This document shows, piece after piece, positions 1-64,000 of a stretch of DNA of 64,000 bases. A program made the position numbers and the translations under genes. The notes below the pieces were generated by a model, which saw nothing but the letters and a program-made list of their open reading frames with translations, was not told the DNA's origin and made no database searches. Origin of the DNA: a virus (taxonomy: Duplodnaviria > Caudoviricetes); the IMG/VR virus record IMGVR_UViG_3300037400_003843, positions 9,671 through 73,670 of that record, one strand, 5' to 3'. Each line of letters opens with the position of its first letter. Within the stretch, counting starts at the first letter, position 1.

Positions 1-417
1 ACGAGTTTTGGCTCCATTCGAAAGTGCCTCCTCTGTATGCGACGCAGCTATAACCTTTTCCGCACTGCGATAAAAAGACTCTCGGTATCTCTGAATTGTT
101 ACTGGATTGTTGTGGTTTTCTTTTGTCGTAACCCACCTCAGGTTACTCGCGCGGTTATTCTTTGTGTCACCGTCAATGTGGTCAACCTCCGGCTTGCCAT
201 CAGGGTTTTCATGGAACGCCATCGCAATAAGCACATGTACGCGATATGTTTTAGGCGATCCGTTACGGCATAGCACGAGGCTATCGTACTTTCTTGTCCT
301 CCCAGATGGAGACATGACCAGAAGACGGCCGTATCTTATGCTACGGACCCTGCCAAGACTACTTGCCTGGTACAATCCCTCATAACCCGGGATGTCTTTC
401 CAAATTTCCTCTTCCAT
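1..417 (-). CDS. NUMOD4-HNH homing endonuclease (partial, runs off the window start; not in the ORF track)
   Basis: Manual translation from ATG at 417: MEEEIWKDIPGYEGLYQASSLGRVRS (NUMOD4) ... TYRVHVLIAMAF ... EVDHIDGDTKNNRASNLRW (HNH); open to position 1. Confidence 0.9.
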   Translation of the reverse strand, partial: MEEEIWKDIPGYEGLYQASSLGRVRSIRYGRLLVMSPSGRTRKYDSLVLCRNGSPKTYRVHVLIAMAFHENPDGKPEVDHIDGDTKNNRASNLRWVTTKENHNNPVTIQRYRESFYRSAEKVIAASHTEEALSNGAKTR

Positions 418-516
418 AGAAGCTGACAAATTTATGTTGGCTGACAAATAGAAAAGCAGGAAGGGCTGTCAGCTTACCTTTGTCGGCCGGTAGCTACTCC
501 GGCCTATCCTGCTTTG
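418..516 (-). ncRNA. Structured 5' leader of the NUMOD4-HNH gene (leader type II)
   Basis: Outer stem AAAGCAGGA/UCCUGCUUU; hairpin GGCCGG-AGUAGCUA-CCGGCC; GCUGACA complementary to two downstream UGUCAGC copies. Confidence 0.6.
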
Positions 517-524
517 CAAATATA
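517..524 (-). promoter_or_regulatory. Bacteroidetes sigma-A -7 element (TATATTTG)
   Basis: Matches TAnnTTTG, about 100 nt upstream of the HNH ATG. Confidence 0.75.
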
Positions 525-591
525 GCAATAATTTTACTTTCTGGCAAGCATATCGTCCAAATATGCCACGAACATTGCTATCAGGAACATA

Positions 592-963
592 CTACATTAT
601 GTTTACGGTTGAACCATCCGGGCAGATACAGGTAATGTGCCCGATTTCTTTCTCCCCTGCAGTTATATACCCGTCACCGGTATAGAAGTACCCGTAGACC
701 TCGAGCGTGATGTTATACTCGGCGCAGTACGGGTCGACGGTGTCGGCATGCTCCCACTCCGCGTCCGTCCAGTACTCGTCCCATAGGCACCTGGCCATGA
801 TCCTGTGATAGGCCGGAGAGAGCGTGAAGATAGCAAGGCAGAATAGGGCGAACTGGACCAGGGCGAAAACGACGCGCCAGGCAGTGCTATCCATAAAGAG
901 CGATACCGCGCCGACGATGGCGCTCAGGATGATGATTACATAGAAGGTTTTGTTCTGTTTCAT
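592..963 (-). CDS. Hypothetical membrane protein
   Basis: 123 aa, two N-terminal hydrophobic helices; co-oriented with the early arm. Confidence 0.65.
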   Translation of the reverse strand: MKQNKTFYVIIILSAIVGAVSLFMDSTAWRVVFALVQFALFCLAIFTLSPAYHRIMARCLWDEYWTDAEWEHADTVDPYCAEYNITLEVYGYFYTGDGYITAGEKEIGHITCICPDGSTVNIM

Positions 964-982
964 GGGTTATTGCTTTTTGAAG

Positions 983-1741
983 TCAAGATTGTGTTTTCTT
1001 TGCTTTCCTTGTGTATCCATGCTTCTGGTACGGCTCGATGTAAATAAGCCTGTGTGTCCATTCCCCGTCCTTCTTGTACGGCTGCATCTTGAAGTGTCCA
1101 CGGACGATGAAGCCTTCTTTTCTGATGATGGTCCGGAACCATGAGCAGTCGGTATAGCTTACGGTGATGTCGGACTCGACCAGGATCTTCTCTCCGTCCG
1201 GGGCCTTTACCTTCTTGTTCATTTTCGCCTCGACCGTCTCGACGTCAGCGTACTTCTTGAATAGGTGGAAGAACAGCGGGTAGTAATCGTAACTCTCCGC
1301 CTGGATGTCCTGCCCGAGCTTTCCCATGTAATCCCTTGGCACTAGATAACTGTCGGAGCCGGTATTGATGGCCACGAGGTGCTCTCCGCAGCAGGTAAGT
1401 GCCTTGTGTCCGACATCTCCGTTCGGGGACATCTTAAAGTAGTAGAGTGTGACCCACCGACCCACGATGAGGCATCCGTAGATGGGCTCGCGGAGGATTT
1501 CCCTAAGCGTCTCGTGCGTCAGGATTTTTTCCCGGTTCATCCATGCTGCCCTGATGAACGGCATAGACACGGCGTCAACATGCTCTCTGAATATCGGTGC
1601 GGTATCGTGTGGGTCCTGGAAGAAGTCGTCGAACATTTCCCACGCTTTCTTTTCTTCGCCAGCTGGAATCTTGAGACCGATACCGGCATCTGGATTGTGA
1701 AGATATCCGAGGATTGGGTACTTTTCAAAACTGATTTTCAT
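983..1741 (-). CDS. Hypothetical early protein
   Basis: Long ORF; likely start MKISFEK at 1741 (track start 1804). Confidence 0.7.
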   Translation of the reverse strand: MKISFEKYPILGYLHNPDAGIGLKIPAGEEKKAWEMFDDFFQDPHDTAPIFREHVDAVSMPFIRAAWMNREKILTHETLREILREPIYGCLIVGRWVTLYYFKMSPNGDVGHKALTCCGEHLVAINTGSDSYLVPRDYMGKLGQDIQAESYDYYPLFFHLFKKYADVETVEAKMNKKVKAPDGEKILVESDITVSYTDCSWFRTIIRKEGFIVRGHFKMQPYKKDGEWTHRLIYIEPYQKHGYTRKAKKTQS

Positions 1742-1816
1742 AGCGCTACCTTTTTTCGTTGAACAGTTCCGGTATAAACGCCAGGGCGCATAATATGTAG
1801 ACAATGATGAACATGG

Positions 1817-2089
1817 CTACATCTCCGTCTTAATTCTCTTAACATAGGCCTCCAGGCAGGTCAGCTCTTCCTCGAGCTCTCCGGCGGTCCCGATAGAGGA
1901 GAATTCGAACTGGCGGACAATCTCGAGCTCCTCGAAAACCGTCAAATCGAAACTGACGTGTCCGTCGCCATTGTGCACACCGCAGTCCAGATGGCACGTG
2001 CGGCCAGTCTTGACGATTTCTATCTGCATGGGCTGGACCTTTGCGAGCGTCTCCAGCATGACGCTGTCGGGAAGATAACTTGTCTCCAT
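1817..2089 (-). CDS. Hypothetical protein
   Basis: ORF in the early arm; ATG start METSYL after an A-rich leader. Confidence 0.6.
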   Translation of the reverse strand: METSYLPDSVMLETLAKVQPMQIEIVKTGRTCHLDCGVHNGDGHVSFDLTVFEELEIVRQFEFSSIGTAGELEEELTCLEAYVKRIKTEM

Positions 2090-2189
2090 TGCTTTGTTTT
2101 TTTTAAGTAACACTTGCTACAAGAACTATGCCACTACTTAAGGCGAGTGACGGAACCTACGGAATTTTGGTCGTCTGTTGTGTTCATGG

Positions 2190-2429
2190 CTATGCTTTTT
2201 CAGTGCAAATGTTATGGTAAAAATCAATGGCTGCTTTCTCGACTGTATCTCCAAAACCGGCGATTCCCTCTTGGAGATTGTCGCCGAAAAGGAAACACCA
2301 CTGATTACCGTCCTTGAAGGGCTTCAATCCAAGAGAATGAATGCAGGACCACATGCAGAGTGGCGTCATAAAATCGCTGTACCGGCCGTCAAAAAGGTCA
2401 ATAAAAAAGTTCCTATCTTCTGTTTCCAT
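2190..2429 (-). CDS. Hypothetical protein, possibly HicB-like fold
   Basis: CFLFGDNLQEGIAGFGDTVEKA resembles the HicB-type G-x-T-x-E-x-A pattern; weak. Confidence 0.5.
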   Translation of the reverse strand: METEDRNFFIDLFDGRYSDFMTPLCMWSCIHSLGLKPFKDGNQWCFLFGDNLQEGIAGFGDTVEKAAIDFYHNICTEKA

Positions 2430-2431
2430 AG

Positions 2432-2614
2432 CTAAAACGCTGTAAAGATTTCTAATAAGTTCTGGACTCTGCTCTTTTCGTGGAGGCAGTCCATCTGGGC
2501 CTCTTTGTTACCTCCGTCGCGGTATGCTTCGGACATTTTGTAGAGCTTGTCGATACGGTCGCGCATCGAGTCGATGAGGATCTGCTGCTCCTCTGGAAGA
2601 AGGTTGATTGTCAT
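2432..2614 (-). CDS. Hypothetical protein
   Basis: 60 aa, tightly packed with neighbours. Confidence 0.6.
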   Translation of the reverse strand: MTINLLPEEQQILIDSMRDRIDKLYKMSEAYRDGGNKEAQMDCLHEKSRVQNLLEIFTAF

Positions 2615-2805
2615 AACTTTACCTGTGCTATTGTGTGGAAGTTTACGCCTTGTGTCTTGACATCGTAGGCGTTTATAACTGTGGCGGTGTATCCAGTCTT
2701 TATGAGATACTCCTTGCGCTCTTTGGCCGCGTACTCTGATGCAGTCAGTTCTGGCTGCGAGAAGATAGGCCCAGGCTTTATTGGTGTTATAAGGTAGATT
2801 TTCAT
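2611..2805 (-). CDS. Hypothetical protein
   Basis: 64 aa, 4-nt start/stop overlaps on both sides. Confidence 0.6.
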   Translation of the reverse strand: MKIYLITPIKPGPIFSQPELTASEYAAKERKEYLIKTGYTATVINAYDVKTQGVNFHTIAQVKL

Positions 2806-2966
2806 TTTGCTGTTGTGTTAAGTCTGTTCATCCAGTTCTGCAGTTCCTTCTTGGTAAGGGCTCCGGAAATCTGCATCGCTTTTGCTTCTTCAAGGATTTC
2901 CGATTTGGGCCGGCCACGAAGAATAATGGCAAGCACTTTCTTGCGGCTTACTCTCTTCTTGCCCAT
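2802..2966 (-). CDS. Small basic protein with an RGRP (AT-hook-like) motif
   Basis: Manual translation MGKKRVSRKKVLAIILRGRPKSEILEE...; 54 aa; ATGA overlap with the next gene. Confidence 0.55.
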   Translation of the reverse strand: MGKKRVSRKKVLAIILRGRPKSEILEEAKAMQISGALTKKELQNWMNRLNTTAK

Positions 2967-2969
2967 CTC

Positions 2970-3170
2970 CTATGCCTCCACCACTTTTCCGTTAATGTAT
3001 AGAGATACCTTGTTGGCGTGGATAGCCACTGCAGTAATCTCGCTGTCCTCGCAGGTCTCGTCATTGACGCATACCGGCGTATCTTTATCTACGACAGCCG
3101 ACAGTACCTCTTCGAGCTGGCCGACAGTCAAGGGAATATCCGTGTATGCCAGTCCATCCATTATGATCAT
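2970..3170 (-). CDS. Hypothetical protein
   Basis: 66 aa, packed in the operon. Confidence 0.6.
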   Translation of the reverse strand: MIIMDGLAYTDIPLTVGQLEEVLSAVVDKDTPVCVNDETCEDSEITAVAIHANKVSLYINGKVVEA

Positions 3171-3173
3171 ATC

Positions 3174-3479
3174 CTACCCCTCCACCAATCCGATGAACTC
3201 CGTGCAGGTGAAGCAGCGCCACAGACCCTTCTCCACGTCAAAGAACCGGATGATGCTGGCCGGTTCCGGCTTGGACTCACCCTTCGGTTCCCAGATGGTG
3301 CCGTCTTCCTGAACCATCAGGGCTCTCTTCAGGGTGCCCAGGGCGTCGCGGATGCTTCCGTCCTTCTTCTTGAATTGGAACTTGACGGCCTGCTCCATCA
3401 TCTTCTCCTGGAGCTTCATGATTTCGTCGGCCTTGAATCCATCAATGCCGAGGCTTACTAATTCTTCATGTGTTTTCAT
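3174..3479 (-). CDS. SH3-fold / WYL_2 (DUF2693-like) phage protein
   Basis: FQFKKKDGSIRDALGTL ... FFDVEKGLWRCF matches the family pattern F-x-K-x-DG-x-x-R-x-A-x-GT ... D-x-E-K-x-x-WR-x-F. Confidence 0.75.
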   Translation of the reverse strand: MKTHEELVSLGIDGFKADEIMKLQEKMMEQAVKFQFKKKDGSIRDALGTLKRALMVQEDGTIWEPKGESKPEPASIIRFFDVEKGLWRCFTCTEFIGLVEG

Positions 3480-3512
3480 CTTGCTTGTGTTTTTAAAAGT
3501 TAATTTTCTTTT

Positions 3513-3743
3513 CTATTCCTCCACTATCTTCAGTTGATCCTCGAGAACCTTGATGTGCTTTCTGATTGAATCAGCATTCTCGAATACTCGCCATCCACCG
3601 CGAAGTCCGTTCGCGATAGCAGCACGCTGTACGGACTGGAAGTTCGTCTGCAGGAATTTCGCTGCAGCGTTGATGCTTTTGAACTCCTTCTTCTCTCTTG
3701 TCGTCTCATTAATGAGGACGATTCCGATGTTTAAATAACTCAT
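3513..3743 (-). CDS. NUMOD1-like DNA-binding protein
   Basis: EFKSINAAAKFLQTNFQSVQRA resembles the NUMOD1 helix-turn-helix. Confidence 0.55.
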   Translation of the reverse strand: MSYLNIGIVLINETTREKKEFKSINAAAKFLQTNFQSVQRAAIANGLRGGWRVFENADSIRKHIKVLEDQLKIVEE

Positions 3744-3889
3744 TTTGTTTTACCAATTATTAAGTTAATGTACTGGACCCACTGTGCTGCGGAATCGAAC
3801 TTGCGCCACTTGCCATCAATCTCGCTTTTATAGCCACGCCCCCATTCGTAGAGGGCGTAGCCTTCGTATGTCAGAATTGCCTTGTTCAT
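3740..3889 (-). CDS. Small hypothetical protein (49 aa)
   Basis: Manual translation MNKAILTYEGYALYEWGRGYKSEIDGKWRKFDSAAQW...; 4-nt overlaps with both neighbours. Confidence 0.6.
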   Translation of the reverse strand: MNKAILTYEGYALYEWGRGYKSEIDGKWRKFDSAAQWVQYINLIIGKTK

Positions 3890-4161
3890 CTGTCAATCGC
3901 CTCTTGGATGCTGTCGATTGTTTCCTGGATGGTGTCGGCCAGGTCCTCCATGTTGCTGATGGCCTCGTCCATGTTGTCGATGTTCTCCTGCATGGCGTCT
4001 CCCTTCTCGCCTTCCTGCATGCTCTCTGGCAGGTTATCGTAGCACTCCTCTTCTTCGTCCTTGCAGGACTCTACCGTGGACTTGGCTTCCTCTATGGCAG
4101 ACTTGGCTTCTTCGAGTTTGCCGATTGCTTCACTCAGCGCTTTTCTTCTCTCTTTGTTCAT
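3886..4161 (-). CDS. Small, highly acidic helical protein
   Basis: 91 aa, about 28 D/E versus about 10 K/R. Confidence 0.7.
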   Translation of the reverse strand: MNKERRKALSEAIGKLEEAKSAIEEAKSTVESCKDEEEECYDNLPESMQEGEKGDAMQENIDNMDEAISNMEDLADTIQETIDSIQEAIDR

Positions 4162-4291
4162 CGCTTTCGCTTTTAATGATTACACATACGAGCACCGCTA
4201 TACTCAGAAGGAGCGGGCACTCAACGCTCCACCAGGCTCCGTGGTAGGCGATTACCGCCAGTGCTACGGCTATTGTCAGTAAATATTTCAT
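4130..4291 (-). CDS. Small two-helix membrane protein (53 aa)
   Basis: Manual translation MKYLLTIAVALAVIAYHGAWWSVECPLLLSIAVLVCVIIK... Confidence 0.5.
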   Translation of the reverse strand: MKYLLTIAVALAVIAYHGAWWSVECPLLLSIAVLVCVIIKSESDEQREKKSAE

Positions 4292-4311
4292 AGTTTTATA
4301 CTATGCAAATT

Positions 4312-4767
4312 CTATGCCACTGAATGTTCCTTGACAAGATTTTTGATGATGTCTTCTGCGGTGGGGACATCGTCCTCATAGTTTGTCCAAAAGGACTCAA
4401 AGGTCTTACCGTCCTTGCTCGTAAGCCAGTAGAGGTCAACCGGGAAGAGCGGGCATCCATTCAGGCCTTCGTGGATGTCCAGCCAGTATGCGAGCTTAGC
4501 CTCGAACTCGTAGTCATTAGTCTGGCCGTAGTACTCCCTCTTACACGCCTGGCGGAAATCCTCATCCTTCCACAGCTCCTCAACCGGAGGATAGCGAAGC
4601 TCCGTGTACGGGTCCCCGGGCTCCCAGGCGTAGTGAACGAGGATGACGATTGTGCCGTCATCGAGCACTTTACCGGCCCTCTCTCTAGTGGACTCATATT
4701 CCACTTCCAGCCCCAACTCCTTGAGCCGGGCCTCGAATTTCTCTTGTGCTGTCATGATTAGCTCCAT
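4312..4767 (-). CDS. Hypothetical acidic protein
   Basis: 151 aa ORF in the early arm. Confidence 0.7.
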   Translation of the reverse strand: MELIMTAQEKFEARLKELGLEVEYESTRERAGKVLDDGTIVILVHYAWEPGDPYTELRYPPVEELWKDEDFRQACKREYYGQTNDYEFEAKLAYWLDIHEGLNGCPLFPVDLYWLTSKDGKTFESFWTNYEDDVPTAEDIIKNLVKEHSVA

Positions 4768-5054
4768 TTATAGTGTTCTACCATTATGTTCATCTTGAAC
4801 TTGATGTCCACGCCGGAGAACTGCTCGCGGATGGACTGCTTTGCGAAATCAATAGCTGAGTCTTTCTTACTACGACGAGCGGTCTCGTAAAGGAACCCGC
4901 CCCTCGGCGTATAGATGAAGTAAAGCGGGCCGTCAAACTCCCGCTTGCTCTTCTTGTCTACCTCTGCCAGGACTTGACCCGACTGCTTGTCATTGAACCT
5001 CCAATACTTTCCGTATGGGTTCGTGCATTCTGTGATGATGATTGTTGCTTCCAT
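4758..5054 (-). CDS. Hypothetical protein
   Basis: 98 aa ORF, packed. Confidence 0.65.
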   Translation of the reverse strand: MEATIIITECTNPYGKYWRFNDKQSGQVLAEVDKKSKREFDGPLYFIYTPRGGFLYETARRSKKDSAIDFAKQSIREQFSGVDIKFKMNIMVEHYKWS

Positions 5055-5057
5055 GAT

Positions 5058-5204
5058 TTACTCGGTCTCGTTAAACATTTTGATAAGTTTTGCGCGGATG
5101 TCCTTGTAAAGGTCAATCCAGCAACTATTCTCCGACTCGTGGATTTTACGGTTGACGAGATTGATGAGCTCGTCCAACTCGTTAAGCTCTAACTTTGTTT
5201 CCAT
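5058..5204 (-). CDS. Small hypothetical protein (48 aa)
   Basis: Manual translation METKLELNELDELINLVNRKIHESE...; fills the gap between neighbours. Confidence 0.55.
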   Translation of the reverse strand: METKLELNELDELINLVNRKIHESENSCWIDLYKDIRAKLIKMFNETE

Positions 5205-5205
5205 A

Positions 5206-5922
5206 TCAGTGTGCTTCAAATAAGATTCTTTCTCCGTTTTTCAGACTCCAGCAGCCCTCGTCCTTTACGGCACAGGCTGAACAATCTCCGCCACACCATA
5301 TACCGCTCGGTACAAGCTCTCCCTTCCAGACCGGCCTCGAGGTCGGCAGGTTGTGCGGATTGAATACATCCAGACCGCGCCACTCGCTGAAGATGATGTG
5401 CAGGTTCTCTGGAAGCGGTCCGTTGTCGTCAATCCATCTGTTGACGATTCCAAACTGCTTCGTGAACGCAAGCACCTGGCAGTGAGGGTTCTTCTTGGAC
5501 ACCTCAACCATAGAATCGAAGAACTCTTCGCTCAAGATATCTCCCGAAACGAAAAACCGGAACCACTTATTCTTCTTCATCTCCCCGTCCACCTCTCGGA
5601 AGAACTTCTCCGGCTCCCTCCTGGCGATTGCACTGTTATTGGCAAATGCGGCTCGGCTTGCCTTATAGCAGGCAATGTTTCTCGCTGCATAGCAGCCCCT
5701 CGCACAGCAGGCGCAGTTTGCGCCACAATCGGCAATCGGGATAAGCGATACCGACGGTACAAGGTTGCCCGTCTTACGGTTGCCGTAACTGAACTTTACA
5801 TGGGCGTTCTCCACATCTACCTCGCCCCGCATCTCCACCATCTCTTTTACCCGCCCCTGGATGGTTTCGTTCTTGAATTCACAATACTGGTGCTTGCCAG
5901 TGAGTTTTGCGTGTGTGCTCAT
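5206..5922 (-). CDS. Gp88-like cysteine-rich phage protein (radical-SAM-like)
   Basis: GNRKTG, SVSLIP, C-x3-C-x2-C-x3-CYA, FRFFVSGD, FTK, C-terminal CGGDCSAC...CW pattern. Confidence 0.7.
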   Translation of the reverse strand: MSTHAKLTGKHQYCEFKNETIQGRVKEMVEMRGEVDVENAHVKFSYGNRKTGNLVPSVSLIPIADCGANCACCARGCYAARNIACYKASRAAFANNSAIARREPEKFFREVDGEMKKNKWFRFFVSGDILSEEFFDSMVEVSKKNPHCQVLAFTKQFGIVNRWIDDNGPLPENLHIIFSEWRGLDVFNPHNLPTSRPVWKGELVPSGIWCGGDCSACAVKDEGCWSLKNGERILFEAH

Positions 5923-5926
5923 AGTG

Positions 5927-6121
5927 TTAGCCCTCCATAAGTTCTAATTTTACTTTATCATACATTGGTTTTGTCACCCAGATAACTGCTCCGGGTACTT
6001 CGATGCGATGACGGGTCAATCCGTCTATTGTGTTTCTCTCGGGGCGCATATAGTAGATGTGGTCGACATTTACTACGTAGTCGACTCCCGCATCGCTGCG
6101 AATCTCTATGAACTTTGCCAT
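5927..6121 (-). CDS. Hypothetical protein
   Basis: 64 aa ORF. Confidence 0.6.
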   Translation of the reverse strand: MAKFIEIRSDAGVDYVVNVDHIYYMRPERNTIDGLTRHRIEVPGAVIWVTKPMYDKVKLELMEG

Positions 6122-6123
6122 AA

Positions 6124-6414
6124 CTATTCGTTGATTATTTTACGTACGTCATCCCAGTCTACATTTAAGACTCGAGTCCATCGACCACCTTCGTCAAGTT
6201 TCTCGTCATTGAAGTCTTTCTCAAATTCAGCAGCCGACATGATATTGTACTTGCTCAGAGGATTATATCCACTTAGTTCCACGTAATAAAACAGAACATC
6301 CATCTCGTCACGTTTGTGCCAAAGGATGTCAAATGCGTCACGGTCAGAAACATCGTCAAATGCGTGGCGCCCAACCTCGCGGTCAAAAATCGACCAAAAT
6401 GCTAAGATTGTCAT
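6124..6414 (-). CDS. Hypothetical protein
   Basis: ATG start 2 nt after the SSB stop codon. Confidence 0.6.
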   Translation of the reverse strand: MTILAFWSIFDREVGRHAFDDVSDRDAFDILWHKRDEMDVLFYYVELSGYNPLSKYNIMSAAEFEKDFNDEKLDEGGRWTRVLNVDWDDVRKIINE

Positions 6415-6416
6415 GG

Positions 6417-6707
6417 CTACCAAATTCGATTTACTTTAACTTCATAGAACTGCCGAGGCTGATTGTCCTCGCCGGTGTAGGTCTGTCCACGCATCGTACC
6501 GTCCAGGTGGATATCCTTTCCCTTTTCCACATCGCAGTCGCCCCAGTATACGCAGTTGAACCAGGTCGTGCTGACGGTCGCTCCTGCTCCGCCACGATAT
6601 ACAGTGTCAACGGCAACGCTGAATCGCACAACGCGCTCATTTCCAATTGTCTGCTCGTGGACCGCACCAACACGACCTACGAGTTCGATTTTGCTTAAGT
6701 GTTCCAT
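6417..6707 (-). CDS. ssb: Single-stranded DNA-binding protein (OB fold, no acidic tail)
   Basis: IELVGRVG ... VRFSVAV ... TTWFNCVYWG ... KGKDIHLDG ... QTYTG ... YEVKV; start MEHLSK at 6707. Confidence 0.8.
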   Translation of the reverse strand: MEHLSKIELVGRVGAVHEQTIGNERVVRFSVAVDTVYRGGAGATVSTTWFNCVYWGDCDVEKGKDIHLDGTMRGQTYTGEDNQPRQFYEVKVNRIW

Positions 6708-6842
6708 AATGTTAGAATATGTAGTGAAACTGTCTGTCTTCCGGCGTGTCTTTCGTCTCCTTGAGGACATAGCACCAGAGCGTTTGACACCTCGCTCCGT
6801 ACCAGGTTTCACGGGCGATGTGGTATCCCTTCTTCTTGTCCA

Positions 6843-8315
6843 TTAGATTGTCCTCCTGTCTAAAAATCTGTACGATGCCGCCTCCGCTATATGCACCGTC
6901 CTCACTGACTCCGCACCCTCAAGGTCGGCTATCGTCATCGCTATCTTCAGCATCCGGCTCCATGCCCTCGCTGAAAGTCCGAGCCTCTCCACTATCGTCT
7001 CCGCGAACTGCAGCACCTCGTTGTTAGTCGGCACATACTCCGCCAACTCCTGGGCGCTCAGTTCGTCATTGAGCTTGCCCTGCCTTGCAATCTGGCGCTC
7101 CCGAGCCTTCCGCACTCGCTCCGCCACGACCGCAGCAGGCTCGCCTGCCGTACCGCTCACGTCCGGATGCACCCAGAGCTGCACAGTCAGCCTGTCGAAG
7201 ACCGGCCCCGACATCCTTGACAGATACGCCACCCTCTGCCCGGTTGTGCAGGTACAGCGGTCGCCCTCTCCATAGTACCCGCATGGGCAGGGATTCGTCC
7301 CCACCACCAGCTGGAACCTTGCAGGATACTCGACCTTGCTCTTCAACCGGCTGATTACGACCTTGCCGTCCTCCAGCGGACCTCTCAAGGCCTCATACTT
7401 CACCTTCGGATACTCGGCGAACTCGTCGAGGTACAGCACCCCGTTGTGGGCCAGACTGACCTCGCCCGGCTTGATGCCTTCCCCCCAGCCACCTCCAAGC
7501 AGCGCTGCCATGCTCGCCGAAGCGTGCGGCGCTCTGAACGGCCTCTGTCGCTGCTCGTACTTGCCGGCCACTGAATAAATCTTCGCGACCTCCATCGCCT
7601 CCTCTTTCGTCATCGGTGGCAGAATGTCCAACATCGCTTTCGCCAGAGCAGTCCTGCCGCTCCCCGGCGCTCCCATCATAAAGACGGGATGGCCGCCTGC
7701 AGCAGCAATCTCCAAGGCTCGCTTCGACCCGTTCTGGCCCGTAATCCTGTCCCACCAGCCCTCGGGCGCCGGCTGCTCGTCCACATCGCCCGGAACCCTC
7801 GCACATGTCAGCGTATTGACCACTGCAATCGCCTCGTCCAGATGGTTCACATAGTACACCGGCTTATAGTCGTCGAACAGTCCTTCGACCTCTGCCGCAT
7901 TCGCCCTCGGTACGATAACCCCGTAGCCCTGGTCCTTCGCCGCCTGCACTGCCTGCACCACGCCCGGCACCTCTCGGATATGTCCGTCCAGAGCCAGTTC
8001 GCCCAGGACAACAAAACTCTCGAGGAAATCCGCAGAAGACTGCCCGCTCTCCGCAATCATGCTCAGCGCTATGGCCAGATCGTACCAGCTGCCCTCCTTG
8101 GTCAGGTCGGCCGGAGCAAGGTTGATAACGATTTTCTTGCCAGGAATACGATATCCGCAAGCCTGCATCGCCGTTACTGTCCGCAGCAGCGAGCACTTCA
8201 CCGCCTCGTCGGCCAGTCCAACCAGGTGGATGCCGATACCCGGAGTCACTTCGCATTCTACTTTCACAGGCACGTAGTCCACGCCCTGCAACTTAATGGT
8301 GTTTGTCGTTCTCAT
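6843..8315 (-). CDS. comM: YifB/ComM-family AAA+ ATPase (Mg-chelatase-like)
   Basis: INLAPADLTKEGSWYDLAIA, PFRAPHASAS, PGEVSLAHNGVLYLDE, NPCPCGY, SGPVFDR; Walker A is GAPGSGRT. Confidence 0.92.
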   Translation of the reverse strand: MRTTNTIKLQGVDYVPVKVECEVTPGIGIHLVGLADEAVKCSLLRTVTAMQACGYRIPGKKIVINLAPADLTKEGSWYDLAIALSMIAESGQSSADFLESFVVLGELALDGHIREVPGVVQAVQAAKDQGYGVIVPRANAAEVEGLFDDYKPVYYVNHLDEAIAVVNTLTCARVPGDVDEQPAPEGWWDRITGQNGSKRALEIAAAGGHPVFMMGAPGSGRTALAKAMLDILPPMTKEEAMEVAKIYSVAGKYEQRQRPFRAPHASASMAALLGGGWGEGIKPGEVSLAHNGVLYLDEFAEYPKVKYEALRGPLEDGKVVISRLKSKVEYPARFQLVVGTNPCPCGYYGEGDRCTCTTGQRVAYLSRMSGPVFDRLTVQLWVHPDVSGTAGEPAAVVAERVRKARERQIARQGKLNDELSAQELAEYVPTNNEVLQFAETIVERLGLSARAWSRMLKIAMTIADLEGAESVRTVHIAEAASYRFLDRRTI

Positions 8316-8319
8316 AATG

Positions 8320-8757
8320 TTAGTCCTTTATTTTTTCTTCTGTTGCGAAACTGAAATGTTCGTCCGTTCCGATAACCACATGGTCCAGAAGGTCGATGTC
8401 AAAAAGGCGCAGGGCCTTCCTGACCGAATCGGTCTCTGCGATGTCAGCCTGACTCGGTAGGCAACTTCCGCTCGGGTGATTATGCACCAGGATCACCGCA
8501 TCGGCCAACTGGTCAATCGCTACCTTTGCAACCTCCTTCGCGTCGAATCCGGTTGCCTTCGTGCTGCCCACACTGAGGCAGTAGTGGCCGGTTATTTTCC
8601 CTCCGTGCAACACCAGCACCCACGCCATCTCCTTCCACATCTCCTCACGACTCTGGCAGTTCTTCACTACATAATTGACCACGTCCGTTGCGGTCAGCAC
8701 CTTTACAGGCTCCGCGCTATCGTGCAGTTCTCGCCTGATTACTACATACTCGTACAT
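8320..8757 (-). CDS. radC: RadC-like JAB-domain protein
   Basis: ILVHNHPSGSCLPSQADIA ... LLDHVVIG; stand-alone JAB domain. Confidence 0.9.
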   Translation of the reverse strand: MYEYVVIRRELHDSAEPVKVLTATDVVNYVVKNCQSREEMWKEMAWVLVLHGGKITGHYCLSVGSTKATGFDAKEVAKVAIDQLADAVILVHNHPSGSCLPSQADIAETDSVRKALRLFDIDLLDHVVIGTDEHFSFATEEKIKD

Positions 8758-8870
8758 TTTGCTTTACTTTTTATTCGTTGTCCTTACGCCTCAATCACTT
8801 TCCGTTCACTACTCATCAGATTCGGCCCAGGAATTCACAATCCCCACGACCGCAAACAATACCAGCCAAA

Positions 8871-9053
8871 TCATAGCTCGCCCTCCATGTCCTTAAAAGC
8901 CTGATCCTCCGCGCCCTCCAACTCGCTCAAGTCGTACGATACCTCGATGCCCCTCGTCATCTGCACGGCCACATAGTCCAGGATGGCCAGTTCGGCAATG
9001 ATGATGCCGGTCGCTACCGCCTTAGCAGTGCTCTTCGCTTTTTGCTTGTTCAT
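8871..9053 (-). CDS. Small membrane protein
   Basis: 60 aa, one hydrophobic helix. Confidence 0.5.
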   Translation of the reverse strand: MNKQKAKSTAKAVATGIIIAELAILDYVAVQMTRGIEVSYDLSELEGAEDQAFKDMEGEL

Positions 9054-9196
9054 GTCTTACTTGCTTTTTTCTATGAAACAATACCTTCCGCCACGCTCGT
9101 GTCGCTTCACTATTTCTCTCGCTTTTCGCTCGCTCGGCTGGTCCAGGCCCACCTGAATCTTCCGGCCCTTGTTCATCGTATATACTCGCCACATAA

Positions 9197-9496
9197 CTAT
9201 ATCTCAAACATGTCCACGATCATTTGCTCAAACTGCTCCCAGGTCTTCACCGCTCTCCGGTTGAATTCGGCCAAAATCTGGTCGGTCCGCCAACGCTGCT
9301 CACAGGCATAATATTCAGCCGGATAGGTCACGACCAGCTCGCGCACCTCGTCCGTCTCCCAGTTGAAATCTGCATCGCAGAAATTCTCCCACATCCCAAT
9401 CTTACGCTTCCGAACCTCGGCATGGAATCGCTTGCCGTACTTTTCGGCAATCTCGTTCACGGCCTTCGCAAAGACCTTACTAACTTTTACTTTCAT
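9197..9496 (-). CDS. Hypothetical protein
   Basis: 99 aa ORF, A-rich leader. Confidence 0.65.
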   Translation of the reverse strand: MKVKVSKVFAKAVNEIAEKYGKRFHAEVRKRKIGMWENFCDADFNWETDEVRELVVTYPAEYYACEQRWRTDQILAEFNRRAVKTWEQFEQMIVDMFEI

Positions 9497-9511
9497 TGTT
9501 CGCTTTACTTT

Positions 9512-9700
9512 TTATTGTTGTCCTTGCCCCACAATCGAATCTATAACTTTCTTCATTTGTTCAACAGTCCTTGTCACCACATCATCGAAAATATACACCT
9601 TGTTACCCTTCTCCTTCCCGAGGGTGTAGCCAATAAGCTCGCCGTAAAATGTATAATTGGCCATTATCAAATAGCCATTGTATTCAATTGGTTTTTCCAT
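9512..9700 (-). CDS. Hypothetical protein
   Basis: 62 aa; AGGAGG 6 nt upstream. Confidence 0.65.
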   Translation of the reverse strand: MEKPIEYNGYLIMANYTFYGELIGYTLGKEKGNKVYIFDDVVTRTVEQMKKVIDSIVGQGQQ

Positions 9701-9710
9701 AGTTGTCCTC

Positions 9711-9923
9711 CTATATATTTGCTATTACTGCTAGTCCTATCTTATCCTGTTCGTCCCGGAAATAGATGGCCGTTACATTCGGCTTGCTGTCTTCCTTGAC
9801 TATTCGGTAACGCCGTTCAATTAAGAATCGGTTACGCTCTACGATTTTGTCGTATTCCGGCTCGGTGAATACATACATATCACATTCGCCGTCAGGCGTT
9901 CTGGTAGATACTATTGCACCCAT
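9711..9923 (-). CDS. Hypothetical protein
   Basis: 70 aa; AGGAGG 8 nt upstream. Confidence 0.65.
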   Translation of the reverse strand: MGAIVSTRTPDGECDMYVFTEPEYDKIVERNRFLIERRYRIVKEDSKPNVTAIYFRDEQDKIGLAVIANI

Positions 9924-9935
9924 CGCTCAGTCCTC

Positions 9936-10244
9936 CTATAATTCTGCCAGTTCTCTACGCATCTTATCCGCGTTAACTGCACGGAAATAGTTGTCCACGG
10001 CTCGCTTGGCCTCTCTCAGTCCGAGTAATCCAGTGTAACCCAGGCCGGCGATCGTCCAGGTATAGCCGTGATTGTTGGTCACTAAACCATAGCCACGGTA
10101 AACGATTCGCTGGTCCTTCGGGAACCGCTCGGCATACCAAGCCATCCGCTCGGCCTTCTGCTGTTCTTCGTGCCTCTTCAGGCGGGCACAATACGCCTCG
10201 TTGATTCGGTCAGCGTTGCGCTGCTTATTTTCCCAGTAACTCAT
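9936..10244 (-). CDS. Hypothetical protein
   Basis: 102 aa; AGGAGG 10 nt upstream. Confidence 0.65.
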   Translation of the reverse strand: MSYWENKQRNADRINEAYCARLKRHEEQQKAERMAWYAERFPKDQRIVYRGYGLVTNNHGYTWTIAGLGYTGLLGLREAKRAVDNYFRAVNADKMRRELAEL

Positions 10245-10287
10245 ATCGTTCGGCCCTCCTTCGGCCGGTTCATTAAGTTATACAATT

Positions 10288-10323
10288 AGTGCCGGCAGTG
10301 GGAGTCGAACCCACCCCGGCAGT
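10288..10323 (-). ncRNA. tRNA-like minihelix (T-arm on a 6-bp stem)
   Basis: UGCCGG-G-GUGGG-UUCGACU-CCCAC-UG-CCGGCA-CUA; no D or anticodon arm. Confidence 0.45.
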
Positions 10324-11208
10324 CCTGTTCACGCGCTCACTTGCTTTGCACTCACACGCCAGTCGTGTAAGCTGAGCTTACTGCACTCGCTCACGCATTA
10401 AACATTTGTTCGGTATCACGCCGTTCCCCGCGGTTAATTTCTCAAATGGGTATTCCAACGGCTCACGCCATGGGCAACCCCAGTGGCCTCACTCACTTCA
10501 TGTTACTGTCCTTCGCATATACTCGTTTCGTTCGGCCCTTGTTCGGTTTTTCTCGCTCACTCAGCCCGGCGCACATGATGTCACGACCTCCCAAACTGGG
10601 ATCATGTACCGCTCCCACGCTGCAAACACTGCAACGCCCTGACCCGCGCACCAAATGCGCCGACGGCCGGGACCCATCCGGGCTGCTCCCCTTATCCCGG
10701 TGCCTGTTCGGGCACAGTATGGCCGGGCCCTTGTTCGGGCCCATTTCGGGGGCTGTTCGGTGCCACCGTTCAGGCATGGCTTACGCTAACCGCCTGAGCC
10801 TTGCGGCTCCCGGTCCGGGCCCCCTTGCCTGGGGCCGTTGGCATAAACCACGCCCGCCGCCCGGGCTCCCTTACGGGCTCCCATGGGGCGGCCATGCCGG
10901 GCGGCTTGGCGGCTTATCAATGTACTAACAATAGGGCGGGCCCCGGCTAACTTGGCCGGGCTCCCATGGCGGGCGGGCTCCCTTACGGGCCCGGGGGCCT
11001 CCGCCTTGGGCGGGGCTCCCTTGCCTGGCTTATAGGCCGCCATTGCGGCCTTGCGGGCTTGGGCTTGGGCCGCCAATTGCGGCCCCGGGGGCGGGCTCCC
11101 ATTGGGGGCCCTATTTCAGTACTAACAATGAACTAATAGGGCGGGCCGGGGTAACGCTCCCCGGGGGCCTTGCGGCCCGTCTAAACTCCCGCCAATGGCC
11201 GGGGGATT

Positions 11209-12270
11209 TTAGGCATCCGCCAGCATGGCAACCTTGCGGGCCTTGGCCTCCGCGGCTGCCGTTGCCTTGGCCTCCCTTTCATTGGCCCCGGACAACTCCC
11301 GCCCGGCCTCAACTCCGGCGGCAATTGTGGCCTCAACTTGGGCCATGGCCTCCCGGGCCGCCTTGGCGGCCTCCGGCTTGGCCTTGGGAGCCTTGGGCCC
11401 CTTGGGGGCCTTGCCCTTGCCTCCCTTTGGAGCCCTGGCGGGCTTGGCCTCCGGCTTGGCCTTGGGAGCCTCCCCGGACACAATGGCCATGGCCTCCATT
11501 CCTTGGGCTAAAAGGGCCAATTTGTGGGCCTCTGCATTATAGGCCGTTAAGGTCGTAAGCCCTGCAGAATTGCCCCTCATATATGCGGCCAACGCCTCCC
11601 CTGTTATGGCCTCCCCCTTGGCGATTGTGCCAATTTTGGCCCCCGGTTTCACATTATAGGCCGCCACAATGGCCCCCTTGCGCTCCGCCTTGGCCGGGGA
11701 TTTGTAAGCCTTGCCGCCATTATTGGCGGATTTGAGGGCGGCCGCCATTTTCCCCAAACAAGTGTCCACAATGGCCCGGGCGTGGCGGCCATCAATGGGC
11801 CGTATTTCGTAGGCCTCTACAATAGTGGCCGCGGCCTCCCCGGTTACATATGCAACCTTAACAGCCGGGGCCCCCTCAATAACATGGGGATATGTGGCCG
11901 CAATGAATTGGGCCGGGGTTTCATACTTGGCCGCCGCCATGTTTGCCAATTTGGCGAAATGGCCCCCTTTGCGGGCGGCCCGCCAGGCCTCCGCAATTGC
12001 GGGCTCCCATTCCCGGACCCCGGCCCGGGCCATGGCCGCCTCCGCCTCAATTTCAGACTTGCGGGCGGCCTTGATTTCGGAATCTATCATTTTCCAATTT
12101 TCGGCCCCATACTTGGCCCGGAGTTCCGCCCCATGGGCTTTTATGCCCTGGCGGCTTTTGTACTTGCGGAGTAACGCGGCGGCAATGGTAGCGGCCCCGG
12201 CCTTATCAATACTTACGAAATTTCCCTTTGCGCCCTTGGCGGCTTTGGTGGTGGTGGTGTTAGTTTCCAT
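11209..12270 (-). CDS. Ala/Lys/Gly-rich basic protein, first gene of the early arm
   Basis: 353 aa ORF with A-rich leader and its own promoter; histone-H1-like PKAK/KGPK repeats near the C-terminus. Confidence 0.75.
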   Translation of the reverse strand: METNTTTTKAAKGAKGNFVSIDKAGAATIAAALLRKYKSRQGIKAHGAELRAKYGAENWKMIDSEIKAARKSEIEAEAAMARAGVREWEPAIAEAWRAARKGGHFAKLANMAAAKYETPAQFIAATYPHVIEGAPAVKVAYVTGEAAATIVEAYEIRPIDGRHARAIVDTCLGKMAAALKSANNGGKAYKSPAKAERKGAIVAAYNVKPGAKIGTIAKGEAITGEALAAYMRGNSAGLTTLTAYNAEAHKLALLAQGMEAMAIVSGEAPKAKPEAKPARAPKGGKGKAPKGPKAPKAKPEAAKAAREAMAQVEATIAAGVEAGRELSGANEREAKATAAAEAKARKVAMLADA

Positions 12271-12313
12271 AATAAAAATATTTAAAAATTAATAAAGTGT
12301 ACATTTCTAAATG

Positions 12314-12321
12314 CAAAGATA
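12314..12321 (-). promoter_or_regulatory. Sigma-A -7 element driving the leftward early arm
   Basis: CAAAGATA on + equals TATCTTTG on -, about 45 nt upstream of the ATG at 12270. Confidence 0.75.
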
Positions 12322-12331
12322 GTAATAAATT

Positions 12332-12451
12332 TTGATACTATATAGATTTTAGGCCGACTCATCAAAATAGTATCAATATTAGTTAAATTTCTACTACTTT
12401 TATTGTATCTCGATATCCAAACCGGAAAAACGCACTAATAAATGATACTAT
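12332..12451. promoter_or_regulatory. Operator-like inverted repeat
   Basis: TTGATACTAT (12332-41) / ATAGTATCAA (12367-76); third half-site TGATACTAT at 12443-51. Confidence 0.45.
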
Positions 12452-12806
12452 TTTATCATACCTATATAATACGCGAGAACCAAAACCACCAGCGAATAAA
12501 ATCTAATTATAGCAGTTTAACACCAGGCACGCCCAGGAACACCCAGGGCACATTTTGCTAAAACGCTATAAATTTAGATGATTAAGCAGGGACGCAGCCA
12601 AAAAGTAACAAAAATGTTACAAAATCCCATGCAGCTATCAGGCCTAAAATTCTAATTTGTTACGGCCACGAAACGAACAAAATGCAGCCGTAACGCATTA
12701 AGGGTTACAGGGTTAAACGACCACCCCAACCCCGAACGCTGGGGTGCGTTTCTGAAATTTTTTTTTGCGCATTTTTTGTGGATACGGCTTTCGTGAGCGG
12801 CAAAAA

Positions 12807-13069
12807 TGTAGTTCGATGTAGCGCAAAAACCCATAAGTGGTCTGCATTCACTCCGAACTACACCTTCTATATTATTATATATTATGTAGTTATGTAGTTT
12901 TATGTAGTTATGTAGTTAGGTATATAATATATTCTTTTATTTCAGAAATAGCCATTTTTCAAACATAATATAGGAAAACAACTACATTGAACTACACAAC
13001 TACACAAAACGCCATTCTACGGGCCTCTAGGCAGTGTAGTTTTCATGTAGTTTTCTACACAGAACTACA
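12807..13069. repeat. Twelve TGTAGTT/AACTACA heptamers in both orientations (iteron-like)
   Basis: + copies at 12807, 12885, 12893, 12903, 12911, 13035, 13046; - copies at 12856, 12980, 12990, 12998, 13063; AT-rich core between the arrays. Confidence 0.85.
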
Positions 13070-13277
13070 TAACCGCCCGAAAGACCCACTACCGTACCTG
13101 AAAAAAAAGAACCTATGCGTGTACCTGGTATGGTTATGGGTTCTTTTTTCGGTAGGTAAGAATATGGTTCTTTAGCCCGGGATTGTTGGGAGTCAGGAAG
13201 GCGGGGTGGCTGGGAGTTTTAGTCCCGGTTTGGCACGGAACTTGAAGGGAGGGACGGTTTCAAAAAACGGTATTAGT

Positions 13278-13526
13278 ATGGTGAAAAAAGAGAAGCTGCA
13301 TCTCGGCCAGTTGGTCCTGGTCGGAGCGAAAAGGGAGCCGGCAGTGATTGACGGCCTGACGCAGACCTTCGCGGGAGTGAGGCTCCAGAGCGGAGGTTAC
13401 GAGTTTTGTGGGTATGATGATATCCAGAGCATCGAGGATATGTGCCGCGATGAAGTTGAGAAATGGGTGAATGTGCTGGAGGAGGCATACGGTCTGAAGG
13501 GCCTGGAGGTGCCCGCCCATGTTTAA
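13278..13526 (+). CDS. Hypothetical protein, first gene of the rightward arm
   Basis: ATG start MVKKEK; overlaps the next gene. Confidence 0.65.
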   Translation: MVKKEKLHLGQLVLVGAKREPAVIDGLTQTFAGVRLQSGGYEFCGYDDIQSIEDMCRDEVEKWVNVLEEAYGLKGLEVPAHV

Positions 13527-13977
13527 GCCGCCGAGACAGGTCCAGCGGAAGAGACTGGATGACCGGTATGAGGTAGGCAATGACGGGGTCGTGTATAGTG
13601 ACGGGTGTGCGCTTGTTCCGATCAACGGGGTTGGAGTGAATATCCATGGTCGGAGGATGAAGATTGCGTATCTGGTCGCCAGGGCCTGGGTCGGCAATCA
13701 GGAGGGCAGGCCGTATGTGAGGCACATCAACGGTGATGTGAAGGACAACCGGCCGGAGAACCTGGAGTGGTGCGAAGAGAAGGAGGTCACTCGGAAAGGA
13801 AGGAAGGCCGAGACCCGGTGGTGCTCGTGCTTTGACCTGGAAGGGAACAAGGTGGGAATGTACCGGTGCCCGAGTGACGGGGCCGTGGATAAGGGCGTTG
13901 ATGTGCGTTTTGTCAGGAAGTGTCTGTCCGGAAGGCAGAAGACCGCCGGCGGTTATATGTGGAGGTGGGGATGTTGA
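13519..13977 (+). CDS. HNH endonuclease with C-terminal NUMOD1-like domain
   Basis: IAYLVARAWV ... VRHINGDVKDNRPENLEW ... KCLSGRQKTAGGYMWRW. Confidence 0.85.
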   Translation: MFKPPRQVQRKRLDDRYEVGNDGVVYSDGCALVPINGVGVNIHGRRMKIAYLVARAWVGNQEGRPYVRHINGDVKDNRPENLEWCEEKEVTRKGRKAETRWCSCFDLEGNKVGMYRCPSDGAVDKGVDVRFVRKCLSGRQKTAGGYMWRWGC

Positions 13978-13995
13978 TTTGTTGAGAAAAATCGC

Positions 13996-14003
13996 TATAT
14001 TTG
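13996..14003 (+). promoter_or_regulatory. Sigma-A -7 element
   Basis: TATATTTG 4 nt before the ATG at 14008. Confidence 0.65.
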
Positions 14004-14007
14004 CGCT

Positions 14008-14169
14008 ATGAGTTTCCAAGGAAAAACGACGAAGGAGCTGGAGATAGAGCTCCTGAAGAAGATGGACGAGGTGTATCGCCTGAGAATGGAGATAGATCGT
14101 CGCAAGGGTGATGTGCCCCAGGGGAAGGTTGATGTTGATTTTGAAAAATATGTAAAAGATGGAGATTAA
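14008..14169 (+). CDS. Small coiled-coil protein (53 aa)
   Basis: Manual translation MSFQGKTTKELEIELLKKMDEVYRLRMEIDRRKG... Confidence 0.55.
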   Translation: MSFQGKTTKELEIELLKKMDEVYRLRMEIDRRKGDVPQGKVDVDFEKYVKDGD

Positions 14170-14557
14170 CGAGTATCAAGAGAAAGCAATGAGCACCAGG
14201 CTGCCGTCGAGCGATAATTTCTGCTATATGATGTTCGGTCTGGTTGAGGAGATCGGAGAACTGGCTGGTAAGTTCAGCAAGGGCATCCGGAAGGGCGTCT
14301 GTAGTGTCGGCCTGGACGGCGAGCTGTGTGAGCAGCTGGACCAGGAGGATGTAACGGCCAATGATGTGTACTTCCTGTATGGTGCAGATGAGCAGCGCGA
14401 GGAAATCAAGAAGGAGCTCGGCGATGTGATGTGGATGGTTGCCGGCCTGGCTGATGAGTTCGGATGGAGCCTGGAGGAGGTCTGTAGGGAGAACCTGCAT
14501 AAGCTGGCCGACCGGGCCATGAGAGGGAAAATAGACGGCGCAGGAGACAATCGGTAG
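14159..14557 (+). CDS. MazG-like nucleoside triphosphate pyrophosphohydrolase
   Basis: EYQEKAMST ... GLVEEIGEL ... KELGDVMW ... NLHKLADRAMRG; EExxE and ExxD motifs. Confidence 0.85.
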   Translation: MEINEYQEKAMSTRLPSSDNFCYMMFGLVEEIGELAGKFSKGIRKGVCSVGLDGELCEQLDQEDVTANDVYFLYGADEQREEIKKELGDVMWMVAGLADEFGWSLEEVCRENLHKLADRAMRGKIDGAGDNR

Positions 14558-14603
14558 TTTCCGGCACGGTGTTTGTAGAGAGAAACGCTTAAAATTTAGC
14601 TAT

Positions 14604-14891
14604 ATGAAAATCGAGACAAAGTATGAAATCGGACAGGAGGTCTTCCTGTTCAACGCGGTCTCCCAGGAGATCGAGAAGGATGAAGTTTTTGCAGTCCTGT
14701 ATTCGCCGGTTCCGGCCAATGACGAGCCCCTTAATGCTATGGAACCAGTTTCCAAGTCGCTGAAGAAAGGGAATGTGGCGCTTGATTACAGGTACCAGCT
14801 GCAGCACCACCAGGGCCTACTGGAGGAGAGGATTCTCTTCGGGTCCGAGGATGAGCTGAAGGAGTTCTTCCTGGAGTTCTTCAAGAAGTAG
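14604..14891 (+). CDS. Hypothetical protein
   Basis: MKIETKYEIGQEVF, an N-terminus common in phage SH3-like proteins. Confidence 0.7.
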   Translation: MKIETKYEIGQEVFLFNAVSQEIEKDEVFAVLYSPVPANDEPLNAMEPVSKSLKKGNVALDYRYQLQHHQGLLEERILFGSEDELKEFFLEFFKK

Positions 14892-14895
14892 GTTT

Positions 14896-15100
14896 TTCTA
14901 CTGGGGACTGATGCTGATGAAAAGGCGGACCGTACCTCGGTCGGCATATTTGGTAGGGTTGCAATATGAGGCCGGCTGTGTCCCCATCTGTTGAGTAGGA
15001 ATTTATCGGCCGGCCGCCGCTTGTTTGGGAAGCGGCCATGTCGGATGAAAGGGACAGCATCCGGGCTTAATGCAGCCCGAGCATTAACCAATTGCAGCCA
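14896..15100 (+). ncRNA. Putative structured ncRNA upstream of the tRNA cluster
   Basis: Non-coding; several complementary helices and an H-type pseudoknot at 15062-15087. Confidence 0.5.
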
Positions 15101-15131
15101 GAGGTGACAAGCCGGGAAAGACCGGCAAACT

Positions 15132-15216
15132 GCCCCGGTGGCGGAAGTGGTAGACGCAAATGGCTAAGGACCATTCACCGTAAGGCGTAGGAGTTCGAGT
15201 CTCCTCTGGGGCACCA
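15132..15216 (+). tRNA. trnL: tRNA-Leu, anticodon AAG
   Basis: Acceptor GCCCCGG/CTGGGGC, D stem GCG/CGC, anticodon stem AATGG/CCATT with loop CT-AAG-GA, long variable arm, T loop TTCGAGT, A73 plus encoded CCA. Confidence 0.92.
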
Positions 15217-15280
15217 CGTCGTGATGACGTTATAGTGTATTAGTATTAGTATTACTGACAGCCGGGAAAGACCGGCTCAA

Positions 15281-15365
15281 GGAAAGTTGGGGGATCGGTT
15301 TAACCCAGGCGCCCGCTACGCGCCCGTTCCGAAAGGGGCCGATGGTTCGAATCCATCACTTTCCG
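15281..15365 (+). tRNA. trnS: tRNA-Ser, anticodon GCT, atypical C33/C38
   Basis: Acceptor GGAAAGT/ACTTTCC, anticodon stem GGCGC/GCGCC with loop CC-GCT-AC, long variable arm, T loop TTCGAAT, G73, no encoded CCA. Confidence 0.8.
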
Positions 15366-15375
15366 CAGGCAATAT

Positions 15376-15440
15376 TGCCAAATAACCGCAAAGACCGGTA
15401 AAAGGAGCCGGGTCCGGATGCAAGTTCCGGAATGTTGGTA
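15376..15440 (+). ncRNA. tRNA-like element lacking an anticodon arm
   Basis: T-arm CCGGA-TGCAAGT-TCCGG, D-like hairpin ACCG/CGGT, closing stem TGCCAA/TTGGTA. Confidence 0.4.
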
Positions 15441-15526
15441 CCTAGAGATTGACAGCCGGAAAGACGGCGCCTGGGCAGGCATCGGGCCTTTTTGCCTGCC
15501 CTAAAGGGAACATAATTTTGTTTGTT

Positions 15527-15838
15527 ATGGATATAATTAATGGTATTTTTTCGGAAGCTTTCTGGTGGATTGCTCCGATTCTGATGACGCTGACGGTCGC
15601 GTTGGCGGGTGTTATCAATGGCTGGACCAAGGCGGAGGGTTTCTGGGCCCAACTGACGGCCTGGGCGGTAGGTTCCGGCCTGAGTGTTGGAGCCTGGGCG
15701 CTGAAGCTGATTGCTTTCGGCGATCCGGTATGGCTCGGCGTCGTATGTCTGTGCGTTGTTGTTGGTCTTAGCAGCAACGGCGTGTATGACATCCCTGCGA
15801 TTAAGGCTTTCGTGGACAGTTGGTTCAAGAAGGCTTAG
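15527..15838 (+). CDS. Holin-like three-helix membrane protein
   Basis: Three hydrophobic helices; GLSSNGVYD motif followed by a basic C-terminus. Confidence 0.6.
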   Translation: MDIINGIFSEAFWWIAPILMTLTVALAGVINGWTKAEGFWAQLTAWAVGSGLSVGAWALKLIAFGDPVWLGVVCLCVVVGLSSNGVYDIPAIKAFVDSWFKKA

Positions 15839-15845
15839 CTGGAAA

Positions 15846-15925
15846 GGCGGCTTAGCTCAGTCGGTAGAGCGCATCCGGTCGGCCAGTATTGGATGGGGTC
15901 GGGAGTTCGAATCTCCTCGCCGCCT
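15846..15925 (+). tRNA. tRNA-like gene with a 14-nt anticodon loop
   Basis: Acceptor GGCGGCT/CGCCGCC (one mismatch), D stem GCTC/GAGC, stem CATCC/GGATG around GGTCGGCCAGTATT, T arm GGGAG-TTCGAAT-CTCCT. Confidence 0.8.
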
Positions 15926-15963
15926 CTTGTAAGTTTAAAATTAAATTCGCATCTTTGCAATCC

Positions 15964-16057
15964 GCGTCAAAGGGAACGGCGCAGAAGAAAAATCGGGCTG
16001 GAGTGGCCAGGGTGTTCCCACCTTCTTCGGAAGGGCCCTGTCCATTCCAGCCTTTTT
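15964..16057 (+). ncRNA. Structured leader of the helicase gene (loop-loop variant ending in a terminator-like stem)
   Basis: Hairpin GCGTC/GGCGC with GGGAAC in the loop; 11-bp stem 15996-16006/16042-16052 carrying GTTCCC and a UUCG hairpin; T5 follows. Confidence 0.6.
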
Positions 16058-16071
16058 GTACTAAAAACCGC

Positions 16072-17541
16072 ATGAAGTACAGTGATATCGTAGATTACCT
16101 TGTGTCCACGGCCGGACAGTCTTTTGATAGTTTCGGCCTGTCGGATGACAGGGTAAACAAGAAGACGGAGGCAGGCATTGCTATAGCCATGCGCCGTTAT
16201 ATCTGCGGGATCGACGGTGATGATGGGAACGATTTCTTCAAGGTGGACGACGATGGCCTGCTTTATGTGTACAACGGGCAGTATTTTGAGCAGATGTTGG
16301 AAGAGACGCTCCTTGAAATCATTATCGAGGTCCTGGAGAGGAGTAATGTAGGCATAGTCTATCAGACCGGTTCTGCGAAAATCATAAAAGAATACTGCTT
16401 AAACCGGCTGAAAGGGGACGAACGATGCAAGTTTGTCGCCGATAGGCGGTATATATGCTTTAAGAACGGTGTTTTTGACCTGCAGCAGATGAAGCTGGTT
16501 CCGTTCAGTGTGAAATACAAGACGGACATTATCCTGGACTTCGACTATATCGCCAATGTGCACTCGGCTCTTTGGGATAAGGTTCTCGCACAGACGGTTC
16601 CGGACGAGAATATGAGGGAAACTCTGCACCAGTACTGCGGCTGCTTCCTTGCGAACCGGAATGAATACAAAATCGAGTATATCTGCTTTGTAGTCGGAGA
16701 GGGTCAGAACGGCAAGAGTATCATCTGCAAGGCCGTTGTGAATATGCTCGGACCGAATGTGGCGAGCAGCTATAGCCCTGAGCAGCTCTTTAAAAGCAGC
16801 CAGATGGAGTACCACCTGGCCGATGTGAATGGAAAAATAGTGAATTATTGCGATGAAGTGTCAAACAAAGACTTTTCTGGCGGTGACTTTAAGCAGTTTG
16901 TCTCCGGTGGAGCCTTCACCGGCCGGCATCCCTACTCGAAAAGGCCGACAAAGGTGGACAAGATCCCGCTTATGCTCTGCTGCGCCAATAAAATTCCCCC
17001 GACAACCGACGACACTGAGGGTTATTTTAGAAGATTTCTAATTATCCTCGCCCCTAACCACATTGATGACAGAGACAAGGACCCGATGCTGGAAATGAAG
17101 CTGAAGGCGCCGGAAGTGAAGGCCGCAATCTTCAACTGGGTCCTGGAAGGATACAAGACCTTCATGAAGAACGATGGTAAAATCGAGATAGCGAGCTCTG
17201 TGAAGGAAGTCGTGGATGAGATGAAGGCTAATAGTAATAGCCTGCGCCGCTGGATTGACACTATGGGGTATGTCGCAGCTCAGCCGGAAGACAAGAGGGC
17301 CCCTGGTTGGAAGTCTCTGAAGGAATGGGTTCAGCTCTATAAGGCGTACTGCGATGACTGGGGCGAAACGCCGAGGTCGAGAAGTGCAGTGACCGAGCAG
17401 TTCAAGAAGATGAATGCGGTTTCCGAGAGAAGATCCGATGGTATATGGTACTACCTGGAGGTTGCGCCGGTGGAGACGGTCAAGAGTGAGCCGGTTGTGG
17501 AGGAAAAGAAAGAGGTTGAGGAGGATTTGCCTTTTAGTTAA
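16072..17541 (+). CDS. D5/P4-family SF3 replicative helicase
   Basis: D5_N-like FKNGVFDL; Walker A GEGQNGKS, Walker B YCDEV, motif C CCANK; start MKYSDIV at 16072. Confidence 0.9.
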   Translation: MKYSDIVDYLVSTAGQSFDSFGLSDDRVNKKTEAGIAIAMRRYICGIDGDDGNDFFKVDDDGLLYVYNGQYFEQMLEETLLEIIIEVLERSNVGIVYQTGSAKIIKEYCLNRLKGDERCKFVADRRYICFKNGVFDLQQMKLVPFSVKYKTDIILDFDYIANVHSALWDKVLAQTVPDENMRETLHQYCGCFLANRNEYKIEYICFVVGEGQNGKSIICKAVVNMLGPNVASSYSPEQLFKSSQMEYHLADVNGKIVNYCDEVSNKDFSGGDFKQFVSGGAFTGRHPYSKRPTKVDKIPLMLCCANKIPPTTDDTEGYFRRFLIILAPNHIDDRDKDPMLEMKLKAPEVKAAIFNWVLEGYKTFMKNDGKIEIASSVKEVVDEMKANSNSLRRWIDTMGYVAAQPEDKRAPGWKSLKEWVQLYKAYCDDWGETPRSRSAVTEQFKKMNAVSERRSDGIWYYLEVAPVETVKSEPVVEEKKEVEEDLPFS

Positions 17542-17577
17542 GGACCTGGGTAAGTCCTTAAACTGCCCGAATACAAG

Positions 17578-18495
17578 ATGGCAAAGAAAGAGACATATAG
17601 TTTTGCTTTTGATCCCGTAGCGGCTCTTAGGAACGCTCCGAAGTTAATGGGAATGGAGTTGAAGCAGTGCGGGCCAAATAAGCTTTGTGGTGGGTACTAT
17701 CTCAATCGCGAAAGGCACCAGTTCCGTACTGATAAAATTAAGGTCTTTATCTCGAGGGGAACTGTATGGGTAGCAGAGGAGGGTGGACGTTGTATCAGTC
17801 TTCCGCAGTGGTTAATCGAGTTTGGCCAGGCCGCCGACTTCAAGGACGCTCTTAGGATTATTAAAGGAGGGTCGCAGGCCATAAATTGGGAAGAGGAGTC
17901 TGTACGCATAAAGAAAGTGCAACTCAAATATGTTAGCCAAGATGTTTTGGCCGGTGCGAAGGCGTATGACTTAAACCTGAGCCCGCTGTTTCGACATATG
18001 TGCAAACTCTTCCCGGAGCCTCGTGTTCGTGCGATTTGGGACGCATACAATGTGACAGCCACGAGCAAGGGTGGCACTTGCTTTTGGTATCTGAATGCGG
18101 ATGGCCGGATTTGCCACGACAAGGTAGTCTTTTACGACGAAACGGGCCATAGAATTAAGACTCTTCCGATGGGACGCCAGTATCGTATTGGAGACGGGTA
18201 CACAGAAAGCCCCATGTTCGGTAGTCACTTCAAGAAGAAGCCGAAGGGAATACTTGAGTCAGAAAAGTCAGCGCTTTACGCGTCTTGTTTTTTCGGAGGC
18301 GTTTGGCTTGCGACTGGTGGAATGGGAAACCTTCACGATCCGGGAGATATACCTCTTTATGCGGATAGGGACGCGGAAGAAATATGGTCCGCGAAGGGTG
18401 ACTGCGTTGACTGGTACAGCGACTGGCCGGAATGCGGCGACCACAGTGATTTGGGTGATAAAATTGAATGGATGATTTTGAATAATTCTAAATAA
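17578..18495 (+). CDS. Bacteroidetes-type primase-like protein (DUF6371/Toprim-like)
   Basis: KVVFYDETGHRIK, ILESEKSAL, WLATGG, LYADRD, DLGD. Confidence 0.7.
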   Translation: MAKKETYSFAFDPVAALRNAPKLMGMELKQCGPNKLCGGYYLNRERHQFRTDKIKVFISRGTVWVAEEGGRCISLPQWLIEFGQAADFKDALRIIKGGSQAINWEEESVRIKKVQLKYVSQDVLAGAKAYDLNLSPLFRHMCKLFPEPRVRAIWDAYNVTATSKGGTCFWYLNADGRICHDKVVFYDETGHRIKTLPMGRQYRIGDGYTESPMFGSHFKKKPKGILESEKSALYASCFFGGVWLATGGMGNLHDPGDIPLYADRDAEEIWSAKGDCVDWYSDWPECGDHSDLGDKIEWMILNNSK

Positions 18496-18496
18496 G

Positions 18497-18778
18497 ATGG
18501 TTGACCCTAGCATATGGAGAAAGTACGTCTCGATTATGGAGTCCATAGTTGGTGGCGACATAAGGAGCCGGTCCAGAAAGAGAGATTTCGTGGTCGGAAG
18601 GTCTCTTGTTGCGCATCAGCTCAGGATTGACGGCTGGACCCTGGAGAGGATTGGCCTTGCGTTGAACAGGGATCACGCTACGGTTAGTCATGCGCTTGAT
18701 ATGGCCCGGGATTACATGATGTACCCGGATTTTGCTGAAATTTGGTCTAAGTTTCAAATAAAAATCAACGAAAAATGA
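18497..18778 (+). CDS. DnaA domain-IV-like helix-turn-helix protein
   Basis: RSRKRDFVVGR ... TLERIGLALNRDHATVSHA resembles the DnaA C-terminal signature. Confidence 0.7.
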   Translation: MVDPSIWRKYVSIMESIVGGDIRSRSRKRDFVVGRSLVAHQLRIDGWTLERIGLALNRDHATVSHALDMARDYMMYPDFAEIWSKFQIKINEK

Positions 18779-19260
18779 AGAACATTAAAGAAAAAATCAT
18801 GCAATGGTGGTACTTCCACGTGCAGAATCCGGTCGTCCGTAAGGGCGAGAGTAAGGACGGTGCGTTCAGGTGGACGTTCAGGAGATTCACAATGGACATC
18901 TCTACGCTTTCCGGTAATTTCAAGGCGAGATTCACGGCCGGCGAACATCCGTTTGCCGCTCTCTTGTCTGACGAGTCTGACAAGAACACTCCAGGCTTTG
19001 CCGAGATTCTGTACACGGTAGGTATGCTACTGACAACGGAGCAAAAATTCGCGAACGATATCCAGAACGCGATTAAGCGGTATCAAGACAGGGCTACGAA
19101 GTCTGCAAAGGTTGAGGAAGACGAAATTGAAGAGAAAATAGCGTTAGAAACCGAAAAACAGATCCAGGAGCTAGTGGATATGCCGAAGAAGGAACGGAAG
19201 AAGGTTGAGAAAAAGATTGACAGGAAGTTCAAAAAGGCGGTAAAGGATTTGGAGAAATAA
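18775..19260 (+). CDS. Hypothetical protein
   Basis: 161 aa with a coiled-coil C-terminus. Confidence 0.7.
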   Translation: MKNIKEKIMQWWYFHVQNPVVRKGESKDGAFRWTFRRFTMDISTLSGNFKARFTAGEHPFAALLSDESDKNTPGFAEILYTVGMLLTTEQKFANDIQNAIKRYQDRATKSAKVEEDEIEEKIALETEKQIQELVDMPKKERKKVEKKIDRKFKKAVKDLEK

Positions 19261-19271
19261 GAATAATTCGC

Positions 19272-19279
19272 TATCTTTG
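19272..19279 (+). promoter_or_regulatory. Sigma-A promoter of HEG cassette 1
   Basis: TATCTTTG with TTTG (-33) at 19248-51, 20-nt spacer. Confidence 0.8.
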
Positions 19280-19284
19280 CTCTT

Positions 19285-19373
19285 GCTATGTACGAGATAG
19301 CGGAAGAAATATAGGATGCTCGGATAAGTAGGTGTTTGCTCGTACCATTCACTGAAAGTTCGGGCACTTTTTT
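19285..19373 (+). ncRNA. Kissing-loop leader RNA, copy 1
   Basis: GCTAT-[GTACGAG]-ATAGC; P2 19317-25/19358-66; AAGTA/GAAA internal loop; P3 loop [CTCGTAC] at 19339-45; T-tract. Confidence 0.85.
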
Positions 19374-19380
19374 TACAAAA

Positions 19381-19956
19381 ATGAAAGAAGAAATTTGGAA
19401 GGATATTCCCGGGTATGAGGGGATATACCAAGTTAGCGATTGGGGAAGAGTTCGCTCCCTCGACATGTTCGTTCCGATAAGGGGTGGAGTGCAAACAAGG
19501 CATGGTAGAGTTTTGGTTCCATATATCAATATAGATGGATATAGAACCGTTTCCCTATGTAAAAACAAGAAGAAAAGGACTTTGAGGGTATGCAGGTTGG
19601 TCGCTATTACTTTTATTCTTAATCAGTATAATTATCCAACAGTCAATCATATAAACGAGATAAAAACAGACGATCGCGTTGAGAATCTCGAGTGGTGCAC
19701 AGTGAAATATAATTTAAATTATAGAAACCGGCGAGCAAACGCAACGGCGACAAGAAAACGAAATAAAGTCGGATTCAAGCCTGTTGAGCAATATGACCTA
19801 AGTGGCAATCTTGTTGCTGTTTACGAAAGCACAGCCGCCGCAGCCCGGGCGACCGGCTGCGGCCAAGGTTTAATTTCGAATAATTGCCTGGGAAGAACAA
19901 AAACCGCAGGCGGTTATAAATGGAAATACTTGGATGGCACAGATATTGTAGAATAA
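19381..19956 (+). CDS. NUMOD4-HNH-NUMOD1 homing endonuclease
   Basis: MKEEIWKDIPGYEGIYQVSDWGRVRS ... VNHINEIKTDDRVENLEW ... KTAGGYKWKY. Confidence 0.92.
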   Translation: MKEEIWKDIPGYEGIYQVSDWGRVRSLDMFVPIRGGVQTRHGRVLVPYINIDGYRTVSLCKNKKKRTLRVCRLVAITFILNQYNYPTVNHINEIKTDDRVENLEWCTVKYNLNYRNRRANATATRKRNKVGFKPVEQYDLSGNLVAVYESTAAAARATGCGQGLISNNCLGRTKTAGGYKWKYLDGTDIVE

Positions 19957-19973
19957 TTTTTTAAAATATTGAT

Positions 19974-20513
19974 ATGGAGCAAACCGATATTCATTTCCGT
20001 ACTGGCGGAAATATCACTCACGCTGGGATAGAGGTCCTTCCGGCCGGTCGCGATATCGAGTACATTGTACTTGAGAGCATTGAGTTTAAGGAAAGCGAGA
20101 AAATTAATGGCCGTAGCCAGGACGGCGTTTGGATAGGGCATTTCGCCCCTAATCCGTACACGTCACTCCCTTGGGTTATAAATAGCACAAATCGCCGTAG
20201 GCTCGCCAAACTCTTCCCTGAATGCGAGGGGTACCTCGCAAGGCTTCACAATGTGGCAATTCGTCTCACGAAGGAAAAAACAAGAGATCCACAAGATGGG
20301 GGAGAATGTTTTGGCCTCCGCGTAAGTCTTATTCCGGCAAAGCAGCCAGAGGCTCCCGCAAAGAAAGCTATCCAGGAGAACCAGATTCAGGCCATTGTCG
20401 ATTGGGCGAAGAAGAACGGCTACGGCATCGAGCAGATTGCTGAGAAGTACGACTTCGCTTCTGATGCGGTTAAGCAGGCCATCATTGACAAGTTGGAGGA
20501 CTTACCTGAATAG
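19974..20513 (+). CDS. Putative ssDNA-annealing/binding recombination protein
   Basis: PWVINSTNRRRL motif; lies directly upstream of the YqaJ-like exonuclease. Confidence 0.5.
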   Translation: MEQTDIHFRTGGNITHAGIEVLPAGRDIEYIVLESIEFKESEKINGRSQDGVWIGHFAPNPYTSLPWVINSTNRRRLAKLFPECEGYLARLHNVAIRLTKEKTRDPQDGGECFGLRVSLIPAKQPEAPAKKAIQENQIQAIVDWAKKNGYGIEQIAEKYDFASDAVKQAIIDKLEDLPE

Positions 20514-20515
20514 TT

Positions 20516-21274
20516 ATGGACAAAGAGCACAAATGGAGACTTGAACGATGCGGATATATTACCGCATCCATGCTTTCGGACATTACATCGAAATCTGGGA
20601 AGATTATCGACGGGAATTTGACTGCTATCCGCTCGAAGCGATTCGAACGGAAATACGGTTATCCTTTGCAAGTATCTTCGCGCACAATGGAAATCGGGAC
20701 CGAGAACGAGAAGTATGTTATCGAGTGGTTTCGTAATCAGTATCCAGACATTCCAATTATTTACGCACAGGAATTGGGTGAAAATATTCCATTTTGGAAG
20801 GTGGGTTGGGCTAAGTTCGGAGCTTCCCCAGACGCTTTCACTGAGGACGAAAGGATTGTTATAGATGCAAAGACGGTCGTAAGTAATTCCAATATCGAGT
20901 TCTTTGCTGACGAGTACACATCCTATGAGGAGAAGAAAGCAAAGGTTTGGGAAGAGCACGGCGACCAGATTTTAGGGTTATGGCTGTCTAATCCAAAGAC
21001 CGAGGAGGTCTGGATTGTTAAGCACATCTACTGCGACGAGTTCAACGAGTTCGAGCCAGCAGACCCCCTTGCCACCTGGCGCGGTCTTGTCTTCAAGTTC
21101 GCTCGGAAGGATTTCGAGGCATCTATCGCCGAGATGAAGGACCGCATTATCCTTTTCGACAAGATGATTGACGCACCTGTAGATCCTTCTCAGTTCAAGG
21201 TCGGAGAATGGAGCGTAAGGGGAGGACAACTTCATCAAGAGACCCCTATGCCGGCCGAGAAGAAAAAGAAATGA
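20516..21274 (+). CDS. YqaJ/lambda-exonuclease-like recombination nuclease
   Basis: WRLERCGYITAS, GTENE, GASPD, IDAKT (PD-(D/E)xK). Confidence 0.85.
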   Translation: MDKEHKWRLERCGYITASMLSDITSKSGKIIDGNLTAIRSKRFERKYGYPLQVSSRTMEIGTENEKYVIEWFRNQYPDIPIIYAQELGENIPFWKVGWAKFGASPDAFTEDERIVIDAKTVVSNSNIEFFADEYTSYEEKKAKVWEEHGDQILGLWLSNPKTEEVWIVKHIYCDEFNEFEPADPLATWRGLVFKFARKDFEASIAEMKDRIILFDKMIDAPVDPSQFKVGEWSVRGGQLHQETPMPAEKKKK

Positions 21275-21840
21275 GAGACCCTCTTAACAGAGCAAACGGA
21301 CCGGCTATAATTCGGCTTTATGACGCATGCTTTAAGCGTGGCGTCATTGACTCATGCGAAGCCAACGACGACTATGCTGTTCGTGAATTTATTTCCAAGC
21401 ATAAGTTTAAGTGGACCTTCGGGACGATTAAGGAGCCCGATGGCGTGGATTGGAGGTCGTTTCGTTTTATCCTTTACAGGATTGCGAGGGAAACAGGTTT
21501 AATGGGCCTTTCCGAGAACTATATCGCTATGATCCGGAAGACAAATTACCTTTGGTGCCTTCTTCCGTATTGCATGTGGTTCTATCTCATGGGCGCTCAG
21601 GAGTGGTTGGCTTACCCTTCTGCTCCGCAGATTGAAATTTTCAAGTCGCACAAGAGGGTTCACTGGGACCCAAACTGTCCGGTAAAGAAATTTACCAGAA
21701 TGGACTATATTTCATACATGCATGAGGCTTCGTTTGAGTACAGGAAGTTTGACGATGAGAATAAGCCAGTCACAGACACTCTGATGGAGAGTTATTGCAA
21801 TGCCGTTTTCGATATAACCAAAAGCTATGTCTCAAAATAA
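21271..21840 (+). CDS. Hypothetical protein
   Basis: ATGA overlap; start MRDPLN. Confidence 0.7.
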   Translation: MRDPLNRANGPAIIRLYDACFKRGVIDSCEANDDYAVREFISKHKFKWTFGTIKEPDGVDWRSFRFILYRIARETGLMGLSENYIAMIRKTNYLWCLLPYCMWFYLMGAQEWLAYPSAPQIEIFKSHKRVHWDPNCPVKKFTRMDYISYMHEASFEYRKFDDENKPVTDTLMESYCNAVFDITKSYVSK

Positions 21841-22186
21841 AATATACCGCGTTCCCCATGAGGAACCCAACGATTTTCGCTGGGATTACATTCTCTTGCC
21901 GTACGGCCAATATTACGAGAAGACTGCGGCCATACTTAGTGCTCGCCCAGGTGACACTTTGCGGTTTTTCGAGGGACGAGATGCGGAGATTAAGGGGGTT
22001 AGGCTTATCGAGGACGAAGAGCTATGCGGTATTCTCTCAAGGACGCGCTACGGCCTCCCTTGGCCCGTCGTGTTTGATCAGTGGCGAAGAGACGCTATCC
22101 TGGAAGGACATGGCGGAGGAGTCTTGCTACCACATAAGTGCATATTTGTAGCGTTTACTTACAAATGCGAAGAAAAGCAGAAATAG
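21827..22186 (+). CDS. Hypothetical protein
   Basis: 119 aa, packed in the operon. Confidence 0.65.
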   Translation: MSQNKIYRVPHEEPNDFRWDYILLPYGQYYEKTAAILSARPGDTLRFFEGRDAEIKGVRLIEDEELCGILSRTRYGLPWPVVFDQWRRDAILEGHGGGVLLPHKCIFVAFTYKCEEKQK

Positions 22187-22509
22187 CCGCACCGAAGCGG
22201 GAGATGCCTGCCGAGAGTTATGGCATCAATGCAAAGTCTGCTGAGTATATCCTATGCCCGGCAAACGCGATTGAGGATGCGTTTTACAAGCGGAATCCGG
22301 ATAATCCGTATCGCCTGAAGACCGTGGACGGAGCGGAGCACTCGGTGTTGTTCCTCTGCACATGGTTTAATCGTGGAACCATGTACGACGATGAGCTGGA
22401 GGCGACGTGCCAGAGATATTACGGCATGACTTTTGAAGGCATAAGGTCTATGTGGATAGGAAGGCTGGGTCGCGTTGACGATTACTGGCACCTTATAAAA
22501 CTTAGTTGA
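22165..22509 (+). CDS. Hypothetical protein (likely paralogue of 21827-22186)
   Basis: Shared pattern: Y-I-L-x-P near the N-terminus and an R/Y-Y-G-x-x-(W/F) helix. Confidence 0.6.
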   Translation: MRRKAEIAAPKREMPAESYGINAKSAEYILCPANAIEDAFYKRNPDNPYRLKTVDGAEHSVLFLCTWFNRGTMYDDELEATCQRYYGMTFEGIRSMWIGRLGRVDDYWHLIKLS

Positions 22510-22685
22510 TGGACGAGAAGTTGGCTATGGAGTTGTTTGAAAACGGCGAGGCATTCGGCGTTTATGTGAACATCATCCTTATGGAAGCAAATGGAATGGC
22601 GTATTTTTCGTTTGACGGCCACGAATGGCACGAAGCAGAGCATCCAGCGTTTAGGGATTGCTTAAAACAAGCTAAAAAACTATAG
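22509..22685 (+). CDS. Small hypothetical protein (58 aa)
   Basis: Manual translation MDEKLAMELFENGEAFGVYVNII...; TGATG overlap. Confidence 0.55.
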   Translation: MDEKLAMELFENGEAFGVYVNIILMEANGMAYFSFDGHEWHEAEHPAFRDCLKQAKKL

Positions 22686-22689
22686 TATT

Positions 22690-23076
22690 ATGGAAAATTC
22701 ATTATTTCCCTTAAAGTACCGCCTCCGTAAGACGGATGAGCCGGTAGAGATTGTCGCCTGGGAGACCATTGAAAAGGGCGCACGGAATGAGAATGACTGG
22801 GTGTCGTACATCGACGCCCAGGGAGTGGAGCATATCAAGGAGCATCTGACGCTCGAGTGGGATTTTGTCATCCAGACGCCGTTTGAGAAAGTGCTTGCCG
22901 GCGGGTTCGGAAGCGGCTTGGACAAGTTCGACCCGTGGGAATCGAGGCGGTATGAGCTGGTGAAGGAGATGTACATCAAGGAGTGGGATTCGGATGTAGA
23001 CTCCGACATTGATGACCTTGTCGCAATCGCTGACGAAATTATTGATGCACTGAAAAAACCGAACAATGGGCTGTAG
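22690..23076 (+). CDS. Hypothetical protein
   Basis: 128 aa; C-terminal RRYELVKE ... AVAIADEIIDALK-type helix common in phage proteins. Confidence 0.7.
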   Translation: MENSLFPLKYRLRKTDEPVEIVAWETIEKGARNENDWVSYIDAQGVEHIKEHLTLEWDFVIQTPFEKVLAGGFGSGLDKFDPWESRRYELVKEMYIKEWDSDVDSDIDDLVAIADEIIDALKKPNNGL

Positions 23077-23183
23077 TAGGATTGCCGCCGATGTGAGCCC
23101 ATGAGCCCATACTATCAGGACAGACTGAATAGGGCGACAGACCACGGGGTAATTCCCAAGGAGTGCACTAACGGCGGCGTTTT

Positions 23184-23257
23184 GGATGGGTAGCTCAGTG
23201 GTAGAGCGCGGTAAGAGTTGAGACCGTAAGTCGCGGATTCGAGTTCCGCCCCGTCCG
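23184..23257 (+). tRNA. tRNA-like gene with an enlarged (8-10 nt) anticodon loop
   Basis: Acceptor GGATGGG/CCCGTCC, D stem GCTC/GAGC, stem CGGT/ACCG around AAGAGTTGAG, T arm GCGGA-TTCGAGT-TCCGC, G73. Confidence 0.8.
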
Positions 23258-23262
23258 CAAAT

Positions 23263-23688
23263 ATGATTAACAAAGGACTATTTTCATCAAACAGCAACGA
23301 GTGGGCAACTCCGACCGACTTCTATAAGAAGCTGGACGCGGAGTTTCACTTCAATCTTGACCCGTGCTGCACGCACGAGAACGCTAAGTGTGAGAGACAC
23401 TATACTATTGAAGATGACGGACTTACGCAAAAATGGGGGGGGGCAGGAACGAGAGTGTTCTGCAATCCCCCTTACGGAAGGGAGATCGGCAAGTGGGTCA
23501 AGAAGTGCTACGAAGAGAGCAAGAACTGCGATGCCGTGGTTATGCTTATTCCGGCAAGGACAGACACGGCTTATTTCCACGACTACATCTATCACAAGGC
23601 CAAGGAGATTCGATTCATCCGTGGTCGGCTTCATTTCAACGATTCAAAGCAGGGAGCGCCGTTCCCGAGTATGGTAGTGGTATTTTGA
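23263..23688 (+). CDS. Phage N6-adenine DNA methyltransferase (Dam-type), G9 tract in frame
   Basis: EWATP, LDPC, FCNPPY, VMLIPARTDT, IRFIRGRL, APFPSMVVVF; G9 at 23435-23443. Confidence 0.9.
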   Translation: MINKGLFSSNSNEWATPTDFYKKLDAEFHFNLDPCCTHENAKCERHYTIEDDGLTQKWGGAGTRVFCNPPYGREIGKWVKKCYEESKNCDAVVMLIPARTDTAYFHDYIYHKAKEIRFIRGRLHFNDSKQGAPFPSMVVVF

Positions 23689-23689
23689 T

Positions 23690-25228
23690 ATGGCATTAGA
23701 GTTAAGAAAATACCAGGCACAGGCGGTTTCGGAAGTAAGATTTGCATTAGGGCGTTACCGTAAGGTTATGCTCCAGGCCGCTTGTGGGTTCGGCAAGACC
23801 GTTTGCTTCAGTTATATCGCTTCAAAGACGATAGAGAAGGGGCATAGAGTCCTTATCTTGTCCGACCGCTGCGAGATTCTGACGCAGAACGGTGGCGCAT
23901 TGGAGAAGATGGGCACCCAAGTCGAGTATGTCACTCCGAAGAACAAGAAGGTGCCGACCGGAATGTGTATCGTCTGTATGGCACAAACCCTTCGGCGAAG
24001 AATCGAAAAGCAAGAGTGGCTGGATTGGTTGCAAACGGTCGATTTTGTGGTTATTGATGAAGCACATTCTTGTAGTACGGACTTTATCCATCCGTATCTG
24101 CGCGAGAACGTATGGCTTCTGGGTTGCTCGGCTACGCCTGCCAGGAGAAGCCACCAAAAGCAGCTCTGCGAAATTTACAGGGCGATGGTTACGACCATAT
24201 CGACGAAGGAACTTATTGCTCTCGGATATCTATCAAAGTCGAACCACTATTCGATTATAGCCCCTTCTCTGGACGGATTGAATATAGATTCCGGCACCGG
24301 CGACTATAACCGCAAGCAACTTGCGATGCGCTTCGAGAATAAGGCTATCTATACCGGCATTGTGGATGAGTATATGCGACTGACTCCGCATAAGAGGGCT
24401 ATCTGCTTCTGTGTATCGGCGAAACAGGCTATTGAGCAGACGAAGATATTTAATGAGCGTGGAATATCGGCCAAGTATGTATTATCCGGCTCCTTTGATA
24501 GCGATGATACTTACAGCGGCAAGCGAAGCGATGTATTTCAAGACTTCAAAGACCACAAGTTCGAGGTGCTGGTTAATGTAGGTGTTGCAGTCGCAGGATT
24601 CGATCAAAAGGACATCGAAGTCGTAATCCTCAACTTCGCTACGGTATCCATTACAAGGTATCTACAGGCGACCGGTCGCGGTTCCAGAGTGACGGATACA
24701 AAGCACGAGTTTACGGTGCTTGATGCCGGCCGAAACTTCGCCAAGTTCGGAGTTTATGAGGCAGACCGTCAGTGGAGCCTACAACACGACGAGCATTCTT
24801 CGTCAGGCGTGATGGCAATGAAGATATGCGACACGACGAAGAAGGACTGTAACGGACATTATGGCTGCGGTCGCCTTGTTCCGACGACGCTAAAGATCTG
24901 CAAGGAATGTGGCTATGTCTTTCGCACTGCGGAGTATGAGTATCAGCTACACCTGGAAAAGGTTCAAGAGGAGAACTCAGAGGATAGCATCGAGGCTTTC
25001 GCTGCAAAAAAACGCGCAGAAGGGTGGAAGCTAAACAGAATTTGCGTTGCTGTTGGTCTAAGGGAACCCGATAGGGCAAGGCGAGCAGTAATGACCGCTT
25101 ATCTTGCTTGCTGCCCTGACAAGACAGAAGCGGACGCGAGGAAGTTCTGGTTTGTTTTTGAAAACAATGTATGGAAGAATGTCAAGCATAAGCGAAAAAA
25201 TGACAATGATGCTTCTTTGTTCCAATAA
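23690..25228 (+). CDS. SF2 DEAD/DEAH-box helicase with C-terminal zinc ribbon
   Basis: LRKYQ, GFGKT, IDEAH, SATP, GFD, QATGRGSR, CGRL...CKECG. Confidence 0.92.
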   Translation: MALELRKYQAQAVSEVRFALGRYRKVMLQAACGFGKTVCFSYIASKTIEKGHRVLILSDRCEILTQNGGALEKMGTQVEYVTPKNKKVPTGMCIVCMAQTLRRRIEKQEWLDWLQTVDFVVIDEAHSCSTDFIHPYLRENVWLLGCSATPARRSHQKQLCEIYRAMVTTISTKELIALGYLSKSNHYSIIAPSLDGLNIDSGTGDYNRKQLAMRFENKAIYTGIVDEYMRLTPHKRAICFCVSAKQAIEQTKIFNERGISAKYVLSGSFDSDDTYSGKRSDVFQDFKDHKFEVLVNVGVAVAGFDQKDIEVVILNFATVSITRYLQATGRGSRVTDTKHEFTVLDAGRNFAKFGVYEADRQWSLQHDEHSSSGVMAMKICDTTKKDCNGHYGCGRLVPTTLKICKECGYVFRTAEYEYQLHLEKVQEENSEDSIEAFAAKKRAEGWKLNRICVAVGLREPDRARRAVMTAYLACCPDKTEADARKFWFVFENNVWKNVKHKRKNDNDASLFQ

Positions 25229-25252
25229 TAATTCTTATATTTGCATAGTGAA

Positions 25253-25345
25253 ACTCGTATGACGGACGAGTGATAGAAATATAAAAGCCCCGGACAAGTA
25301 GGATAGTGCCGTCATCGCTATTTGAAAATTCGGGGTCTTTGTTTT
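25253..25345 (+). ncRNA. Kissing-loop leader RNA, copy 2
   Basis: Promoter TATATTTG at 25236-43; ACTCGT-[ATGACGG]-ACGAGT; P2 25287-95/25328-36; AAGTA/GAAA; P3 loop [CCGTCAT] at 25309-15. Confidence 0.85.
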
Positions 25346-25348
25346 ACT

Positions 25349-26512
25349 ATGATAGAAGAAGTTTGGAGCAATATATCTTGGGCGCCAGGATATATGGTCA
25401 GCACGCTTGGAAATGTAAGAAGTCTAAATTGGCGCAGGCAGGGCATAGCAAAGAATTTAATTCCGCGCCCGTCTGGCCGTGGATACCTCCAAGTATCTAT
25501 TCGGGTTAATAATACTCCCATCCGTGTTTATGTTCACAGGCTTGTCGCGGAGGCTTTTATAGATAACCCTAATGGATATCCACAGGTAAACCATAAGGAC
25601 GAGAATAAAACCAATAATAGAGTTGACAACCTTGAATGGTGTGACGGGTCCTATAATCAAAATTATGGCACAGTTAAGGAAAGGAGGCGTAGGACAAATG
25701 TCGGGAGAGGAAATATTTGTGCTGGAACACCCGTTTGCCAATACTCGTTGGATGGGGATTTTATTAGGGAGTACGCCACGATATCGGAAGCTCAAGAGAT
25801 TTCTGGTATAAATAGCATAGGTTCTGCAGTAAACGGAAAGGCTAAGCAAATGGGCGGTTTTATTTGGAGAAGAAAGGGAGAGGACGTCGGGGAGATTGAC
25901 TTCGATAGATATTCTCTTCATCACGCAAGACCGGTTAAGCAATACTCTCTTCGCGGGGATGAATTGGCCTCGTTTCTTTCTATTAAGGATGCCTCTGAAA
26001 CAACTGGTATACAGAGATTATCAATCATCAATTGCGCGAGGGGGAAATTTAGAACCGCTGGCGGCTATGTATGGAGGTATTGCGATGAAGAACACCACCC
26101 AAACAATATTAGGAGGGAATTCGAGTTTATGACAGACGAATTACACGATGTGCGTGGTTTTCATGGCGAATATAAGGTTAATAAACGCGGAGAAGTAATA
26201 AGCATGAATTTTCTGTCTACGAATCGGCTAGGAATAATGGAGGGTTATACTACAAAACGGGGATTTAGGGGGATAAATATGACAAAGGATGGAATTGCCT
26301 ACAGGAAATTGATTTGCATAATTGTAGCGCAATCTTTCATCCCGAATCCGAGCGGTTTTTCTTGTATTGAGCATATTGATGGGTGCCTTACTAATGACAA
26401 TGTGTCCAATTTACGATGGGTCCGCGGAAAGCGTGACAGAACAGACCTTGTCTGGCTCCGTAGCGTTAAAGATAAAGTGAGCGATGCGGACTCCTCGCCG
26501 AAACTGCTTTAG
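25349..26512 (+). CDS. Homing endonuclease with tandem NUMOD4-HNH modules and two NUMOD1 domains
   Basis: [22 protein letters not shown] ... [18 protein letters not shown]; two NUMOD1 repeats; second module [12 protein letters not shown] ... [18 protein letters not shown]. Confidence 0.88.
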
Positions 26513-26515
26513 AGT

Positions 26516-27247
26516 ATGGAGATAAAAGGAAAGGTTTGGTGCATGTTCGAGCAGAGCGGCACCTTTAAGAATGAGTTTAAGAAGCTCGGATACGACGCGG
26601 TTGACCTGGATATCCAAAACAACTTCGGCGAGACGGATTATCAGATAGATTTGTTCGCGGAGATAGAAAAAGCATATAGGGGGGGGTGGCAAAGTGTTTT
26701 TGATTCAATCACTTACGATGATTTAATTATGGCGTTTTTCCCTTGTATACATTTCTGCGATTTTAAAACGCTCTATTTTTTGGGAGTGAATATCGGACAA
26801 AAAGGGAAGCCCCTGCACGAACTTATGCGTCAAAATATAGAATTTGCAAAGCAGAGGGAAGCCTTCTTTTACACGCTGATGGAATTTGTCGCAGTGTGTT
26901 CATCCAGGGGACTCCGCCTTATAATTGAAAACCCTTATAATTCCAGCGGAATGACATATCTTGAAAATAACTTCATCCGCCCTACGATTATAGACAAAAA
27001 TAGGATGACGCGCGGGGATTATTACGTCAAACCGACTGGTTACTGGTTTGTGAATTGCGCCCCTACGTACGGATTTACGGAGCAGAGAGACAAGAGGCAG
27101 AAGACTATAATGAAGGCAAAGATGAGGGCCAAGCCGGGAGTCTGCAACGAGGAAAGGTCCATGATTTCCCCCGACTACGCACGCAACTTCATCTGCGACT
27201 TCATCCTCGGCAAGGAGCAGGCATTTTCGGAACCGAAACTGTTTTAG
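26516..27247 (+). CDS. C5-cytosine DNA methyltransferase-like protein, G8 tract in frame
   Basis: FEQSG (motif I-like), FFPC (catalytic PC), IIENP (motif VI-like), KPTGYW; G8 at 26679-26686. Confidence 0.7.
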   Translation: MEIKGKVWCMFEQSGTFKNEFKKLGYDAVDLDIQNNFGETDYQIDLFAEIEKAYRGGWQSVFDSITYDDLIMAFFPCIHFCDFKTLYFLGVNIGQKGKPLHELMRQNIEFAKQREAFFYTLMEFVAVCSSRGLRLIIENPYNSSGMTYLENNFIRPTIIDKNRMTRGDYYVKPTGYWFVNCAPTYGFTEQRDKRQKTIMKAKMRAKPGVCNEERSMISPDYARNFICDFILGKEQAFSEPKLF

Positions 27248-27275
27248 TGGCACGGGATTTGCAGGTGTAACGGTT

Positions 27276-27470
27276 ATGAGACAAGCAGACATAAATAGAG
27301 TAAAGAAGGCGCAGTCTCACATTGAGTCGGCGCGAATTCTCCTGCAAAACATAAAGTGGGAGAATCTATCGACGATTGAAGACACCTGCCGCAGCAATGC
27401 GTATGATGGGCTCAAATCGGCGGAGTATGGATTGATAGACATGGTTAATTGTGATGGGCATCGAGATTAG
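27276..27470 (+). CDS. Hypothetical protein
   Basis: 64 aa ORF. Confidence 0.55.
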   Translation: MRQADINRVKKAQSHIESARILLQNIKWENLSTIEDTCRSNAYDGLKSAEYGLIDMVNCDGHRD

Positions 27471-27503
27471 ACGGAATAGTCCCAAGAAAAGCGAATACGA
27501 GAA

Positions 27504-27746
27504 ATGATACACAAATGTTTGCAATACTGGCTGCAGTCCGCTGACGAGTCTGGTGTGCATGTGCATCCGCAGATACAGATGGAACGGCTCGGCCTAGGCA
27601 ACTACTACCGTGGCATTCCAGTAACAATATGCGACTGCTGGCTCTTTCTCTTCGAGCAATGGCCGGATATAGAACTGCCGAGTTACATTGTGAAGAAGGA
27701 ATTGGATGACGAGAAGTTTCCCGTATTAAAACCGAGACAGAAATGA
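27504..27746 (+). CDS. Hypothetical protein
   Basis: 80 aa; ATGA overlap with the next gene. Confidence 0.55.
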   Translation: MIHKCLQYWLQSADESGVHVHPQIQMERLGLGNYYRGIPVTICDCWLFLFEQWPDIELPSYIVKKELDDEKFPVLKPRQK

Positions 27747-28063
27747 AACTACTTAGAGATAAAACAATTGACGTTTTGGATTCGGTATTGGCTGAAATTC
27801 AACTCAGGGAATGGGAGGCACGCAAAAGTCACGAGTTTAGGTTCGCTGATGGGCTGAATTCTGCGTGGAGATTCCTTGCCGATATGCACGCAGAATATGT
27901 AAACCAGAAGGCGAAAAGAAATCCGATATTTAGGTGGAGAATTTGGCTGAGATATAAAAAGGCCAGCAAAGAAATAAGGGATGTCGTACCGGCAGAAAAG
28001 GTCGGCGACGAGTATATTATAAGGCTTAAATTGCATAAACCCAAACCCATTGATAGCCTATGA
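27743..28063 (+). CDS. Hypothetical protein
   Basis: 106 aa; ATGA overlaps. Confidence 0.6.
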   Translation: MKLLRDKTIDVLDSVLAEIQLREWEARKSHEFRFADGLNSAWRFLADMHAEYVNQKAKRNPIFRWRIWLRYKKASKEIRDVVPAEKVGDEYIIRLKLHKPKPIDSL

Positions 28064-28203
28064 CCATCGAAGAATACAAGGCCCAGCCGTTCAAGGACGC
28101 GACCATCGGAGACTGGTGGAGCACCTTTGACCGCAGGACTCGCCGTGAGATAGAGCGGATTGTCAAGAAGGGGAAGAACCCGGATATAATGAACTATATT
28201 TGA
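28060..28203 (+). CDS. Small hypothetical protein (47 aa)
   Basis: Manual translation MTIEEYKAQPFKDATIGDWW... Confidence 0.55.
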   Translation: MTIEEYKAQPFKDATIGDWWSTFDRRTRREIERIVKKGKNPDIMNYI

Positions 28204-28394
28204 GTGATATGACAGACCGAGAGATAATGCACAAGCTGCTTGACGAGATCCTTGATTCCGGAAATCACGTAGCGATTCACACAGAGTTTTTCCCGGGGAT
28301 TCCCGGAAAGATACCTGCACTACAAAAGAATTATAGACTTGAGATAAAAGAAGCCTCATTCACAGTTAAAAAACAGAGTTATGACCATCAATGA
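28200..28394 (+). CDS. Hypothetical protein
   Basis: 64 aa; GTGA overlap. Confidence 0.55.
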   Translation: MSDMTDREIMHKLLDEILDSGNHVAIHTEFFPGIPGKIPALQKNYRLEIKEASFTVKKQSYDHQ

Positions 28395-28533
28395 ATACAA
28401 AGGCAAGTTCCTCGACCTTCTCGAGGAGATGCAGAAGGAGCACGGTGTGGTTCATTTTGTGCATATCGAACAGAATCTTGATATGCTTCCAGAAGGAGTT
28501 CCTCTTGTCACGAGCGTAACAATCGAATTCTAA
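28381..28533 (+). CDS. Small protein (50 aa), paralogue A
   Basis: MTINEYKGKFLDLLEEMQKEHGVVHFVHIE...VTIEF. Confidence 0.6.
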   Translation: MTINEYKGKFLDLLEEMQKEHGVVHFVHIEQNLDMLPEGVPLVTSVTIEF

Positions 28534-28534
28534 T

Positions 28535-28678
28535 ATGACACTATTAGAATACAAGAAAGCATTCTCCGATTTGCATGAGCAGTTGGAGAAGGAATATGGC
28601 ACCAAGGCTGAGGTGCATATTTACGAGGAGAAAGAAACATACGGCCGATGGGTAACAACGATAGAAATCAAGTTCTGA
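28535..28678 (+). CDS. Small protein (47 aa), paralogue B
   Basis: MTLLEYKKAFSDLHEQLEKEYGTKAEVHIYE...IEIKF. Confidence 0.6.
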   Translation: MTLLEYKKAFSDLHEQLEKEYGTKAEVHIYEEKETYGRWVTTIEIKF

Positions 28679-28753
28679 TATGCCAATCATTGAGACCCCG
28701 CCGCATTTTCTCTTCCAAATAATTTTGCTATCTTTGCGAAAAATCGTGATAAT

Positions 28754-28954
28754 ATGAGACTTGAATTTACCGGCACTCCGCTGGAGTACGCACAGAGCCT
28801 TACTGAAAAGGAGCTGAAGAAGGTCATCCGCGATTGCAAGAAAGGCAATTACGACGAATTTACGGATCGCTGCCGTCTTTGTTTTGAGCACTATCTTGCT
28901 GGAAACGAGACCATGGCCAAGTGGTGGAGCAATCACGCCGAGCTGGTGAAATGA
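28754..28954 (+). CDS. Hypothetical protein
   Basis: 66 aa; TATCTTTG promoter at 28729-36. Confidence 0.6.
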   Translation: MRLEFTGTPLEYAQSLTEKELKKVIRDCKKGNYDEFTDRCRLCFEHYLAGNETMAKWWSNHAELVK

Positions 28955-29358
28955 TATTAGAGACTCCGGAGCGGCCTAAGAAGCGGGGCCATTCGATGCC
29001 AGAGGGAAAAATCCAGGCAGAATGCTATCAGCATTTCTGGAACACTTACCCGCAGTATCGAGGCCTCTATTTTGCTGTACCGAACGAAAACAACCGGGCA
29101 GACTCAAACGCAATCACCGGCGCTATCCGCAGGTCTATGGGTGTATATCATGGCGTATCTGACACGCTTATGCTTATCCCTCGCGGGCCATATCATGGAC
29201 TTTGCATCGAATACAAGGACGAGAAGGGCCGGCAGTCAGAGCACCAGATAGCTTGGCAAAAGCTCGTCGAGTCGCAGGGATACGCTTATCGGGTCTGCCG
29301 CAGTTTAGAACAATTTAAAATTATCGTTGGCGAATACTTCGCTTTGCATCATGCCTAA
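28951..29358 (+). CDS. VRR-NUC domain nuclease (Holliday-junction resolvase-like)
   Basis: EGKIQAEC, FAVPNE, GVSDTLML, GLCIEYKDEKGRQSEHQIAWQ. Confidence 0.88.
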   Translation: MILETPERPKKRGHSMPEGKIQAECYQHFWNTYPQYRGLYFAVPNENNRADSNAITGAIRRSMGVYHGVSDTLMLIPRGPYHGLCIEYKDEKGRQSEHQIAWQKLVESQGYAYRVCRSLEQFKIIVGEYFALHHA

Positions 29359-29974
29359 AAACACTATCATACCGATGCGGCCGGATGGATTCAATTCGAG
29401 TCTCACCCAGGGCGAGCAGACCTGTCTCACATGGTTGGTCCTCTCTGGTTGCTCCAAAGAGGATGCCTTTATCCTTTTCGCTCGGCCAGATATGGCAGAA
29501 TCAAGGGCCAGGGCCGTAGTGAAGGAGACCATCAAGCAGTTCTATGCCAGGGCCGAGGTAAAGGAATACCTCACGGCGTACAGGACGACTCTGGAGGACC
29601 TGGTTAACCAGAAGCGAAAGGAAAAGGAGCCGGTCTGCACAGGCACGCTCGAGGAAAGGAAGGCTCGCGCAAAGACCAGAGCAACAGAGTTTGCCATGTC
29701 ACTAGCTGAAAATATTGACCAGGCAGATGACCCTGAATATGTTCTCAAACTTATGGACAAAGTCGGTCTCCTCGACGCGGAAGAGCAGGTAGAAGAGCAG
29801 CCGAGAAGGTATATTCCTCAATCTTGTTTGGACGGCTGCAGGTATAGGATGTTTGTTGAAGAGAACTGTGAAGACGAATGCCAATTTTGTCGATACAAAA
29901 AGTATGGCGAGGAAAATGGCGTACATTTCAAAAACGAGGAAATGCTAGATATCCCACAAAAAGTTGTGGAATAA
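29351..29974 (+). CDS. Putative terminase small subunit
   Basis: Helical N-terminal DNA-binding-like region and coiled coil; upstream of terL once the HEG insertions are discounted; called mainly on position. Confidence 0.45.
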   Translation: MPKNTIIPMRPDGFNSSLTQGEQTCLTWLVLSGCSKEDAFILFARPDMAESRARAVVKETIKQFYARAEVKEYLTAYRTTLEDLVNQKRKEKEPVCTGTLEERKARAKTRATEFAMSLAENIDQADDPEYVLKLMDKVGLLDAEEQVEEQPRRYIPQSCLDGCRYRMFVEENCEDECQFCRYKKYGEENGVHFKNEEMLDIPQKVVE

Positions 29975-29998
29975 ACAAATAATTGCTATCTTTGTATT

Positions 29999-30090
29999 GC
30001 TATGGACGAGATAGCTATTTAGATACATAAAGCCCTGGATTAGTAGGCGCGAGCTCGTCCCTCCGTTGAAAGTTCAGGGCGCTTTGTTTT
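29999..30090 (+). ncRNA. Kissing-loop leader RNA, copy 3
   Basis: Promoter TATCTTTG at 29987-94; GCTAT-[GGACGAG]-ATAGC; P2 30032-40/30072-80; TAGTA/GAAA; P3 loop [CTCGTCC] at 30054-60. Confidence 0.85.
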
Positions 30091-30093
30091 CAA

Positions 30094-31059
30094 ATGAGAG
30101 TAAGAGATATTGTTATCGGGGAACGATACAAGGATATCCTTGTTGTAGGCCCCAAGTATCGAAAGAACAGGGCAACATATTACGGTTGTCAGTGTATGCG
30201 ATGTGGGAAAATTTACGAAATGCGTAATGATCATATCGGAAATTCTACGTGTTGTGCTGATTGTTTTCCGAAGGACAACATTGTTGATTTATCTGGGAAA
30301 AGATTCGGCCGTCTTGTTGCATTAAAGTATGTTGGGCGAAATAACGATAGGTCTTTATGGCGGTGTATTTGTGATTGCGGTAAAGAATCTATTACTGGAT
30401 ACTCGAATCTTGTAAGCGGGAACACCCGCTCTTGCGGATGCCTTGAGAAAGAAAATCTTGCGTATATTCAAAAGCATTCTTGCCGCAGAAAATCGGCGTC
30501 AAAGGAATTTAAACAAACTTTATCCGAACACCCTCTATATGGTTTATGGTCCTCAATGCTCACAAGGTGCTACAACAAATCACGCAACTCTTATAAGCAT
30601 TATGGCGGAAGAGGAATAAAAGTTTGCGACAGGTGGCTTCCAGAGAATAAGGGGTTCGAGAACTTCTTAAATGATATGGGGCCGAGACCGAGTATTGAAT
30701 ATACTCTTGATAGAATAGATAATGAAGGAGATTATTGCCCAGAGAACTGTAGGTGGGCGACGCCAAGACAACAGGGCAGTAATAAGCGAACAAGTATAAT
30801 TTTATTCTATAAGGGGGCGAGAATTCCCGCTTTGGATGTATGCGAGGCGACTGGGCTAAAATATCAAACTCTATCGCATCAACTAAAGAGAGGATACGAT
30901 ATAAACATAATTATAGAGAATAAGGGCGCAGACTTTCGCCAAGGCAAATACAAGAAAAATCTTGACGCTATTAAAACAGGAAACAGAAATATTACTATCT
31001 TTGTGCCAGAGTTAGAATCCGATGGCACGGAACTTGCAGAAGAAAATCCGACTGAATAG
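30094..31059 (+). CDS. HNH-type homing endonuclease (Cys-rich, non-NUMOD4 class)
   Basis: DLSGKRFGRLVA, WRCICDCG, SCGCL, WSSMLTRC, YGGRGIKVCDRW, TLDRIDNEGDYCPENCRWAT. Confidence 0.88.
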   Translation: MRVRDIVIGERYKDILVVGPKYRKNRATYYGCQCMRCGKIYEMRNDHIGNSTCCADCFPKDNIVDLSGKRFGRLVALKYVGRNNDRSLWRCICDCGKESITGYSNLVSGNTRSCGCLEKENLAYIQKHSCRRKSASKEFKQTLSEHPLYGLWSSMLTRCYNKSRNSYKHYGGRGIKVCDRWLPENKGFENFLNDMGPRPSIEYTLDRIDNEGDYCPENCRWATPRQQGSNKRTSIILFYKGARIPALDVCEATGLKYQTLSHQLKRGYDINIIIENKGADFRQGKYKKNLDAIKTGNRNITIFVPELESDGTELAEENPTE

Positions 31060-31130
31060 TCGTGTCCATTGCTTCTTGGGCGGTGAAGAATAGTAGCCGC
31101 CTTTTTTATGAAACTTTTTTGTTATATTAT

Positions 31131-31427
31131 ATGGAAATTAAAGGAAGAGTCTTAGAGAAGCCCGCATCAAAGACGGGCGTTTCATCTAGAGGCCCCTGGA
31201 AAAGGGCGCAGTTGGTAATCCGTTATGAGGACGGGCAATACCCTAAGGATATTCTCCTGTCGAATATGAACAAGGCGGAAGAATTTGAGCGCATCCCGAT
31301 TGGCGCGACGGGAACATTTAAATTTGACGGCAGTGTTCGGGGAAAAGACGGGAATTACTATCTCGACCTAAACTGCTGGTCTTGGACGCTTGATCAGGCT
31401 GCACCTGGCAGCGCGGATCCGATTTAG
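31131..31427 (+). CDS. DUF3127-family SSB-like protein
   Basis: MEIKGRV ... GVSSRGPWKR ... QYPKDI ... YLDLNCW; typical of Bacteroidetes. Confidence 0.8.
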   Translation: MEIKGRVLEKPASKTGVSSRGPWKRAQLVIRYEDGQYPKDILLSNMNKAEEFERIPIGATGTFKFDGSVRGKDGNYYLDLNCWSWTLDQAAPGSADPI

Positions 31428-31465
31428 TTTGGAAAATCCAAAATCTTTTCCTATCTTTGTGGTAC

Positions 31466-31556
31466 GGTAAGGTCCAGTTACCACAGATAGAAACCTAAAG
31501 CCCCACAACGAGTAGGCGCGTGCTGGACCCACCGCCGAAAGTTGTGGGGTATTTTG
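31466..31556 (+). ncRNA. Kissing-loop leader RNA, copy 4
   Basis: Promoter TATCTTTG at 31452-59 with TTTG at 31428-31; GGTAA-[GGTCCAG]-TTACC; P2 31500-09/31541-50; GAGTA/GAAA; P3 loop [CTGGACC] at 31523-29. Confidence 0.85.
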
Positions 31557-31563
31557 TAGTATT

Positions 31564-32334
31564 ATGCCTTGGAAGAGATTAACAAGAGAGGAATTTATTC
31601 AGAGAGCAAAAGCCGTAAATGGGGATGCGTATAATTATGACCTAATCGAATATGAGGGGATGACGAAGAAGATTCATGTAGTCGGGATGGACGGCGAGTT
31701 CGATATATGGCCTTATAATTTTTTAAGAAGGCGCGGACCGCAGACAAAAAATAAGCCTGGATGGAAGGGAGATAGGAGGAGGCCGCTTTACGGTGTTGGA
31801 ATAAACGACGAATTTGGGGTTACGAGAACACCGGCATATAGGAAATGGGCCGGTATCATCGAGCGGTGCTATAAGCCAAATAGAGGGAAACGCTATCCGG
31901 CATATGTTGGCTGCTCAATCTGTGACGAATGGAAATATTTTTCTTGTTTCAGGCGATGGTTTGAAAAGAATTCTATACCCGGTTATGATTTGGATAAAGA
32001 TATATTGAAGCAAGGTAATCGTGTTTATTGCCCAGAGTATTGCTGTTTTGTTCCGAGAGAAATTAACCTTCTAATTTCTGGGCTAAATATTAAACGCAAG
32101 GACAACTTGCCAGTTGGCGTTTGTTACTCGGGGAGCAAGAAGAACCCCTATGTTGTAAGATTAAAATGCCAGAAAAGGACTATTCATGTTGGATTGTTTA
32201 AGACAGCAGAAGACGCATCTGCCGAATACAAGAAAATAAAAAAAGGAGAAATAATTCGAGTCGCAAACGAATATTTCAAAGACGGGAAAATATCAGAAAG
32301 AGTCTACAATGCACTCTTGTCCTTTGAAGTTTGA
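31564..32334 (+). CDS. HNH/AP2-type homing endonuclease
   Basis: YGVGIND, WAGIIERCY, YVGCSICDEWKYFSCF, LDKDIL, YCPEYCCFVPREIN, LPVGV, AP2-like IHVGLFKTAEDA. Confidence 0.85.
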   Translation: MPWKRLTREEFIQRAKAVNGDAYNYDLIEYEGMTKKIHVVGMDGEFDIWPYNFLRRRGPQTKNKPGWKGDRRRPLYGVGINDEFGVTRTPAYRKWAGIIERCYKPNRGKRYPAYVGCSICDEWKYFSCFRRWFEKNSIPGYDLDKDILKQGNRVYCPEYCCFVPREINLLISGLNIKRKDNLPVGVCYSGSKKNPYVVRLKCQKRTIHVGLFKTAEDASAEYKKIKKGEIIRVANEYFKDGKISERVYNALLSFEV

Positions 32335-32375
32335 AATTATGCAAGTATTTTTTATCTTTGCATCAAATTGGTAAA

Positions 32376-34121
32376 ATGTTCAAACTTCGTCCCAATCACG
32401 CTCCGTTCCCGCCGCTTTACGAGCATGTCACGCGGGAATTGCCGACGGTTAAATCCAAGGGGTTTGACCGCGTTGGGGATTATACGCTTCGGGACGGGAT
32501 AGACCTCATTCCGCAGGAAGGTATGCAGGAGGATATCTGTAAATGCTCTGCAAATCTTATTATGGCCGTAGGCCAGGCTACGAGTGGCAAAAGCTTCAGT
32601 ATCTTCCTGTCCGCATTGAAAGGTGTTGGTGTTCAGAATTACACGGGCCGTCTTATCAATGTCCGCAAACTTGATAGCGCCAAGGGTTCTTCGATGTTTC
32701 GAGATGCCAGTTTGTGCTGGGGTCAGTTCTCGAATTGCGAAGTTACCACAGGCGAACTCCCGACTTTCGCGTGGCCGAAATGGAACAATAGCATCCAGAT
32801 GATCCACGCAAACTTCAATGCCGAAACGGAGTGGAGCGATTTTGTCGAGTATATTAAGAAGCAACAAGCAAGTTTCATCGGGATAGACGAAAGCACCGCA
32901 ATCCGCTCATTTTCAATGTTTTCCTATATTTTTTCGCGAAACAGAGATAACTCGGGTATCGAGCCACAAATGTTGCTTACGTATAACCCGGAGCACAATC
33001 ACTGGACAACCGAATGGCTTGTTTGTGGCGGTTATATTGATACCGAAACCTGGTATATTAAGCCTGAAATGGAGGGCAAAATTCGCTACTTCTATATTCA
33101 GGGGAACACACCGCAGTCTGTCGTCTGGGGGGATTCAAAAGAAGAGGTTGTCGCCGCAGCAAATATCAAACTGAATAAGGATGACATTGCCGCAGGGCTT
33201 AGACCCGAAGATATGGTTAAGTCCTTCGCGTTATTCTCCGGCTCTGCCGCCGGGAATAGAAAGCTTGTTGCGGCTACGAAGGGGCAGTCTGTTGCTAATT
33301 TGCACAATGTTGGCGGAACGCAGCGTTCCGTGCTGGCGGAAGCGTACTTTGGCGAAATAGAGAATGAGGAGCAAACGGTATCGAAGCAGATGATGCGGGA
33401 TATCCAGATCGCGCCATACGATGATGATGAGACGATGTATGCGACCCTTGATGTCTCTGGAGGTAATGACGATTCCGATGACTGTCCCTTTATCGCATGG
33501 AAGGGGCACACGATGGTCGGCATAGAGTTTTTCCGTGGCGACCCGAAACAACTTGTCGATTGGATAGCAATGAACCTGGAAAAGTATAATATCCCAAAGC
33601 GAAATCTGGCGTTTGACGGGACCGGTCTCGGAAACTATCTTCGTGCTTATACGGATGGGTGGCCCATTACTGCGAATAAGACGCCAATCCAAGAGTACGA
33701 TTCTGAGGGAAATAACATATTGCTGGAGAGGTACTTTAACGTTCGTTCGCAGCTCCTTGGCAAGTTAGAGGTCGCGCTAAAGACTAACCAGATTTCGACA
33801 ACGATGGACCTGGATATGACCATTCCATACGGCAAGAAGGGACAGCGACGGAGGCTCGTCGATGTACTTTGTGACGAGAGTTTCATTTTTAGAAGGCTCG
33901 TTAAACTCGGGAAAATTTATTATAGGAGCAAATCTGAGTTTATTGCGCGATTCCACGCCAGCTCCAACATCGTCGATACTATGGCGCTTCGTATGGTCTG
34001 GGACCTCGACGCCCGCCCGAAGAAACAGCCGTCTCCGGAGATTGACGACGATGCTTATTCCGGATTATTTACGAATTATAACAGTCATGGCCGGGGACGC
34101 TCGGTCGTGTGGGTAGGATAA
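32376..34121 (+). CDS. terL: Terminase large subunit
   Basis: Q motif (QEDI), Walker A GQATSGKS, Walker B FIGIDES, TYNP, nuclease LDVSGG and AFDGTGLG; promoter TATCTTTG at 32353-60. Confidence 0.85.
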   Translation: MFKLRPNHAPFPPLYEHVTRELPTVKSKGFDRVGDYTLRDGIDLIPQEGMQEDICKCSANLIMAVGQATSGKSFSIFLSALKGVGVQNYTGRLINVRKLDSAKGSSMFRDASLCWGQFSNCEVTTGELPTFAWPKWNNSIQMIHANFNAETEWSDFVEYIKKQQASFIGIDESTAIRSFSMFSYIFSRNRDNSGIEPQMLLTYNPEHNHWTTEWLVCGGYIDTETWYIKPEMEGKIRYFYIQGNTPQSVVWGDSKEEVVAAANIKLNKDDIAAGLRPEDMVKSFALFSGSAAGNRKLVAATKGQSVANLHNVGGTQRSVLAEAYFGEIENEEQTVSKQMMRDIQIAPYDDDETMYATLDVSGGNDDSDDCPFIAWKGHTMVGIEFFRGDPKQLVDWIAMNLEKYNIPKRNLAFDGTGLGNYLRAYTDGWPITANKTPIQEYDSEGNNILLERYFNVRSQLLGKLEVALKTNQISTTMDLDMTIPYGKKGQRRRLVDVLCDESFIFRRLVKLGKIYYRSKSEFIARFHASSNIVDTMALRMVWDLDARPKKQPSPEIDDDAYSGLFTNYNSHGRGRSVVWVG

Positions 34122-34136
34122 AAATCGCGATAACCT

Positions 34137-35699
34137 ATGAAACTTTCAGTAAACTTCCAGAAGGACCCCTGGCTTAGAAGGGTCCACCCGGACAACTCGG
34201 AGGCGAGGTTTGCCCTTGGGTACAAGCCGTATGTTAATACGAGCCGCGAAGACTCGTACGTACAGCTTTTCGCCTCTGATTTTCTGAACGAGCTGTCTCC
34301 GGCGGCCCACCCTATCAATTCCAGGTATCAGTCGACCCGTCCCATCTGGAAACCGACCGGCGAGAAGGACGCTAACGGAAAGGAGAAATGGGAGATTGAC
34401 GGATACGATGAGCTCGAATCCGTGGCTCTCGGCTGGCAGCAGTTCATCTGCGGAAACAAGGTGGCGCATTTGACCGGCGACGGAGGCTTCCAGGTCTGTA
34501 ACGAGACGACCGATTTCGACACGTTCGAGGAGTTATCTTCCTGGATGGACCGCATCGGTCTCCGAGATGCTTTCACGGAGGCGGTCCATTATACCGAGCG
34601 TGCTGGCGACGCCGGTATCCTTTTCTATCAGACGGCCGACGGAGATATCGAGTGGGATGTATACGCCTACGAGAAGGGGCACACGATTTACCCGCAGCTG
34701 GACGAAAACGGGAAGCCGGTCTACTACATTACCTACATGAAGGCCGGCAAGCCGATGTGCGACGTGATTTCCACGAAGTACATTGAGAAGTGGGTTAAGG
34801 CTGACCCGAAGAACGAGGAAGACCTGCCCTACTTCGAGAAGCTCTGGCGCCGCTTTGTGAAGCAGGCAGATGCCGAGCAGACCGAAGATGGATATGTCCT
34901 TGTCAATAGGAAGGCCGCACAGTGCGGGTCCGACCTGTGCCAGTTCATCTACTTCAGGGTTCCCGACGTCTCATGGGGCCCCGTGGAGTTGACAATCGAG
35001 CAGCATGAGAACGCCGCGTCCTATGTTGCGAATGAGGTTAAGGATAGCGCATTCCCTCTCCTGGTCCTTAAGGCCGAGAAGACGACTAGCCTGCCGCCGT
35101 CTGAGATGAACGGTAAGACCATCGCGATCAAGGGCACCGCTGACGCCCTTGCGCATAGCGATGTGAAGTTCGAGAGTCCTGCAGACGCTAGTAATATCGC
35201 TACGGTTCATTTCAAGGAGCTCAACGAAAATATCCTCAGGGCATCCCAGTCCGTAATCATAAGCCCCGAAATCATGAAGCAGGGGGCTGACTCCAGTACT
35301 GCCATCAAGATTCTGTTCCGGCCCGAGATTGAGTGGTGCATGTCCAGGTGGATTTACTACAATAAGCCGGTCCGCCAGATGGTGAAGGTCGTGAAGGTCC
35401 TTGCTGGCAAGGCAGAGGGTAAAATCGGGAAGTACGACGATATCGTAACGTCCGTCTGGCAGAAAGTGTGGTTGCCGCAGAACGAGAAGGAGCAGATTGA
35501 CATGATTACGGCGAAGGTGTACGCCAGAATCCTCTCCAGGAAGGCTGCCATGAACGAGATGGGCTCCCAGTACAAGGGCGACTACGAGCAGGTGCAGAAG
35601 GAATGGGAGTGGGAAATCGATAAGAAGGCCGAAACAAAGAACCCGGACGAGCCAAATATCGACAACAACAACCCTGGCAAATCAATAGCGGAACAATAG
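34137..35699 (+). CDS. Portal protein
   Basis: 520 aa directly after terL; SPP1-like features (IEQHENAAS, SGTA-like SSTAIKILF, LPQNEKE). Confidence 0.8.
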   Translation: MKLSVNFQKDPWLRRVHPDNSEARFALGYKPYVNTSREDSYVQLFASDFLNELSPAAHPINSRYQSTRPIWKPTGEKDANGKEKWEIDGYDELESVALGWQQFICGNKVAHLTGDGGFQVCNETTDFDTFEELSSWMDRIGLRDAFTEAVHYTERAGDAGILFYQTADGDIEWDVYAYEKGHTIYPQLDENGKPVYYITYMKAGKPMCDVISTKYIEKWVKADPKNEEDLPYFEKLWRRFVKQADAEQTEDGYVLVNRKAAQCGSDLCQFIYFRVPDVSWGPVELTIEQHENAASYVANEVKDSAFPLLVLKAEKTTSLPPSEMNGKTIAIKGTADALAHSDVKFESPADASNIATVHFKELNENILRASQSVIISPEIMKQGADSSTAIKILFRPEIEWCMSRWIYYNKPVRQMVKVVKVLAGKAEGKIGKYDDIVTSVWQKVWLPQNEKEQIDMITAKVYARILSRKAAMNEMGSQYKGDYEQVQKEWEWEIDKKAETKNPDEPNIDNNNPGKSIAEQ

Positions 35700-35799
35700 A
35701 AAAGGTTTGGTCCATAGCAAATTTTGGGCCAAACTTTTTTGTTTTATAAGATTTTTTGCTATTTTTGCGACGAAAAGGCAATTCTTAACCTGTTAACAT

Positions 35800-36522
35800 A
35801 TGTTCAAAGAAAAAATCGTTGAAGGGCTTAGGGCGAAATCTGAAATCAAGCGTTTCGGGCTAAGCAATGAGGCTATCGACCGGATTGCCTCAGCGAGAGA
35901 AAAGACGGTCACAGAAGAGTCTCAGGTTGAAACCGTCCTCACGGATGCAGAGACTATGAGGCTGATTGCCGAGGAGCTGATGAAGCATCGGGACCAGGAA
36001 ATCACCAAGAGGACCGAAGCCCAGAGTGCTTTTGAAGACTACAAGGCAAAGCATCCGGACAAAACCGACCCGGACCCCGACCCAGACCCGGACCCTGACC
36101 CCAACAAGCAGACGCCTCTGACCGCAGAGGCCATTGCAAAGTTGGTTAAGGACGCCGCCGCAGAGGCCGTAAAGACCGTGAAGGACGAGTTCGATGCTTA
36201 CAAGGCCCAGATTTCAGGACGCGAAGCGATCGCTGCAGCAAAGGCCAAATTCTTCGAGAACAAGTGGACAACGAAGTTCGAGGAAGAGGCTAATGACGCA
36301 TGGGAACGTGCTCATGAACTGAACGAGGCCGGTGGCAGCAAGATGTCTCAGGAAGAGCTCACTGGTAAGGCTACCGAGTATTTTAACCTCTACGTGCAGC
36401 GTAAGGGTACGGATGCAACGAAGCCTTTTGAGGAGGGAAGCGGCCATAATGGCAATTTCGACTTCTCGGACCAGGTTAAGCACTTCCAGGATACCGGAAA
36501 GCTGCCCGAAGAAAACAAGTAG
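35800..36522 (+). CDS. Capsid scaffold/assembly protein
   Basis: Between portal and capsid genes; acidic helical; (DP)6 repeat at 36067-36102; promoter TATTTTTG at 35760-67. Confidence 0.65.
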   Translation: MFKEKIVEGLRAKSEIKRFGLSNEAIDRIASAREKTVTEESQVETVLTDAETMRLIAEELMKHRDQEITKRTEAQSAFEDYKAKHPDKTDPDPDPDPDPDPNKQTPLTAEAIAKLVKDAAAEAVKTVKDEFDAYKAQISGREAIAAAKAKFFENKWTTKFEEEANDAWERAHELNEAGGSKMSQEELTGKATEYFNLYVQRKGTDATKPFEEGSGHNGNFDFSDQVKHFQDTGKLPEENK

Positions 36523-36544
36523 TTTAACCTAGAAACAGTTACCC

Positions 36545-37171
36545 ATGAAAAAGTACGGAAACTCTTTCAATCAGGGAACGAAGGAATACCCCGCTGGTAA
36601 GGTTCCGATTTGGCTGCATGTGGACGAATTCTACACTGCTGGCTGCACTCTGAACAACCAGGAAGTCGGCTCCGTCATTCCTATCGGTACCCCCGTGTAC
36701 GTGCCCAAGGTGGGTGGCGAGGCTATTGTCCTCGAAACCTTCCAGGTGGTCGGCGCTGTTGCCGCTACCGACACTTCCGTTGTGCTGAAGTCCGTCAGTG
36801 GCGCCGTTCAGCCCGCTAAGGACCTCATCGTCGGCAAGCCGAACTCCAGCAATGTCGTCGCCAAGGCTCTCAAGCTCCCCGCCGTGACTTCCGTAGGCTC
36901 CGGTGACCATGAAGGCGAGTACACCTTCACCATTGAGGCCAACGCTCTCGGCGTTCTGTCCGACGGCGACATCCTCGTGATGGCCGTCGCTGCCGGTTCC
37001 AATAAGGCCGCCGCTATGCCTACCGGCCTCCTCTATGAGGACGTGACCATCGGCAATGTCGGCGCCACTGGCACCGTAGTAACCAAGGGCCAGGTCCTCG
37101 CTGACCGCATCGCCGCTATCCCGGCCATGTACAAGCCCTATCTCACCAACATCACTTTCGTAAACGAGTAG
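36545..37171 (+). CDS. Head decoration / minor capsid protein
   Basis: Immediately before the MCP; PTGLLYEDV motif typical of decoration proteins. Confidence 0.65.
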   Translation: MKKYGNSFNQGTKEYPAGKVPIWLHVDEFYTAGCTLNNQEVGSVIPIGTPVYVPKVGGEAIVLETFQVVGAVAATDTSVVLKSVSGAVQPAKDLIVGKPNSSNVVAKALKLPAVTSVGSGDHEGEYTFTIEANALGVLSDGDILVMAVAAGSNKAAAMPTGLLYEDVTIGNVGATGTVVTKGQVLADRIAAIPAMYKPYLTNITFVNE

Positions 37172-37175
37172 AACT

Positions 37176-38399
37176 ATGAATCAGTATCTTGGACTTGACA
37201 CTCTGATGGCCTCCAATGGCATCACCAGTGCAGATGCCTTTATGGCATATTACAAGCAGGTTCTCTCGCGCCGCGAAAACCAGAACCTGAACATCATCGG
37301 CTTCGAAGAGTGGGGCATTCCTCAGATTGACTTCACTTACAAGATGCTCGAGGCCGAGCAGAAGATCTCCGTGATGGCCACCTATGTGGACCTGAACTCC
37401 GATCCGATTCCTCTCGGAACCAAGGGTTTCAACACCCTCGAAGGCTCCATCCCTCGCCAGAAGGCTCGCTGGGAACTCGGCGAGAACGACTACCGCAAGC
37501 AGCTGATGGTCCTCAAGGACCTGCAGATTGCCGCTTCCTTCCGGAACGAGAGCCCCGCAGAGAGCGTGAAGAATTATCTGGCCGACCTCCTCTTCGGCGG
37601 TCTGTCCGAAATCCAGAACGCCCACATCGGCTCCATGTCCTACCAGGTAGGCCAGATGAAGTCTGAGGGCAAGGTCACCCTGACCGACGCCAATAACCCT
37701 CGCGGTATCCAGAACGTCACCTTCTCCGCCCAGATTCCGGCCGGCCAGATCGTGACCCTCCAGGGCGACAAGCGTTGGTTCACCGACGCCGAAAAGACCG
37801 TGGAAGGCTCCGAATCCGATCCCGTGAACGACATCAAGAAGCGCGTACGCGACCTGCACGACAAGCTGAACGGTGCTCCCGTCACCGTCGAGGTGAACGA
37901 GACCTCCTTCTTCGAGGATATGCAGCACTCCAAGTGGCAGGTAGCCCTCGGTTACGCCATCTCCCCCGACCTCATCAAGTATGCAGGTGTGGGTGCAGAC
38001 GGCAAGGCCGCTGCTGCCGCTGTGGCTCAGGCCTCCGGTGACGATGTCATCAAGGCTGCCTTCAAGCGTGCCATCAACGCCGACGAGGTGATCTTCAACA
38101 AGACCGTCTGCGGCGTTGAGAAGTGGGACAAGAGCAACAAGAAGCTGACCATCAGCACTCTTCCAGCTTTCAGCAAGAACACCTACCTGGTACGTCCTTC
38201 CGGCCCTGTCGGAATGCGCCTCAACGTGGTGCCCCTGCGTCCCGATCCCAGCGCTATCAGCGCCCTCATCTTCGAAGGTCACGGCCTCATCGAGTACCGT
38301 TACGACCCTCGTACCAAGTATCAGGACTGGGTGTCCGAACTGACCGTGCTGGCCGTTCCTACCCGTCCTAGTGATATGGTAATCCTTCACACGAAGTAG
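37176..38399 (+). CDS. Major capsid protein
   Basis: 407 aa, strong C-ending codon bias, canonical position. Confidence 0.8.
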   Translation: MNQYLGLDTLMASNGITSADAFMAYYKQVLSRRENQNLNIIGFEEWGIPQIDFTYKMLEAEQKISVMATYVDLNSDPIPLGTKGFNTLEGSIPRQKARWELGENDYRKQLMVLKDLQIAASFRNESPAESVKNYLADLLFGGLSEIQNAHIGSMSYQVGQMKSEGKVTLTDANNPRGIQNVTFSAQIPAGQIVTLQGDKRWFTDAEKTVEGSESDPVNDIKKRVRDLHDKLNGAPVTVEVNETSFFEDMQHSKWQVALGYAISPDLIKYAGVGADGKAAAAAVAQASGDDVIKAAFKRAINADEVIFNKTVCGVEKWDKSNKKLTISTLPAFSKNTYLVRPSGPVGMRLNVVPLRPDPSAISALIFEGHGLIEYRYDPRTKYQDWVSELTVLAVPTRPSDMVILHTK

Positions 38400-38401
38400 T
38401 T

Positions 38402-38809
38402 ATGACTGTCGAAGAGTATCTGCGTAGTTTAGTTCCCGGCCTCGACCTGCAAACCAGTGTCCTGGCCAGGGCTGCCCGCAGTCCGATTGAAGTAGGGCTG
38501 GAGAGGCTTGACCTTGACGAGGACGAAGAGGACTATGATGGCGATGAGGATTTTCAGAAACGGCTAGACTATGCCTCTTCGACAATCTACTATTCGGTGT
38601 TGGGAGTTTTTGCTGGCGGTGGGCACTCCGAGCAGGTCGGAGACGTCCGCTCTTCTAGAGGAGGGTACACCATCACTATGGCAGACCGCGCTCGGTTCAA
38701 GTCCATGGGTGATGCCCTCCGACAGAAGTGGGGATGGGAAACCGAGGCTGACGAGGTGTCTACCGAAATTGTAGATATGAGCTCTTTGAGAAGTAAGCAC
38801 AGATGTTAG
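38402..38809 (+). CDS. Head-tail adaptor
   Basis: Position after the MCP; MTVEEYL ... SEQVGDVRSS. Confidence 0.6.
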   Translation: MTVEEYLRSLVPGLDLQTSVLARAARSPIEVGLERLDLDEDEEDYDGDEDFQKRLDYASSTIYYSVLGVFAGGGHSEQVGDVRSSRGGYTITMADRARFKSMGDALRQKWGWETEADEVSTEIVDMSSLRSKHRC

Positions 38810-39144
38810 AGTTCATTGATTTCCGTGACCATTGCGTTATCACTAGGGATAACGGCGGAAGGGACGAGTGGGACAACCCGGTCAATCCCGAGACGATCTA
38901 TGACGGTCCGTGCCTCTATGAGGAGGGCGGTACCAGTTATACGAGAATCTTCACGACCAGGAATCCTACCGTATTCCTTCCCGGCGTAGATGTTATCGTG
39001 AACATCAATGATGCGGTGAAAGTGACGACCGAATTTGGACGTGAGGTTTCATCCATCGTAAAGATTGTGCGCGATATCAACATGCCCTGGAGGGAAAACG
39101 TACAGGTCACGAGAATTGAACTCAAGCAGGCACAGGGAGACTAG
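38803..39144 (+). CDS. Head-closure protein
   Basis: GGRDEWDNPV ... TIYDGPC; position in the neck cluster. Confidence 0.6.
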   Translation: MLEFIDFRDHCVITRDNGGRDEWDNPVNPETIYDGPCLYEEGGTSYTRIFTTRNPTVFLPGVDVIVNINDAVKVTTEFGREVSSIVKIVRDINMPWRENVQVTRIELKQAQGD

Positions 39145-39147
39145 AGA

Positions 39148-39768
39148 ATGGCAAGGGTTAAAGACGTACATTGGAAGGGAAAGGTCGTGAAGGGTTTTAC
39201 GACCGCTCTCGCCGATGCGTCTGAACACCTTACTGGATGGGCCCGTGGCTGGATGTCCGAATCTGTTAAGGACGCAATCCTTGAGATGGATTCAAAGTGG
39301 CCGCACTCAACGACAATCGCACCGAGTATCCGCCGTTCTAAAGCAAGAAACAGCAGTGCATGGATACTTATTGGCGCCCAGATGTTTGGTGGTGATAGGG
39401 AGCATCCATGGTATACCGGCCAACTCCACGATAGCGTTGTCGGCGTTGTTTCAGACAGCCGTCATATTGTTTCGGCCTGTTACATGCCTACGCGTGCAAC
39501 CCGCCTACAGAAAGACGATGATGGAAACGTCGTAAATGGCAGCGCTATTGCGATGTCGTCTATCGGGTCGCTTTCGAGGGTTATAAGGTTCCTTCCTGGC
39601 GTGTCTGCTTCGATTTTCGTAACCGTGCCGTATGCGGAGAAAGTCAATAACATGCCGCGCCACCTCGATTTCGAGTGGGAGCTAAATGCAGACTTTGCCG
39701 CATCCGTAGAAGACTTTTTCTACACGAAAGCAGAAGGGTTCAGAACGAGAATATATAGGACTAAGTAA
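39148..39768 (+). CDS. Neck / tail-completion protein (HK97 gp10-like)
   Basis: YTGQLHDS and VPYAEKV motifs. Confidence 0.6.
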   Translation: MARVKDVHWKGKVVKGFTTALADASEHLTGWARGWMSESVKDAILEMDSKWPHSTTIAPSIRRSKARNSSAWILIGAQMFGGDREHPWYTGQLHDSVVGVVSDSRHIVSACYMPTRATRLQKDDDGNVVNGSAIAMSSIGSLSRVIRFLPGVSASIFVTVPYAEKVNNMPRHLDFEWELNADFAASVEDFFYTKAEGFRTRIYRTK

Positions 39769-39772
39769 AACG

Positions 39773-40267
39773 ATGTTTAATCCATCATCCATACAGCCGG
39801 ACGTTGAGCTGCGGGAATTCCTGCAGGGAAAGGTCACTGTCGGCGAGGACAAGAAGCCGGTCACAGTTTATGGCGACTGGGAGCGTCCGACCAATGAGGT
39901 CCCGGATGACTTCATTGTCATCATGCAGAACGGAAACCCTATGGGTTTAGGTATGGATGTTGACTTTGCGAAAGGTTTTCTGGCGGTAAGTCTCTATAGC
40001 AAGCTCAATAACGACGGGTCCGTAAAAAAGAAGCGCGTCGATAAAATCCTCAAACAGGTAAACGACCAGTTTGTGGGTGGCGGCTCCGGTTCTGGCTCGG
40101 GAGACGAGCGATACGAGCCCATCATAACGGAAAATTACGTATACCAATACGACCCCCAGCAGTTCATAACTCCCACGACACCGAATATTACTTCGGGATA
40201 CTCTATCACTAGCCTCAATTTGAGGTGGACAACCAACAACAATTTCAATAAACCCGTAACACCATAA
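39773..40267 (+). CDS. Tail terminator protein
   Basis: Position before the tail tube gene. Confidence 0.55.
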   Translation: MFNPSSIQPDVELREFLQGKVTVGEDKKPVTVYGDWERPTNEVPDDFIVIMQNGNPMGLGMDVDFAKGFLAVSLYSKLNNDGSVKKKRVDKILKQVNDQFVGGGSGSGSGDERYEPIITENYVYQYDPQQFITPTTPNITSGYSITSLNLRWTTNNNFNKPVTP

Positions 40268-40273
40268 AAAACT

Positions 40274-40861
40274 ATGGCAACTGTTATCGACAAAATTGAT
40301 GCCGCAACTGTTCCCTTTGTAGGACAGGGCGACCTTATCATCTTCGATGCCGTCAGCGACTATAGCACCGCTAAGCTCGCCGACTTCGCTAACCCTAAGT
40401 CCCTGGGCCAGATTGTCCAGGACTCCACCTCCTGGGAGGGCGAAGATGTCTCCACCGACCAGATTCTGGACGAGCAGGGTAACCTCATCACCGCAAAGGT
40501 GACTGCCGGCACCCTGAGCTTCTCCTTCGACATCGCCTCTACGAGCGCGAACATGATGAAGAAGTTCATGAAGGCCGCCGACATCTCCTCCGCCAACCTT
40601 GGTTCTCCTGCGTTCCTTGGAGCAACCATCTCCGCCGTCGGCTTCGGCGTGGACCTGCCCGTGTTCACCGTTCCTATTCTGGTCGCCGACCAGGAGAAGA
40701 AACGCGCCTGGGTTTATCCCAAGGCCAAGATCACCTCGAACCTGTCCCTCAGCGACGGTCTGTACCGTATCCACGCTGTTGTCCTGGCTGAGCAGGTGGA
40801 TACCTCCTACCTCAAGACCGGCATCCTCCTGGAGGGCGAACTCAAGTACGAGTCCGCTTAA
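40274..40861 (+). CDS. Major tail (tube) protein
   Basis: Highly biased codons, beta-rich, followed by a terminator and chaperone genes. Confidence 0.7.
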   Translation: MATVIDKIDAATVPFVGQGDLIIFDAVSDYSTAKLADFANPKSLGQIVQDSTSWEGEDVSTDQILDEQGNLITAKVTAGTLSFSFDIASTSANMMKKFMKAADISSANLGSPAFLGATISAVGFGVDLPVFTVPILVADQEKKRAWVYPKAKITSNLSLSDGLYRIHAVVLAEQVDTSYLKTGILLEGELKYESA

Positions 40862-40885
40862 CGGAATGCTATCCTAAACCGAACG

Positions 40886-40913
40886 GGGCGGGCCTAATCG
40901 CCCGCCCTTTTTT
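40886..40913 (+). terminator. Intrinsic terminator
   Basis: GGGCGGGC-CTAATC-GCCCGCCC-TTTTTT. Confidence 0.85.
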
Positions 40914-40924
40914 AATTTAATCGC

Positions 40925-41452
40925 ATGGAAAAAACCGAAAAGTTTCTGCAGGGCGCCTATGACACTATTGTCGGCGCACCTTGCACGGTCTATGTGGGCC
41001 GGCATAAGTACAAGGTCCGGCAGGTGGCCCAGGCCGTGAAGGAGAGAATAGCTCTTTTGGAACAGGAGGCTCAGATCCTCGAGGGCCGTGGTAAACAGGG
41101 CGTTTCTCAGAAGGAGGCAAAGAAGATAACCAAGAAGCTGTATTCCCTCCATTCTAAGAAGGCCGCCTATTACCTGCTCGGGAACTGGGCCTTATTCATA
41201 CCGGGCCTGTTCTGGCTGAAATGGAACATCCTGCAGCTCCGTGGAAACGAGACAACCTTCAAGATAAACGAGGCGGGACTCGTCAGTGCGGACCTGGGTT
41301 TTTCCAAAGCCAACTGGGATATCTCAAAGCAGGAACGCGAGCTTTATATGAGACCGGTTGGCGAAGTCGCCAGGCAGCAGCTAGAGCGGCTGGAAAGCGT
41401 AATGAATATGTTGGAGACGGACGCTTTGGGGACAAAGGAGGAAAGCAAGTAG
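40925..41452 (+). CDS. Tail assembly chaperone (G-like)
   Basis: Between the tail tube and TMP genes; contains slippery heptamer G GGT TTT at 41296-41302. Confidence 0.65.
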   Translation: MEKTEKFLQGAYDTIVGAPCTVYVGRHKYKVRQVAQAVKERIALLEQEAQILEGRGKQGVSQKEAKKITKKLYSLHSKKAAYYLLGNWALFIPGLFWLKWNILQLRGNETTFKINEAGLVSADLGFSKANWDISKQERELYMRPVGEVARQQLERLESVMNMLETDALGTKEESK

Positions 41453-41766
41453 GGTCGGCGTTTGCGGAATCGGAGCATAATGAACGGATTAAGAATGTAT
41501 ACGGTAATTACTGCTTCTGGGCGTGGTTCCGGTACTGGTATGTTGATTCCGTCAATTATGTAACGATGATGCTTCTTGACAAGGGCTACTTCGACTACGA
41601 CTTCGAGAAGGTCGACAAGCCGGCGCCCGTTGTCGATTGGGAAGACACAATTAAGAGTGATGAAGAGGTCCAGGGAATCCTGAGCATGTTCGGGGTTGGA
41701 ACCGGGGCTAAGAAGTCGCTCGAAGATATACAAAGTCACATTATAAAACAAATGAAGGAGGACTAA
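41296..41766 (+). CDS. Tail assembly chaperone -1 frameshift extension (GT-like)
   Basis: -1 frame open from 41221 to 41766, ending 3 nt before the TMP start. Confidence 0.55.
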   Translation, partial: GFFQSQLGYLKAGTRALYETGWRSRQAAARAAGKRNEYVGDGRFGDKGGKQVGSAFAESEHNERIKNVYGNYCFWAWFRYWYVDSVNYVTMMLLDKGYFDYDFEKVDKPAPVVDWEDTIKSDEEVQGILSMFGVGTGAKKSLEDIQSHIIKQMKED

Positions 41767-41769
41767 GTT

Positions 41770-44700
41770 ATGGCAGTTGAAATACCGGTAGTAATCGACA
41801 TAGACGGTGCGTTCGAGGATGCTGCTAAAAGAATCCGCCAGGACATGAAGCAGCTACAGGACGCTGTCGATAAGAACGCCGTAAAAATACGGGTAGACAA
41901 CACGAGCATAAAAGACTTTAATGCTGAGCTTGAGGCGCTTAATGAGTGGTACCGTGAGCTTGAGAGCGCGGAATGGTCTAAAATCGGCCAAAAGCTTGAT
42001 TTAGGCCCAACCATCAACCGGGCCATTTTAGAGCTACAGAGACTCGAGAAGGAAATTAATACCATTCAGGAACTCCGTTGGTCTGAGGGCGGCGGTGGAG
42101 ATTTTTCTTTTGCCGAAGAATACCACAGGCTCAAAGAGCAAATTGTCGAGGCGAAGAAAGAGGTTCTGGCGCTAGAACAGACACAGCAAAAATTGTCGAA
42201 CGCCGTTGGTATTAACACTGCCGAGCACATAGAAAACCTCTCGAGGACTAACATCGAGCTCCTTCAGATGCAGGAATACTACAAGCGCATCGAACAGGAG
42301 TCTATGCGTTTGTCAAACAGCGTAAACGGATACCATGCTAGAATAGCAGAACTCAACGAGCTTTGGAACAGCATGACGGCCTCCGAGCGGGAGTCTGCCG
42401 AGGGCAGCGAAATAAGAAGAAAGTATGAGGAAGAGATAAAGGCTCTCGAAACAGAAGCGCAGACACTTGGCCAGCTTCACCAAAAAGAAGTTGAGCGAGT
42501 TCAGGATGCAAAGAGGGCGGCCGAAGAGCGCAGGAGGGAAGCCGAAAAAGCAGCAGAGGCGGAAAGAAAGGAACTCGAACGTATAAACAACCTTCGCCAG
42601 AAAGGCATCCAGTCTCGCCGCTACGAGAATGCAATCCTTAACTCGACGGTTAAGACCATGCGCGTTCTTCAGGAGCAGGAGAGGATTTTGTCCGACAGGC
42701 TAAACAAGACTACGTTTGGTTCGAGAAAATACAAGCAGCTTCAGGCTGATTTGGAGGGTGTCCGTGCTCAGATACAGGCTCTCAACGGCGGGCTCACTGC
42801 GCAGTCCACTATATTGAGCAACCTGTCTACTATGGCCTCTACGTACGTCTCCCTGTTTGGCGTACTCAGGCTTGCGAAGCAGATTCGAGATGTGACCGGC
42901 GAGTTGGAGTATCAGCGCGTCGCACTCGGTCACCTTATCCAGGACGAGGAGTACGGAGCAAAGCTATTTGAACAGATCAAGGCTGCCGCAATCGAGTCTC
43001 CGTTCCGTATTAAGGACCTCGTGACGTACACAAAGCAACTGGCCGCATATCGTATTGAGCAGGAGAATCTGTTCGATACAACTCAGCGCCTTGCGGATAT
43101 ATCTGCCGGACTTGGCGTTGATATGAATCGCCTTATTTTGGCGTTCGGTCAGGTTCGCGCAGCTTCCGTGCTTCGCGGACAGGAATTGCGCCAATTTACG
43201 GAAGCCGGTATTCCTCTTGTTGAATTGCTTGCTGAAAAAATGGGCGAGCTCAATAAGACGACCTACTCGACGGCCGACGTGTTTAAGTTAATCTCAGAGC
43301 GAGCCGTTCCGTTCTCTGCCATTGCGGAAATATTCGAGGACTTAACGGAAAAAGGAGGAATGTTCTATGAAATGCAGGAGAGGCAGGCCGAAACGCTTAA
43401 AGGCCGTTGGGAGAAACTCAAGGACGCGTTTGATATTGGCCTGCAAACTGCCGGTGAGACAAAAACCTTCGAATGGCAAAATAAACTTGTCCTGGATATC
43501 CTGAACATTCTAGCACAGAATATCAATCTTGTTCCAAAGGTCATTGAGGCTTTGGGTTACGCCTGGGCTTCTTATACCGTCGTAGCGAAGCTTGTGAATC
43601 GTAGGAATAAAGAGATTGTTAAGTCTAACTACGAGTTGCTTAGCACGGAGCAGCTTAAGCAGGCTGGCGTAAGCAAGACTGCAATTAGTTTCTTTGGTGA
43701 GGCTCGTGCTTCAAGGATGCTTTTAAAGTCAAATGCTGCCCTGGCAGCGTCTAATGGGTTCCTGGCGAAAACATTTGCGAGATTAAGACTTGCTATGCTC
43801 ACAAACCCGTATGCTGCTGTTGCGGGGGCTGTATTCGGCTTGGTTTCTTTGTTTTCTTTCTGGAACACAAAAACAAAGGAGACTACTACTTCGTTTGATG
43901 AACTCGATAAGAGCATAGAAGACGTATCGCAGTCCACAAAGAAGTTCAACAGGGCCGAAAAACTTATCGACCGGTATAAAGATCTTGCGTCGAAAAAGGA
44001 GCGAACGACAGAGGAGAATGACAAACTTCAAAAGACAATGTCTAACCTCATCTCTTTGTTCCCGGAACTCGCCGACGCTATTACTTTGGAGAATGAAAGT
44101 CTGGACAAGAATGTTGCGTTGCTTGAGAGCAGGAATAAAGCACTGCTTCAGCAAAGTAAGGACAGGGCAACTGCTAGCCTTAATCTTGCCAGGGCTGACC
44201 TAGAAAAGTATAATAAAGAGGTCGTAAAGGCGGATAAAGAATGGGCTGCAGCCGAAGCAAAGGCGGCAGCTATACTCGACGGCAAGAGGTACGAGGAGCT
44301 TTATAAGTCACAACAGAAGATGTATGATGAGCTCCGCGAACAGGCTGATAATGAGGCGAAGAAAAGAGATGATGCCATCAAGAGGAGAGATAATACCGCA
44401 AAGCGTATAGAAACGCTTGAGAGGTACTTGAACCCGCTCGGAAATACGCTGTTTGAAACCGCGTGGCAAAATACTTTGGCAAGGTTAAAAGACGTGAAGC
44501 TTGGTGAAAAAACCATCAACCTTATTGGTGAGGAAGACATTCGCGGATACGAATCAATCTATAAAGCACTCACGAAGATTGACAAGGCGTACAAGGATAG
44601 CTCTAATAGTTTGAAGGAAATGAGAGCGTCCTTGTCATCCGTTGCCGCTGAATACAGGGAGCAAGCCGAGGAGGAAATTGCCGTTGAACAAGCCAGGCGT

Positions 44701-47700
44701 GATGGTTACAAGAAGATTCTTGATACGTTTGGATACATTTCTTCCATGGATAAAAAGAAAGGTGTTTCCGATCTGACTCTTTTGAAAGAAGAACTGAAGA
44801 TCGTTCAGGATATCTACAAAAGGTACCAGGAGTTTGAAAAGTATCTCGGAAAAGGAGAGGCTCGCAGAAAAATAGAAGAAATCTACGGCAATGTTACCGC
44901 TATAGACTTTCTCGACCCGGAGTCATTTAAGCAAAGAATATCGACTATTCTTAAGGAGCTTCGCCGGCTCCAGGGACGCATTACTTCTGGTGCCCAAAAT
45001 ATTACAAAAGAGTACTTTGACGACCTTAAGAAGACCATCAAAAAGAACGAAGGATTCAGAGAGGATGCGTATAAACTAGCAGGAGAGCCTTACTATACTA
45101 TTGGTTATGGCTTTTATAAGAATCTTCCGGACGGTCGAAAGATTACTAAAGATATGAAGCTAACCAGGGAAGAGGCTGACAAGCTCCTTGACCTTGGTAT
45201 AGAGACCCGTATCAAGTATGTCAATGAGCAAATAAGAAAATACGGAGAGGGCCTTGTGCTGAACGAGAAGCAAATGAATGTGCTTGTCGATCTCGCATAC
45301 CAAAGCGCCCACGGGGTTGAGCGTGTCCTTAAGGAGGCCGGCGGAGATACTAACAGAATTACTGAAGCTCTTAAGTCTGCAGCGTCTGATTTCTTAGTGT
45401 CAAACGATGCCGATATAAAGGCTGGTGTCAAAAAACGTGACATGCGTCGAGCTGAGGCTTTCGCGAAAGCAATGGCCGAACAGACAGAAGATAGCGACGC
45501 AGTTGCACAGGCCGTAGGGGAGGCTGAAAAGCTTGTTCAGGACGTAGACTGGGACGAGTTTAAAAAATCTCTTGATGAAAAACTGAAACAAGTTTCCGAC
45601 GAGATCAAGCGCTCCGAGGCGGCTAGGAATTTCTATAAGAACATTCTTGACCTTACTGGCGACGAGGGGCTTGCGACAACTATGACTGTTTCTGTATACG
45701 GAGGTATCGGAGAGGATTTTAAAGACCGGATTAAAAAGCAGCTTGTCGATTCTCTCAGTTCGCTTGATGCTAATACATTCGCTGGCTTGGATGATGCTAT
45801 TCGTAACGCATTTGACGAAGGTGACTACGAGTATCTTATGAAGAACCTCGAAAAGGTTCCAGAAAAGCTTCGTGATGTTGTTAAACAGGTCGCAAGCGAC
45901 GCAGAGAAGTACAATGCCGATTTATTGAGGAACTTCGCTGACCTGGTGTCCAAGTACGGTGATACCGCTCAGAAGATTGCCACGATAAGGGCAAAAGCGG
46001 AGAACGATATTAAAAAGGTAAAGGATGCTCTCGAACTGAGCCTCAAGGATACGAAACTCACACCAGAAGAAAGAGAATCCTTGAAGAAACGAGCCGACGA
46101 GGTCATTAAAGCTCTTGAGGCGCAGAGAAACCTTGATATTTTTAAGGCCAGCGATGATTATATCAAGTTTTTTGCCGAGCTTAATGTGATGACTGCGGAC
46201 CAGGCTGCTCTGGTTCGTACTAAGCTTCGTGATGCTTATCTAAAGGCATTCCATGATGGTGCTATTTCTGCAGACGAGCTCAGCAAGAACTTGCGAGCTA
46301 TCGATACCCAGTTTAGGAAGCTAACGCAAAGTTCAAGTCTCCTCGAGTCTTACCTTGATGGTGGTTTTGATAAGGCAAATGAAAAACTGCAGGAGTATGC
46401 CGACAATGTTGCCGTTTTAGCCCAGAAAATGAAGTCAGGGAAGGAACTCAGTGCTGATGAGCAAAATTTTGCCACAAAGATGCTATCTCAGTTTGGCAGC
46501 GGTAGTACGGCGAATATTGAAAGCTATCAGCAACTAATTCAGGCTTTTTCTGGAGAGGGTGGAGGTCTTGAGGCTGCCGGCGAAGCTTTCGGGCAAATGG
46601 GAGAGGGTATGTCAGCAATGGCTGCAAACGGCCCTGGGGCCCTTGCTATCGTCGATGCTATTTTCAAGGCTGTGCATGCTACAATTAGTGGAATCCAGCA
46701 GATAATCGACCAGCTGAATGAAGTTCGCTCCGAAGAAAATAAGATTGGTGAATGGTTTAAATACATATCTGATTTTGATAGGTATACATTCTCTGGGTGG
46801 GAAAAATTGAAGTCCGGTGATGCTATAGGTGCAACAGTTGATGCTATTAGTTCTTGGATTTCAATTTTTACAAATGTTCAAAAAGACAAGGTTAAAAAAT
46901 TCAACGACCAGATTAAGGAACAGGGAACTTTATTAGAAGACCTCGAATATGAATATTCGAGACTTGGCGTGGCGATAGAAAAGTCTTCCGGCTCCGACTA
47001 TATCGCCAACTACAACCAGCAGATATCTGTCCTGCAGGCCCAGGCTGAGGCTTATCGTAAGCAGGCTGAGCTTGAGAGAAAGAAGGGTAAATCGGCCGAC
47101 GAAGACACTGCCAAGGGCTACGAAAAGTCTGCCCGCGATGTCGAGGACCAGATTGCCGACATGCAGTCTCAGCTGTCCGAGTTCTTCACCGGCTCTGACC
47201 TTACGAGCGCAGCCAGGGACTTTGCCGATGCCTGGATTGAGGCGTACAAGCAGTTCGGGAACACCACCGACGCGATGAAGGAGAAGTTCAGCGAGATGAT
47301 TGAGAACATGGTTGTCAACTCCCTGGCCGCCCAGCTCATCCAGGGTATCCTGAAGCCGGTGTTCGACCAAATTGACTTGGCCTCAAAGGACGGCGAGTTG
47401 ACGGCCCAGGAGATTGGCGCCATTTCCGCTATGCTCCCTGAGCGTATGCGTATGATTGACGACTCCATGCTGACGATGATGAACCAGCTTACCTCGGCCG
47501 GCATCAACCTGCGCGAACAGGCCGGCCAGTTTACCGGCATCTCCAGGGACATCGCAGGGGCTTCCGAGGAGAGCATTACGGGTCTGGCCGCCGGCATCAA
47601 TACGCAGAACTTCTACATCTCGCACATCGACGCGAATGTGGCCGCCATACTTGCTACGCTCACGGGCGGGGCTTCTACGGCCGGCGCTTCGGTTACCGGC

Positions 47701-47853
47701 GAGTATGTGGACCCGTACAAGGACCAGATGCTTGCTTACGCCGCGTACATCCCGATGGTGCATGACGAGGTTGCGACAATCCATACGCTGCTGAGCCGGG
47801 TAATCCAGCCAAGGACGGCAAAACCGGATTATGTATTGCACACTAATTTATAA
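41770..47853 (+). CDS. Tape measure protein with an embedded GH24 lysozyme-like domain
   Basis: 2027 aa helical; tape-measure core (LAAYRIEQENLFDTT...LADISAG...RQFTEAGIP); NEGFREDAY...TIGYG...RRAEAF at about 45040-45465. Confidence 0.9.
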   Translation: MAVEIPVVIDIDGAFEDAAKRIRQDMKQLQDAVDKNAVKIRVDNTSIKDFNAELEALNEWYRELESAEWSKIGQKLDLGPTINRAILELQRLEKEINTIQELRWSEGGGGDFSFAEEYHRLKEQIVEAKKEVLALEQTQQKLSNAVGINTAEHIENLSRTNIELLQMQEYYKRIEQESMRLSNSVNGYHARIAELNELWNSMTASERESAEGSEIRRKYEEEIKALETEAQTLGQLHQKEVERVQDAKRAAEERRREAEKAAEAERKELERINNLRQKGIQSRRYENAILNSTVKTMRVLQEQERILSDRLNKTTFGSRKYKQLQADLEGVRAQIQALNGGLTAQSTILSNLSTMASTYVSLFGVLRLAKQIRDVTGELEYQRVALGHLIQDEEYGAKLFEQIKAAAIESPFRIKDLVTYTKQLAAYRIEQENLFDTTQRLADISAGLGVDMNRLILAFGQVRAASVLRGQELRQFTEAGIPLVELLAEKMGELNKTTYSTADVFKLISERAVPFSAIAEIFEDLTEKGGMFYEMQERQAETLKGRWEKLKDAFDIGLQTAGETKTFEWQNKLVLDILNILAQNINLVPKVIEALGYAWASYTVVAKLVNRRNKEIVKSNYELLSTEQLKQAGVSKTAISFFGEARASRMLLKSNAALAASNGFLAKTFARLRLAMLTNPYAAVAGAVFGLVSLFSFWNTKTKETTTSFDELDKSIEDVSQSTKKFNRAEKLIDRYKDLASKKERTTEENDKLQKTMSNLISLFPELADAITLENESLDKNVALLESRNKALLQQSKDRATASLNLARADLEKYNKEVVKADKEWAAAEAKAAAILDGKRYEELYKSQQKMYDELREQADNEAKKRDDAIKRRDNTAKRIETLERYLNPLGNTLFETAWQNTLARLKDVKLGEKTINLIGEEDIRGYESIYKALTKIDKAYKDSSNSLKEMRASLSSVAAEYREQAEEEIAVEQARRDGYKKILDTFGYISSMDKKKGVSDLTLLKEELKIVQDIYKRYQEFEKYLGKGEARRKIEEIYGNVTAIDFLDPESFKQRISTILKELRRLQGRITSGAQNITKEYFDDLKKTIKKNEGFREDAYKLAGEPYYTIGYGFYKNLPDGRKITKDMKLTREEADKLLDLGIETRIKYVNEQIRKYGEGLVLNEKQMNVLVDLAYQSAHGVERVLKEAGGDTNRITEALKSAASDFLVSNDADIKAGVKKRDMRRAEAFAKAMAEQTEDSDAVAQAVGEAEKLVQDVDWDEFKKSLDEKLKQVSDEIKRSEAARNFYKNILDLTGDEGLATTMTVSVYGGIGEDFKDRIKKQLVDSLSSLDANTFAGLDDAIRNAFDEGDYEYLMKNLEKVPEKLRDVVKQVASDAEKYNADLLRNFADLVSKYGDTAQKIATIRAKAENDIKKVKDALELSLKDTKLTPEERESLKKRADEVIKALEAQRNLDIFKASDDYIKFFAELNVMTADQAALVRTKLRDAYLKAFHDGAISADELSKNLRAIDTQFRKLTQSSSLLESYLDGGFDKANEKLQEYADNVAVLAQKMKSGKELSADEQNFATKMLSQFGSGSTANIESYQQLIQAFSGEGGGLEAAGEAFGQMGEGMSAMAANGPGALAIVDAIFKAVHATISGIQQIIDQLNEVRSEENKIGEWFKYISDFDRYTFSGWEKLKSGDAIGATVDAISSWISIFTNVQKDKVKKFNDQIKEQGTLLEDLEYEYSRLGVAIEKSSGSDYIANYNQQISVLQAQAEAYRKQAELERKKGKSADEDTAKGYEKSARDVEDQIADMQSQLSEFFTGSDLTSAARDFADAWIEAYKQFGNTTDAMKEKFSEMIENMVVNSLAAQLIQGILKPVFDQIDLASKDGELTAQEIGAISAMLPERMRMIDDSMLTMMNQLTSAGINLREQAGQFTGISRDIAGASEESITGLAAGINTQNFYISHIDANVAAILATLTGGASTAGASVTGEYVDPYKDQMLAYAAYIPMVHDEVATIHTLLSRVIQPRTAKPDYVLHTNL

Positions 47854-47891
47854 ATTGCTATATTTGCACGGAGGAAAAATCTCATATCCAT

Positions 47892-47925
47892 AAACCCGGC
47901 CGGTTGCGAAATCCGCTGGGTTTTT
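47892..47925 (+). terminator. Intrinsic terminator after the TMP
   Basis: AAACCCGGC...GCTGGGTTTTT. Confidence 0.65.
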
Positions 47926-47964
47926 CTTTGCATTTTACGGAAGTTTTTTTATCTTTGCGACAGA

Positions 47965-48444
47965 ATGAAAAACCAGTGGCATAGACAACTTCGCAGGGAG
48001 GCATCGGCGCACCACATGTGTGCCGAGAATCGCTCCGCTCTGGAAAACATTTCCGACAAGGGCGAAGCGATTGCCTTGTACAAGAAGACGATTGACTGGG
48101 CCCTGGAGGAAGGCTATCCGTGCATGGAAACGCTCCGTAGCGAGTTTTCAGGCTGCGAGGCTTACGGCATCTTCGTCGATAAGGTCTTCCACGGCGAGAG
48201 GCTGGATGACCAGCAGGTCTATGTCTTCCACAACTGCTCCGGAACTATCCGTACCGGTCTGAATGTCCAGAAGAGAATAATCCCCATGCTGTACTTCGCC
48301 AACGGATGCAACATGGATGTGAAGCCTATCAGCGAGACGGCACCGAAAGTGCGCGTCCCGCTTTATATTTTTGGTCCTAACCGGGTCAATGCCGAGCAGT
48401 CCGACAATATTGAGTGTGTAACCCATAAATTCGAGGTCAAGTAA
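47965..48444 (+). CDS. Conserved hypothetical phage protein
   Basis: 159 aa; promoter TATCTTTG at 47950-57. Confidence 0.7.
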   Translation: MKNQWHRQLRREASAHHMCAENRSALENISDKGEAIALYKKTIDWALEEGYPCMETLRSEFSGCEAYGIFVDKVFHGERLDDQQVYVFHNCSGTIRTGLNVQKRIIPMLYFANGCNMDVKPISETAPKVRVPLYIFGPNRVNAEQSDNIECVTHKFEVK

Positions 48445-48446
48445 CC

Positions 48447-48818
48447 ATGGAAAGCTCAGTTATTATAGAAATACTTAAGGACATCGGGCTTCCGATAGTC
48501 ACTGCCGTTGGCGGCTGGTTCGCTTCTGTCTGGAGAAACAAGCAAAAGAAAGAGGGTGACATCCTTGACAATGTGAAACAGATTCTCGAGTCCCAGAAGC
48601 AGTACATCGCGGACCAGGACAAGGAGAACAAGAAGACCCGCGACATGAACGCCAGGCTCGAAAAGGAGCTTAGACAGAAGAGCTTTTCCATCCGTCGGGC
48701 CAACAGCTGTAAGTACACGGCAGAGGGAGACGGATGTCCGGTCCTGGCTCACGAAGAAGAGATGGAAGAGAAATGTAAAAACTGCGAAATGAACAGCCAT
48801 GATAAAGGCACAGATTAA
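48447..48818 (+). CDS. Single-TM coiled-coil protein (holin/lysis-accessory-like)
   Basis: N-terminal IGLPIVTAVGGWF helix, coiled coil, Cys-rich tail. Confidence 0.5.
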   Translation: MESSVIIEILKDIGLPIVTAVGGWFASVWRNKQKKEGDILDNVKQILESQKQYIADQDKENKKTRDMNARLEKELRQKSFSIRRANSCKYTAEGDGCPVLAHEEEMEEKCKNCEMNSHDKGTD

Positions 48819-49281
48819 GATAGGTTCTGGAAGCATCGTATACACGGACGAGGCTTACGGCCTTGTCTACCTCGATTCGGATAAGCGCACATCCGCTCCC
48901 ATCAAGGGCTTCGAGAAGACAGCCTACCCGGAGGAGGAGGGCGAGCATATCATGCCTAAGACCGTCGACGACGCATTCGATTACAAGGTCAAGTTCTTCA
49001 TTCAGGCGAGTTCTCTTGCGACTTCCAATGCCAGGGTTAAGGCTTTCAACGACGCTGTCCTTCCACTTGACCCGCAGACCGGCATCCGTACGGCCGCCCA
49101 GGTCGAGTTCTATAACCTGTACAAGCGAAACAAGATAGTCGGATACTGCGAACCGATGGCTGAGCCGACGGAGTTCTGGCGCGATCCGACCAATCAGGTC
49201 AACGATGTCGTCGTGGTCGAGCTGACCATACATGTACCGAAGCCCAGCCTCTGCGACTTTAACTACCAGCCGAGCCTATGA
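48799..49281 (+). CDS. Distal tail (Dit-like) protein
   Basis: Position before the tail-tip gene; YPEEEGE motif. Confidence 0.6.
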   Translation: MIKAQIKIGSGSIVYTDEAYGLVYLDSDKRTSAPIKGFEKTAYPEEEGEHIMPKTVDDAFDYKVKFFIQASSLATSNARVKAFNDAVLPLDPQTGIRTAAQVEFYNLYKRNKIVGYCEPMAEPTEFWRDPTNQVNDVVVVELTIHVPKPSLCDFNYQPSL

Positions 49282-52200
49282 TACCCTCTATAACCGAAGT
49301 CAACTTCCCGTCCTACGCGACATTGCACCAGGCAACCGTTTCCTTGCAGGAGATGGGTGAGCGGACCATTACGACCCAGGTCAGGATAGACGGCTCCGTG
49401 ACGCCCAGCTTCGAAGGCTGGGAACTGCGTTTCAAAGGCGAGCGCTTCGTTCTCCCTACGAGGACTCCTCAGGCGGCCAAGGATAACACGACAAAGAATG
49501 CCCTGGTCGACCTAACTTTTCAGTCCTGGGCGATTGAACAGCTCAAGCACTATTTCTTTGTATCCCTCAGTGAATACGAGACCGGAAAATTCATTCCGGA
49601 CCAGTATAACGCATCAGTCATCCTCCCTCTCGAGAGCTTCGTCCAGCTTTTCAACCGCGTGCTCCAGTATTACTTCGGCACCGGCATCCGCATGGACCTC
49701 TTCGGAGCAGGGACGGGCATCTACTCTACCCAGCCGGTATCGGTCGAAATCAATAAGACCTATATCTGGGATGTCCTCATCAAGTTCTACGAGCTTTTCG
49801 ATGTCCGCTGGTACATAGAGTACGAGCAGGCCACGGGTGCCTATGTCATCAAGGTTGGATACGCAGTAGATGCTATCACCGACCACGACTTCGAATACGG
49901 ATACAATGGCGGTTTGCTGAAGTTTGAGCGCAATGTCCAGGACGCAGATGTCCGTAATATCCTGCTCGGTCGAGGCGGAGAGAAGAACCTTCCTTACAGG
50001 TACTTTAAGTTGCAGGAGGACCCGCAGAACCAGGAATGGGCCGCAGATCCTGACGCTATTCCCGAGCTCGCAAATATCTACTTTGACCGGCTCCGCGATA
50101 TCAACTTCCGCTGGTATGTCCGAGGCTGGATGCAGAATCCGCACAGGGACACCTCCTGGGATGCAACCCACACATTCCCGCAGTACACAGAGTCTCAGTG
50201 CCCGGCCGAGCACCTCTTTGCGTTCCGGCTTGGCAAGACTGACGCGAAGTTCAATCCGGTCGAATATGTCAAGGACGACGCGTCCATCACCAAGTACGGA
50301 GAACGCTGGGGCGCCGTGGAGGATAACGACGAGGTGTTCCCCACCATTCAGGGCATGACTGGAACAGGCATCGGCCGCGTGGACGAGTGCGTGGATGTTT
50401 CCGACATCGTTACGGACGACATCGAGGCCGCAGTGACCGAGGCCGCTACCGTAAGGACCATCGCCGGCGAGATAACCATCACGAAGGACTTCTCCGCAAA
50501 CGAGCAGAAGACCGATGTGCTGAAAAGTGAACAGTTCACCATTCCGTCCGGAAGCACTGGTAACCTGTCCGCACCCTGGCTGAACCCGATAGCACAGGAC
50601 GGAGCAGGAATTGCCCTTGTCAGCGTGAACACCACTCTCAGTTCGGTCAAGGCCGTCAGGGTCGATAACGGGACCGAGTATGACATCGACACTCCAGGTG
50701 GATTCCCTGCAGGTACATACTACGCCAAGATTACCGTAGTCGTCAAGAACTACAACACCTCTTCCGGATATAGCAATGTCACATACGGCCTGCAGTCACT
50801 CGACCTTACCGTATCGACACCGAACACTGAGGCCTGGAAGCCCACTTTCGACATCTGGGTCAAGAACATCTGGGAGACAACGCAGGGCCAGAGCGAGACC
50901 GATGAGCAGTACGCTGCCCGCGTTTGGGAGCCTATCCTTGGCGACCGGGTCGGCAACGAGGCCAAGCTGGTTTTCTCTGACGGCTTCATGTCCGTCAGCC
51001 AGGACTACGAGTTTACCATAGCATCCTATCCCGTTAAGGACAGGAGCAAGTCCATCAACGGGGTCCAGTCCGAGTGGAAGATAACGCTATTCAAGTCCGA
51101 TGCTGAATTCAAGGCAACGGGCCTGTATGTGCCGAACGCTACGACGGGAGGTAAGCCTGCTGCAGGCGACCACTTCTTCTTCATCGGCATCGACATGCCG
51201 TTCTTGTATGTAACCAAGGCTGAGGAACTGCTTAACGGAGCCACTATGACTCCAGCGGCAAATAAGACAGCGGCCCTCTCGGACCTAGCCGATGTGCAGC
51301 CCACTTGGGTCATATCTCTCGACAAGGTCCGCGTCCATACGCTCGAGGACGGCGAATACGGGCAGACCCTGGCGGAAAGGCTTTCTGCAGGGGCTACGGT
51401 GCGCATCAAAGACAGCCGCTTCACTGGAGGCCAGGCCCTTACGCTCTATGTAAAGAGCATTACATACACCTGGAACGAGCCGACTACGGGTAACCCGTAC
51501 CTCGTTCCGGATATCGAGGTAGTCCTGTCCGACACTGTCCTTTCTGCGGAAGGAACCGTGACGAGGGTAGCAAATGAGCTTAATGTCGTGAAGACCACCT
51601 ACGCCAAGAGCGCAGACATCGAGAGCACCGTCCGGGCCGTAGGTAATGCACTCTTCCTCAAGAAGACCGGCGAGTCTGACCGGTCGTCTTCCCCTACTCA
51701 GTTCGCCAGCAAGGTGACAAGCATGTCCTTCCGACAGGGCGATATCGGCGGTAAGGGATGGGGCTTCTATGATGAGGAGCCAGCGAAGGTCCAGGCCGTT
51801 ACTAGAGCGACCAGGGCGGCTGCGACGGAAACGGAAGAGAAGGGCAACTCGGTCCTCGAGATAGACAAGCTCGTCGTCCGAAAGGAGATGAGGGTCAACT
51901 CTCTCGTAGCAAACCAGATTGCTTATGTCGGCGGCCGGCAGATTGTCTCTGCCGCAGCTATTGAGTGCACTCAGGTCGTGGACGATCAGGCCGGATACTA
52001 CTGCTACTTCAACCAGAAGCAGGGAACTGTGGCCAACCTGTTCGTAGTCGGAGACTTCGCCATGGGCCAGATGTTCGACCCGAATAACCTCGAGGTGCGC
52101 TACTATAAGGCCCGCGTTAACGAGATAGGATCGAACTATATCCTTCTGTCCAAGACCGTTAAGGACGGAGATGGAGTACCGGCCGTAGGCGATACGATTG

Positions 52201-55200
52201 TCCAGCACGGACATGAGTCTAACACGGCAAGGCAGTTCGTCATTGTCCGCGATGTCATCGGAGGTGGCTATGAGAGGATGCTCTCAGGACTCGACGCGGT
52301 GGATGCGGAAGGAGACGAGTATTACTTCGCTGGCCGGCTCGCAAGTCAGGGTCCTCGCTGGTTTGTCGGAGACGCTGCAGGAGAATACGCCGAATGGGTA
52401 AACGGCCGCCTGAATATCAAGGGCACGCTCGTCGTGCGAAATTCGGACGGGACCTACCAGGCCATGACTGACTATATGGCCGGCGTTGCTTCTGCTATGG
52501 ATGTTCTTCAGGCTCAGATTGACGGGCAGATTCAGTCCTGGGCGAGCACCCAGGCGCCTTCCGCCCAGACGGAGCCGTTTCCGCAGTATGACCCTGATAC
52601 GGAGCAGCCTGTTGGGGATGCTAACTATCCTGCTAACGGGTGGGCTACTACGGTCGATAAAAACAAGCACGTCGGCGATATCTACACCGATGACACGACT
52701 GGCCAGGCCTGGCGTTATTCCGCAGGATTCTACTGGGTTCGAATAACAGATGAAGAGGCCGCTGCCGCTATGGCTATCGCGCAGCAGGCTGCTGCCGGCG
52801 TGGCAGGCCTGCAGTATCTGAAGGCCGCTACGAATAACGGCGCCACGCTTGTCTCCGGCGGTCTTATCCTGTCCAACCTCATGGCCCTCGGTCAGACCGT
52901 CAGCCAGCAGTTCCAGGTAACGGCCGGTATCAACGGTATCATGAACGCCGGTCGCACCCGTCTTGGCGGTGGGCTTGCCGCCTGGTTTGGTGGGGACATA
53001 TCCGACAAGGACGACCTCGACCAGGGCGTGACGGCCTATGCTAAGAGCGTGTTCCGTTTCGACGGGTCCGGCTATCTCGCTGGAGGTAATATCCATTGGG
53101 ACCAGAACGGATACGGCGGAATACCTGGAATAACCTGGAGCGGGAACAATATCATAATAGGAGGCAATGTCAAGCTCGCGTCGCTTACCGGCGACAGCGT
53201 GACGGACCTTATTAATCTCGTACAGGAACTTAGCGGACTCCTTGAAAAGGTCAACATAGGAACGGAGGCTAATCCTATCTACGCAGTGCATGTCAAGGAC
53301 GGGATGGGATTATATTCCGACGGCTTCATCACCGCCGGTGGCGTGGGCTCCGGCTCCGGAGGAGGTGGTGGCCTGGATGTGGACCGCATGTGGCAGAGCC
53401 TCACCAACAGCCCGGCCGACCCCGGCTACGAGAACACCAAGATTGCCGTGGCGCATATCCCCGACCTTGCCATGTCCCAAATCACCGGCCTCTCCACCGC
53501 GCTTGCTGGCAAGGCCGACGCGAGTGCGCTGACGGGGTATCTGCCGTTGACCGCCGGAAGCGGAAAGGCGTTGACGGGTGTGTTATACACGCATAAGATA
53601 ATTAACCTTGGTTCGGCGGCTGACAACGCGATTGTTACGCGCGGATTGAATGGAGCAACAGAAGCAGGTGTGCTTGGCGATTTGTATATCAATTACGGGC
53701 ATACAGGGAATGTGATTATTAACTATGGGGATGGAACGCCTGGTGGAGTTGTAATCGGCGAGGCGTCGTATTCCGGAACATCCCTTTTGCGTGTGGCTGG
53801 GAATATTACATCCACGGGAACGATATATTCTTCTGCGGTTTCAATTAGCGGAAGCGGTGCGGATATATTCAAAATCAACAGAAGCAGCACTTATTCTTGG
53901 ATAAGATTTGATTGCTATGGTAATTTTGCGGGTTATCTTGGTGTTGGAAGCGATGGAAAGCCATATTTTAGCACTGGGACACTACGGGAATTATTACATA
54001 CGGGCAATTATTCTTCCTATGCTCTTCCGTTGGCCGCGGGTTCATCTTATTCCCTTACCGATAAATTATACATTGATAAAACAAGCGGCGAATCTGGTGT
54101 TGTGTTTAAGGTCGGAGGAACCATTTTAGGTCAGGTGTTCTCAGCAAGTGGAGCCACTACGATTTGCCAAGAAGGAACTGGCTCGCCATCTTTATCTGTA
54201 AAGGGTGGAACTAATAGCCCGGTTTTTCAGTATAATGGAACCAACTATACGGTATATCATTCTGGCATATTCACGCCGTCAGATTATCTTCCGTTGGCTG
54301 GAGGAACAATGACTGGCAGCATAACGATGAATACGAATAGTATTGCGTTTACAACGGGGGCAATATATAGTGACTATATTGGAATTTCTTTTTCTTCTCC
54401 ATATATTCGCCTCACAAAAAATAATATAGACCACTATATTTATCCCAATTCAAGCAACATCAATATCGGCAGCCAGGATGGGACGAAGGGCCTTGCGATT
54501 GATAGTTCTATTGGCGCGGCCAGATTCAGTCATAGACTTGGAGTGGGCGGCAGCAGCAACGAAAGTTATACGCTCAATGTGACGGGTACAGGTCGCTTCA
54601 CATCTACACTCACAACCAATAAGATAATAAATCTTGGTTCGGCAAGTGGAAACGCGATTGTTACGCGCGGATTGAATGGAGCAACAGAGGATGGTGTGCT
54701 TGGCGATTTGTATATTAACAATGGCCATGTCGGGAATGTCTATCTATGCTATGGTGGCGGAGCGGTTGCTATCGGAGCCATGTCAGTTACATCCGGAGTT
54801 AAGTTGGATGTTATCGGCGTTATCCGTTCTTCTTCGGGCATCTTCTCCGACGGCTATGTGACGGCTGGAACGGCAAATGCAAGTTCCGATGCCCGCCTCA
54901 AAGACAATATCCAGAGCATCGACTTCGGCAAGGCAATAGACCTTCTCGGCAAACTCCGTGGCTGTGAATGGACTTGGAACGGCAAGAAGGACTACCTCGC
55001 AGGCAAGCACGGAAGCGGTCTCATAGCGCAGGAGGTGGAGCCCGTAATGCCTTGGGCCGTGCTTGACCTCAATGGCGAATACTCCCTTAACTACAACTCC
55101 TTCTGGGGCGTTGCTATCCCCGTGATGCAGAGCCACGAAGAACGGCTCCGGCAGGCAGAGCGTGAAATCGCCAACATCAAACGGGAGAATGAACAACTGA

Positions 55201-55220
55201 AAGCAAGATTAAACAACTAA
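49278..55220 (+). CDS. Tail tip/hub plus receptor-binding fibre with C-terminal intramolecular chaperone (S74-like)
   Basis: 1980 aa; hub-like N-terminus (GRGGEKNLP); fibre motifs YLPLTAG, ALPLAAG, YLPLAGG; SSDARLKDNI...GLIAQEV...SLNY...coiled coil. Confidence 0.85.
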   Translation: MIPSITEVNFPSYATLHQATVSLQEMGERTITTQVRIDGSVTPSFEGWELRFKGERFVLPTRTPQAAKDNTTKNALVDLTFQSWAIEQLKHYFFVSLSEYETGKFIPDQYNASVILPLESFVQLFNRVLQYYFGTGIRMDLFGAGTGIYSTQPVSVEINKTYIWDVLIKFYELFDVRWYIEYEQATGAYVIKVGYAVDAITDHDFEYGYNGGLLKFERNVQDADVRNILLGRGGEKNLPYRYFKLQEDPQNQEWAADPDAIPELANIYFDRLRDINFRWYVRGWMQNPHRDTSWDATHTFPQYTESQCPAEHLFAFRLGKTDAKFNPVEYVKDDASITKYGERWGAVEDNDEVFPTIQGMTGTGIGRVDECVDVSDIVTDDIEAAVTEAATVRTIAGEITITKDFSANEQKTDVLKSEQFTIPSGSTGNLSAPWLNPIAQDGAGIALVSVNTTLSSVKAVRVDNGTEYDIDTPGGFPAGTYYAKITVVVKNYNTSSGYSNVTYGLQSLDLTVSTPNTEAWKPTFDIWVKNIWETTQGQSETDEQYAARVWEPILGDRVGNEAKLVFSDGFMSVSQDYEFTIASYPVKDRSKSINGVQSEWKITLFKSDAEFKATGLYVPNATTGGKPAAGDHFFFIGIDMPFLYVTKAEELLNGATMTPAANKTAALSDLADVQPTWVISLDKVRVHTLEDGEYGQTLAERLSAGATVRIKDSRFTGGQALTLYVKSITYTWNEPTTGNPYLVPDIEVVLSDTVLSAEGTVTRVANELNVVKTTYAKSADIESTVRAVGNALFLKKTGESDRSSSPTQFASKVTSMSFRQGDIGGKGWGFYDEEPAKVQAVTRATRAAATETEEKGNSVLEIDKLVVRKEMRVNSLVANQIAYVGGRQIVSAAAIECTQVVDDQAGYYCYFNQKQGTVANLFVVGDFAMGQMFDPNNLEVRYYKARVNEIGSNYILLSKTVKDGDGVPAVGDTIVQHGHESNTARQFVIVRDVIGGGYERMLSGLDAVDAEGDEYYFAGRLASQGPRWFVGDAAGEYAEWVNGRLNIKGTLVVRNSDGTYQAMTDYMAGVASAMDVLQAQIDGQIQSWASTQAPSAQTEPFPQYDPDTEQPVGDANYPANGWATTVDKNKHVGDIYTDDTTGQAWRYSAGFYWVRITDEEAAAAMAIAQQAAAGVAGLQYLKAATNNGATLVSGGLILSNLMALGQTVSQQFQVTAGINGIMNAGRTRLGGGLAAWFGGDISDKDDLDQGVTAYAKSVFRFDGSGYLAGGNIHWDQNGYGGIPGITWSGNNIIIGGNVKLASLTGDSVTDLINLVQELSGLLEKVNIGTEANPIYAVHVKDGMGLYSDGFITAGGVGSGSGGGGGLDVDRMWQSLTNSPADPGYENTKIAVAHIPDLAMSQITGLSTALAGKADASALTGYLPLTAGSGKALTGVLYTHKIINLGSAADNAIVTRGLNGATEAGVLGDLYINYGHTGNVIINYGDGTPGGVVIGEASYSGTSLLRVAGNITSTGTIYSSAVSISGSGADIFKINRSSTYSWIRFDCYGNFAGYLGVGSDGKPYFSTGTLRELLHTGNYSSYALPLAAGSSYSLTDKLYIDKTSGESGVVFKVGGTILGQVFSASGATTICQEGTGSPSLSVKGGTNSPVFQYNGTNYTVYHSGIFTPSDYLPLAGGTMTGSITMNTNSIAFTTGAIYSDYIGISFSSPYIRLTKNNIDHYIYPNSSNINIGSQDGTKGLAIDSSIGAARFSHRLGVGGSSNESYTLNVTGTGRFTSTLTTNKIINLGSASGNAIVTRGLNGATEDGVLGDLYINNGHVGNVYLCYGGGAVAIGAMSVTSGVKLDVIGVIRSSSGIFSDGYVTAGTANASSDARLKDNIQSIDFGKAIDLLGKLRGCEWTWNGKKDYLAGKHGSGLIAQEVEPVMPWAVLDLNGEYSLNYNSFWGVAIPVMQSHEERLRQAEREIANIKRENEQLKARLNN
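53592..54755 (+). repeat. Intragenic direct repeat of 138 bp in the tail fibre (53592-53729 and 54618-54755)
   Basis: Shared exact core AACGCGATTGTTACGCGCGGATTGAATGGAGCAACAGA; peptide KIINLGS...NAIVTRGLNGATE.GVLGDLYIN occurs twice. Confidence 0.9.
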
Positions 55221-55232
55221 TACATTACAACT

Positions 55233-55529
55233 ATGGTTATTAAGAATTTACAACCCACAGGCTTCAATAGCCCCATCGGCTACGAAGGCGAGAACTACAA
55301 TGTAGATGGAAACATCACCGTTGACGGGAAGAAGGTGCTCATGAACATCTCCGGCTCGGTGAAGGCTGGCGAGGTTTTCAAGGCCAACTTCAACGCCTAC
55401 CAGATGGGCGAAGGGCAGATGCGCTACAACTTCACGGAGATACAGTCCATTTCCGAGCTTGCAGCCATCGCTACGGATGTGGAAGCAGCCGTCGCAGCCG
55501 TGAACGCAGAGCTGGCTCCCCAGCAGTAA
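55233..55529 (+). CDS. Small tail-associated protein
   Basis: 98 aa directly after the fibre gene. Confidence 0.65.
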   Translation: MVIKNLQPTGFNSPIGYEGENYNVDGNITVDGKKVLMNISGSVKAGEVFKANFNAYQMGEGQMRYNFTEIQSISELAAIATDVEAAVAAVNAELAPQQ

Positions 55530-55559
55530 CCGGGCTTTCGGCCCACAAACGGATAGATT

Positions 55560-56843
55560 ATGCCAGTAAGCAGCGGAAAGTTCAGTGCGCCCATAGACCT
55601 TGGACGAGACATAGCCGGGTTCTTCGGGATTGATTCCGGAGACCTTGGCTATCTCATCACAAACGCGCCGATAAACAAGTGGGCGCTCTATAAGCCCATC
55701 CGGTACAACAAAGTCGGTTTCCTGACGAGAGACGAGTTTATCGGTATGCAGACGGACGTGAACCAGGGTGTCTACTTTGGTTTACAGCTTGTCTCGTCCG
55801 GGCAGATAAGCGAGGAAACGCTCACTTGGCCGTTGCTTCACGGGGCTATCTGGACGTACCTTAAACCGAGGGGAAAAGACACCAACTCCGAATGGTTCCG
55901 CGCTACGGACTTCTGCGATATGCAGACCGCTGGCCGTGGCTATAACCATAACGCCGTACCGAATCCCAGCGGGCAGTTCAATAACGTAGGTGCGGGCAAC
56001 CTTATTACCGGGTACTACAACATAGACCGGGGCATCACGAGCATCAACGCCTATTACCTTACGACCAATAACGACGGGGTGGACTTGTCTATGATACTGA
56101 AAACCCCGTCAACGACCATCGACTACACCCTTGCCCGTACCTTCCCGTGCGCCATCGTGACGGATTCGAACAATAATTCGTACTTCACGGCCCTGTTCTA
56201 TGAGGATGACGATACTCCGCGTCCGATGTACTACAACGGTGCGTACCTTGGCGGAACGTGGTATCTCCGTTTCAATAAGCCAGCGTTCACGCAGTCGCCT
56301 CAGCCGGGCACCCCGCCGTGGAACAGTTCGCAGAACAATATGAAGATAACGCTCTTTATGCTTTACTGCGACTATATCAGTAACGGCATACCGTACCTCG
56401 ATGCCATGCACACGCAGAGCTTAAAGGATTATTGGTACGACTGCACGCTTGATATACTCGGCCAGAAGGAGCCAATTCCCTTTCCGAACGGCACGAACTT
56501 CAACCTCCAGCTCCGTCCTTACAGCGCTACCGGAACGACGGCAACCGCTACTGGCGTGAGAGGTTCCACAAACGGCTTTACTATCCGCTACAAGTTCGAC
56601 AACGCCTACGAAGGTTCATTCACCGTCAGGACGGATGTCGGCCTCGGTCAAGGTGCTTACGGCACGGATAGCCTTCTACGCGCAAACCCGGAATTCACCT
56701 ATAACTCGCGTGCCTTTACGTTCGATGAACTTGGAATCGTGCCAGTCTCCGGACAGGTGCTACAAATCCCCGTAACGATGACTACCACCATCGGCTCCGC
56801 AAGCACGGTTACGACTGCTACTTTGACATATACAATCCCGTAA
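55560..56843 (+). CDS. Beta-rich putative adhesin/fibre protein (INKWAxYKP type)
   Basis: DLGYLITNAPINKWALYKPIR N-terminus; Thr/Tyr/Asn-rich Ig-like C-terminus. Confidence 0.6.
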   Translation: MPVSSGKFSAPIDLGRDIAGFFGIDSGDLGYLITNAPINKWALYKPIRYNKVGFLTRDEFIGMQTDVNQGVYFGLQLVSSGQISEETLTWPLLHGAIWTYLKPRGKDTNSEWFRATDFCDMQTAGRGYNHNAVPNPSGQFNNVGAGNLITGYYNIDRGITSINAYYLTTNNDGVDLSMILKTPSTTIDYTLARTFPCAIVTDSNNNSYFTALFYEDDDTPRPMYYNGAYLGGTWYLRFNKPAFTQSPQPGTPPWNSSQNNMKITLFMLYCDYISNGIPYLDAMHTQSLKDYWYDCTLDILGQKEPIPFPNGTNFNLQLRPYSATGTTATATGVRGSTNGFTIRYKFDNAYEGSFTVRTDVGLGQGAYGTDSLLRANPEFTYNSRAFTFDELGIVPVSGQVLQIPVTMTTTIGSASTVTTATLTYTIP

Positions 56844-56855
56844 AAATCTACTATC

Positions 56856-57053
56856 ATGAATGAATCAAACAAAGAGAGCTTGATTAAGTTCGCCAAAGTC
56901 CTTGCCCTGTTTATCGTGGGCCTTATCGGCATCATCGTGTCCGCCAACTCCATGAATACGGGCGGCTTCTACCTCGTCCTCGGCATCCTCAATCTTGGCA
57001 TCGTAGGATGGGCCGACTATTCACTTTACAAACTCCTTTTCAAGAACGAGTAA
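56856..57053 (+). CDS. Small two-helix membrane protein, copy 1
   Basis: 65 aa, two hydrophobic helices. Confidence 0.65.
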   Translation: MNESNKESLIKFAKVLALFIVGLIGIIVSANSMNTGGFYLVLGILNLGIVGWADYSLYKLLFKNE

Positions 57054-57056
57054 CCC

Positions 57057-57761
57057 ATGAAGAAGCGTGAAATCAAGTCCGTCATCGAAGGGCTTAAAGC
57101 CGTAAAGATTGCCAAGCTGGAGGACAAGGCCATGCGCACCTCCGTGTTCAAGACCTTCATGCGGCTACTGGGCCTCCAGAAGCAGTACGAATCCGACTTC
57201 GAGGATATGCGCACCGTGTTCCTATCCGCCCATAAGGGAGAGCAGGAGAAGGTGGCAGACCTCCAGCAGAAGCTCAACATGGAATCCGACCGGGCCAAGC
57301 AGGTGGAACTGGCGAAGGAAATCAACTCCCATGCCGACTACCTTGCCGCCGGGTGGGACACCCCCTACAAGGAGATTACCTTCCGCCTCACCTCCCAGAG
57401 CATGTCCGTCTATGCCTACGGCGTTTGGAACTCCGCACATACGCAGATACAGTTCTTTGTGGAAGCCTTCAACGAGGACAGTATCGCAAAGACTATTTCC
57501 GTGCAGATTATCCTCCGCCGTAACCAGAACGGGGCGGTAGAGCCCACGTCTGAAACCACGCTTGCGACCTATCCGACTACGCTCCAGCTTACCGTTCCCG
57601 CCGGTGGTTCCGTCCGCTATCCCGCCGGGGATGCGCTACTCTCCTGGACGCCCGGAGTGGCTTACAGCGATAACTACTTCTATTGGCTCGGCTCCGTCGT
57701 TTCCGGTTATACTACGCATTTCGTACAAATCGAAGAAGACCCCGGAGTAATGCCCGAATAA
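57057..57761 (+). CDS. Apparent fusion of a helical chaperone-like N-terminus and a beta-rich C-terminus
   Basis: Abrupt change in composition at ...HADYL/AAGWDTPY... Confidence 0.6.
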   Translation: MKKREIKSVIEGLKAVKIAKLEDKAMRTSVFKTFMRLLGLQKQYESDFEDMRTVFLSAHKGEQEKVADLQQKLNMESDRAKQVELAKEINSHADYLAAGWDTPYKEITFRLTSQSMSVYAYGVWNSAHTQIQFFVEAFNEDSIAKTISVQIILRRNQNGAVEPTSETTLATYPTTLQLTVPAGGSVRYPAGDALLSWTPGVAYSDNYFYWLGSVVSGYTTHFVQIEEDPGVMPE

Positions 57762-57782
57762 CAACCATCAAAACAAAATATC

Positions 57783-57992
57783 ATGGACAACAAAGAAAGA
57801 TTCTATGCCTGGCTGAAAGCAGCCATCATCATTATCTGGGCGTCTATTGCGCTCGGAACCACTTTCGCGGTGTGGAACGCAGGCGCCGGAGAAGCCCCTA
57901 CCGCCTTCGTCAAGGCTGTGGCGGGATTCAATATCCTGTTCAATGCCTTCGGCATCATCCTGGCCGTGAAGAAACACAAACCACTCGACTAA
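57783..57992 (+). CDS. Small two-helix membrane protein, copy 2
   Basis: 69 aa, same layout as 56856-57053. Confidence 0.65.
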   Translation: MDNKERFYAWLKAAIIIIWASIALGTTFAVWNAGAGEAPTAFVKAVAGFNILFNAFGIILAVKKHKPLD

Positions 57993-58005
57993 TTCACTTT
58001 TTATC

Positions 58006-58464
58006 ATGAAAAACATCGAAATTTTCAATCTTGCCGGTTCCGGCATTTTCTCTGTATCTGCTAACACGCTTGATGCTGCTCACGCCTATAAGGTCATCAA
58101 GTTCAAGAGCGCCGTCCGCAAGGCCGCCCAGGCTATCGAGGATGCTCAGAAGGAGCTGACCAAAGAGGCTGGCATCGACGACCCTCAGGCTTTCGATAAG
58201 GAGTACCAGGACCTGCTGAAATCGAAGGCGAACCCCGAGCGCCTGAAAGAGCTCGACGGCAAGTTCAAGCGCCTCATGGAGCTTCGTAGCAACCTTTACA
58301 ACGAGGAAGCTACTCTCGATGGCGTCAAGACCATCCCTTACGAGCAGTTCTTCGCGCTCCAGAAGGAGAACAAGGACATCAAGGAAAAGCCGCTGGAGAA
58401 CTTCGCAGACCTGCTGGAAGGAATCCTCTGGACCGGCGAGCCCGAAGAATCTAAAGCCGAGTAG
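58006..58464 (+). CDS. Helical protein, putative fibre assembly chaperone
   Basis: 152 aa coiled coil, strong codon bias. Confidence 0.6.
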   Translation: MKNIEIFNLAGSGIFSVSANTLDAAHAYKVIKFKSAVRKAAQAIEDAQKELTKEAGIDDPQAFDKEYQDLLKSKANPERLKELDGKFKRLMELRSNLYNEEATLDGVKTIPYEQFFALQKENKDIKEKPLENFADLLEGILWTGEPEESKAE

Positions 58465-58466
58465 CC

Positions 58467-58934
58467 ATGACACGCGAACAGATACTCAAGGAGATTAGGC
58501 CCTACTTTGACATAGACGAACTGGTCTGTGACCATGTCTATGCCAAGTGGGGCGAGCGCTCCTGGCGCTTTCTGGACACCATGTGGCTCTGGTGCCTTCT
58601 CGTCATCCGTCGGGATATTGTCAAGGCGCCGATGTACTGCAACTCAAGGACAGCCCACCAGCGAGGATTCCGCTGCAATCAGTGCCAGCTCGTTAAGACC
58701 GCAAAGGGCGTCTATGTAACGCCGCACGGTCTCGGGAAAGCTGGCGACTTCACTTCATCCGTGCCTACGATGACGGCAGCAAAGATGCGGCAGCTTATCA
58801 AGGACAACGCCGACCTGCTTCCCTGTAAGGTCCGGCTGGAGAAGTGGGATGCAAGCGGAAAAGAAATCAACTGGCTTCACTTCGATACCATCGATGAGCC
58901 GCAAAACCCGAAGGTATATGAATTCAAGGCGTAA
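58467..58934 (+). CDS. Peptidase M15-like endolysin
   Basis: HQRGFRCN ... TPHGLGKAGDF ... WLHFD (Zn ligands H, D, H). Confidence 0.8.
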   Translation: MTREQILKEIRPYFDIDELVCDHVYAKWGERSWRFLDTMWLWCLLVIRRDIVKAPMYCNSRTAHQRGFRCNQCQLVKTAKGVYVTPHGLGKAGDFTSSVPTMTAAKMRQLIKDNADLLPCKVRLEKWDASGKEINWLHFDTIDEPQNPKVYEFKA

Positions 58935-59496
58935 GAATGATGTCAACCAGGACAACAGTTGGATTGGATGCACCGCCATAGCAGTCGTGCTTTTTGTCGT
59001 TGCGGTCCTCGGTGTTCTTACGATGCTTGCCGGGTGCTCTCCGAAGATTTCGCCGGGAAGTGAGTTTGTCAAGGAGGTCCACGATACCACTACGCTAATC
59101 CAGACCGAGCGCTACGACTCGCTCATCTTTGTCCCTATTCCTCTCGAAAAAAACCAGGTAATCGTGAGTGTTGGAGACACCTCCCGTCTGGAGACCTCCG
59201 TTGCGTGGAGCATGGCCTTTGTTGATAGGAACGGCCGCCTTCATCACGCCTTGGAAAACCGAAGCGACAAAACACTTTCGGCCGTCGTTTCTATTCCTTC
59301 AAAGACCATCTGGACCAACGTAAACAACTCGAAGTTTGAGCAGCTTCGGCCGCCGACCGTCTATATTGAGAAGGAGCTATCCTGGTGGCAAAAGTTCCGT
59401 ATAGACGCTTTCTGGTGGCTTGTCTGCGGTCTGGCGATTTGTTTTCTTTGGATATTTCGAAAGCCGATGCTAAAGCTGTTTGGCGTTTTAATCTAA
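58918..59496 (+). CDS. Putative unimolecular spanin (lipoprotein with C-terminal TM helix)
   Basis: Signal helix and lipobox LAGC; C-terminal FWWLVCGLAICFLWIF; directly after the endolysin. Confidence 0.65.
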   Translation: MNSRRKNDVNQDNSWIGCTAIAVVLFVVAVLGVLTMLAGCSPKISPGSEFVKEVHDTTTLIQTERYDSLIFVPIPLEKNQVIVSVGDTSRLETSVAWSMAFVDRNGRLHHALENRSDKTLSAVVSIPSKTIWTNVNNSKFEQLRPPTVYIEKELSWWQKFRIDAFWWLVCGLAICFLWIFRKPMLKLFGVLI

Positions 59497-59515
59497 AAAT
59501 TTTAACTTTGTAGCC

Positions 59516-61330
<1,815 letters not shown>

Positions 61331-61341
61331 TATAAACATAT

Positions 61342-61872
61342 ATGAAAACATATTATAATTCAACAACAGAAGAATGGTACTATGAAGGCCATTCGATAAC
61401 AAGACCAGTAGAAGGAGGATTCTTCTCTGGCTATCCTACTGAGGAGCAACTTCTTGAGTGGGGATTTGAGGAGTATATCGCTCCTGCTCCTACTCCTGAG
61501 GAGTTACTTGAGCAGACAAGAAAACAGAAACTCTATGAATTGCAAGATTATGACTCAAGCCCTGCCGTAAATAGCTTTAATCTTTTCGGAGAAGATATGT
61601 GGATTGCTCCTGATGAGCGTTCCAACTATATGCTTACCCTCGAAGGAGCAAAGAGACTCGGTATTTCGGAGATTACTTTCCTTGGCCACAATGTGCCATT
61701 AGATGATGCACTCAATATGCTTGATGCAATCAATGTATATGCTATGCAGTGCGTTGGTGTTACTGATGCTCACAGGAAAGCTATCAATGAATTAACCACG
61801 ATTGAAGATGTTGAAGCCTATGACTTCACTGTCGGATATCCTGAAAAACTCGTATTTGGCAATGAAGAATAA
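61342..61872 (+). CDS. DUF4376-like fibre assembly protein
   Basis: KLYELQDYDSSPAVNSF ... MWIAPDER ... YAMQCVGVT ... VEAYDFTVGYPEKL. Confidence 0.75.
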   Translation: MKTYYNSTTEEWYYEGHSITRPVEGGFFSGYPTEEQLLEWGFEEYIAPAPTPEELLEQTRKQKLYELQDYDSSPAVNSFNLFGEDMWIAPDERSNYMLTLEGAKRLGISEITFLGHNVPLDDALNMLDAINVYAMQCVGVTDAHRKAINELTTIEDVEAYDFTVGYPEKLVFGNEE

Positions 61873-61938
61873 TCTTACCAACCACCCTCATTGTATAAGT
61901 AACTATCAGCACTCCCTTCTGGAGAAAAAGGAGGGAGT

Positions 61939-62742
61939 ATGTTAGGAGATAGAAGAAGAATGATGGTAATTAAAAATGAAAATACTAAATTACCTTCTTT
62001 TGCAGGACTTAATATTGCGCCCGCTCCATTATATTATGACGGAAATTCTTTAATCATTAAAGATGAAGATTGGAAATGTCACTCCTATAATTCTATTTTT
62101 GGTCTTAATGAAGGTAGCTATTATTTTAATTTCTTGGAATTAGGAAAGTTTTTTGACTCAAGAGGGTCGGATTTTGTAGTGACCAGCGGCGACATTAATA
62201 ATAAAATGTATAATGGTTTCAATGTGTCATACTTGGGTTATAATGACTGGAAACTAATCACCCAAACACAACTTGTTAGTATTACTGTTGGATATCAGCA
62301 TGTTACTCCAAGAACGGGCTCAATTATAAACGGTGTATCTAATTGTAGGTATGCTATAGTAAAAGTACAAGATGTTCCATATATAATTGAATCAGGAATA
62401 ATTGGGCTTTTACTTGCCCCAGATGATGAAATTCTTGCTGGTTTATCTAAAACACTTACTTGGAACACATCTAATCCAGGAGATACTAATAATATTGCTG
62501 ATGCTGAATTACAAGAATATATTGATTACGGGTGTGCATTTTTTCCAGCGGGAGGGGCTTATATTAGTAATAAATGGGTATATGGTGGTACTATTGGAAT
62601 ATACAGCTCAGCGTCGCATTATCAGTATGGTGGCACATCTTATTGTTGGAATTTGTCCTTTCAAAACAAATCAGTAAACCCAAGAGATCAGTTGTCTAAA
62701 AATAGTGGATACGGAATGGTGCGACTTGTAAGAACCGCATAA
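61939..62742 (+). CDS. AT-rich putative receptor-binding protein with a C-type-lectin-like C-terminus
   Basis: FFPAGG ... GIYSSAS ... GYGMVRLVR ending resembles FISUMP/DGR-target folds. Confidence 0.65.
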   Translation: MLGDRRRMMVIKNENTKLPSFAGLNIAPAPLYYDGNSLIIKDEDWKCHSYNSIFGLNEGSYYFNFLELGKFFDSRGSDFVVTSGDINNKMYNGFNVSYLGYNDWKLITQTQLVSITVGYQHVTPRTGSIINGVSNCRYAIVKVQDVPYIIESGIIGLLLAPDDEILAGLSKTLTWNTSNPGDTNNIADAELQEYIDYGCAFFPAGGAYISNKWVYGGTIGIYSSASHYQYGGTSYCWNLSFQNKSVNPRDQLSKNSGYGMVRLVRTA

Positions 62743-62941
62743 ACTATATAACATCAAGACTGATTACCCTGAGAAAATGTATCTGAAATCTCAAGGTGGA
62801 TTATGCATTTTAACCCCTAACTGACTGAAATTATGTATTCCTTTGTAATTCTTTGCATGCTCGCTGGCAACTCGTACTTCATCAAGCCGAAGGAGATCGA
62901 GATGCCGAAGGTATACTGGGAAAAGACAAAATAGGTCCTGA

Positions 62942-63133
62942 ATGTCCAAGGCGAAGGTAAAAGTCACGGTCAAACCGGCAAAGAAAGGCTCTGGCACACT
63001 TCTTGCAAGTGTGCCGGTAGCCGTCGTCAAGAACGATAACCCGAGCGGGAAGAGGATGTATGAGACGAAGGCGAAGGCATTGATTGACATCAGGACAACC
63101 AGAAATGGTAAACCAAGAATACGACATAGGTAA
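62942..63133 (+). CDS. Small basic protein
   Basis: 63 aa, Lys-rich. Confidence 0.5.
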   Translation: MSKAKVKVTVKPAKKGSGTLLASVPVAVVKNDNPSGKRMYETKAKALIDIRTTRNGKPRIRHR

Positions 63134-63518
63134 AATTAAAAGGCTAATTATCGTATTGAAGCGTATCACGCTTTCGGTACAAATTTCCCCGTTTGTATTC
63201 ACGGCTTTATATATTATAGACTTTGCGGCATATTCTTTTCTAACTGAATCAGCACAAACGATCTGCGACACGCTGTTTTATACTTCTCCTCTTGTTGTCG
63301 CCGCTCATCTTATCTACTCCAGGATTCTTCATTTATGCCACTGGCATCGTATGGCTTGTGTTCTTCCGTTATTTCCGCAGATTGTCTCTTTTATAGACTA
63401 CTACATAATAGAGCTATCCGAAATTGAATCTCTCGTTACGGATTCACTCACATTAGTGATGACGATTTTGCTATTAATCTCTGCTTATAAAGTTTTCTTC
63501 TCAAATGGACGCAAATAA
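63105..63518 (+). CDS. Multi-pass membrane protein
   Basis: Four hydrophobic segments. Confidence 0.65.
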   Translation: MVNQEYDIGKIKRLIIVLKRITLSVQISPFVFTALYIIDFAAYSFLTESAQTICDTLFYTSPLVVAAHLIYSRILHLCHWHRMACVLPLFPQIVSFIDYYIIELSEIESLVTDSLTLVMTILLLISAYKVFFSNGRK

Positions 63519-63786
63519 ACTTCTATCTGAGATTCTCGGATTTTACAAGTACAAGGTTGACAATAATCTTTGTACTATGGACGAAATGAATGGCGCGATC
63601 AAGGCGCTCGAAAACAATATGGAAATTCACGGAACGATTTCCGACTTTGCGAAGTTCTACGGTGTGTCGGAATCGAATGTCAGAGCGTCGATAGCAAGAA
63701 AAATGTTCGCAAAACCGAAACGAGTTCTGCTATATCCATTTCACAAATTCATACAGATTATTCCGGAAAGTTGGAGGAAGAAATAA
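63505..63786 (+). CDS. Putative helix-turn-helix regulator
   Basis: TISDFAKFYGVSESNVRASI is HTH-like. Confidence 0.6.
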   Translation: MDANKLLSEILGFYKYKVDNNLCTMDEMNGAIKALENNMEIHGTISDFAKFYGVSESNVRASIARKMFAKPKRVLLYPFHKFIQIIPESWRKK

Positions 63787-63929
63787 ACGCTACAACTAAC
63801 CTATTCATATTCTGCCATATATCTCTATTTTGAAGCGACCTTCTTTGAGGGCCGCTTTTTCGTGAACTTTGCAGTGTGGTTAAGACGCGTCACCACGAAC
63901 ACAAGTTTAACATGAAATTCTAACCTATT

Positions 63930-64000
63930 ATGGCAGACGAAAAAACTATAATCATGCCCGAAGGCCAGAACAACGGCTGGGGCAACATTCCTGCCGTCCT
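63930..64000 (+). CDS. Start of a gene running off the window
   Basis: MADEKTIIMPEGQNNGWGNIPAV after an A-rich leader. Confidence 0.5.
   Translation, partial: MADEKTIIMPEGQNNGWGNIPAV

Follow-up and report, generated by a model that had tools for sequence, protein, structure and literature searches.

T-even phages restrain their homing endonuclease genes through promoter choice, intrinsic terminators and leader hairpins (Edgell, Gibb and Belfort, 2010; PMC2988022). Both mobE and segF have intrinsic terminators in their 5′ regions, with ∼ 30% termination at mobE, and hairpins precede I-TevI/II/III, segB, Aeh1 mobE and seg43(25) (PMC2988022). The control of free-standing homing endonuclease genes is known in detail only for such T4-like coliphages, with one simple hairpin per gene. 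The 64,000-nt window that we analysed, part of a complete 73.7-kb phage genome, carries four copies of one ∼ 95-nt leader whose surroundings resemble the T-even arrangement. A dedicated promoter and a stable hairpin just before the start codon are combined with a terminator (here a terminator-like element), a restart promoter serves the next essential gene (terL here, nrdB in T4), and cis elements would again hold down free-standing or intron-encoded homing endonuclease genes. The hairpins of T4 are simple and gene-specific, sequester the Shine-Dalgarno site and have the promoter inside them. In contrast, the leader represents a single conserved family that combines a pseudoknot with a putative bulged-G motif and is found ahead of unrelated genes in phages of Shine-Dalgarno-independent hosts. 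Its promoter lies wholly upstream of the first hairpin (H1) and thus of the whole fold, and its start region, the ATG with the tail before it, is unpaired in all four predicted folds; promoter-in-hairpin and start-site sequestration mechanisms of the T-even type were rejected on these two grounds. A single conserved RNA family may serve this purpose, or one akin to it, across three or more nuclease families in Bacteroidales-type phages, whose host group starts translation without Shine-Dalgarno pairing.

The order of parts is the same in each copy: a Bacteroidota-type promoter, the 5′-terminal hairpin H1 with its loop L1, an A-rich linker, a long hairpin (P2 and P3, with apical loop L2) containing an AGUA/GAA internal loop, a U tract and the ATG. 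All features lie on the + strand. The copy 1 promoter (19248-19279) consists of a -33 TTTG (19248-19251) and the -7 box TATCTTTG (19272-19279). Its leader (19285-19380) starts with H1 (19285-19301; L1, 19290-19296) and the linker, continues with P2 (19318-19324/19359-19365), the internal loop (19325-19330/19354-19358), P3 (19331-19338/19346-19353) and L2 (19339-19345), and ends in the U-rich tail (19366-19380) before a NUMOD4-HNH_3-NUMOD1 homing endonuclease gene (19381-19956, 191 aa). Copy 2 has its promoter at 25216-25243 (-33 TTTG; -7 box TATATTTG, 25236-25243) and its leader at 25253-25348, made up of H1 (25253-25271; L1, 25259-25265), P2 (25287-25294/25329-25336), internal loop (25295-25300/25324-25328), P3 (25301-25308/25316-25323), L2 (25309-25315) and tail (25337-25348); a NUMOD4/HNH_3/NUMOD1 endonuclease of 387 aa follows (25349-26512). 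The copy 3 promoter (29963-29994) has a -33 (G)TTG and the -7 box TATCTTTG (29987-29994). The leader (29999-30093) contains H1 (29999-30015; L1, 30004-30010), P2 (30032-30039/30073-30080), internal loop (30040-30045/30068-30072), P3 (30046-30053/30061-30067), L2 (30054-30060) and tail (30081-30093), and the gene (30094-31059) encodes a 321-aa HNH endonuclease of the PHROG 374 class with no Pfam match. Copy 4 comprises a promoter (31428-31459; -33 TTTG; -7 box TATCTTTG, 31452-31459), a leader (31466-31563) with H1 (31466-31482; L1, 31471-31477), P2 (31500-31509/31541-31550), internal loop (31510-31514/31537-31540), P3 (31515-31522/31530-31536), L2 (31523-31529) and tail (31551-31563), and a gene for a 256-aa HNH endonuclease of the PHROG 953/374 class (31564-32334). 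Just past this cassette lie the restart promoter and terL start (32353-32378), with a -7 box TATCTTTG at 32353-32360 and the true large terminase ATG at 32376. The -33 element (TTTG; GTTG in copy 3) is 16-20 nt 5′ of each -7 box. The first-pass annotation had described four nuclease genes that each begin with a TAnnTTTG promoter and the same fold; all four copies were found, with -7 boxes starting at 19272, 25236, 29987 and 31452. The four genes are all HNH-type nucleases, of two families. The core motif occurs four times in the window compared with 0.02 expected from shuffles, and a covariance-model scan of the whole phage genome matched precisely these four copies.

In the window copies a 7-nt loop caps both H1 (5-6 bp) and P3 (7-8 positions), P2 is 7-10 bp long, the internal loop reads nAGUA/GAA(A/G), and the U-rich tail keeps a fixed spacing of 12-15 nt from P2 to the ATG. 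These are the parts named in the first-pass annotation, whose ranges for P2 (9-10 bp) and the tail (13-14 nt) were slightly too narrow; its loop pairs are exact, L1 and L2 being perfect reverse complements in every copy (GTACGAG/CTCGTAC, ATGACGG/CCGTCAT, GGACGAG/CTCGTCC and GGTCCAG/CTGGACC). ViennaRNA recovered P2/P3 in all four copies and H1 in copies 1-3; the stretch folded for copy 4 began inside H1. The linker, 12-17 nt long, is conserved and AGAAAUAU-like. Flanked by helices, with AGUA in its 5′ strand facing GAA in its 3′ strand, the internal loop has the sequence signature of a bulged-G (sarcin-ricin/loop E) motif. Rfam 15 (4227 models) reached the gathering score only for tRNAs in the whole window, and even at E ≤ 10 the region 19000-32000 returned one tRNA and no ribozyme, riboswitch or HEARO. 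The leader was not found in GenBank phages by BLAST, and we found no paper describing it. It is an undescribed RNA family, as had been suspected, and a well-defined candidate for Rfam.

Pattern scans and covariance models, two of each, yielded a set of 44 distinct leaders on other viral contigs of IMG/VR. Fifteen loop codes occur among them, each complementary at 7/7 positions. The loop-loop (kissing) helix is Watson-Crick in 308/308 cells, with no G-U, and both sides have changed in 6/7 of its pairs. Standard pairs occupy 92.8% of cells in the 44 leaders, compared with 67.4% in shuffles and 36-44% for slid partners; the covariation score is 0.679, compared with 0.20 and 0.09-0.11 respectively. 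All four helices covary well beyond these controls, and on a tree made without the L1 and L2 columns each change in one loop has its exact counterpart in the other. These data confirm the initial proposal of a real, covarying RNA fold with loop-loop pairing, and the support for the pseudoknot is unusually clean. The stability of the kissing duplex is confined to a narrow range (4-5 G+C, −8.5 to −11.3 kcal/mol), and AGTAG and the AA of GAA, in a motif that adjoins P3, are invariant (44/44 leaders). Pattern matches without the rest of the fold (∼ 17 in IMG/VR and 120 in bacterial and archaeal genomes) never had the complementary upstream 7-mer. The further proposal that distinct codes insulate the cassettes from each other was not supported, since the loop columns evolve no faster than the other stems on the same tree and two codes in this genome are one pair apart.

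In our judgement the chances are about even that the leader is a cis-acting 5′ attenuator that doses expression of its gene. The -7 box is upstream of H1 in 44/44 leaders, with 2-9 nt between the two in nearly every case. Transcription would start from the host-type promoter (-33 TTTG, -7 TAnnTTTG) a few bases before H1, which would place this hairpin at the 5′ terminus of the transcript. The 3′ domain has the features of an intrinsic terminator or attenuator, namely a stable hairpin (mean folding energy −21 kcal/mol, range −15 to −29, in the 44 leaders), a G+C-rich base and a U tract (on average 5.6 of the 9 bases after the domain), although some tracts are interrupted and in many copies a gap of 1-5 nt separates them from the stem. 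It is also in the position expected of an attenuator, between promoter and gene start, its U-rich tract ending 4-6 nt before the ATG. An attenuator or translational switch had been among the first suggestions, and it fits this anatomy. We infer that P2, the bulged-G loop and P3 would form the terminator hairpin, that the dose of nuclease would be set by the share of transcripts that continue beyond hairpin and U tract into the gene, and that the 7-bp Watson-Crick kiss between the apical loop and H1 may tune this passage. By rough estimate rather than a computed model, a straight stack of H1, kiss, P3, loop E and P2 would be ∼ 90 Å long, a distance that the 12-17 nt linker barely spans; a cis kiss formed as P3 emerges should therefore put the base of P2 under tension and promote read-through. 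No consensus restart promoter was found after cassettes 1 and 2, so the genes past them must be transcribed through the leader, which therefore cannot be a tight terminator. Pairing of promoter-derived RNA with the linker, examined by inspection, showed no covariation. In cobalamin riboswitches the L5-L13 kissing loop likewise pairs an upstream loop with the apical loop of the expression platform and decides the output, as the leader kiss may do on its expression-platform-like hairpin; unlike the riboswitch, the leader has only a 17-19 nt hairpin as its upstream element, no visible ligand domain and no Rfam riboswitch match. In any case, the leader links a terminator-like hairpin to a programmable 7-bp kissing loop within one compact natural RNA.

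A simple hairpin would suffice for attenuation. The conserved linker, the invariant AGUAG/GAA and a kiss restricted to Watson-Crick pairs point to a tertiary fold or a partner for which the attenuator model gives no account. One possibility, which we consider unlikely, is that the terminated ∼ 95-nt RNA, from H1 to the U tract, is itself the product, a discrete sRNA that would act as scaffold, decoy or concentration sensor, with the gene expressed solely by read-through. Two molecules would associate hand in hand, L1 of one with L2 of the other and reciprocally, giving an antiparallel homodimer of two side-by-side 32-bp rods held by two 7-bp kisses, with loop E and the linker as packing surfaces. 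Although each molecule carries two complementary loops, kissing in cis with P2 fully formed would require the linker to cover the whole stack, a strain that the dimer geometry should remove completely. The pairing of all seven loop bases, the lack of G-U and the narrow stability resemble the trans-acting, fully complementary 7-nt kissing loops of ColE1 RNA I/RNA II, and φ29 pRNA offers a precedent for loops that are complementary within a molecule, covary between relatives and pair between molecules, the first two of which hold for the leader. In ColE1, however, the loops belong to two RNAs, whereas both leader loops are on one strand of a ∼ 95-nt RNA and there is no antisense transcript; unlike pRNA, the leader has no tie to a packaging motor, copy 4 alone adjoining terL. 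In L089 an intact leader stands ahead of a decayed nuclease remnant, as expected if the RNA were the product. Against this, no free-standing copy was found, every copy abutting an ATG at fixed spacing, and the codes, which evolve no faster than the other stems, give no sign of selection against cross-pairing; two of them in this genome are one pair apart. If this reading is true, selfish gene cassettes would carry a small natural complex made of RNA alone, and competition between kiss and terminator would act as a mechanical switch of an undescribed kind. The leader lends itself to direct tests of how a tertiary contact tunes termination or RNA dimerisation.

We give a similarly low probability to a role as mRNA stabiliser and context insulator, in which the 5′ hairpin, locked to the apical loop, would shield the transcript from 5′-end-dependent decay and the U/A-rich start would be kept unpaired wherever the cassette lands, making translation constitutive and context-independent. 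The placement of H1 at the predicted 5′ end, the location of the ATG, together with the preceding 12-15 nt, outside every helix, and the occurrence of the cassette in many unrelated flanks are consistent with this, and Bacteroidota, which start translation without Shine-Dalgarno pairing, need unstructured A-rich starts. It leaves unexplained the U tract right after a G+C-rich stem as well as the conserved loop E and linker, and selfish nuclease genes are usually held down, which makes an expression enhancer on them hard to account for.

A small self-cleaving ribozyme or a ligand-sensing riboswitch, with pseudoknot, loop E and linker as active site or pocket, is less probable still. Size and information content are within the range of small ribozymes and aptamers, and the hairpin and U tract could be an expression platform. 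The pistol ribozyme has the same order of parts (5′ hairpin, A-rich linker, P2, internal loop, P3), a pseudoknot from its first loop, and likewise occurs in phage-rich sequence. However, the pistol pseudoknot reaches the P2-P3 junction, whereas its partner in the leader is the P3 apical loop; no conserved pistol nucleotides were found, no Rfam ribozyme or riboswitch matched at E ≤ 10, and a pistol assignment was rejected. As for a riboswitch, P2 is conserved fold and terminator stem at once, so no typical alternative pairing is visible, and the genes have no metabolic link.

Relatives either have promoter, leader and gene together or lack all three. The whole copy 3 cassette is missing from L037 and the whole copy 4 cassette from L037 and L040, and homology blocks start ∼ 25 nt ahead of the leader and end ∼ 20 nt inside the gene. 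Near-identical leaders head nucleases of unrelated families at one site, and the genes behind the leader in the family comprise three nuclease families, one DNA methyltransferase and one unknown 69-aa gene. The best explanation is that the leader is part of mobile promoter-leader-gene cassettes in a clade of uncultured Bacteroidales-type phages, the portable module that the first-pass annotation had inferred, and it marks such cassettes in their genomes. Three further HNH genes in this phage and 44 related HNH loci elsewhere have no such leader, which is therefore not a general companion of HNH genes. A nuclease-binding RNA (antitoxin, scaffold, cofactor or guide, by analogy with ToxI or OMEGA/HEARO), an early suggestion with which the known protein binding of bulged-G motifs and the nuclease gene adjoining every window copy are consistent, is highly improbable given these leaderless HNH genes, the unrelated nucleases, methyltransferase and unknown gene behind the leader, and its persistence before the L089 remnant. 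ToxI-like type III antitoxins were rejected, as the four sites have no tandem arrays and the proteins are HNH DNA endonucleases, and OMEGA/HEARO likewise, as no HEARO matched at E ≤ 10, the proteins are of NUMOD4/HNH_3/NUMOD1 or PHROG HNH classes with no RuvC or IscB-type protein, and the RNA is only ∼ 95 nt long. In keeping with a terminator-like 3′ domain, cassette-less L037 has at the copy 4 site a terminator made of a plain GNRA hairpin and U7, which has a 14-nt string in common with the 3′ end of the copy 4 leader.

Each of the nuclease genes starting at 19381, 25349, 30094 and 31564 (cassettes 1-4) is preceded by the same ordered parts, as the first-pass annotation had described, and in 4/4 copies each of the two loops, L1 and L2, is the exact reverse complement of the other, with four different sequences. 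The promoter of each copy combines a -33 TTTG element, which reads GTTG in copy 3, with a TAnnTTTG box at -7. Hairpin H1 (5-6 bp, 7-nt loop L1) starts 4-9 nt after the -7 box and is joined by an A-rich linker to stem P2 (7-10 bp). An internal loop with nAGUA on its 5' side and GAA(A/G) on its 3' side leads into P3 (7-8 positions, closed by the 7-nt loop L2), and a U-rich tail of 12-15 nt precedes the ATG. ViennaRNA folded copies 1-3 into H1 plus P2/P3 and copy 4, whose input began inside H1, into P2/P3. A K-turn identity of the internal loop was ruled out, since its sequence departs from the K-turn consensus and fits AGUA/GAA instead. In the window the core motif was counted four times, where 0.02 occurrences are expected. 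The source record is a complete 73,670-bp virus with terminal repeats (the window being its bases 9671-73670), and a covariance model gave exactly four matches in the whole phage genome, the window copies.

Two pattern scans of IMG/VR and searches with two covariance models yielded 44 distinct leaders: besides the four in the window there are 40, spread over about 40 other viral contigs, and a genome has 1-4 copies; the scan patterns were derived from the window copies, and more distant members may exist. The 44 leaders carry 15 loop codes (L1/L2 sequence pairs), all complementary at 7/7 positions. Core-pattern matches lacking the rest of the fold (~17 in IMG/VR, at least 120 in bacterial and archaeal genomes) served as controls. 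A complementary upstream 7-mer was present in 0 of the ~17 IMG/VR matches. When 185,579 species genomes were scanned with the pattern, none of the matches listed (at least 120 loci) had the loop-loop (kissing) pairing; this serves as a control only and does not show prophages to be free of the leader. Pairs were counted on a MAFFT alignment of the 44 leaders (A9) built without reference to the structure. Standard pairs fill 92.8% of cells, compared with 67.4% after shuffling and 36-44% when the partner is slid by 1-3 columns; 99% of cells are paired in H1, 100% in the kiss, 89% in P2 and 86% in P3. The covariation score of 0.679 (0.20 shuffled, 0.09-0.11 with the partner slid by 1-3 columns) and the kiss, in which 308/308 cells are Watson-Crick with zero G-U, bear out the proposal of a covarying fold with loop-loop pairing. 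Both sides change in 6/7 kiss pairs, and in a tree computed with the loop columns left out, L2 exactly mirrors the parsimony changes counted along L1 (2, 5, 8, 5, 5, 1 and 0). The kiss is narrowly tuned, with 4-5 G+C in every copy and a bare duplex of -8.5 to -11.3 kcal/mol, and AGUAG and the AA of GAA are unchanging throughout the family alignment. A negative correlation between linker length and stem length proved to be an artefact of the cut-off of contiguous pairing and is uninformative. Two further candidates were dropped, being confined to some copies and showing no covariation: a promoter sequence that repeats the 5' strand of H1 (a 'decoy'), and pairing between the linker and promoter-derived RNA.

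The first-pass annotation had not recognised the leader as a named RNA family. Consistent with this, Rfam 15 reports only tRNAs, whether the whole window is scanned at the gathering score or 19000-32000 at E ≤ 10. A full-text literature search returned no account of such an RNA, and BLAST of two leaders against 50,697 GenBank phage records gave no match. Searched with covariance model R2 at E ≤ 10, 44 loci in viral contigs whose NUMOD4-HNH genes are related (26-51% identity) showed no match, and the cultured Parabacteroides phage PF672P1 gave no leader match. The single match in Bacteroides LoVEphage, likewise cultured (18.9 bits), lies inside coding sequence and was dismissed as a leader. That the family is real and structured is strongly supported, and it is not publicly described.

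The predicted promoter lies such that the transcript would begin at H1. Across the family the 3' domain folds into a hairpin averaging -21 kcal/mol, stable and G+C-rich at its base; behind it come a U-rich tract (on average 5.6 of 9 nt are U), a short A-rich stretch and then the ATG, and the start region is left unpaired. This 3' domain has the anatomy of an intrinsic terminator placed between promoter and gene. At the empty copy-4 site of the relative L037 (L037:9376-9450), a plain GNRA hairpin with U7 separates the upstream gene from the terminase promoter. A 14-nt string in it, CGAAAGTTGTGGGG, recurs at the 3' end of the leader of copy 4. This site adds support to the terminator reading; the hairpin may be what a lost cassette left behind, or the terminator half of the leader may derive from it. 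In T-even phages several devices restrain the homing endonuclease genes: promoter choice, leader hairpins and intrinsic terminators, the last within the 5' end of segF and of mobE, where termination is ~30%; the essential gene that comes next is served by a restart promoter (PMC2988022). Similarly, a new TATCTTTG box follows cassettes 3 and 4, at 30996 and 32353, and the latter serves the terminase, the ATG at 32376 being its true start. There is no TATCTTTG restart box behind cassettes 1 and 2, so the leader must be leaky or conditional. We regard the leader as a new structural form of the known restraint of selfish nuclease genes through their leaders, with a mechanism that we infer: it would act in cis as an attenuator between a host-type promoter and the gene.

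The kiss would be the tuning element of this attenuator. With all seven loop bases paired, H1, kiss and P3 would stack end to end, and the linker, leaving H1 at the far tip, would have to reach the base of P2 across 32-35 stacked layers (~90 Å). Single-stranded RNA of 12-17 nt, as in the linker, would barely reach that far, if at all, and thus either a kiss in cis should strain the P2 base or the kiss should join two molecules. In the first case the kiss, made once P3 emerges, would strain the part of P2 that matters for termination and so favour read-through. The main rival is a dimeric small RNA, with an antiparallel arrangement that would take away the linker strain. However, no leader was found standing free, and each copy runs up to an ATG at a constant distance; for this reason the cis-acting attenuator is ranked first.

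An RNA working with the nuclease protein, another role that had been suggested, is countered by the variety of genes behind the leaders, by the lack of tandem leader repeats at the four sites and by the absence of RuvC/IscB-type proteins. The genes of copies 1 and 2 encode NUMOD4/HNH_3/NUMOD1 endonucleases; for those of copies 3 and 4 Pfam gave no hit, and they match PHROG HNH families 374 and 953. Of 39 distinct downstream proteins scanned across the family, 25 are PHROG 59 NUMOD4-HNH and 11 are PHROG 374-class HNH; an endonuclease VII-like protein, an N6/N4 DNA methyltransferase and an unknown 69-aa protein account for one each. The leaders ahead of the non-nuclease genes are at L058:5160-5994 (minus strand; methyltransferase) and L077:3731-4051 (69-aa ORF). 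Two more leaders, for which a first-ATG parse gave spurious short frames, also head NUMOD4-type genes. Three further HNH_3 genes in the same phage genome have no leader, which is therefore not a companion of every HNH gene.

The view of the leader as a portable module gains support from these mixed downstream genes, from whole-unit absences and from homology blocks. Cassettes 3 and 4 are missing as whole units (promoter, leader and gene) in relatives with ~75% terminase identity. Elsewhere, upstream gene, promoter and leader are homologous until ~20 nt into the ORF, where homology breaks to resume past the gene; near-identical leaders thus head unrelated proteins at one site (NUMOD4-HNH in L062, endonuclease VII-like in L084). 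In other locus pairs the common block spans only about -25 to +119, between otherwise unrelated flanks. The idea that distinct loop codes insulate the cassettes from one another is not supported: on the tree the kiss columns undergo 5-8 changes, roughly the same number as P2 and P3, which also rules out diversifying selection on the codes, and two codes within this phage genome are one pair apart.

The large terminase is closest to that of Parabacteroides phages (38% identity), then of Bacteroides and Phocaeicola phages, in agreement with the Bacteroidota-type promoter. At L089:7795-8060 all that remains of the nuclease gene is its C-terminal DNA-binding tail; the leader ahead of it is intact, with an A-A mismatch closing H1. 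This cassette is decaying, and its leader has outlived the gene. Another HNH_3 gene, at 13519-13977, lies in a co-directional gene array with its start overlapping the end of the preceding gene; with neither promoter box nor leader, it is a promoter-less cassette, unlike cassettes 1-4. Four tRNA genes (Leu-aag, Ser-gct, Pro-cgg and Ser-tga) were located by ARAGORN at 15132-15926 and 23184-23258; Rfam reports three. A second type of leader, family B, lies at 406-524 (minus strand; L031:1795-1913) ahead of another NUMOD4-HNH gene of this phage, and a second copy lies outside the window ahead of one more such gene (about L032:1870-1990, minus strand). After the TAnnTTTG box the family B transcript starts with AGCAGGA in one copy and AGCGGA in the other, and these bases pair with the loop of a big hairpin (UCCUGCU and UCCGCU). 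The 3' strand of this hairpin recurs directly before the ATG, a repeat that would allow alternative pairing. Family B also has a hairpin loop, AGUAGCUA, which has AGUAG in common with the leader family of cassettes 1-4.
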